Shown here piece after piece: positions 1-44,917 of a stretch of 44,917 bases of DNA. The position numbers and the translations under genes are program-made. A model generated the notes under the pieces. The model was not told where the DNA came from. It did no database searches and saw nothing but the letters and a program-made list of their open reading frames with translations. Each line of letters starts with the position of its first letter. Position 1 is the stretch's first letter. Origin of the DNA: Paramecium tetraurelia. Its lineage: Eukaryota. Location: NCBI GenBank assembly GCA_000165425.1, contig CT868003.1, positions 248,001 to 292,917 on the forward strand, written 5' to 3'.

Positions 1-132
1 GAATTTGATTGGATTTCTTAATTGCTTGCGTCATATTGAAAGTGTTTTATTTATCGAATTAATACTATATATAAATGAGCTATTCATTCTGCAAAATAAT
101 CATAAATAAAAATCTCTATTTTGGAGGATTTG

Positions 133-3100
133 ATGCAATTCACTTTGAAATTGGCATTTATTTTAGCATATCTGCAAGAGACTTTATCTTAGACATGCAG
201 AGTAAGCATTATTATATGGTTAGCTTTAAAATACAGAATACAATTTGTTGACGATTGTGAATGGAGAGACCTTCCGCTTGCCACTGAATGACTATTTCAT
301 TGGTGATGGACTCTCATACACCATTCAGCCTCAAAATTCCCCATTTGCTGAGAAAACAGTAGCACAAGGACAGGAATCTATAAAAGAAACAATAATTTCT
401 ACAACATCCTCGTACCTTAACAATAATCCAAACACTTAAGGATCAAATTATTACGCACTTGCTCAATTGACAGGGGGTGGATATTACATATTATCATAAT
501 TCCAAACCGGAGCCCCATATATTTAGAAGAATTACAATCACAATTTTGGATATATCGCTCCAGGACCAACTTGCTTTTCAATTAATTTCATTTAAAATGA
601 AATTATGATAACATGCTCAGCTTAAGGAACCAATCAATTGACATACTTATTCTACACTATCGATTAAAATCCCCCTTAATTGTTATTATAGAGTTAGACA
701 ATCAATTCCAACACCATTCAAGCTGGAGCTTATGTAACGACTTAAGCTGTGGGATAATATATAGTCACTTTAATAAATACTGGCACATATAAAACCGGAA
801 CCTATTTTTCAACATACTCAGAACTCTATGTATTCCAATTGAGTTTGGATACTCCTTAATAATTCAATTTCAACCAAATACAAATCCCAAGTCCACTTGT
901 TGGCACTGACTACTATACAGGTATTTCCTTACAAGAAAATGGCATTCGTAATTATTATCATATATCTTAGTTTTCATTACTACTTATTAAAGTGGATTAG
1001 CATACTTGAATTTAAACACTGTGCCAAACTAACTCCAATTTTTCAATCCATTTAGCCAAGGTACTTTGGGAGTAAGTTCCTATAGTGTGGATTACTCATC
1101 AAGCTTCTTTTATTTAGCAATTTGGAACGCCGAGGGTATAGTGGCAGGTGTCTATAATTCAGCAAGTTAAGTACCGGTAATAAACTTAATATATAGTGTA
1201 GTTTAAAACAGCTTAAGTGATTCAAACTAATCAAATCACCCAAACTTAAATGTTTGCAACTCAAGTTTTTATGAATCCTAGATTCCTTGTTGCAGTGAAC
1301 TCTAATGGTATTAGTGTCTATCCAAGCATCTTAAATGACATTAATAATTGGTAATTGCTCTATTATATCCCTTCAAATGTATTATCTAGCGCTTTCGATT
1401 ATTACAATAATATCTTAGTAACTGTTGCAGGCTAGAATGTTATCACTTATTAATTTAATAACCCAATTGTCACAACCTCAAATTTGGCTACTTCTGCAGG
1501 CATTTAAAATTTCACAATCACTGCAACTCCTTCTATGTTCGGAGGAGCAAAAACCAGTCAGCCATGTAGTTTGATTTTATACTACAATGTCACATCGCCC
1601 ATTTAGACAGTTGACATATTTTAGGCATATCAAGTGAATAGTGCAAAGGAGACATTCGTTCAATGGGGTCCCCTATTTAATTTATATTTGGGCTCAATTT
1701 AAACAGTAAACATAAATAAAATGTTAATTGGACCAGCTATTATTGCAGGATTCCCAACTACCAATGCAGCCTACTCTAATATTGATATTCAATTCTCAAA
1801 TGTTCTTTCAACTCCTTCATTAAACAGTCCCTACAGAATTAACTCCAACCTAATAGTTGGATAAAAAATCTTGTACTCACAAATGTTTTATGATGCCTCC
1901 TACATAGTTAATGATAAATTAGGAGAATAATTCAAGGACACTTACCTTTAATTGGTTCAAGTCTCCAATTATATTGTATTGTTCTAATGCTAAGGTTTTG
2001 AAGATTAACCATGCACTTAAATTGTTAACATCCCAAATAATGTTTCATTAATTGAACAATTTGCTTTGAGTTTTTCATCAAGCAACTTGATAAACATAGC
2101 ATATATGTGGAATGATTTTAATGTCAAGGACTAAAATTCTATCGGCCATATTACAATTTGTCAAGTGGGTTATCATTCAACAGTTACTAACTAAAATTGC
2201 AAAACCTAAGATTTTAACTCAAAAGATGATGGTGAAAGTCCCATTAAAGCATTATAAATTTCATTGGCTTAAGATAGTTTCTACATTCTTTTTTAATAAA
2301 CTGCAGATTAAGTAACTACAAATTATTTCTCTGCTTTCAATGTTTAGGAATATTTTAGTTCTACCAGTGACATTCTTGCACTGTAATCTTATCTTAATTC
2401 TACAAGTGCAGTTTCAAATACAACTATAAAACTTTCTGATTACACTATAGATAGCTTCACACAAAACATTCCTGCATATGGAAATATCATCTTCCTTAAT
2501 GCTTGGAATAGTGTAACTAATGGTGACATTACCAATTATTATTATTACCTTATAGCCATTAATTATAATGGTGGTTACCTAAATATAAATGGGTAATATG
2601 TTTTAAATGTGATTGGAGCTGTTTAAACAAACAAAGTTACAACATCACCATTAACTAATTACTATTAATTTACTGTTGATGGAATGTACCTTTTGTAAAT
2701 AAATACTAAAGGATCCCCTACACTAACTTTTTACCCAAGAGTCGATCTTTTGCCATCCCTATTTTTCTCTTATTAATAAACAAATCCACCTCAACAACCT
2801 GTTAATGGAATTTCATTATAAACTTATGGACTTTCACATATTGTTCAAGTAACTTCATCAGCTCGTTTCTTATATATCATGGGACAGCCTGAAGGTTCTA
2901 ACACATATTCAATCTATGTATACAAGAATACCCCTTCAAGCTAAAATGCTTTGTATTATGTGATTTCAACTGATGCAAATGATCAAATAATAGATGCTCC
3001 TTTTAGTGTAACCAGCGCAATCCAATACGATGGAATATTATTTAAATCAAGAGGAAATGACGGATATCGCAACAGTCTTCTATTACCTGAATTTGAATTT

Positions 3101-5354
3101 GTTGTGAAATGCAATTTGAATAGCAATTTCTAATAGCAAATTGAATACAGTTACGTCTTATTCAAGGCCCAAAGTATAGTGAAATCGGGTTCTAAATTGT
3201 CTTAGACAGCTTAAGAATATTGGGCAACTTTTGAGTCAGTGAATCTAGTCTCCTTTTCTAAGGAAACCAGTACAATTGCAAATGCTGGTAGTATATCAAC
3301 TTCTGGATTCACATAAGTCGATCCAAGAGCTTACTTCTAAGGAAATATTTAGAGCTTCCTGCTTTCAAATGGAACAAATTCAACTACTTTTTATTACTTC
3401 AACATCACCTCTCCAGTCGAGAGATAACCTCAAACCACAAATTACCAATATCCAGTAACAGCAGTATCTGCTTATATGCAAATATCGGATTCGACTGTCC
3501 AACTCAACTCAAGTAATTAATAATCTTAATATTGGTTCACATTTGTTTAAACAGACAGATTAGTATATGTGACTCCATATTTTTATTACAGTCCTCCTGA
3601 GGATTTCGCTGATAATTCAACTGTAAAGATTGATTATCCTTTGATTTACAAGCTACCTGTTTTGGATATAGCTCCCAATTCTTAGAAATGTCCATTGATA
3701 TTTGTGGATCCAGGCTCAAATGGAATAGTCAGTGTATGTGGAACAAAGGTTGCTAATAAATTTGCAGCTTCCTTCACATTATTTAACCCATTAAACTAGG
3801 AAGTTATGGAAACAAAATTAATAATGTTGGATTAGGCATTCCCTATTTTAGGTTAGACTACTTTAACAAATAATGGATCATATCAGCTTTAAACAGCAAC
3901 TTATCTAGATATAGGAGTAGTAGTGTTGTAATTCTAATACACTTATAACTTTGGTTCATCACCTCCAACAATTATCATATTACCATTTTTATATACCTCT
4001 AATTTGCATTAAAAAATAGCAAGTTATCCATCCAATCCAACTCTCTATTTTTACTAATTTATCTAGCCAATTTAATAAGTCTATCAAGTTCCAAGCAGCA
4101 ATTTGGGTAGTTCAATTTCTGTGACAGCATTTGCTTTAACCACAATCTACCTTGGTAATTAAAATGAAGCAAACCAGTAAACTTTTATTAGTTTCGGATT
4201 TTTATGTGTGTCAGATATCAAGGAAGAATGCTTAATACCATATACCTAAGGATAGACATAAACTCCAACTAGCGGAGTGGTCATCCAAGTAACTCCAAGA
4301 CTTTTGAATACAATATTTTCATCAACTCTCTTAGTCAGTTTCAGTTCACCAAACAACATATATTTAGCAACTCAAAATCCATTCTAGATATCTTTATTGA
4401 ACATAGTTTCAGGTATTAATTTTTATTAATTGTTAGATTACACCCAAAACTCAGTTCAATAAGTTATTTAAGCAGGAGCTCCATTAATTCAGAATGGTGT
4501 GATCTCTGAAGTGCCCTTAATTGCAGTCAGTCAAGGAACAGCCTACATCTTCAAGTTGTAATTCTATTTGAGTAATGCCCAATACATCCAATCATTATAC
4601 GCTTGCACACTCTTAGGATTATCTGATCAGAATCGTATTTTGCAAATTTCAGCAAGCAGCTCAAATACTGGTCAATATCAAGTGGTGGCAATCATAGCAA
4701 ATCCCACAGCCTCAGTTAATAATTAAGTAACATTACTTAACTATGGATTTATCAATCAGTAAATATCATATTCATTTTGATAGGTAATGTTCCATCAACC
4801 CTACCGCAGTATCAACAACCGTTTAACCAACTAAACTCTAAGATGGATTGGAAGTGTTGGTAACAGCTATAGGAGCAACAACTTATGTCTCAGCTGAAGC
4901 TACTCCAGTTTTGGCTTTGATGCAACCCCCTGCTATAAACAATTAAGTTATTGATATCGCTAGAACATTAATAAGTGATAATCAAGTGATCACTTTACTT
5001 GACACTAGTCCTTATCTTACCATCTCAGCTTATCCAAATTATAATCTTAAAGGAGGTGTCTCCTTGAATTCGACAAATTTATTTTCAAGTTCTGTTGAAC
5101 CTCTGATAACATCAATTTCAGCCATGAGCGTTTAAACTTACATCAATAATTTGTTAATATCCGGAGAAGGAGGCTCTACACTATTTGAATTCAGTATTTC
5201 ACAAATTCCCGTCAATTCCACTTTCCCAGATTCTGTTTGGGATAGAAAATTATGGGGTTAGTTCATCTGGGGATCTATCATGTTTATTATCATCGTAGGT
5301 ATTATCGGATACTTGTTTTACAAATCATAGCCATTGCCATACGATAGATTTTGA
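133..5354 (+). CDS. Large (~1720 aa) type I single-pass membrane glycoprotein, unknown family
   Basis: Code-6 frame starts MQFTLKLAFILAYLQETLSQ (signal peptide). Introns at 202-223 and 4759-4783. Ectodomain is rich in N/T/S/Y/Q. C-terminal TM FIWGSIMFIIIVGIIGYLFY, tail KSQPLPYDRF, then TGA. Confidence 0.85.
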
Positions 5355-5396
5355 TATATTAGACAGATACATATAAATTAAAATATTTGAATTAAA

Positions 5397-7682
5397 TCAA
5401 AGTTCTTCATAATAGATCTCCTCTTCAACCACCTGCTGCTCTTCCTCCCCACTTACTACTTTATTCTTTAAAAGAGAAGGCGGCTATAATAAGCTGTCTG
5501 TTAATTGAAACTGGCTCTACTCTTCTTCCCTTTGCTACTCCTTGATCTGTTCCACTTTTTAAGTTACAACTTTTGTCTAATCGCTTTACTTCTTTATAAA
5601 AGGAATGCTCTCAACATAAGTCTCACTATAGGTAATGTTCTCTCTTCCACAAGTTGTTGGTTTCCTGCTTTCCGAAGTCTTCAATGAATTATCATTCAAT
5701 CGTAATTCTAAGTTAAGAATCTCTATTTACATGAATATGTTAGAATTGGTTCAATAGTTATCTGCATTTTCATTTCAACATGCTTCTGCACTATATCCTC
5801 ATCATCATCGTATTTTACTATAATCTTTGGTGTTGATTTATAAATTTGGAAATTGTTCATCTACAATTTATTCAATTAATCCATCATTTCGCATTCCTCC
5901 CTCAAATACAAACTCAAAAATCCTTGATCTATAGTACCAGAATCCCCAAAATACAAAGAATTTATTAATTTCAGAAAGCTTATGTGTTCTGAATTCCACT
6001 TTGTATTGTTCTTTAAAAAAATTATGTAATCATCAATATTGTACTTTTTGTCCTCCAGTCTTATTGATTTCATTTCGAAATTCAAGAATTTTATTAAGCT
6101 GTTCTTATTTACGATGCTTTTGAAATTGAATTGAGTGTCTTCCTTACTCGGTACTATTTACTGTATCATATCAGTGACACTCTGAGTATCTTCCCATTGA
6201 ATTCGATATGCTTATCCTTTGTCTTCTCCAATGAAATATCTACTTAAAACTAACGCATCTTTTTCTGAATAATTAAAGGGCCTCCTCATAAACAATTCTA
6301 ATCCTTATTGCAATTAAATAAATTAGATTCCTTTAAATAAGTATTGAAGTCTTGTTCGAGTCAAACACATTGAAATTACTTTATACCTTAAATCTTCAAG
6401 TAATTCTTTTAATCTTTCTTAATCTATTGGATCTGTATTGATAATATCAGTAGCTTTATGCTCTGCTTATTGGACTTCTGGAAATTATGTAAATTCTGAT
6501 CTATAACATTTTGGTGGAATCAAATGTTTAACAACAGGTTCTTCAGATGTAGTCTTCTATTTAAGTAAATCCTATATAGCAACACGATCTTGTAAATCTT
6601 GTCTAATTAATAATAAACTTATTTGAAATAATACATGAGTAACTCCTTTTTAAGAAGTGCATCTTCTAAATTCTGTTTAGATTTTTGAACTAAGGCTAAT
6701 TATTATTTAAACTCTCGTTCTTAATCTTGTTATTATTTTGTGACTTATTTGTACTTAGTCTCATAAAGGGATAGTTCTCCCTTCAAAGAGTCGACTTATT
6801 TTAATACGCTCCTAATTATAATAATGCATGATACTGCAGTTTCATCTCCAAAAATTATCTTTTCTTCTATTAATATTATTCAGTCTCAGTAATGATTTAA
6901 TCCTCTAACTTTTTCTTCAATTGAGTTTTTTCAAAAGAAACCTACTTGACTTCCTCCTTCACCTTAATATTATCTTCAACAAGCCCTTAATATTCACATT
7001 TAAGTTGATTGATTTGCTTCTCTAGTACTTCAATTTGGCTCTCTTGGGCATTGATGGTCAACACATAATTTTTTATACGCTCCCCTATATCTGGATCATT
7101 AAATAAGCTGTTTTCATATGGAAAGCATACTCTTGGTCTGTCACCTTGATGGCGACTTATTGAAACTGTTTCAAACGCATGATTTCATCCTACTGATTCT
7201 TTATCTCTTTCTGCAATTCTACAAGTTAAGTTAATTTCACAGATTTGCATTGTCTTCTCAAATCATCCGTAAGCTCTGCAATTTATTATGCCTATTCTCG
7301 AATCTTCGCTTTTAACATTGGCACAATACTCCCTTCTTGGTTTGCAGTTGTCAATCCTAATGGGTCTGTGTGTAACTGATAGCGATCAACTTTCTCTATT
7401 TACTATACGCGATTCTAAAATATTAAGATATAGATAAATTACTTATAACTATTAAACCAAAGTTCTCAACTTAATATTCTGCATACGAAGCACATTGGCC
7501 TCTTGTTTGTATTGAAGATTCTGAATATAAAGAGTCTCTCCATCAGCATAACGTTTAGTCGGAGGGCTAGTAACTTTGTTTGGTTTAGGAGTAAACATTA
7601 GATGAGACATTGAATCTCTAGATCGAGCATCAGATGCCTCAGATTTCAACTTCATTATTGCTGATTGAGGTCTATTCTGCAT
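5397..7682 (-). CDS. Coiled-coil hypothetical protein
   Basis: Starts MQNRPQSAIMK. Intron about 7415-7442. E/K/Q-rich heptad-like N-terminal half. Ends EEEIYYEEL-TGA. Internal structure only partly checked. Confidence 0.7.
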
Positions 7683-8031
7683 TATTAAGTAATTAATATA
7701 TCACTATAAATTTCTTTTCTACTTTTTTTTAATTTCTTATTAAATACTTGAAAATTTGATAAACTGTCGACCTCAATGCCTTCCTTGAATTCCAATTATA
7801 TTCATTCTCTACTGGTTGACATAATATATTATTATCAACATTAACACTTATTTTTGTTAATTATAATCTTTATTATCTTTAAATTAGTGCCATAATATTT
7901 TTATTTAAAATTCTTTTTTTATAGAATTTGCAAATACACACTTTATTATATTATACATATTAATACATACTTAAATCAACTTTAATCTGTGTCTAACTTG
8001 TTTAATTAATATTTATTTATTTAATCTAAAT

Positions 8032-9018
8032 ATGATTCTTCAAGCAAACTTTCATTATGAAATTGATAAAATGGAAAAACTCGCTTCCACATCTGCTAAG
8101 AATGGAAATGATCTCTTTGAAAGCGTTGGAAAACTTACATCCGATATCTAATAGTATATCATATACTTAGACAATACCTTCCAAAAAGTATTTGCAATAT
8201 CGAAAGTCGAACTCGTCAGACTTCCTGATGAAAAGAAACCTTTGGAAAACTTTATAGACCTTATCTTTCATATAGCATGTCAGAAAGGGATTAAAACTAT
8301 TGCTTTTCATTTGAGAAAAGAAAAAATTTCTAATACAAATATATCAATACATGAAAACGAAAAGATTCTGCAGCTCTTAGCGGACTTTCAAAATTAAAAG
8401 GATTCAGACTAATAAGGAAAAATGGAAAAGAAAATTAGTGCCTTTGCCTTATAAGACAGTGATTACATTGGTATGAGAAAAAAGCTTAATTTTTTATTTT
8501 TTGGGAAAGAACACTTTTAAGACTTAACTATAGAACAAAGAAAAGAATAAGAATAAGTTTTCAGTATTTTCATTCAAATACCGAATTCCAATAAGAGCTC
8601 TTCATGTTATATTTAGAATAAAAATCAAACCTTTACAGTGCTATCTAATTGTAAATTAAATTTCTATTAGTGTTTTAGTTCAAATAAGATAAGCACACCT
8701 CTATGAGACTAACCTATCATGGACAAAATAAAATTCAGAAAATAAAAATTAGAATTGTAAATTAAATTTCTATTATAAGCATCCAATCTTTATGAAACTC
8801 ATCTATAATAGCCAAACTAAAAATAAGAAAATAAAATACAACCTAGATTATTTCTTGAAGTTAAAGTGATAGAATCAAAAATTATGAAAAACAATTTTAC
8901 ATATGAAACTACATTAACAATGGACACTCACTAGAAAACTTAGAATCATTTAATGTTTGTTTTTAATAGTAAAGTGCTTGCCTTTTAGTTTCCCTTAAAA
9001 TTTACAAGCAATTAATGA
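8032..9018 (+). CDS. Hypothetical protein (~328 aa)
   Basis: Code-6 frame MILQANFHYEIDKMEK...KFTSNQ-TGA, with start and stop in the same frame. Preceded by AT-rich spacer. Confidence 0.7.
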
Positions 9019-9238
9019 AATTATTATTCATTTATGAATTCAATTCTAATTTTATTGATAGGTTTTCTTTTGGGTCATAAAATGATTCTTTTCTTTTAAT
9101 ATATTTGTCTTAAAAGAGGATTCATACTTTCACAATATTTTAATATAAGCAAAATATTCTATTTCCTCTTTTTCAAAGTAATAGGATATTGGAAAAATAA
9201 TTATTGAATAAATGTGATATATTTATAAGTAAGTAAAA

Positions 9239-11884
9239 TCAAATAATTTATTACACGATAGATTGGCATTCATCAATAATGAGATCAATTTCTCTTTCTA
9301 ATTTCATAATTTCAAATTTATGAATTGAAAATTTCATTGCTTACTAAATTAAGTAATTCACATTCAAATTTAATAACTTAAGTTATTAGACTGAATTTTT
9401 TCTAATATTCTCTTGTTTTTATTTAATTTTTTATTTTTGATCAATTCTAGTTTGTAGAAGTTCTTGATAAATTTGTGTATGAAATGATGAATAGTATAGA
9501 TCAATTTCCCTTTTTATTGATTTACGACGTTTATTGTGATTCCATTTAGCAACTAGATCTTTAAGTTTCTTTCTCTTTATTTTTTCATAAGATTCTTATT
9601 TTTTTTTTATTATAAATGATTAAACTTAATTCTCTTATTCTACCACTTGACCAAATTTATGCATAAGCTTTTTTAATTAATTATTAGTTTCAAACATTTG
9701 AGTTTAAATTGTCTATTGACTTCTGGTGGCAACCAATTCTCTAATGATTTTATAATCTTAATCAATCGTGAAGGTACTTCTTCTTTTCTTGGTTCTAACT
9801 AGCATTTATTTGATTCTTTCCACAGCCTTGATATACAAATAAGGTATACCAATCTAAACTTCTCTCGAAGAAGTTTTTTCCGAGCCTACTTTTAACCTAC
9901 AACTGATAACATCAAATCCTATTAAACACTGATGTAATTTCGACAATCTATTTTGGATTTGAATTATTATCTATTTTCACTTGATCTTCTAACCTCTTGT
10001 GTCTTAACGACCTTACCTTCTATAATGATGGCAGTTGATCTTTTCAGTCTAACAGCCTATCCTATTAATTATGGATTGTAAATATTACTTTATTTTTGCT
10101 CTGCATAATCAGATAAAAGGATTTTCCTTCTCTTATACATTTAGAATAATTCGAAAAACTATGTTGAGTTTTATTTAATCAAGGATTCAAAAAACCTACC
10201 TGGACACATCAGAACAACACTTTTAGTAACAGCATGAGCATGCCATCTTCTTAAAGTCTATTCGATTGATTCTACTTCTCCAAAGACTGTCCCCTCCATG
10301 ACTCTGATAATACTTTCTCCAGTCGCATCAGATAGTCTGACATCACCACTTAGAAGATAATAAAAATCAGAGGAACTTTGACCTATATGATATATTGTAG
10401 CATATTCATCATATTTGGCTAAAGTACAATAAGGCAGAACCATGGCAGAGAAATTAATGTCATTGGCAATGAAGGGTACAATTTTAAGAATGTCCTTATG
10501 AGTCGATGCAATAACATATTATCTCATACTCCAAGGCAATGCTTAGACCATTTCAATAGTATTACGTGCCCAAAAGGGATTGTGAGAAATATTGAATTTA
10601 GCAAATGATATTAATTCTTTGAGTATTTCCTCTATCATAAATGTTTGATCTCCCAATTCCTCCAGCAATATCAATTAATCTTCATACTCTTAACGTGGAT
10701 TAACATTCACTAAGATGCAAGTGATATCACCAATAGTAAATGAATAGAAACCAACTCCAATGAGCATCCAGAATATTTGAAGAAAGAACTCAAAGGAAGT
10801 TTGAGCTGCAATGTCTCCATATCCTATTACAGTTACTGTTTAGATTGCCCAATAGAAACAGGTCACATATTATTTACCTATGTTATAATCATAAACATTC
10901 TCCCTTACTGCCCAGGTGTTCTAGTTAAATTCATCAATTCTAGCACTCCAAAACCATAAACATGCAAAAATGTGAGTCAAGATTATCATGTCTATAAATA
11001 TGGTTACAATTCTTCTGATTCTTAGATCTATGTTATAATCTGATCTATAGAATAGATCTTCGTTTACAACAATCTCCTTCTTTTTAATTATATCATTAGT
11101 AGTATGGTAATTTTCACGTCTTTCGTACATGAAATACTTAGCTACTCGAAACAATCTCATCAACCCTAACATTTTTGTAATCTCATATGTTTCAAAGGGT
11201 ATTATAGATAGTAAATCAACTATAAACCATCCTTTTATGTAATAGGGAATGATCTTATCAAAAGTATGTAAAAGCGTGTTATGTTCATCGATGTGGCAAC
11301 TGATGAAGTTAAATAAGATATCTATTGCAAATATTGAAGATATGATTTAGGTCAATAATGTTCCAACTCCCCTTATATTTTTAGATACAATACTTGGAAT
11401 GCTAACTGAAAAGGCAATATTATTGAAGCTATGCAATGCAATCCTTTTATAAAAACTATCCAAAAGATATATATCTTATCATCTGGATACAATGGAAAAA
11501 AGTTGCGATGCCGATATTTGTATTCCATGTGCTATGATTTCAATTATTCAGCATATGATCGAAGTTCCTTCACAAAATTCATTGCATGGATTAATTTTCT
11601 ACTTATTTTTCTAAATACGCATTTAGCTTTCCTTTTCTACAGCTACGAATGACTAACAAAACTAAACTTCAGATGAGAGTCTGTTCTTGACAATGTATTC
11701 CTCGATTCAGTTGAAGATGGAAGATTATAAAGTGGCAATCTATTCATTACATATTCTGATACAGATATCGCGAGGTCTTAGCAATATGGATCTTCTTCAT
11801 TTAATTTAATCCATTCCTATTTCCACTTCCAAATATAACTTCATTTATAGGCGAATCATCACTACTCATTGGATATATTTGCAT
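9239..11884 (-). CDS. 6TM cation channel with cyclic-nucleotide-binding domain (EAG/HCN/CNG-like K+ channel family)
   Basis: S2-S3 motif HYIKGWFIVDLLSIIPF. S4-like GLMRLFRVAK. Pore YVTCFYWAIQTVTVIGYGD. S6 WMLIGVGFYSFTIGDI. CNBD FYYLLSGDV...VFGEVE. C-terminal coiled coil. Several tiny introns. Confidence 0.92.
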
Positions 11885-12250
11885 ATTCTAAATTTTGATT
11901 AATAATTATTTACAAACGCAACAAAAATCAATTTTTTATCATTATATTTTACTATCATGTCCTATATCACAAGGATTGAATTGCAAATCAATATAAACCG
12001 ACAATATTTTACTCTTCATTTCCTCATCAAACTAATCCAAAATTATAATTCTCATCTTGTTCAATACTAAGTAATATCATTTCATTTTGTATACTCCAAC
12101 ACATCTATGCATCTGAATATTGGTACAATTAATCGATCCTAATATTAAATTCTTCAAATCAGCCAGCTTCCTAAGTGTATCCATTCTATACATAATACAC
12201 ATTTTATGTAGCCATTGTATTAAATTAAAAATAGTATAAATTATTATATT

Positions 12251-12735
12251 ATGTCGAATAATAATAAACATTTTCCATTACCTTAAACATTCGATTAAGA
12301 AAATATCCCAACAATATCTAAGGTGTAATATCCTTCCTTTGAACTCTAAGATTAGAATTAAATGGCTTATAATTAATATGCTCAACCTATTTAATAAGGA
12401 TATCCAATCTAATACTCTCCAACATTTTAAAATTGTATAATATATCTAAAATATCAAACATAGCTTAAATATCAATCCAATCGAATTCTTCAGTTGTTGT
12501 GAGTTGCTATTATTGTCAAAAACAGGTTCAAACCATTGTTTCCTACGAAGCCGGAGCAGGAGCCTATTTAGTTGGAGGAGTCCTGGCTGCTTTAGGACTA
12601 TGGTTTGGGTATCAATTAATCTAAATTGTTTATAGTTGTTGTTTGATTCCTTGTTATTTGAAAGATTGTCAGGATTCAGTTCACTTCTGCTCCTAATGTT
12701 CTGCCTAATTGGGAAGAAAAAAGTTTATATTTTGA
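12251..12735 (+). CDS. LITAF-like zinc-ribbon membrane-associated protein
   Basis: P/Q/Y-rich N-terminus, then CYYC, a hydrophobic segment (GAYLVGGVLAALGLWFGCCLIPC) and HFCSQC. Two tiny introns. Confidence 0.9.
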
Positions 12736-13452
12736 AACAGCTATCATTATCCCATAATCATATCATAATAAAACTCTATTGGTCTCATTGATATTTTTAA
12801 ACACACTAGTTAATTAGTGTTATAGCTTGTTGAATTTATATAATTTATTCTTATAATCATTTGTTTCTCAGAAACTCATGAATCTACACGAACTGATAAA
12901 TGAAAAACTATTTATATCTTCTATAATTATAAATTATCTAAATAATTTATATTTGAATATTTTAAGAATCTGTTTCTCTAATAAGTTGAAGTGAAGTTGG
13001 AATCGAAAAATATCCAAACCTTAAAAATAATAAAATATTCGAAAAATAAGGATCGCTTGATTTGCAATTATTCTTAATTTAATTACAATTTCTTTTATTT
13101 CTGTAAGAATTACAAAGAATTTTAATTACTTTAAATTCCTATGTGAATAATTATAAATTTTAAAATCTTTAAAAGTATATAATCATTCATTAAGTTGATT
13201 TTAATATCAAATCAATATATTCATATCGTAAAATCTAATAGTTATATTTATATATTCTCATACTTATATCTTAGCATGAACATAGAAATTTTCATTCTTT
13301 CCTTTTAAATTAAAAAATGATTTGATGATCATAATCAGATATTTTTAATTAATTTGTCAGATCCAAGAAGATTATCGTTTAATTTAATATAGAATAAGTT
13401 TATAAATTTGAATTCAGAACTTTTGTTTACTTTTTAGATCTTTAAATATTTA

Positions 13453-14331
13453 TCATTAGTTTCTACCAACCATTTCGGATATGTAGGGACCCTATGCCTT
13501 TACTGCAATCAAATCTGCTAATGGGTGAGGTAAGAATCTGATTAGATTTGATAATAGCCAATAAAATGAAGGAATAGAATGGACATCTTTTTAATTTTCA
13601 ATTGCATCAATGATTTCTATGGCGACTCTTTCTTCTTTTAATTCAGGCATTAGAAAATCGATTTTAGATTTCACTCCTTTAAACATTCCTGTGTTGATTG
13701 CCCAAGGAGCAATGAATGTGCATTTGACAGGACTTTTTTTCAATTTCAATTCAACTCTTAAACTATTATGAAAACCTAATAGAGCATGTTTGGAGGCACA
13801 ATATGCTGTTACTTTTAATCCAGTTATAATGGATAAAACAGATCCTACATTGACTATATGTCCAAATTTTTATGCTTCCATTTTGGGAATAAGTAGTTTG
13901 CATAGGATAACTGGTGCAAGGTAATTAACTGCATGAGTCAACTAAAGATCTTGAAATGATTATTCTGTGAATAGTTTCAGTTTAGCTACTCCAGCATTAT
14001 TGATTAAGATATGGATTGGTTCATTGATTTAATTAATAGTTTCTATGATCTGTTCTTATTTCGATAGATCACATTCATAAAATTGTACAGTACTTCCATA
14101 TTGTTCAATAGTATTTTTAAGATCAGCAACTAGATCCTTTCTAATGTCTAAGACAATAATCTTGCATTTCTTCATTGCCAATAATTTGCACATTTATTTT
14201 CCAATTCCCATGCATCCTCCAGTAATTAAAACAGTCATATTTGAATCTAGTTTGAGTTTTTTTTATTTCCTGATAAGTAAAAAGTATGTCAGAAAAATAA
14301 TGAAAAAAGTTAGGGTATAAACGACAATCAT
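13453..14331 (-). CDS. Short-chain dehydrogenase/reductase with N-terminal anchor (retinol dehydrogenase/SDR16C-like)
   Basis: N-terminal TM, TGGCMGIG Rossmann motif, ILINNAG, catalytic YCASK. 292 aa, intronless. Confidence 0.92.
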
Positions 14332-14392
14332 AAATATAATAATAATATTTATAATTTGAATTAGTTTAGATATTTATAAACAACACATGATT

Positions 14393-15342
14393 TCATTCAT
14401 CATTAACTTCTGCTTGTTAATCTTAAGATTCAATTCTAGCTTTTAATTTTTGATCACCCTTTCTAAGCTTCTTTCTTTTCTTTAAGGCTAGAGTACTGAG
14501 ATCTTGTTGTTAAACGAAAACCTTTCCTCTTTTGTCACCTACTTCATCATATACGATGTTTTTTTCCTAAAATGATTAATACATCAATTTACATGTGGTT
14601 TAGCTTTTGGTTTAGGTTAACGACAAGCTTTCTTAAATATTTCATCATCTGCCCACTTGGTTCTTCTTATATCAAAAACGCTTCTAGGTCCGATTTCTTA
14701 GATTTTGATTCCATCTTCATGAGTCTATTTTTACAATACTGTTATTGCTAAAGTAGAATCATCTGCTGCAGTAATGCTTATGATTAAATGGATTTCTTAT
14801 GACTTTATGTCTTAGATGGGGACATTTTCAAAAAAGAAATCAGTCAAAAGATTATGCAATTTCATATGATTTGGATTAAATCCGAAGACTTCACCATTAA
14901 AAACTATCAATGGTCTTGCATGCATAGGAACTTCAACAGATGTAGCAAATTCCTCTTGACTTTTGTATTCTTTGAGATGTAATTCTACCATGTCTAATAC
15001 TTTTTTATCAAATGTTCTTCCAATAATAAGATTATCTGGTCTTTTCTTTGAATTTGATACAAAGCAGAACATTGAACATTAGCTCCTTTCACAAAATGTT
15101 TCTAATTGTTTTGCATCTTCAAATGGTTGAATTTCGTGATTCTTATTGTAGGTTGTACTAAAATCTCTTTTTATCAAATGCCATTCATGAGCCAATTATC
15201 TTACACTAAGAGAAGTCTTAGGACCTCTTATGAACAGAGTTTGTTTTGGACCTTCAACTAATTTAGGTTCACGAGACTCTAGAATTCTTTTGCCTTTATG
15301 AGTCTTAGCTCCTCTAGGTGTTGTTTCTTCTTGATCAGACAT
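14393..15342 (-). CDS. RPF2: Ribosome production factor 2 (Brix domain)
   Basis: KTHKGKRILESREPKLVEGPK, HEIQPFED, SNSKKRPDNLIIGRTFDKKVLDMVEL, EIGPRSVFDIRRT. One 26-nt intron at about 14567-14592. Confidence 0.92.
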
Positions 15343-15427
15343 TATAATTTTAATTTAAATTAAAGAAATTTTTATATTAATAAATAAATTTATTTATATA
15401 TCAGAAATTTCCTATTTGATTACAATA

Positions 15428-18105
15428 TCAATAATCACTCTCTTCACTTTCCACTTCATCATCTTCATGTTCTGATTTGATATAATTATCTTTTAATGCC
15501 ATTAAATTTCTCTCTCGTTCTCTAATATTATAAATATTGAGCTATACTCTTATCTCCTTTCCTCCTCTAATAGTTTCCTTTGTTTAGCCTTGATCTCTTA
15601 TTAGATTCTTAATTATTTCAACTGTTCTTTCTAAATATCTTTCTATGTCTATGGATCTAATCTTGGCTATTTGAATTTGCTTAAAGTAGGAGGCTTTCTG
15701 CTTTTGAGTTTTTTAAGATGATTACTCATTCTAAGCTTGAATTCATCCTCTTTATTTGTATGTAAGTCTTTATGCTAGATGATAAAATAGAATGAATACT
15801 TTTTTCACCAGGAAAGAAGTAAGAATGTCTGTAAATTCGAACAGTAACAATTCATATTTAATAATGGATGTAGCTTTATCTAAAGTCTTTTTTTGATCTT
15901 TTTCAGCAGTCTAATCTTATTATTTCTTTCTACGCTTACTACCATCTTCTCTGACTGTTTAATTAACAGACGATTGATCAATTTAAGAAATCGATTATTA
16001 GGTAATTTGACCTTCATCAGTATCAAAGTTTTTATCTACATAACTTATTAGAATGAGTTTGTCTTATTCTGAAGCATTGAGTAGTTTATAGATTTACTCT
16101 AAATTAATAGTTCTATCAGTGAATCCAAACTATGTCTCTCTATTTTCGATTGACCATATATCAAATATAGGTTTGACTTCATCAATGAAATCTCCAATAA
16201 TTATTTTAGGATGAGTAGATTTCTTAGTATCATCTAAGGATTGATTCTACTTGCCCTTCTTTCTTTCAAAATATGGAGTCAATTTACTGATGATTACTCT
16301 CTCAATAGCTCTATGTAAATCAACCAGATTGCCATATTTCAAGTATGATAATCTCACAATTAATTCAATAAAATGTCTAAATAGAATACACCTTCTTGGA
16401 TCATGAATATCTTCAACTTTCTTCTTGAATGTTACATCTTTAAGTTGGAAATCTTGGTAATTGATTTTTTCAGTTGATATGCAATCAAAAGCCATTTGTT
16501 AATGAAATAAATCATTAAGTTCTTACAAGTTGATGTTACTACCTTATCTACTCAGAACATCAATTTCAACATTCAGTTCTAGTCTATCATATTTTAATCT
16601 ATAATTATTCTTGGATCCTTATAGGAAATTTCTGTTCAACTCTGCCAAAGAATAATTTTGATTCAATAATTTAGCCTAAATAATACAAATATTAAAGTAC
16701 ATCTCTTGCAATTTTCCAAAAACCTTCTAAACTCAAAGAGAAAGTATCTTCATAGAGCAAACTTTCAAATTTATTGGCAAAGAATTTATAATGTGTTTTA
16801 AGTGTGTAATTATGTCTCAATAACATAGTTTAAACATTTTGATCAATTAATTAAGAGTCTAGTTGCAATCCTTTATATAAATCTGAGAAATCAATCATAT
16901 AAGAATAGGGATTGGTTTCTATTGTTTTATTTAGATTAGTTTAAGTTTGATTGGGATTATTGATACCTGCCAATTTTTCAGGTCTCTTAGTGGTATTACC
17001 CAATTTAATCTTATCTTTATCTTTATCTTTATTATCCTTATCTTTATTGTCTTTATTATCTTTATTATCTTTTTTTCTGTCTTTATTATCCCCTGCTTCT
17101 TTAGGGTTTTCATGTTATTAGATTACTTCTCCACCTTGAGGAGCAATTTCTCTGGGTAGAATACCAGTTCTAGATTCATTTTCAGTTGTTGCATAAACCT
17201 TAAGTAATCTGTCTTATTTGAATTCTCCAAGAATGAAACCACCTGTATCTGTGATGAATAGAGCAACTCCATATTTGAGATTATTCCTCCAACTTCCCAT
17301 ATATTTGGCTCCATTTGCATAGTAAAAGACTCCAACTCCACTCCTTTCTCCATTTTCCCATTCTCCTTCATATCTATTCTCTCAAATATTTGGAACCTTC
17401 TCCTTTAGGTTCAATCCATAGATGAACTCCCCAACCATTTTGAACATTGTCCTTCCATTCTCCGTAATACTTTTCATTTGAATTCAACCAAAACATCACT
17501 CCCTAACCTTCTTTCTTGTCCATCAAGAAATCTCCATCATAATAATTTCCAGAAGGATAAATCATCTTGCCTTTCCCAGATTTATTGCCTTGATAGAATT
17601 GTCCTTCAAATGTGGCACTAAATTTCAAATTGGACAATTATACCCACTTTTGAAAGTAATCTTGCCAAAACCATGTCTTAAACCATTCTCCCATTAACCT
17701 TCATAAACGGCTGATTTATCTGCTGTAACAAATTTGCCTTGTCCATGTCTTAGTCCATTCACAACAATGCCAGTATAAGTGGAACCTTCAGGCCAATAAT
17801 AGGTTCCTTATCCTTCGATTTTGTTGTATGTGAATTCACCCTTATAGATAACTCCAGAGGCCCAAGTAAATGTGCCCTCACCTAGTTTATCGTAAATTAC
17901 TAGAACCATGTAACATCCCATTATGAAATTCTCCTTCATACTTGTTTCCATTTTTGAATGTAACTTCTCCCTTGCCATGTAATGCTTTGCCATAAACTTA
18001 ATCAGGCTGATCTAAGATGGCCAAATCAGCATCCCACTTATCATAAATGATCTTGGCCAAATCCAAAGGGATAATCAGATTTTTTGGATCCTCCTTGAAA
18101 TTCAT
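15428..18105 (-). CDS. RSPH10B: Radial spoke head 10 homolog B-like MORN-repeat ciliary protein
   Basis: About 10 N-terminal MORN repeats, including MFWLNSNEKYYGEWKDNVQNGWGVHLW...LRNRYEGEW...FYYANGAKY. Downstream IHDPRRCILFRHFIELIVRLSY. Both resemble RSPH10B as recalled. Acidic C-terminus. Confidence 0.8.
17010..17090 (-). repeat. Coding low-complexity (GAT AAT AAA / GAT AAA)n repeat giving DNK/DK repeats
   Basis: ttatct/ttattatct units encode GDNKDRKKDNKDNKDNKDKDNKDKDKDK inside the RSPH10B-like gene. Confidence 0.85.
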
Positions 18106-18172
18106 ATTATATTATAAATATATTAATTCAAGTAATTGTCTACAATTCATATAAATATTAATATTAAAATTA
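18106..18172. promoter_or_regulatory. 67-bp putative bidirectional promoter between two MORN genes
   Basis: Divergent ATGs at 18105 (-) and 18173 (+), with an AT-rich spacer between them. Confidence 0.55.
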
Positions 18173-19483
18173 ATGGGAAATTGCCAACAGTGTGACAATT
18201 TAGATCCAATAAAAACTCAAGAGATTTTGACATCCAAAACCACCAAGTCCAAATAAAGCATGAAAATAAATAAAAATGATCTCAAAGGAATAATAAAAAT
18301 TCAAGCAAACTTCAGAGGTTTCATCACTAGAAAGTATTACATTAATCTCACCTAGAAAATACAAATTTAAATCGTCAGGGTCAACAGCACAAAAATATGG
18401 TACTTCCATTAACTAATAAAAGAGTTCTTAAAATGATTCAGTTATCGCAGACTCTTATTAAATCACTGTCAAAGCCTAATAAATTTAATAACTACAAAGA
18501 AGGCAATCTCCGATCAAAATTTTAGATCAGGATGACCATAGATAAATTTGTGAAGCCGATATTACAAGAAATATCCATAAAGATGAAGATGCAAGTTCCT
18601 ATTCTGAAGTTAGAAGCAAGCACTTAATCAGTTTTCAAATGAATGAACTCTGCTTCATTCCTATACATAAATAAGATCAGAAAAGAGTCTAAAATGAAGA
18701 ACAATAAAAGCTTTCCATTCTTTAAATGAAGAATGGATGCTACTATGAAGGATAATGGAAAAAAGGCATGGTTCATGGATTTGGAAAATATACCCTCTCA
18801 GAAACATCATTTTACATTGGAGAATGGATTGAAAATAAGGCAAATGGATTTGGTACTTTTCAACATTCCAATGGTGATATATATGTTGGATCGTGGAAGG
18901 ATGGTACTGCCAAAGGTAATGGTAAATACTCATTTGGAGATGGCACATACTACGATGGTTAATGGAATAATGACCTACCAAATGGATAAGGCAAATAAAC
19001 TTATGAAGGTGGATGGATTTATGAGGGTAAACTCTTTTCTGTATTCCAAAGCTAGGAAGCTTTTAAAATGGGTTTAAAAGTGGGTTTGGTTAGTTAACAT
19101 ATCCTGATGGAACTGTCTATGCTGGCAAATTCGAAAATGATCTAATGAATGGCTATGGAATACTGAGATTCCCAGATGGAAGAACCTACAACGGAGAATG
19201 GAAGAGTGGACTCAAAAGTGGGAAAGGAGAGTTTCTCTGGCCAGATGGGAGGAAATATGAAGGATAATTCCTAAATGATCAGAGAGAGGGTTACGGAGTA
19301 TTAATATGGTCGAATGGCCAAAAGTATAGTGGACTCTGGAAAGAAGGACTTCAACATGGGAATGGGTAAATCATTAAAGCAAATGGTGCTACCTTCCGAG
19401 GAAGGTGGATCAAAGGAAAAATAGTGTCAACTAAATTCACTACTAATACTCCAGCCAAAGTAATAAAATTAGTTAAGGGATGA
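18173..19483 (+). CDS. Acylated IQ-motif MORN-repeat protein
   Basis: N-terminus MGNCQQCD. IQ motif IQANFRGFITRK. About 10 MORN repeats (e.g. YIGEWIENKANGFGTFQHSNGD). Introns at 18334-18355 and 19027-19055. Confidence 0.88.
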
Positions 19484-19539
19484 TCCTATTAAAGTAGATA
19501 GATGTCTACTTGATTCTAATATAATTATAATTAAAATTA

Positions 19540-20523
19540 ATGTTCGATTGTCCAATATGTTTAATATCTTATGATAACAATCAAGCCTTTACATTCCCTT
19601 CATGTTTTCATACATTTTGTATCAATTGTCTAAAATCGACCTTTGAAACTAGAATCAAGGAACAAAATGTAAATTTGGATACCTTTAAATGCCCTGGGTG
19701 TGAAATTCCATTCGATCAATCCTTGATCTAGAATTTTATATCTCAAGAAATTTTCAAGAAATACTGTGAACTAAGTATAGAAATGAATCAAATCTTCGGA
19801 TTGGAAGAGAATGAGATAATGGCCAATTGTTTAAACGAAGCTTGTCGAGAAAAATATATAATCTGGAAGGATGCAGGTTTGATAGAATTATCTTAATTTA
19901 GAATACTAAAAATGTGTAAAATGTAAAATGGAATATTGTCGTTTATGTTTTTTACCCTATCATAAAGACACTTGCACTTGTGAAGAATAAAAACTACTTT
20001 ATTAAGATAAAGTTTACAAGGACTTAAAAGTTCTCCTCAAAGCAAGTAGGTGTCCTAAATGCAGGATTATGGTAGAAAAGGTAGCAGGCTGTAATTTTAT
20101 GACCTGTAAATGTGGCACATATTTTTGCAATCTATGTGACGTTTAGCTTGAAAGCAAGGTAGAATTTAAGATAGATTAAATTAGGATCATTATTCTCACT
20201 TTGAGAACAATAGTCCTTCACAAGATAAGTGCAAAATAAAAGTGAATGGCCAATGGGTATCACGACCAGCAGTGGAAGAGGTTAAGAAACCTTAAATTAA
20301 ATAAGTTATCAAAGAACCTGAAAATGCGATTAATTCTATTCCTTGTCCTAATTGCAATTCAACCAATCCAAATATCACCAAGCTTCAACTTTATGATAGG
20401 GTTGCACATTGTTGCAGTGTCAAATGCTAAAATAGAGCCTATTGCATATATTGTAAAAAGATGCTTCCCAGTTAAGATATATTAAATCACTTTACAAATA
20501 CATTGGCATGTAAGTTCAAATGA
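19540..20523 (+). CDS. RBR (RING1-IBR-RING2) E3 ubiquitin ligase
   Basis: RING1 CPIC..CFHTFCINC..CPGC. IBR CLNEAC..CVKCKMEYCRLCFLPYH..C. RING2 CPKC..GCNFMTCKCGTYFCNLC. Extra C-terminal Cys cluster. Two tiny introns. Confidence 0.92.
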
Positions 20524-20567
20524 GTTTTATATTGATAAGTTTGAGAATTTAGTATAATATAAATATA

Positions 20568-21893
20568 ATGTTTAATATTGTAGGGGAACTTTGGAAAGCG
20601 TAATAGTATGCTAAAAACGAATGCTGTTTTGAAGTTCCTTAAACATTCTACTTACAAGGTAGCAAAATATCTCACTATTTCACCAGTTCACAATGTTCTG
20701 GTAAAATCTTGAAGAAAAGGAAAGAGAATGTAACTTTAAAAAGCATATTGGACACTTTCAACTCTAAGGAGAAGTACGTGTGTTCATTTTAGAGGTTATT
20801 GAACAAAAAAGATGTTCAATTTAAATACTTAACTCGTATTGAACTTGAGGCACTCATATCCGACATTACTAATTTCTCAGAATTATATCAAGATGTCATC
20901 ATCTAATAAACATTCCAGAATGAAAACATAATCGCCTATTGTAGACATGGACATATAACACAAATTTAACAAAGGATCCCTCTCTAGTCAGAACCATTGA
21001 TTACTTTAAAAGATAGTTAATTTGCTTGTGAAAAAGTAATATTTGAAGCCAGAGTTAACAAAGTCGGACTAGCAATTGAACAATTCATAAGTTTGATTGA
21101 AGGTTCAAAAGTTAATGAAATTGAACTATACATGAAATATGTTGGAGAGAAATTGATTGTTATGTGGAACACTAATCTTAAATGTAGGACTAACAGAAGA
21201 GCTTTAAACTTCATAAATTCATAGAACTATCTACACAATTAAGAATATTTCGAATAGTTCCAACCAAAAAAATAGGTTACGGATGAAATCACCATGATTT
21301 AATGTTGCAGTTGCAGGAAATTAACTAAAATAAATGATACATTTGAAGTGTTGAAGAATAGAATATGGAAGATTAGAATGCATAGAAATCTGCATCATTT
21401 GAATGATTAGAAATTGTATCTAGATGTAACAGGGAGAATTGTGCCAAAATTTGATGAGTTTTAATTTGTGAGAGTCTGTGGAATATGTTATAATAGTTTT
21501 ATTGAAACTATATCCAACAATAATACTAAGACTGAGAACACACTGAGGAAATTACCATAAAAATAATAAGATCTATAATAATTGATGATGCAGAATGGTC
21601 CTAGAAGAAAACTGTTTAAATTAAATGACAATTAAACATATTTAGGTAGTCGATCAAATAGTACCCAGATTAAGGAGAAGAGAATGACACCTTAAATAAT
21701 GAATTCCACATTTGATGAGAATTATGAGAGTATCTAGAATTAAAGAATGGAGATAGATGATGATTTTGATTAATTATTGAATGAAGTGAAAAATGAAGTC
21801 AGAAGTTCTTATTAATCCAACAAAGTGGTGACTAATAAAGCTAGAATACAAAGTGCTTAAAACAATCAGAAATTTAAATTATATTACTAATGA
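20568..21893 (+). CDS. Hypothetical protein (~441 aa) with paired CxxC motifs
   Basis: Continuous code-6 frame MFNIVGELWK...FKLYYQ-TGA. CCSC and CGIC motifs. Confidence 0.75.
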
Positions 21894-21919
21894 ACATATA
21901 TATATAAATATTAACAGAA

Positions 21920-23005
21920 TCAATCACAAACTAATTTAAGTATTTCCAAAGAGTTGATGTCAAGTTGTTTATCATTCAACTAATTGACTACTCTAATATA
22001 TTTTGATACAAATCTTAGAGATTGTTAAAGTGATTGTTTGGTCTTATTATGCATCTTCAGGAAATCCTCAAATAAATCATCTGATAGATCCTTTTGAAAA
22101 AGTGCAAATACTATTGAAAAGGAGAGATCCTCTAGAGAGTAACTCATGTAGTTGTGATCCAGAACGATGACGTTAATAATTTAATTGATAATTTTTGAAT
22201 CTTGATCTGATTAGCTTTTTAAATTAGGATGAGCAATATAAAACCTACAAATGATCTCATACATAATATCTTATATAGTTAGTGGATTCGTATGCCAATC
22301 TAAGACACTAAGGATGAGTCTCTCATATTGTATAAGTTATTGCTTGGTCATATTGAGTGATGACTATGATAAGAGTGAACTAATATTTGGAGTTTCAGCA
22401 TTCATTTTAGTTGCTACAAAGATCATAGCCAAGGATAGAAATCTTAATTGAGTTTAGTTATTTATGGTTTTACTTTTAAGTCTGCAAAGGAATAAATCAT
22501 AAAGATAGATGGCTTTATGAGAAAAAGGGTTATTTAAGTTCTAACAATTATCTTAAATTCGATTCAAGATGATGGCCCTTGTTTTGTAGTTATATTCTTT
22601 CTCATTGTATTCTTATAAGTACAGAGGATTGATATTGTAGATTTCTTTCTATATTGGAATTGGAGAGGATTTGGTCTAAAAGGTGATTGGGACTGATTCA
22701 TCATTTTGTATGCTCTCGTAGCAATATAAATCATCTTCATAGGTGTGGAGAGTGCTTTCGGCAGTGACTTTAACTTTCTAATACAAATTGAAAGAATTAA
22801 TACCTTAATAATTTATGGAGATTGTAACAAATAGTCGATTTGAGTGAAATCCTAGGTATTTGTTTGAGTATTGACGCATCTTTTGAGAGTGCTTGATTTA
22901 GTGGATGAGGCAAAATAGTCTAGAGATTAATTGCAATGTCTTACTTGTTGACCCTACTTAATTAAGTCCTAGCATCAGTTTAAATCTTTTGTTGTCCATC
23001 TTCAT
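21920..23005 (-). CDS. Divergent cyclin (cyclin N-terminal box)
   Basis: RAIILNRIQD..KAIYLYDLFL..QLRFLSLAMIFVATKMN..LIQYERLILSVLDWHTNPLT. Two 5' tiny introns. Confidence 0.82.
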
Positions 23006-23146
23006 TAATTATTTTATGGCGAGAAATCCTTTTAATAATTGCCTTTTTTATTTAAGACTGAGCGCAATTTAAAGATTTTCGTGTTTAATTTGTATTTTGG
23101 AACCAGAAAAGAGAAAAGTATTTTTAATATTATAATAATTATAAAA

Positions 23147-23824
23147 TCAATCGACAAATTTCTTTTCTTCTGGTTTCGAAGCTATTGCAACAAAACGAGA
23201 GGTGCTAAAGTATATGTTTTTGGTTAAGAAACATAGGACAACTAGTTTAATCAATAAAATCAGAAGAGTGGTTGCAGAAATGAAAAAGTTTGCTATCCAA
23301 ATCTAATTCGCAAACAAATTTTCAGGTGTATAAAATTCTTGTTCATCCTGAGTAGTAGCATTTTCATCTCCTTCATCAGGCAATGCACATTAATCACCCA
23401 TACCCAATAACACTTTTAAACCCTAAAAAAAGGAAATACCACCCACAGAAACCAACAACGCTATTTAACATAGAATAACCACTATCAATCGAAACCATCT
23501 ATCATCTGAAGCATACTTCACTCTATAAATGTAGAAATCTAAAATCCCAGAAAAAAACACCGCTATCAATTGACCTATGATCCACGGCTTATACGAGACC
23601 GTGCAATTATCATCCAATCCATTGATCTCAACTACATATGCCACTATAACTCCTGCGATCATTAACATTGACATAATGCATTAAACCAAAAACGCAGCGG
23701 GTGATACGTTCTTCCATAATGGAGCACTTTCACCAGTGAATTCTCCCTTTTCTGACTTCATGATGTAGGTTTTGCCCCATTGACATTTGTAACATCTCTT
23801 CACGTAAGCAAATAGCACACTCAT
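23147..23824 (-). CDS. Four-TM membrane protein, unknown
   Basis: 225-aa intronless frame MSVLFAYVKRCYKC...KKFVD-TGA with four hydrophobic segments. Confidence 0.8.
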
Positions 23825-23851
23825 TATTTAAATATTTATATTAATATAATT

Positions 23852-24773
23852 TCATTAAAAGAACTAACTCAATAATCCACCAATACCCTATGATGATTAT
23901 TCCTTTTCTTTCAGTCCAAAGTATTTCACTCCCACTTTATAATATAACTAAAGATATCTTAATAGTATATACCTCTTAGAATATTGGATCTGCGTCTATA
24001 ACAACCTTAAATTTATTGAAAACCAAATCGTATGCTTCTCTGCTTTAAATTCTTATTGATTTCACTAAAAGATGAATGAATAGAGCCTCCTAAGTGACTG
24101 TGGTAGGAATTAATTCATGCAATATTTTAACACTTTCGTTGAATAATCCTTGTCCAAGTTTACTAATTCATTTACTTAACAATTTTACATTAACAAATAT
24201 CTGATTAAGTTATACTGTCTTTCTTATTCAGACAATTGCTAATTCCATTTTACTAGCATCTGAATTTCTGTATTGACATCAGATAATTATATTAGGTATC
24301 TCCAGGCTAAATGGAATTTGTTATGGTTGATTAGATCCACACCTACTTATTAACAAATTTAGTCTTTATAGTTTGGATATTTCTTGAGCACCTTATTTAT
24401 GAATTGGACTTTCAATTTACTGAATTGGGCTATGGAATAAATTGACATTATCTAAGCTTCGAAATTAATAGATCATTCTTACCAATATTTTGAGAATCCA
24501 AATCATCTGATATTTTGATTACTTCTGTAGCTAAATTAAAGCCTGAATTGTCTTGATTGTTCTTAACCAGAAGTTTGCTGGCTTATAAATAAAGAGTGAT
24601 AGCTCCATCCTTATTTTACTAATTAATGAATCTGGATCCAAATGTTAGTATTTTTTATTCATATTCATAGTATTTTTATTCTTTTAACAATTACTCTTAT
24701 TTGAGTAGGATCTATGATTGTAATCAGATGTTACTTGTTATACTTTATCAGAATTTGATGTTTCTACGTTCAT
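23852..24773 (-). CDS. GET4: Golgi-to-ER traffic protein 4 (GET pathway)
   Basis: After a 23-nt intron: EQKYYEYEQKILTFGSRF..AITLYLQASKLLVKNNQDNSGFNLA. C-terminus KVGVKYFGL..GIGGLLSQFFQ. Both match Get4 hallmarks as recalled. Confidence 0.78.
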
Positions 24774-24801
24774 AATAATTTATATATATATTTAATATAA
24801 G

Positions 24802-25430
24802 TCAATTAATTATATTAGATTCTTCTTTGACTTATAATTGTGTAATATTTTTAAAGTTCTAAAATAAATTAGATTCTATTTTACTTGGATCATCATTAAT
24901 AATTAAAAATTGAGCAGTTTTTGCTAAGCCAACTCTCTTTGACAAAGAGCCAGAGCAATTTATGTACTATCAAGGTTTGGAGTACTCATCACTGGAATCA
25001 CTGTTTACTAAAAAGGCGGAGGTGAAGGTCTGATTTCGGGAGATATTGATTTCATTTATTAAGGTTGTTCAAGATTGTACATTGATTAAATCTTTCTTGT
25101 TTGATTGTAATCTCCCAAATCCTATTTACTTCTATTTCTATCTCTAGTTTTTTTCTTTCCGATTCGACCTTCCTTGCGATAGGTTTGTAAAATTGCTTTG
25201 GCAGTAGAGAAATTGATTCCAAATTCTTTGGCCGCCTCCTTTATTGTCGATTGTTTAGAGAGTATGCGACGTAATAGTTAAATACGAACAGATTAATCAA
25301 TAATAGCATATTTTTTGTTATCTCTGTTCTTAAATTCTTCGATGTTCTCTTGATGTCTAATTGATAGTTGTATTAAATTTTACGATTCAGGTGTGAAACT
25401 GTTTAAACTCTCTTCGTCTGAATGTATCAT
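24802..25430 (-). CDS. Ciliate HTH (homeodomain-like/psq-type) DNA-binding protein
   Basis: KKYAIIDQSVRIQLLRRILSKQSTIKEAAKEFGINFSTAKAILQTYRKEGRIGKKK. Two tiny introns. Confidence 0.82.
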
Positions 25431-25764
25431 TGATTTTATAAACGAGATAAATTTATATATCAAATTATTAAGATTCCCTTTTAAAATCACGAAATCAATT
25501 TATATTGAATTATCAGATACTTTTAGACAAAAATGAATCTTAATTTTCAGAATATTTTAATATCTAAATTATCAACACATATACGTCATATTGTTATTAT
25601 TAATTAAATACTTTACTCATTTAATCAATTTATTTGATTTTGTCTATCCTTCAATCCCCATTCTCTCAACCAACTCATTTGCAGACCTCATTTAAACAAT
25701 GGAAGAGATCTTAATTTATATATATATAAGTTATATATAAACTAAAATTAGTTGTTAATATTAA

Positions 25765-27386
25765 TCAATTCATTTACTATGATTGCATTAATAACGGAGA
25801 GCTTATCTGAGAACACGTTTTTTTTAAATTTGTTTATTTAGGCATATACTTTATAGGTGAAGAATAGAACCTATAACAAGTCATATCATCATCAAGTTAA
25901 GTCAATATTTTAGAAAATTGTACACGAGTTTTCAAAGATGATGCAAATTTTTCTACACTGAATTAAGATATATTATTGATTGGTTTTTTAGGTAAGAACT
26001 AATCTCTAGCTAAATATTTCAAAACTGATTTATCTTACAAATTTATTTCATTTTTAAGACTCGTATATGGTTGATCATCTGTATTCATATCTTGATCATA
26101 TTAATAATTAACCTTTGAAAACCGTTCACTTGATACTTTATTATGATCATGATACTATTTTATCCTAAAAATCATCTTCTTCAACTGAGGGGACACGAAA
26201 TTATTTGTCTTTTGTTTCTCTGTATCATCCTATATCTATAAGATAGGCAACTTCTCCTTTTACTCATATTTATCAATCAAATATTTCAGAAGCCATTTCG
26301 ATGACAAACCATACTCAATTACATCTACAAATTATTAACAAGGAATCTTAATAATTTTTGAGTCACTCTTCACTATCGCTGTTGTTCTTCTTATCAGCCT
26401 CTCCTTGCTTGTCTTATTCAAGTACAATTCATAATCTCCTATTAACTATCCAACACTGAACAAACCAATGTTTTTTATGCGTTTTTGCTTCTGAAAATTA
26501 ACAAAATACTTATTTTCTCTAATCTTTCCTCCAGCAGCATTTTCTATTGGCTCTTTAATTGAGACCTACACTTCCCCTTTAATTATAAGATACACTGAAT
26601 CCACAATCTACAATTCCTTATATAATAAACTTCCAGCCTAAATATTTAGTTCCTCTTGATTATGCAAAATGGATTGTAATTGTTATTCATTTAATAGATG
26701 AAATGGATGCATTCTTGCAATTACAACCTGTCTTAACTATAAATTATCAGCCTTTAGTTCACTCAGTAATGTTTAATAAGCATCAAAAGTCAAAATAGCA
26801 AATATGCAAGATTCTTTAGTAATGACAGTGGCTGTCCTTGGGATTCTCTGTTCTATTGCTATCTCTCCAAAATAATCATATTATTTTTTATAAGCAACAA
26901 TCCTGAAATTTTAATAACGATGTAAAATTAACTCATCGAAAGTCTTAGTTGCTCCTATTATAATATTTGATATTTCATTGTACTTCTTCGTTTATAGTCA
27001 TCCTTTTTTTAATGAACCTCAATTTAATCTTGATTTCTAATTAAAACAGCTGCTTCTCCTTGTAAAATAATATACATTTTCCTTCCAGTTTCACCTTGAT
27101 TAAATACAACACTGAATGCATCGAATTTTTCTATTGATATGGTTGACATCAATTTAATTAGAATACTGGGATTCAATTTATTACGTATTTATTAAAAGTA
27201 ATTAACATATTGCTCAAACTTATAACACAACAATTATAATTATGAATAGGATCTGTTCTTTGGCTCAATACTTAATATTGCTATAATAGTATCCACATCT
27301 GACAAATGTTTACGTTACTATTTATTATTCCCTTAGAACATTGAATCATCACTCTCAGATTCCTCTGAACTAGACATAAAACTCAT
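25765..27386 (-). CDS. Soluble protein with two cyclic-nucleotide-binding domains
   Basis: VFNQGETGRKMYIILQGE and phosphate-binding cassette YFGEIAIEQRIPRTATV. Second degenerate CNBD: IYKE..VYLIIKGEV..IGDYE..RRTTAIV. Confidence 0.85.
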
Positions 27387-27420
27387 TAGCAAAATAATTT
27401 TATATAAATAAAATCTAAAA

Positions 27421-28856
27421 TCAAAATAATTTCTATTTTTCTAAATCAGATCCCATAAAATTATTAGTCAATTCTCTTTTAGCTTTTTGACTTAATACTT
27501 CATGTAAATTCTATACTTAACTAACCTGAAATTCAATCAATTTTCGTTTAAATTAGTTTTCCTATAAAAATCTATCAAAACCTTCATTTGTATCTATTTC
27601 CATATCCTGATTTTTGTATCTACTTCTGGCTGTTTCAAAATAGGTATTCAACTCTCTGCCCATAAGATTTATTCTCTTTTTCAATACCTAATTTGATATT
27701 TTGTGTTCATCTTCAAACAATTCGCATTTATCCATAATAGTTTTAATTTTTTAACTAAAATCAGTGTTTACAATATTAATAGGTGACCTACTGTCACTAA
27801 AAGTGCCAATAGACGTAGTCATCTGTTTTAGTTCTTGATGCATTGAAGTTTACGGTGACATCTATACAGTAGTAGGTTATGAGATAAAGATGTTATTTGA
27901 AGCTGTAAATTATTATGAAAGTGTAACTTTATGTTTTGATTCTGGAGTTTTCTTCTTGGAATGAAAGAAATGCTTTGCAGTAGTATTCCTTGAGGAATGA
28001 TGAGATTTAACTTTAAATATTTCAGAGAACATTCTGTCTTGGATTTCTTTTTATCTTTTTATCTTACACATATTAATCTATCCTTATTTCTTGAATTCAG
28101 GTTCAAATTAATCATATCTCGTCTCCTTATATATATTTACTAGATTTTAATTGTACTATTGTTCCAGCTTCATTAACTATTCTAATTCTTCTTACTTGAT
28201 TCTCTTTTAAACTAATTCCTTCAATATTTGTTCCTAATTATCTAATTTTAATTCTTTTTTCTCCACATCTACACTCAACAGTTTCCCTACATCAATCTCT
28301 GGGTGATTCCTGCAAATCTCTGTCAGAAAATATTTAACTTATTCTTCATCTTCCAATTCGACATGATTTAACTCATTTAATTAGTATGATTTCTTGGCTT
28401 GCAATTTTACTAAGTTAGCTTTCAAATTGGCTAGTTTATACTCCTAATACAATGGACTTATTTAATGCTATCGAAGTAATTCATCATTTAAATAGGAAGC
28501 CAATCTAACCTCAGGTTTCACTGGAGGAGATCTAAACTTATACCGACACTTTTTCTCCGAATCTTCCTATTATACAGATAAAGACTTTTGTTTTAATGAA
28601 GCCTTCCTTTTTATTCTGTGTCCTTCAGTATTCTTATCTTTTGGTATTTTGATCTTTAGGTTCATTATTCGCTTAGCTGATATATCGTTGCTGCCACTTT
28701 AAACTAATACATTCATACAATACATCGTAGATCAGCTAGCTTTTTGTTGATAAATAGAACAAAATTTTAATCAGTGAAATCATCATAATAAACAGGCTTT
28801 TGTCTGATTGGGAATTACTGAATAGTTTTCTTAACCAAAAATCCTTAGAAACTCAT
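27421..28856 (-). CDS. Hypothetical protein
   Basis: Starts MSFQGFLVKKTIQ. 20-nt intron near 28700-28720. K/E/Q-rich. Ends EKQKLF-TGA. Confidence 0.7.
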
Positions 28857-29390
28857 TATTAAATAAATAAAATTAATTATTTTAGTAACTATTAATATAA
28901 TAAATATTTATATCGATCCATAATATATATTACAATAAAAACAAACTTATGTTTAAAACTATATTAAATTTATGTGTAATTGAAATCTAAAATAAACAAA
29001 CAAATTTATCTTCCAAAGAAAGTTCCGATATTTTTATCATCAATTATTATTTTGATAAAAAATGTTTAAATAACTAAGAATGAAAGTTAATGATAATTAT
29101 CATAGAGTTACTTTTAAATTACAACAATTTGAATTTATTGAAGTAGTTTTATAATTAAATATGTAATTAAAGCATTTCCATTACTATTAAGTAAGAACAA
29201 AGCGGTTAATTGATCTAAAATAAAAATTTTATGAGATGTCAGGTACACATTCTCTCTTAAATTGATTAGATCATACTTCAAGTAATCTACTAATGTAAGT
29301 AGTTCTCACATTGATATACATCATCTATTTGTAATTGTTTGCATCAAAATAAAATTATAATTAATATTCTAGTGATAATAAAAATAATTG

Positions 29391-30857
29391 ATGCTTAATG
29401 AAGAAATATAGATTGCTTGTCCCATTCATAATTAAGAAATCGTTCTACTTGATATTCAAGAAGGTATTCTCCTAGGAGAAAGGGCTTGCTGTAAAGAATG
29501 TCACATACGAAAAGCATATAGTATCACTAAAGCAATACAAAGAATCAATGCGTTAAGACTATAATAAACTTAGTTTATCAATAATAACATAGAGTAGACA
29601 CTGGCAGATATAACATAAATAGAAAAAACAATAAAAGAATTTTGGAAAGAAATTGAAGTTGGTTTTCTTGAAATGAACAAATCTTTAGACAATTAGAAAG
29701 CAATTCTAAAAGGGTAATTAAATGGTGAAAATGAAATAAAGATTAAATCTTTAGGAGATCTTTAACAACTTGGATAAATGATATTTGAATTAGAAAACAA
29801 TAAACTTAATCAATAAAGTGAAATCAATCAAGAAGATAATAATCTTTATTAAAGTAATCTACACAATCAATTAGATTAGATTTAGAATATTGTTGAGAAA
29901 TATTTGACTACATTAAAAGCCACAAAAATTAATCAAGAATTATAGGTTTTCTTTCGAAATAACTATTAAGAAATTTAATCTACTTTCTTGGAAAGATGGG
30001 TTGATCCTATTATATTTTTAAATGATTAGTTAAAGGCAGTATTATGTGATTTTGCTGGAGTTCTAGAGCTCAATTTTGAGAATAACCAATGTTTAGTCTA
30101 GCGTTTAATATAGATGTAGAATATAACTGGAATTTATGTTGGAGCTGATTTAACTTGGATAGTAACAGCAGGACAAGATGCAAGAATATCAATTTGGCAA
30201 GCAGACAATTAGAATTGGAAATTGAGCTAGTAACTTTAAGGACATCTTCACTCAATCAATAAAATGATAATTAATAAAACTGAATCATAGGTGATATCTG
30301 GAGGATTAGACAGTAAAATTGTAATTTGGAATAAGAAAGGCTCTAAATTAGAAAAACATGCCTCTTTAAAATAACACGAGAAAAGCATTACAAGTTTAGC
30401 ATGGAGTCACTCTGGAACATATTTTGCTTCTGGAAGTTCTGATTAAAATTTGATTGTTTGGAAATCTAATAATGGAGCCTGGGAGATATTTTAAAAGATT
30501 AGCGATAAACATCAAGCTATGATTTCTGACATTATCTTTGATAATTATGATAATATTTATACTGCAGCTGAGAATGTTAAAGTATGGAAATAAGATAATT
30601 GTCAGAAATATCTGCTTTCATCAATTGTTAAAACCTTCAATGAAGTCAAAAAAATGCTGTTCGTTTACGATCACTAATATTTAATAATTTTACAAAAAAC
30701 CATAGAAATCTATAAGGTTATGAAAAATGATATAGTTCACAAATAATCAATAGATGACGAATATAATAGTGTTGCAGTTTCAAAGGATGGTTAATATATG
30801 ATAGCTTAAAAATATAAAAATCAATAATTACAATTGTTGAAATTATAAGCGATGTGA
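29391..30857 (+). CDS. WD40-repeat protein with N-terminal Cys/His Zn motif and coiled coil
   Basis: CPIH...CCKEC N-terminus, then a coiled coil, then WD repeats (VTAGQDARISIW, GH..ISGGLDSKIVIWN, FASGSSDQNLIVWK). 488 aa. Confidence 0.88.
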
Positions 30858-31063
30858 ATATGGAAAAATTGATAGATTACCTTGAAAATTAATAAATTTA
30901 TGTATAAATATATTAATTTAAACAGCCACCATCCATATAAGAATGTAGAGAGATACAAAAACTTAAGTAAAAGAAAGGACTTAGCTTGATTATATTTATA
31001 ATAATAAAATTTGTTCCAGAATTTCTATGGTTTATTTAGGGATGTTCAGATCGATTAATTATA

Positions 31064-31473
31064 ATGAAAAATCATTATGACACTTTAGGCTTAGAGAGGA
31101 ATGCTTAACCTAACCAAATCAAGAAAGCCTATCATAAATTGGCCCTTCAGTGGCATCCAGTATTAACTTGCTGATGTCTTTTTAGGATAAGAATAGTGAT
31201 TTTAAGGCAACTGATTAATTTCACTAAATAAATGAAGCCTATACTACCCTATCCAAAGAAGAATCGAAAACAAAATACGACAAAAGACTCTAAACCAGAG
31301 ATAATTTGAATGATCTGTTAAACTATATTAAATCGTAACAGGAAGAACCATTTCTATAATATGATACAAGAGATGATTTTATATCACAAGAGGATCGGGA
31401 ATTCTTAAGAAACTTTTCAAATAAACAAGAGATAGAAACAATTAAAAAAAAGAGAATTCGAAAAAAAAAATGA
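31064..31473 (+). CDS. Small DnaJ/J-domain protein
   Basis: MKNHYDTLGL..IKKAYHKLALQWHP|DKN..FHQINEAYTTLS. HPD restored by splicing intron 31160-31185. Basic C-terminus. Confidence 0.92.
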
Positions 31474-32169
31474 AAATCTTACCTTTACAAATAAATTTTT
31501 AAAAATCATAAAAAGTATCAGAATTAGTTGTCTCCGTAAATGTGGATTGTAGCTAATCCATTCTATTGTTTTTCAAAAAACTAAATACTTTTTCTAATAT
31601 ATTTAATGTACAAATTTTATCAGTAAATAGTATGTCTCCTTTATCATCCAGAGCAACTAACCTAATTCCCTTCGAACCTTATATCAATAATTTATCTATT
31701 CATTAATTCCTTATATAAATTAAATTTCAATAAATCTCATCCTTCAAGGTTCTTCACTTCAAGAATATTTAAACACCCTCCAAATCTATGTTTGAAGTGT
31801 CTCCATTTAATCTTATTACAATTACACCATACATATGTTTTATTAGATTATTCTAAAAATTATTATTTAGTATTTTATAACAATATTTACAATAATGTTT
31901 AAATAAATAATCTTATAAAATTATTTCATTTATGTTTCAATATTTAGGCATTTTGTTGTGTAAATATTTGATAATCAATTAAATTATAGAATGGTAATAA
32001 ATAAAGGTATTATATAAGTATATATTACTACAATGATAGAACCCTATTAAAACAAGGTTAATATAAGAAAAACATTAATTGAAATCTAGCATCTAGTGCT
32101 ATTATAATTGGTCGTGAATTTTCCTTAAAAATACTATATTTCTTAAATTTTATGTAAATATTTAATGAC

Positions 32170-35100
32170 TCAACTATGAACTACTGAAGATGATTTAATT
32201 ATTGTTGAATTTTGAATAAAGGAAGTCTATAATGGTTATGCTTTCTTTCTTAATTCATCACACTCGATTAATGCATTTTGAAGTGATTAAGTTAATCTAT
32301 CATTGTCATCTGTAAGCATGACAATTTGATCATTCATTCTACTATTCTCACCTTATGATTTTGAATATTTTTGAATTTAGACCTCTAATTGTCCTGCCAA
32401 CAGAGCGCATTTATTCTCAAGATCATTTTTTGATTTTTCTAATTTTTCAATTTATCTTTATAATAAATCCATTTTTGCATGCCATTCCTCCTTTTCTTTA
32501 TTTTAAGTAACAATCTATAATTGTAATTTCTATTCTTCAACTTGTAATTGCTTGATAATTTAGTTTTATGAATCATAATCATTTAATCTAAATTAAATTT
32601 ATAATTTTACTTCTGTTTCAAATCCAACAACTCTCTGTTCTTACTTTGCAATTACTATTATAACTCTTCCTATTATTTATTTAAGGCTTAGATTTTGCTT
32701 TCTAATTCATTTTTGATTCCATTAAATTATTTCATTTAATTGCATTCGTTTTGTAATCTTTAGACTTCTTATATGAGATCCTCAGATTTAACACTTAAAG
32801 TTAATTGGTTCGATTTCAAAGAATCTATGTCCTATAATAAGGTGGTGTTCTTTTGTTCAACATTTTCCTTAATTTACTTAAGATCTTCGCATTCCTTTTA
32901 TTTAAGAGCTAAGTTTTGTTTAATAGTATCAATTTATCCTTTCATTTAAATAATTTATTCTTCAGATCTTCTAGCATCTCCTTCAAAAGCTGATAATTAA
33001 GTAACTAATGTTTCTAAACGTTGATTAGCTTCCTTCAAATTATCAATTTCATCATTTTTAGTCTTGACCATATGCTTTTATCTTTCAATTTCAGAGGCTA
33101 ACAATGCTACTCTTGATTCTAAACTTTCCTTCCAATATTAGAATTAAGCAGCCTCAGCTTCTTTGATTTTCAATTTTTCTTTCAAATCATTTAGTTAATC
33201 TTATAATTATTAAGAATCCTCAATAATTTTGGCATAATCTGTTTCAATAGCTTCTAATTTCTTTAATCTCAAAACTGCATTTTGATTTGTAACCTTCAAT
33301 TAGAAATTCTCTTCTTAGATTTCATTGATTCTTTTTTGGAATTGATTCAATTATGAAATATGTTATTCATTTGCTTATTCTAATTCCACAATAACTTTGG
33401 ATCTTTCTTGAATCTATTATTCTTGGCTCTTTAATTGCTCTTAAGCGTGTTACAAATCCTTTAAGTATTGATTAGCTGTCTCTGTGGCTTAAGCTAATTG
33501 TACTTAAATATTGGCCAAGGAATTTTAACTAAAATAAATAATTAATGTACTCTTTTTAAACAATATGTTATAAATCTTCCCATTGGTTTCTAAAAGGTAT
33601 CAATTGATTAATCTTAAACTCTTGATTCTCATTTTAAGTCTGGAGAGCCTTTACTTGACTACTCAATTATTGGTTTTTGGTTTATAATGCAAAGTTTTCC
33701 TCTTAGGATTGTCCTAATTGACCTTCCACAATCATTAATTTCTAACCTAATCTTTCTGCTTCAAGTGCCTTTACTTCTGCTTTGCCTAGACGATTATTTA
33801 ATCTATCAACTTCCATCTATAATTAAGTCAATGTTGCCTTGATCTCCTCTTTTTCTGATGCTGCCTTTTCATATTTATCAACGTATTCTTATCTGATCTT
33901 TTAAGTATTTTCTAGATCTGTTCCAATCAAATAGTTAGAAGTCTTTAATTTAGCAATATCTTAATCTTTTACATTACTAATGCTCTTCAAAGAAGCATAT
34001 TCATTCTATAAAATTTAATAGTTCTTCAATTATAATTGATATTTGGCAATTTTTTAATTCAATTTATCAATATCTGTATTTAATAATGTCATCTCATTAA
34101 GTTAATCTTCAATTTATTATTATAATTAACGATTTTATCCTTATAATTCAGGTAAACTCTTTTCCAAGAATCTCAAATCAGTAATTCTAGATTCCTAGGT
34201 ATTGCATCTACTTCTTAACTCTTCACATTCTCTCACCTTATTTTGGAAGGCTAAAGTTAATTTTTGATTTTCCTTTAATAATTCATCAATTCTCTTTTAT
34301 AAAGGTGTTAAATCCTTGTCTGCTAGTTCTTATTTCAATAAAGGAATCTAGGTAGCTGTATTCAAGAATTCTTATTGTAATTTATCATATCTACTTTAGA
34401 GTTATTACAATTATTATTAAAGCACTTCATTAGATTCGTTAATATTTTGAGCCTAAGGTTAACTTTAAGATTGTTCTCTTAATAATTGATTGAGTCTTTC
34501 GTTATCCAATTTACTTTAAGTGAGTTATGCATTTGCATAGGTATATTTCTCTTCAATTCCCTTTAAATCGTGATTTAACTATTCTGATTGTAAGTATTTT
34601 CTTCTCTAATTTTCACAATCTTCTGTCTTTATTTGCAATTGAATCTTTAAATATTAGAGGTCTTAAACCATTTGATTGATTTCTCCTTAAGATTTCAAAT
34701 TTTGCTCAACAGATTATAAGGAAATCTTTTATGAATTGTTCTATTCATCTATTAATTGACTTTTAAGTTATTTGATTTCATTAAGTAATTTGGTGTTTTC
34801 AGTGTTCAATAAAGCTTGTTGTGCTTCTAATTCTTTGAGTTATTTCTTAGCTTCGGTAGCATCAACATAATAATTACCGGCCTATCTTCTCCAGTCTTCA
34901 ACTTCTTATCTTCTAGCTATTAATTATTTTTGTAGCAATCTCATTTAATCATTTAAGAAATCACAATTTGTTTATAATTCTTAGTTCAATCTAGATAATA
35001 GATCTAATTCAGATGACAATTGATTAGATTTTAATGCCCATTAGTTCACTTCAGTTTTATCTTCAATACGAGTTTCTTATGTAATTTCAATTGAAACCAT

Positions 35101-36870
35101 TTATTAAGACAATAACATGTATTACTTACTTTATTTATCATATTGTTCTTATAATTGAGCAAATTCTGCTTTTAATTACTCAATAACATTCAACAAAGAT
35201 TTAATTCTAGCTTCTAATTCGCTTGTGTCTTTACTCTTAGGTTGTAATTCAAATTAAGTTAGTTTTCTTCTTAGATTTTAGATTTCATTATCTTTCAAGA
35301 TGATAAGCTCATTGAGTTTCTTATTATCAATTTCAAACAATTTTAATTATTGAATTCTAGCTTACAAATCTTATATTTCAATTTTATTAGCTTCAATTTG
35401 ATCTTCTAAATATTTGACTCTTCTAATTAATGTTTAATTTTCATTATTTAATTGTTTGATTTAAGTAGTCAGATATTTGGTTTCTTCCAATCTTTATTGA
35501 ATTTAATTCTTCTCAATTTCTAGATTACCATATTTAATTTTGAGTGCATCCAATTGATTCTTTCTATCATTAGCTATTTGTTTGAGTTCTTCAACAGCCA
35601 CTATTAATCTTTTATTTTCACTTTCAAATTCAATCTTTAACAACTTTTCATGTCTCAATTCTCCACAATTATTCTCTAATCTAGAAATTTCTTTTCTTAA
35701 TTCTGTCATTGCCGTCAATTATACCTATAACATTTCATTGAGATTGCCTATTTCTTAATTCAATACATTGATTTCCAATAATTTATTTTGTAAATTAGTA
35801 ATTTCAAGATTCTATTCATTAATTAATTTACTCTTTTATTGAATAGTCATGCTCAAATTATTCAATTATTCCTGTAATTTGACTATCTTCATCTTCTAAG
35901 CTTCAACATCTTATTATTTTAATTCAACTTCAGTTTCCATTTACAAAGTCTTCTTTCTCCATTCATCAACCTAACCTTGTAAATGCTGAATCAAATTTTT
36001 CAATTTCAGAATTTCAGCATCTCTTAATTTGATTTCAGTTGCATTGTTTCTCTAGGCAGCCTCAATTTAAACAGCATTCAGTCTTTCATTGAGTTCGAAG
36101 ATTTAATTTTATAATTTATTTCTCTCATCCACCATTTCCCAATATCTATCTTACCATTAATTAGCCTAACCTTCAAGTCCTTTCAATTGCCCTTCAACCT
36201 ACACATTCTTAATTTCAATTGCTTAGTACCTACTCAACTCAGCTTCCAATTTATTGTATTTGTCTCTCCATTCATCCAATTCCCCTAATCTACTCTTCAA
36301 TTATACTTACAAGTTCTCTAAAACATAGAAACCAATAATACCATAGTTATTCTTTGTCTCCTCAATTGAATTGTTTAATTCATATGTATTTAATCTCATT
36401 TTCAATTCGTCATTTTCTTTGATCAGGGATCTAATCTATCCATACAAATCATTGTTCTCCCCGTATAACAATTGTATCTTGGCCTCTTATAATTTAATCT
36501 ATAAAAATCCATACTATATTTATACCACTTCTTCATTTGCTATGTTCTTGTCATACATGGCCATCAGATCCAAATATCGTTTTCTCCACAATTCAACTTC
36601 ATGCAATAGAGATTGGATCCTGACTTCATAATCAGAGAAATTTTGTTAATCCACTTTCTTAGTGACAGTGTATTGAACATCTAAAGGGATGACAGTCTCT
36701 CTTGGAGTTGATGATAATAAAAATTAGGATTCTCTTAGCTATGGATTCACTATAGTTTCTCGCTGAATAACAGATCCTCCATTGCGCTCTCCAAGTTGAG
36801 GAGACAAGTAGCGCATATGCGATTTTGTTAATGATGACTAAATGATTGATTCTTACTTAGAGAAACTCAT
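32170..36870 (-). CDS. Giant (~1500 aa) coiled-coil protein, probable cortical cytoskeleton component
   Basis: Long E/K/Q/L heptad-rich frame with a few tiny introns. Recurrent ExxWRxK and LESRVALLASEIER-type motifs. Confidence 0.85.
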
Positions 36871-37029
36871 TTATAAAGATATTTTTTTATTAAATAAACT
36901 TATGCATATATAAATATACAGACATTTTATTTAAGATCTCAATTATATAACGTATATTAATCTAATATAAGAAAAATAAGGGCCTTCCTTAAACTCAAAT
37001 TTATATAATAAAAAATAAAACAACCTTAA

Positions 37030-37758
37030 ATGAAGTTTTCTAGAACAGCATCTACTCATCTCACTAATTTATCCTTTAGGTCAAGTAATCCAAGCACTAC
37101 TCAAACACCCTAAAGCAATTCACGTTTGAGTGAGGTTAATAATAAAATTGATGATCTATTAAAAAAGTCAACTACTTCAATCAACAAATAAGAGTTTAAA
37201 TTTCCTTCTTAAGAGAAAAAGATTAATTAAACTTACAATTGTACTCTTATGACTGAACAAGCATAAAAGGAAAAAAAATAATTATTGACAATCCTATTAT
37301 AGAAAGATAGTATTATAAGGGACTAATAGAACAAAATTGCATAATTGGATTAATAGAATAAGAATTTGATGAAGTAATTGCAATAATTCACTAATCTTCA
37401 ACCTTAAATGGGATAATTGGAAGAGCAATGCTAATAAATTATCAAGTAGAATGAATAACTGAAATATGAGAAAAACTAAATACAAACCTCGCTTAATTAT
37501 CTTAAATGCTAAAACATTTAAGTTATAAGTCAAGAATTAAAGAATTCTTTGTAATAACTGCATTAACAAATAAAGAAATATTACATCTGCAATTATAAAG
37601 AAGACTACTATAATTTAGAATAAAGTAGAATGACTCTAAAAATGAGTGACCTTGATTTCTATACTATACTAAGGGAATGTTTGGATTGCATATTGTATAT
37701 GATTAAAAACACTGACCATTCATTAGACCAATATTTAAATAGAAATACTAAAATTTGA
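37030..37758 (+). CDS. Hypothetical coiled-coil protein (~242 aa)
   Basis: MKFSRTAST...YLNRNTKI-TGA, open in code 6. An alternative start at 36902 via a 20-nt intron is possible. Confidence 0.72.
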
Positions 37759-38822
37759 TTTAAACTGTGTAATTAAAATAACCATCTAGATCCTTTAATT
37801 AATTTATTCGAATTATTCTAAAAGTTGCTACTTCAATCTAAAAGTTATCCCTTTTAGCTAATCAAAAATTATTATATCCTAAAATTATTTGTTTCAATTT
37901 CTTATCTCTTTAGTATTTCGATAATAATGTCATTAATTGCAATACAAATTCTATTTTCATCATGAGAAAAATCCTTTAATCTTATGTTAAAGAGTTTAGA
38001 AGAGGCATTTTTCAAATAACAACTCTTCCCGAAAGTTTTTTAAGATTTTCAGTAAATTAACAAACCTATCTCAATTAATTCAACTTATTCAAAGATATAT
38101 AGGATCTATAATCATTTAAAATTGTTTGATGATTCATAACTTAAAATAATTAAATTAATTATAAAAGTTAATGATGTTCTTATTTAATTTAAACGATTTT
38201 GATGATAACTTATATAAATATTAGAACCATTCAATAATTTCTTTGTGGCAACTGGTGTTCTTAATTATCAGAAAAATAATAAATTAATCTTAAAAGCAAT
38301 TAAAAACATATCTATCATTCAATCGATAAATCTTTGAATAATTATAATTAATATTCTTACAAAATAAATAACTTCTAAAGATTATCATCAATTAATATAA
38401 AGGAGTGTGAGCTGATATATATGCTTAATATATGTACTTTGTGTAATATAATTAAAAGATGGGTGTATAATTAGAAGAGGGTTGAAAAATTAAATTGTTT
38501 TGATATATTATCATCTAATAATTATTCTGAAATGTTCATAGAATTTATAAATTAATGAAAAAAGGAAATAATTTTATTAATTAAGTAGCAAGATATTTAT
38601 AATTGTTTAAAGTATTTATAAAAATAATTAAAATGAACTCTAAGACTTTATGAATAGAGTGGAAATTTCATAACAGATTATATATTTGAATATAATGATG
38701 AATAAAGTATTAATATGATTCATAAAAGAAAGGATAAATGTATCATGGATTTTGGAGAATAAATAGGGAACATAAATTTGAAATGAATTAATTATAAAAT
38801 ATAAAAATTATAATATTTCAAG

Positions 38823-41237
38823 ATGGACAATAGGCAATTCGAAGCAATACAAGTTTAATCTCGTAATACAGTGAAATAATAGGAAGTAAGGTGGTATTAT
38901 GATAAAAGGACCTTTATATATCATTGCCAGATTTATATATTAGAAAATATGTGCTTTCTGAAAAAATATGTGCTTTGAAAAAACCATACATTCCAAAAGT
39001 GAATATGCACGATCATACAAATTAAGAAGTATAGGTGAATCGTAATTTTAGATTCTGAGAGTGCCAAAAGTTTGGTAATAAGTGATGAATGATGTACAAT
39101 TGAAGGCGCTTGATTTTTAAGAGAGAAAGAAATGGAAAGTAAGTGAATGATTGAATTTTGCATAGATAGCTGTGAATTATTAATTAGCATAGGAAGCTAA
39201 GGCCACTCATTAGATGTTACAGAAAGAGAGGGAAGAAATTGAGTAATTTGGAATTTGTATTTCTTACTCATTATGTCAGATGGTATAAAAGGCATTCAAT
39301 TAAATGGGTAGTTATTAAATTATAGGATTAGACGTTGAGGAATCTAATTAGAAACCAATATAAAAGTATTTGAAGACGATGAAGGGTGAGAATTAGGATT
39401 TGGATGAGTAGAGATATTAAGATGCACTTCAAAAAGTGAAGAGGTACTTGTCAACAAATAGAGATATCTACGTTTCCTTAGAATCACTATTTCCAGATAT
39501 GCAATAAACTTATTCAGAATCAAATACTCATGATATCCATTCCAGTGATAGGAGAAAGATTAAACAGACAGTTGAATTCGATTTTAAGAAGAAATATGAG
39601 AATCTTTAGGAGGCGTTGCAATTGTTTGTGAATAAGGATATTCCATTAAAGGAGTCTTTTGAGAAGAGCGTAATGAGTATAGAGAGTTTTCCGACTTCTT
39701 TGGAAATGATATACAAATACAAAGTGAAATTATACTATCAAGAACCTTGTTTGGATCCAGAATATGAAGAATTATTATATAGAATTGGTTGTACTCCTGA
39801 ATAGGTTTTGAATGATGGAGAAAAGATGATGAAAAAGTAATTTAATTGATGATTTTAGAATGAAGATATTTTCAAGTAATTAAGTTGTAGAACAATAATT
39901 ACTTCCTTAGTTAGAATTAAAAGATCTGTTTCGATACAAATATAATTACATAGAAAAAGATTGCCATTTTATTTAACAGAATGGAAAATTCATTCCATTA
40001 AATGCTGAAAGATTTAATTTGCATTCTTAATAGATAACAAAATCCAATGACTTAGTCAAACAATATTTCATATAGTATTAACTTTAAAAATTAAATTTTT
40101 AGTTATTATCAGAAATTCTAAGGGGACTTCAATTAAGTTAGTTAAGCACTATCGTCAAACACCGTCACAGCCAATTTATATTTGTATACCCCAAATTTCT
40201 GTGCCGATCTCTATGCTTGGTTGATATTTAATAAGAGCATTCCATCAAACTCTAAATTTATATTGCCTTAACAATATTAGAAGAAATGCGAATCTATTAA
40301 ATACATGTAGAAACCTCAATAACAAACACCTCAATACAATAATATACTAAATGATTATGAATCACTAATTTAAAAGAAACTACCAACCAAAATACAACAT
40401 CTAAGAATCACTTCCTTAGAATGCATTTAAATAATATACGAAACCTGTCTTCAAAGAATTACTAACTAAAATCAAATTTGATGACCCCATATCAGTTAAG
40501 ACTTCTGGATAAGCTGATTATTCAATGGTTGAAAGACTTTCATTTTCTAATTTGAAAGAGTTAGTCAAATCTGCTAACAATTCAAAAGGCCATATTGAAA
40601 AAAGATACAAAAACATATATGACATAGCCAGATAAGATTGCTACCCTATTGAATAAATTAAAAAAGAAATTGTACATAATTCTTATATTTTTAGAGGAAA
40701 AATTATAAATAATAATAATTGGCAAACTAAAGAATGTTCCCGATGTCAACTATGAAATATAATTAACCGCAAACTTCTGGAATACCAATTAGTCAATATT
40801 AGCAAAAACCAACAACAATTGAGAATATGAGCACCACTTAGAATATTTTATTGTCATCATAGCAAACATCTACACAATAAACTGTGCCAATATAAACCTA
40901 ATAACCATTGTAAACAGCGTAACCACCATAAGCTCCTCCTCCTCCAGTAGCTTAACCATATAATTCATCTGGTACATCAAGACCACGTAAAACAAAACCA
41001 GAAGTTCCTGCTTAAACTCCTTAATAAGCTCCTCCAGTTGTTTAATAACCAGCATCTGCAAAGAAAACCAATAGAAAAAAGGATGATTCAGTAGCTCAAC
41101 AAGCTTCAGTAACAACTCCTGCCAATGTTGAAACTTAGGAACCACCTAAACAATCCAAAAGAACCAAAAAATAAACTAAGGCCAACGAAAAAAATAAACA
41201 ATAATAACCAGAAGATCGTAAAGATGATAGTGTTTGA
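38823..41237 (+). CDS. EAF1-like HSA + SANT/Myb-like chromatin scaffold with Q/P-rich tail (one unresolved frame change)
   Basis: HSA-like VPKVWQQVMNDVQLKALDFQERKKWKIAVNYQLAQEAK. SANT-like YYQKFQGDFNQVSQALSS..YTPNFCADLYAWL. Introns at 38886-38908, 39029-39051, 39139-39165, 39837-39858, 40075-40102 and about 40672-40694. Confidence 0.65.
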
Positions 41238-41327
41238 ATACCTATGTAATTTTTATGTAATTTAATTATATTTTTGTTATTTTATTATTTTATTAATTTA
41301 TTAATTTTACAATAAATACATTACGTC

Positions 41328-41732
41328 ATGGCCTCTGTTGATCAGACATAATTTACATTCATCAAGAGACGCCACTTCTCCAAAAAGCGTAAACAAGAAT
41401 ATAAACCGCGAAATTACTCATATATTACATCTGATGCCAAAAAATTGTTTCTCTAGCTCTTTCTATTTCAGAGCTACAAAATCCATGATGTAAGCCATAA
41501 AATATAAGTTTAACATAGGCTGCTAACAAGGCTGGGATCAAGTATTCTTCAGCTAAAACAATCCTCTTTGCACACCGCAAGTAATACAAATAAGAATTAA
41601 TTAGAGATAAATTGGCAGCTGTATTATTTTTTTCAAATATAGAATTCCATACAAACTAAGTGTTGTGGATATAAACTTAAATAAACTAGTTAAGCAGATC
41701 CTATATAAGTAATCACCAGAGTTGGTATGTGA
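41328..41732 (+). CDS. Ciliate HTH (homeodomain-like/psq-type) protein
   Basis: RNYSYITSDAKKLFLQLFLFQSYKIHDAANKAGIKYSSAKTILFAHRK. Two tiny introns. 3' end uncertain. Confidence 0.72.
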
Positions 41733-42609
41733 CCCTACCAATATCATTATTTATTGTATATATTTATGAATTAAACTGAAAATCACAATAAAATAATAAT
41801 TTTCCTGTTAATTATGAATTCATTTTCGGAGGACCTTGGGAATTAAAGTAGAATTTAGCATTCAAGACAACCCTACTAACATCAAACAGATTGAGTTTAG
41901 ATTGATAGAATTTTTTTATTCTCGATTTCTATTTCAATTTATGAGTAACTTAATTGTATTAATATAATCAAAATACTAATTTAAGTAACTATTCTTTTCA
42001 ATCTTTAAATTAATAAGAGTAGTCATACAAATCTTCGAATGAAGTTCTAAACATTCATTTAAGAAATTGCTCAAATTCAATTAGAAAATCGAAAACTTAA
42101 ACCAAATTTCTTGCAATCGATTTATGTTACTAAAAATATACCTCGATAAAGTATCAAGAACACTAATTATTATTAATTTTCATTCAATTCTAATAAAAAA
42201 TATCCATAATCAAGTTATCAAAAGAGGATTTAATTGTTGGAAGATTTAAGACAAGAACGGAGCTAAAAATAAAGTAGTAACAAAACTGAAGTCATCAAAC
42301 TATAAAACAACTATCCTGAATATATAGTAGTGATATTAAGAATATATAGTTTATTCTTATTCGTCAACCTTCATTAAAGAATTGATATATCAATTTAAAA
42401 ACAACTTTTATAGAATGAAATTCTTTCAAAAAAAAAAATATTCTGAATCAAAAGTTATTGTTCATAAACTATTAATTATAAAATAAATTGTATATTATGA
42501 ATTTTAGTTGGTTGTGGCAATCTAAAAATTCCAAGAATGCCATTGCTTATGTTAAAACTGAAATTTAATGATATAGTTAAGAAATCAATAATAAAAATAT
42601 AATATATAA

Positions 42610-44048
42610 TCAATCATTGTTGGAAGATTTGTGGCTAATTTGCATTAATTAATCGTGAAAACTAAAAAGCTTTTCGAAAATTGTTTAGTTATTTATAAAG
42701 AATGCACTTGAGAATTATAAATTAAAAGAACCTTTGAGTTTAATTATTGCTTCCGTGTTCCAAATAGTTTTAGAAATCCATTCATCACAGCATTATATGG
42801 AATCAACCCATCTTCCTTAAATTTCTAGAGCTTCAACTAATAATATATTTTTTAATACTTTTTTTGATATAGAATTCACTTATAGTGTTGTTTTTTTTAA
42901 TTCCTTTATCCCAACATTAAATAATCTCTTCAAATTTTCCCTATTTGAATAAACATCGTGCTTTAAAACTATTATTTTAATTACTTTTGGCTTCGTAAAA
43001 AATCATATCATCGAATAAATCAATATAATGATTGGCCTCTTCGATAATTTATTCTATCTTTTCTTATTCTTCTAAAGCTTAAACTAAAATTATCTAATAA
43101 AAGTTAACATTTCTTTTTATAAAAAAATGAAGTATTTGGATTATTTTTCATTCCTTCGTCCCAACATTCAATGATTTCTTCCAATCTATTTAATTTCTTT
43201 AAATAATTAGCTAATCATTACTAAATCATTACACCTTTATCTTCATAAAAGATTTGAACCTGCCTATGCATATGAATTCCATGATTCAAACATTTAATTA
43301 CTTCATCCCATCGCTCTAATTTTTCTAAAGCACTAACTTAAATAATTTACTGTCATTCTACCTTTAGATTTAATATAAAATAGAGTATCATTTCCATTTT
43401 ATATTGCAAAATCCCAACATTCTACTATCTTTTCTTAACAAAATGTTTCTCCATAACATTGGATTAAAGCCTAAACTATATTATTCAAACTTTGAATACC
43501 TTTTTGCTTATAAAAATATGGATCTGTTTTATTATTTTAAATTCCAAACTCCCAAACTTAAATAGCCTCCTCTAACCTATTCTATTTTTCTAACTCCACA
43601 ACTATCAAAATACCAGGATATTTTGTACATTTATAGGCGTAAAATATAGGATCAGTCTTATTAAACATTATTCCTTAATCATAGCATTTAATTATCTCAT
43701 CGTATCTCTTTTGACTTTTTAAAGCACAAACTATAAACTTAAATGCATAAATACCTTTCTAGTGATAAAAGGTAAAATCATTTTTATTATTTTAAATCCC
43801 TTATTCCCAGGCATCGATAACTTCATTTTGAAGATCTAATTAATTTAAAATCCTTGCTAAATGGATTTATTCATCTATTAATACTTTTGGCTTTGTAAAA
43901 TTCTAATTCATTTTTGTTATCTGATATTGCAATATCACATTATTTTAAGGCATCTTGTAATCTACCTTACTTTATTAAAAGAGAAACTATAAATTAGAAT
44001 CTTTATACTTTCTTTAGAAATAAATTGAAAATCTGATTTTGAATTCAT
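42610..44048 (-). CDS. TPR-repeat protein (~10 repeats, one per exon)
   Basis: Repeats such as VELEKQNRLEEAIQVWEFGIQNNKTDPYFYKQK. 11 phase-1 introns. Stop is at 42610, or at 42585 if the last intron is spliced. Confidence 0.88.
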
Positions 44049-44113
44049 AAGGGTATTACAATATTCTCAGCTTAATTTATTTTTTATTTTTTATTTAATA
44101 TTCAATTTCTATT
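44049..44113. promoter_or_regulatory. 65-bp putative bidirectional promoter between two TPR-containing genes
   Basis: Divergent ATGs at 44048 (-) and 44114 (+), with an AT-rich spacer between them. Confidence 0.5.
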
Positions 44114-44917
44114 ATGTTAGAATAGAATTGTGGTTGCTCTGTTGATCATTAAGAGGAAATAATTGGAATTTGTTTATCAGATAAATGTGTGAATAATGCA
44201 TAATTTTGCTATAATTGTTTAAGATAATTTCATTATGAGCACTAAAAATAATGCCAGACTTTTAAAAATCTCTTCAACTAACTGGTTGAGGATAAAAAAT
44301 AACTTTAAATTTATGTTAATTATGTAAAACAATTTAAGGTGATATTTGACGAAATCTATCGAAAGCAGCTAGAAAAAAGTTAAGAAAATATTGAAAAATT
44401 AAATTCAATAAATTTACGTATAAAAGAAAAATCATTTTATCCAACAGATTCAGACATCCATTTTCTTAGGAATTATAAGTCAAGCTAACAATATTTTTAA
44501 TGTAAATTATAATAATTATCTGAACAGAATGGATTGCCAAATTGGAGTGGATTGAGAAATGAGTTTATAATTAGAAGGATTATTAAGATCAGGATCAGAA
44601 CAAAACTGACTAATAAACAATAGATAAGACTTAAGATTAGAAGCGTGCTACTGAACCGGACTTAACTGATGGTTAAACAATAGATCAAGATCAAGATTGA
44701 GAGAACACAGATGTTGTGGTATAATAAGGTATGCATCAGATATTCAATTTTGGGTATTGACTTATTTGATAACAAGTGATTTCGGGGAGCATTAGTAATT
44801 TTTGAGAGGTTTCCTAATTCTCATAAAGAGGCTATCAATTGGAAAAGTATTTTTCAGATTCATAAGGTTGATAGTGTAATGCTTATTGCGAATGAGAGGT
44901 TATCGTTATTTTGTCGA
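44114..44917 (+). pseudogene. Zn-finger/coiled-coil/TPR gene, 3'-partial, disrupted by in-frame TGAs (pseudogene or sequence error)
   Basis: N-terminus CSVDHQEEIIGICLSDKCVNNAQFCYNCLRQFHYEH. Intron 44502-44527. In-frame TGA at 44560, 44698 and 44777. TPR-like GIDLFDNK*FRGALVIFERF. Confidence 0.6.

Follow-up and report, generated by a model that had tools for sequence, protein, structure and literature searches.

Previous research has described several gene families in which one protein repeat corresponds to one exon. For Tetrahymena, the available text of a 2019 study (PMC6564038) reports nearly 50,000 exons of exactly 90 bp, more than 96% of which (more than 98% elsewhere in the same text) are separated or preceded by phase-2 introns, and states that such arrays are unique to Tetrahymena. 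An earlier note on the DNA studied here had cited these fixed 90-nt exons with same-phase introns as a precedent, and this agrees with that text. Among brown algae, NB-ARC-TPR genes of Ectocarpus carry one tetratricopeptide repeat (TPR) per exon, as given in the accessible parts of Zambounis et al. (2012, PMC3341825) and of later work on brown-alga genes of this kind (PMC11378527). One-repeat-per-exon TPR arrays are hence not new in themselves, being already known in brown algae. Teng et al. 2023 is reportedly another piece of later brown-alga work. A literature search for a TPR exon array in Paramecium found none; only the Tetrahymena and brown-alga papers matched.

Here we describe a TPR gene with this layout on the minus strand of a 44,917-nt stretch of Paramecium tetraurelia DNA, the whole of which is referred to as the window. 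Judged by its sequence, the gene is the macronuclear GSPATT00030277001. The public protein of that name (P0002 in our searches, 381 aa; XP_001427041.1; UniRef A0BM76, 'Tetratricopeptide repeat protein') is identical to the window translation wherever both gene models agree. The earlier note had placed 11 GT..AG introns on the minus strand, all in phase 1, and had given the lengths of 10 internal exons, each a multiple of 3; every coordinate was checked, and all 11 introns and all 10 exon lengths were as claimed. The features of the model with all 11 introns removed are as follows.

42585..44048, minus strand: coding region, ATG at 44048, stop TGA at 42587-42585
44009..44048, minus strand: exon 1, 40 nt, N-terminal cap, ending in a degenerate F-x-x-K-x motif
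43987..44008, minus strand: intron 1, 22 nt, phase 1, GTA..TAG; if retained, the frame stops after 37 codons
43885..43986, minus strand: exon 2, 102 nt, TPR unit; relatives P0003 and P0009 align here (tblastn)
43857..43884, minus strand: intron 2, 28 nt, phase 1, GTA..TAG; if retained, stop at codon 51
43755..43856, minus strand: exon 3, 102 nt, TPR unit by length and repeat period
43731..43754, minus strand: intron 3, 24 nt, phase 1, GTA..TAG; length 3n, without in-frame TGA; same in the public model
43629..43730, minus strand: exon 4, 102 nt, TPR unit by length and repeat period
43602..43628, minus strand: intron 4, 27 nt, phase 1, GTA..TAG; length 3n, without in-frame TGA
43500..43601, minus strand: exon 5, 102 nt, TPR unit by length and repeat period
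43476..43499, minus strand: intron 5, 24 nt, phase 1, GTA..TAG; length 3n, without in-frame TGA; same in the public model
43362..43475, minus strand: exon 6, 114 nt, long TPR unit of 38 residues, collinear with a 37-residue long repeat of P0003
43337..43361, minus strand: intron 6, 25 nt, phase 1, GTA..AAG; same in the public model
43235..43336, minus strand: exon 7, 102 nt, TPR unit by length and repeat period
43211..43234, minus strand: intron 7, 24 nt, phase 1, GTG..TAG; in-frame TGA present
43109..43210, minus strand: exon 8, 102 nt, TPR unit by length and repeat period
43084..43108, minus strand: intron 8, 25 nt, phase 1, GTT..TAG; same in the public model
42985..43083, minus strand: exon 9, 99 nt, TPR unit of 33 residues by length and repeat period
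42961..42984, minus strand: intron 9, 24 nt, phase 1, GTA..AAG; length 3n, without in-frame TGA
42859..42960, minus strand: exon 10, 102 nt, TPR unit with a Pfam TPR_1 match
42837..42858, minus strand: intron 10, 22 nt, phase 1, GTA..TAG; same in the public model
42732..42836, minus strand: exon 11, 105 nt, degenerate TPR unit of 35 residues with a 'CC' motif
42707..42731, minus strand: intron 11, 25 nt, phase 1, GTT..AAG; the least certain of the eleven
42585..42706, minus strand: exon 12, stop TGA at 42587-42585, or at 42612-42610 if intron 11 is retained

The introns start with GTA in 8/11 cases and end with TAG in 8/11 and with AAG in 3/11. Their lengths of 22 to 28 nt lie within the range of 18 to 33 nt (mean, 25 nt) given for P. 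tetraurelia in the available text of PMC8997360, which was counted toward the introns being real. GC content is 14% in intron interiors and 25% in exons. Seven of the ten internal exons measure exactly 102 nt, and the probability that 11 introns share one common phase by chance is 1.7e-5 when the phases are taken as equally likely. Without splicing the frame meets a stop after 37 codons, while removal of the introns yields a frame of 397 codons (code 6) with an unbroken 34-residue period, in keeping with the claim of one TPR of about 34 residues per exon. Retention of any single one of introns 1, 2, 6, 7, 8 and 10 truncates the protein. For introns 3, 4, 5 and 9, which are 3n in length and lack an in-frame TGA, the reading frame alone is no proof of splicing. 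As an indirect check on the earlier note's statement that introns are much scarcer in other genes here, uninterrupted frames elsewhere in the window reach 1256, 1237, 704, 508, 498 and 493 codons.

The introns had been described as following the motif F-Y-x-x-K. This is exact in 8/11 cases; one intron follows F-Y-x-x-x-K and two follow degenerate versions. The codon interrupted is in each case that for TPR position 8 (position 8 of the TPR_1 model), in the middle of helix A, and every donor lies in an A-rich lysine codon context (glutamate once), with aaag, aaaa or aaat directly preceding GT. The gene end had been set at 42610, which is indeed the last base of a TGA (42612-42610), but this stop is reached only with intron 11 unspliced, and otherwise the frame runs on to 42587-42585. 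A plus-strand gene over the same DNA, with open frames of 301 and 247 codons, was considered and rejected; it showed no repeat or family signal, and frames of this size were dismissed because a TGA-only code in AT-rich sequence yields them.

The encoded protein is soluble, about 397 residues long and made of TPRs only, with ten clear 34-residue repeats and degenerate N- and C-terminal caps. A repeat HMM run on the spliced model found 10 units, whose starts are spaced by 34 (seven times), 38 and 33 residues. Pfam matches on P0002 were TPR_14 (38.6 bits; cut-off, 23.5), TPR_11 (29.0; 26.8) and TPR_1 (28.3; 27.8). Searches with single exons or read-through pieces (three exons of 33 to 34 residues) stayed below the cut-offs and returned 0 families, as did a Pfam search of the divergent neighbor frame at 43925-44776. 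Canonical TPRs carry characteristic small and large residues at positions 4, 7, 8, 11, 20, 24, 27 and 32. In the TPR_1 register, the repeats studied here have Y at position 4, L at 11, I at 20, W or Y at 24, G at 27 and N at 31/32, while positions 7 and 8 hold K and a variable residue, not L and G.

The AlphaFold2 model (mean pLDDT, 80.6) contains 20 paired helices, and its predicted fold is a TPR superhelix of the OGT/SPINDLY type. The top Foldseek matches were the TPR domain of OGT (6eou; E, 6.4e-10), a consensus TPR superhelix and SPINDLY, at a probability of 1.00, and 308 matches had E <= 0.001; a PDB sequence search gave 0 matches at E <= 0.001. The predicted stacked helix-turn-helix superhelix is shared with OGT, SPINDLY and designed consensus TPRs (PDB 6eou, 1w3b, 7y4i and 8chy). 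However, the Paramecium protein has no catalytic domain, identity to these proteins is 11 to 16% and TM-scores are only about 0.3. A common fold with OGT and SPINDLY does not imply a common function; as far as the fold indicates, the protein most likely serves as a protein-protein interaction scaffold.

The public model of GSPATT00030277001 splices introns 3, 5, 6, 8 and 10 identically (5/11). It starts at an internal ATG with read-through of intron 2, lacks exon 1 and reads exon 2 out of frame. A tblastn alignment of the relative P0009 extends into exon 1, to 44029. Introns 4, 9 and 11 are kept as coding sequence, and in place of intron 7 a 36-nt phase-0 intron (43232-43197) is used, shortening the repeat to 30 residues. 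The resulting 381 residues have an irregular period, in contrast to the regular period of the 397-residue model with all 11 introns removed. Six features of the public model are probably in error, namely its start, its treatment of introns 2, 4, 9 and 11 and its borders for intron 7.

The read-through of introns 4, 9 and 11 in the public model coincides with low-confidence blocks of the AlphaFold2 model. Intron 4 contributes 9 residues (87-95), which overlap a low-confidence stretch at 83-89 and the lowest interior 10-residue pLDDT block (81-90; mean, 46). Intron 9 contributes 8 residues (265-272) adjoining a low-confidence stretch at 260-264, and residues from it lie in the second-lowest 10-residue block ahead of the C-terminal tail (261-270; mean, 49). 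The tail obtained with intron 11 retained, as in the public model, is also of low confidence (blocks 341-360, 48 to 52), and the tail obtained with intron 11 spliced starts like helix A of another repeat; the protein has 397 residues either way. Low pLDDT at the retained-intron peptides is not independent of the periodicity of the homologues, as the model was built with their alignment.

Evidence from RNA libraries bears on the same introns. Only one contig over the gene was recovered, from run X20; it measures 157 nt (43183-43339), is unspliced through intron 7 and contains no joints. Runs X17, X18 and X19 gave no contig over the gene. The ends of the X20 contig coincide with branch points expected at k=31, at 43339 for the acceptor of intron 6 and at 43183 for the acceptor of intron 7, where the public acceptor would give 43167; this argument presumes a k=31 assembly graph. 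Sampled 31-mers were present at shares of 0.54, 0.50 and 0.49 in three runs from 3 studies, the RNA nature of which was guessed, and these shares could also arise from partial coverage. The share predicted is 0.50 to 0.58 for an mRNA with all 11 introns spliced, 0.66 to 0.73 for the public model and 0.86 to 0.93 for unspliced RNA. All evidence for splicing of the 11 predicted introns is indirect.

Introns 3, 4, 5, 9 and/or 11 could instead be non-constitutive and remain in some or all of the mRNAs, giving isoforms with 8 to 9 extra residues in helix A or with another C-terminal tail that nonsense-mediated decay (NMD) would not see. The frame would stay open, at 405 to 406 residues (397 for intron 11), and three of these introns (4, 9 and 11) are kept in the public model, although that model is a product of automated annotation. 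Selection in Paramecium normally acts against stopless 3n introns according to the available text of PMC5014332, and phase-1 3n introns are said, in the part of PMC13685798 available, to generate stops poorly when retained. The retained peptides would, however, disrupt the regular 34-residue spacing, and they lie on or next to those stretches in which the fold model has its lowest confidence. The ends of these introns are canonical (GTA..TAG or GTA..AAG), their lengths are typical, and the observed 31-mer shares are closer to removal of all 11 introns than to the public model. We therefore regard retention as unlikely.

Stopless 3n introns are depleted in Paramecium (PMC5014332, in the portion available). 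The presence of four among the 11 introns of this gene (3, 4, 5 and 9) runs counter to that depletion, and these four may be partly or wholly exonic.

Named Paramecium relatives of the gene comprise 5 proteins in P. tetraurelia and further ones in three sibling species. The nearest is a P. sonneborni protein (P0003, 732 aa) with 38% identity, which aligned best in one register (202 bits; next register, 157 bits). When its N-terminal 9 repeats were compared one by one with those of the gene, the collinear diagonal averaged 38.4% identity against 32.2% overall (permutation p = 0.0026, an optimistic value as the offset was chosen as the best of 8); the comparison concerns one relative at the protein level. 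The long repeat and the C-C repeat occupy matching ranks in both proteins, and exon 11 is collinear with repeat 9 of P0003, with R-W...I-x-C-C common to both.

No relative had more than 50% identity, although proteins of P. sonneborni, P. primaurelia and P. pentaurelia were in the database searched; this is more in line with rapid turnover than with a quiet housekeeping gene. The homologue candidates were all at least 209 aa long and shorter proteins were left out, so fragmentary orthologue models could be missed. A control search with the neighboring frame 39151-39846 scored 0/60 candidates, P. tetraurelia included, the true gene probably lying outside the length range. This control is uninformative on database coverage, which is shown instead by the matches in the three sibling species. 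Within the window there was no paralogue elsewhere (0/55 tblastn HSPs outside 42500-44100), and a metagenome scan with P0002 gave 8 pattern matches, 0 of them confirmed.

The paralogues P0009 and P0016 each contain one clean 8-residue insert directly after an F-Y-x-x-K-type motif. Both inserts begin with S or C, as expected of a retained 24-nt phase-1 GT intron, and P0118, possibly the orthologue of P0009 (49.5% identical), has no insert at the homologous boundary. On these alignments, the intron position appears to be a family trait.

Within the gene, the repeats are highly diverged. Amino-acid identity between repeats averages 28% (maximum, 50%), and nucleotide identity among the seven 102-nt exons averages 56% (maximum, 63%), adjacent pairs being no closer than others; these repeats are too diverged for meaningful dN/dS. 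The interiors of the introns resemble one another no more than shuffled sequences do (similarity score, -0.71 versus -1.14 +/- 0.46 in shuffles). Tandem Repeats Finder (minimum score, 30) reported a period of about 126 nt in 0/60 rows, and no recent gain or loss of a unit is visible in the array. The amplification of the repeat unit is probably old, and the array is now probably static.

Taken together, we consider it likely that the one-repeat-per-exon layout is the footprint of an old tandem amplification of an exon-plus-intron unit of about 126 bp that has since become static. A DNA unit of this size would have been amplified in tandem, consisting of 102 nt of coding sequence (one repeat length) and one phase-1 intron of about 24 nt placed at the codon of TPR position 8. 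Every copy would then have the intron at the same place and in the same phase because it was inherited with the unit, as the identity of position and phase suggests. The copies would later have grown apart through point substitutions and small indels, with their order remaining collinear with that in the nearest relative, to give what would now be an ordinary and static, though fast-diverging, gene.

The same arrangement could also arise if the repeats had been amplified without introns, and tiny introns had been inserted, or intronized from coding sequence, independently at a proto-splice motif (A-A-A/G followed by G-T) after the conserved lysine codon. Both the A-rich lysine (once glutamate) context at every donor and the lack of detectable similarity among intron interiors are in line with such a parallel gain, and intronization of coding sequence in Paramecium is reportedly discussed in PMC9612004. 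However, the introns occupy all 11 repeat boundaries, even those of the degenerate units at either end, always at the same codon position and in the same phase, whereas independent events should leave gaps and some scatter of phase. Furthermore, with exons that differ by about 44% in nucleotide sequence, 22 to 28 nt of unconstrained AT-rich sequence would quickly lose similarity, so dissimilar introns are no argument against their co-duplication with the exons. Parallel gain is very unlikely in our estimation, and inheritance of the intron with the amplified unit is preferred.

In its form, the array resembles the Tetrahymena LRR genes as these are presented in the text available: both are ciliate repeat-protein genes with many introns, a fixed exon length of 3n, one phase and split codons at the junctions. 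In contrast to Tetrahymena, the repeats are TPRs, not LRRs, the exons measure 102 nt, not 90 bp, and the introns are in phase 1, not phase 2, and only 22 to 28 nt long. Moreover, there is one gene in one window here against tens of thousands of exons there, with no sign of clonal exon expansion, of mixing among 'inparalogs' (recent within-species paralogues) or of retrotransposon involvement. Like Ectocarpus, as far as the text of the brown-alga papers extends, the Paramecium gene has a TPR domain made of repeat-length 3n exons that permits in-frame gain or loss, and TPR exons of 102 nt (34 residues) exist there as a minority class of 21 exons. The brown-alga exons, however, are mainly 126 nt long (TPR plus linker) and joined to an NB-ARC signaling domain; their introns contain inactivated copies of exons, genes are born and lost at a high rate, and diversifying selection has been inferred. 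The Paramecium gene has neither an NB-ARC domain nor another domain beside its TPRs, its introns contain no further exon copies, and there is no recent shuffling.

The earlier note had gone further and proposed a diversifying recognition system of the Tetrahymena kind, in which 102-nt phase 1-1 TPR exons would be duplicated, exchanged between paralogues, converted or skipped. Its premise that whole exons can come and go with the frame intact holds in principle, since exon lengths that are multiples of 3 and a uniform phase 1 make gain or loss of a unit frame-neutral. Fixed exon length and uniform phase agree with the proposal in form, and the Tetrahymena precedent of 90-bp LRR exons is real (PMC6564038, in the part available, where TPR is also one of the seven top domains of species-specific Tetrahymena genes). 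The absence of any homologue above 50% identity (nearest, 38%, in P. sonneborni), the low identity of the possible orthologues P0009 and P0118 and the apparently identical intron position in paralogues point the same way. Nevertheless, the gene carries no repeat signal at the nucleotide level, its intron interiors are unrelated, neighboring exons are no more alike than distant ones and no paralogue lies elsewhere in the window. Skipping of one exon would remove about 150 nt, far beyond the 18- to 33-nt range of introns, and exon skipping is not reported for P. tetraurelia in the available text of PMC8997360. Within the Tetrahymena scheme, the gene resembles the older state of the 'group II' genes, which, in the available text of PMC6564038, likewise have no nucleotide-level repeats. 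Active diversification of this kind is, in our judgment, distinctly improbable: a repeat identity of 28%, an exon identity of at most 63%, unrelated introns and a collinear order all speak against shuffling or skipping. With a repeat order collinear with that of P0003, what was found is the 'ancient static tandem duplication' that the note itself had named as the outcome contrary to its proposal.

A further idea combines several of these observations. The gene might belong to a so far undescribed Paramecium TPR family built from 102-nt phase 1-1 modules and introns of about 25 nt, turning over or diverging too fast to leave more than 50% identity between sibling species of P. aurelia, in which NMD-invisible retention of the unusually frequent stopless 3n introns would add 8 to 9 residues to chosen repeats. 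We think this has little chance of being correct. If true, the family would stand to TPRs as the 90-bp arrays of Tetrahymena stand to LRRs, and an organism without exon skipping could, through retention, use splicing to vary its binding surfaces.

On present evidence, this is an ordinary gene, though its history is instructive. It provides a clean example of how a repeat protein grows in an organism whose introns are near the lower size limit, and of how intron position and phase outlive all sequence similarity after amplification of a unit of about 126 bp. The periodicity of the repeats can be used to correct gene models with tiny introns. If such arrays prove common and fast-evolving among Paramecium TPR genes, the ciliate 'exon array' phenomenon would extend beyond the LRRs of Tetrahymena, and the NMD-based theory of intron-length selection could then be put to the test on the stopless 3n phase-1 introns clustered in this gene.

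The exon array of the TPR gene, on the minus strand from an ATG at 44048, is real and neatly regular. A check of every coordinate showed that all 11 introns described in the earlier note start with GT and end with AG (GTA and TAG in 8 of 11 each), measure 22 to 28 nt and lie in phase 1, between the first and second bases of a codon. The lengths of the internal exons are, as claimed, 102, 102, 102, 102, 114, 102, 102, 99, 102 and 105 nt. The probability of 11 of 11 introns falling in one phase is 1.7e-5, a figure that presupposes equal phase frequencies. Phases are described as roughly even in most Intramacronucleata ciliates, the group including Paramecium, in an excerpt of PMC13685798. The window's GC content of 21 to 35%, protein-coding sense only under the ciliate code and introns of 22 to 28 nt are a Paramecium signature, an assignment borne out by the match with a named protein of P. 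tetraurelia.

Splicing of all 11 introns yields a frame of 397 codons; the unspliced frame from the same ATG stops after 37 codons, and single retention of intron 1, 2, 6, 7, 8 or 10 leads to a truncated protein. The proposed architecture thus stands, but not the gene's proposed end at 42610, which is the last base of a TGA (42612-42610) that serves as a stop only if intron 11 is retained. Once that intron is removed, the frame ends at the TGA at 42587-42585. Introns 3, 4, 5 and 9 are unproven by frame, because their lengths are multiples of 3 and they hold no in-frame TGA. Intron 7 (24 nt) does contain one. Lengths divisible by 3 occur in 5 of 11 introns, which is not significant (p = 0.29). 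Stopless introns of such a length number 4 of 11, an apparent excess, and all four are in phase 1:

43731-43754, minus strand, intron 3
43602-43628, minus strand, intron 4
43476-43499, minus strand, intron 5
42961-42984, minus strand, intron 9

A read-through piece of the locus (P0001) used as query found one protein, P0002 (381 aa; P. tetraurelia GSPATT00030277001, XP_001427041.1), annotated as "tetratricopeptide repeat protein." This automated public model splices introns 3, 5, 6, 8 and 10 identically, treats introns 4, 9 and 11 as coding, has a 36-nt phase-0 intron (43232-43197) in place of intron 7 and starts at an internal ATG, reading through intron 2. The 11-intron model is the better one, and the public gene is probably mis-modelled, because the 34-residue period is unbroken across all units in the 11-intron model alone and because relatives align to exon 2, which is out of frame in the public model. 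Furthermore, low-pLDDT blocks in the AlphaFold2 model of P0002 (mean pLDDT, 80.6) sit at the disputed segments, an argument that is not fully independent, as the fold input included a homologue alignment.

Low-pLDDT blocks in the P0002 fold
Residues 81-90, intron 4 read-through, mean pLDDT 46
Residues 261-270, intron 9 read-through, mean pLDDT 49
Residues 341-360, tail after intron 11, mean pLDDT 48-52

One contig from an RNA-seq library (157 nt, 43183-43339) was placed on the locus, and none from three other runs. Intron 7 is unspliced throughout this contig, which could derive from pre-mRNA, from a target of nonsense-mediated decay or from DNA and speaks neither for nor against splicing. If molecules spliced at the acceptors of introns 6 and 7 in the 11-intron model occurred side by side with unspliced ones, branch points in a k = 31 graph (presumably the k used in assembly) would fall at 43339 and 43183, the contig ends to the base, whereas the public model's acceptor predicts a branch at 43167. 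This coincidence hints weakly at the intron-6 and intron-7 junctions of the 11-intron model. Contig ends, as at 43183-43339, may hold splice-site information even where no joint is reported. The share of sampled 31-mers was 0.54, 0.50 and 0.49 in three runs from three studies, whose RNA nature is our guess, and 0.97 in DNA runs, with a sampling error of about 0.04. The predicted shares are 0.50 to 0.58 with all 11 introns spliced, 0.66 to 0.73 for the public model and 0.86 to 0.93 for unspliced RNA, so the observed values are a weak hint in favor of the 11 junctions.

P0002 scores above the Pfam cut-offs for TPR_14, TPR_11 and TPR_1, and no domain other than TPR was detected in the protein. 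Its AlphaFold2 model consists of paired helices; a PDB sequence search gave no match at E <= 0.001, and the top Foldseek ranks (308 matches at E <= 0.001) were the OGT TPR domain, a designed consensus TPR superhelix and SPINDLY. On this modelled fold, the protein is likely a protein-binding scaffold. The notion of one repeat per exon holds for length, but the exon is not a structural unit, because the intron splits the codon of TPR_1 position 8 in mid helix A. Each exon therefore begins midway through one helix A and ends midway through the following one.

The window otherwise holds ordinary Paramecium gene content. A divergent frame (44114-44776, plus strand) starts at a distance of only 65 nt from the ATG of the TPR gene and has no Pfam family; by eye, its N terminus is Cys/His-rich and B-box-like, followed by a coiled-coil-like stretch. 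Similar Cys/His N termini, also judged by eye, are fused to TPR arrays in the TPR relatives P0048 and P0008. An uninterrupted 493-codon frame (29376-30854, plus strand) encodes WD40 repeats (Pfam WD40, 67 bits) behind a Cys/His-rich N terminus resembling, by eye, that of the TPR gene's neighbor, and may likewise belong to a ciliate group combining B-box-like and repeat domains. Pfam content elsewhere includes an ion channel with a cyclic-nucleotide-binding domain, a second cNMP-binding protein, a cyclin, a short-chain dehydrogenase, a Brix-domain protein and a MORN-repeat protein; a 1237-codon frame has no Pfam family and is coiled-coil-like by eye. These frames lie at the following positions:

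9367-11478, minus strand
25768-26997, minus strand
21923-23146, minus strand
13456-14583, minus strand
14587-15804, minus strand
18264-19145, plus strand
33370-37080, minus strand

At E <= 0.001, an exhaustive HMMER search matched 1514 proteins. Most of them are generic TPR proteins, and the nearest is a 732-aa P. sonneborni protein (P0003; 38% identity). Word-based searches of proteins of 209 to 2000 aa, in a database that includes P. sonneborni, P. primaurelia and P. pentaurelia, found no homologue above 50% identity. The best register against P0003 scored 202 bits and the next 157. Repeat by repeat, the collinear diagonal averaged 38.4% identity versus 32.2% overall (permutation p = 0.0026, with the offset the best of 8), and the long repeat and the C-C motif repeat hold matching ranks in both genes. 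The array is therefore older than the split of the two genes, and its order has been preserved since. Collinearity of this kind was the outcome that, according to the earlier note, would refute active shuffling. Only the N-terminal 9 repeats of P0003 are collinear; its C-terminal half carries further, more irregular repeats with apparent frame errors or read-through introns, and P0003 may represent either two arrays or an incorrectly modelled gene.

Paramecium relatives share a repeat form ending F-Y-x-x-K. Two P. tetraurelia paralogues (P0009 and P0016) have a single clean 8-residue insert each, immediately following a motif of this type and starting with S or C, as expected for a retained 24-nt phase-1 GT intron; the insert is absent at the homologous boundary of a P. 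primaurelia relative (P0118). This pattern suggests that the intron position is common to this Paramecium family. P0009 and P0118 look like sibling-species counterparts, yet they are 49.5% identical over 430 alignment columns. This seems low for P. aurelia sibling-species proteins and hints at rapid divergence of the family.

One-TPR-per-exon arrays have already been described in the brown alga Ectocarpus, where, according to the excerpt of PMC3341825, exons are mostly 126 nt and only a minority (21 exons) are 102 nt. The Tetrahymena precedent of LRR genes with fixed 90-nt exons and same-phase introns likewise agrees with an excerpt of its source (PMC6564038). No published description of such a TPR array in Paramecium was found among the papers searched. 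This kind of architecture is already known, and the gene is already public.

Mean amino-acid identity is 28% (maximum, 50%) across the ten internal-exon units and the last exon. For the seven 102-nt exons, mean nucleotide identity is 56% (maximum, 63%), with third codon positions 46% identical versus 32% in shuffled sequences. Adjacent 102-nt exons are not closer to each other than to the rest, intron interiors are not more similar than shuffled sequences, and Tandem Repeats Finder found no period of about 126 nt. The most economical explanation is tandem amplification of a unit of about 126 bp, one exon plus one tiny intron, whose copies would then have diverged for a long time. Parallel intron gain at a proto-splice site at the lysine codon is less likely, as it would have had to place an intron at 11 of 11 boundaries, degenerate end units included. 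Rather than the working diversity system proposed earlier, the diverged repeats and collinear order favor a frozen footprint of tandem amplification, and exon skipping is an unlikely source of variety in P. tetraurelia. Retention of any of the four stopless introns would add 8 to 9 residues and would be invisible to nonsense-mediated decay.
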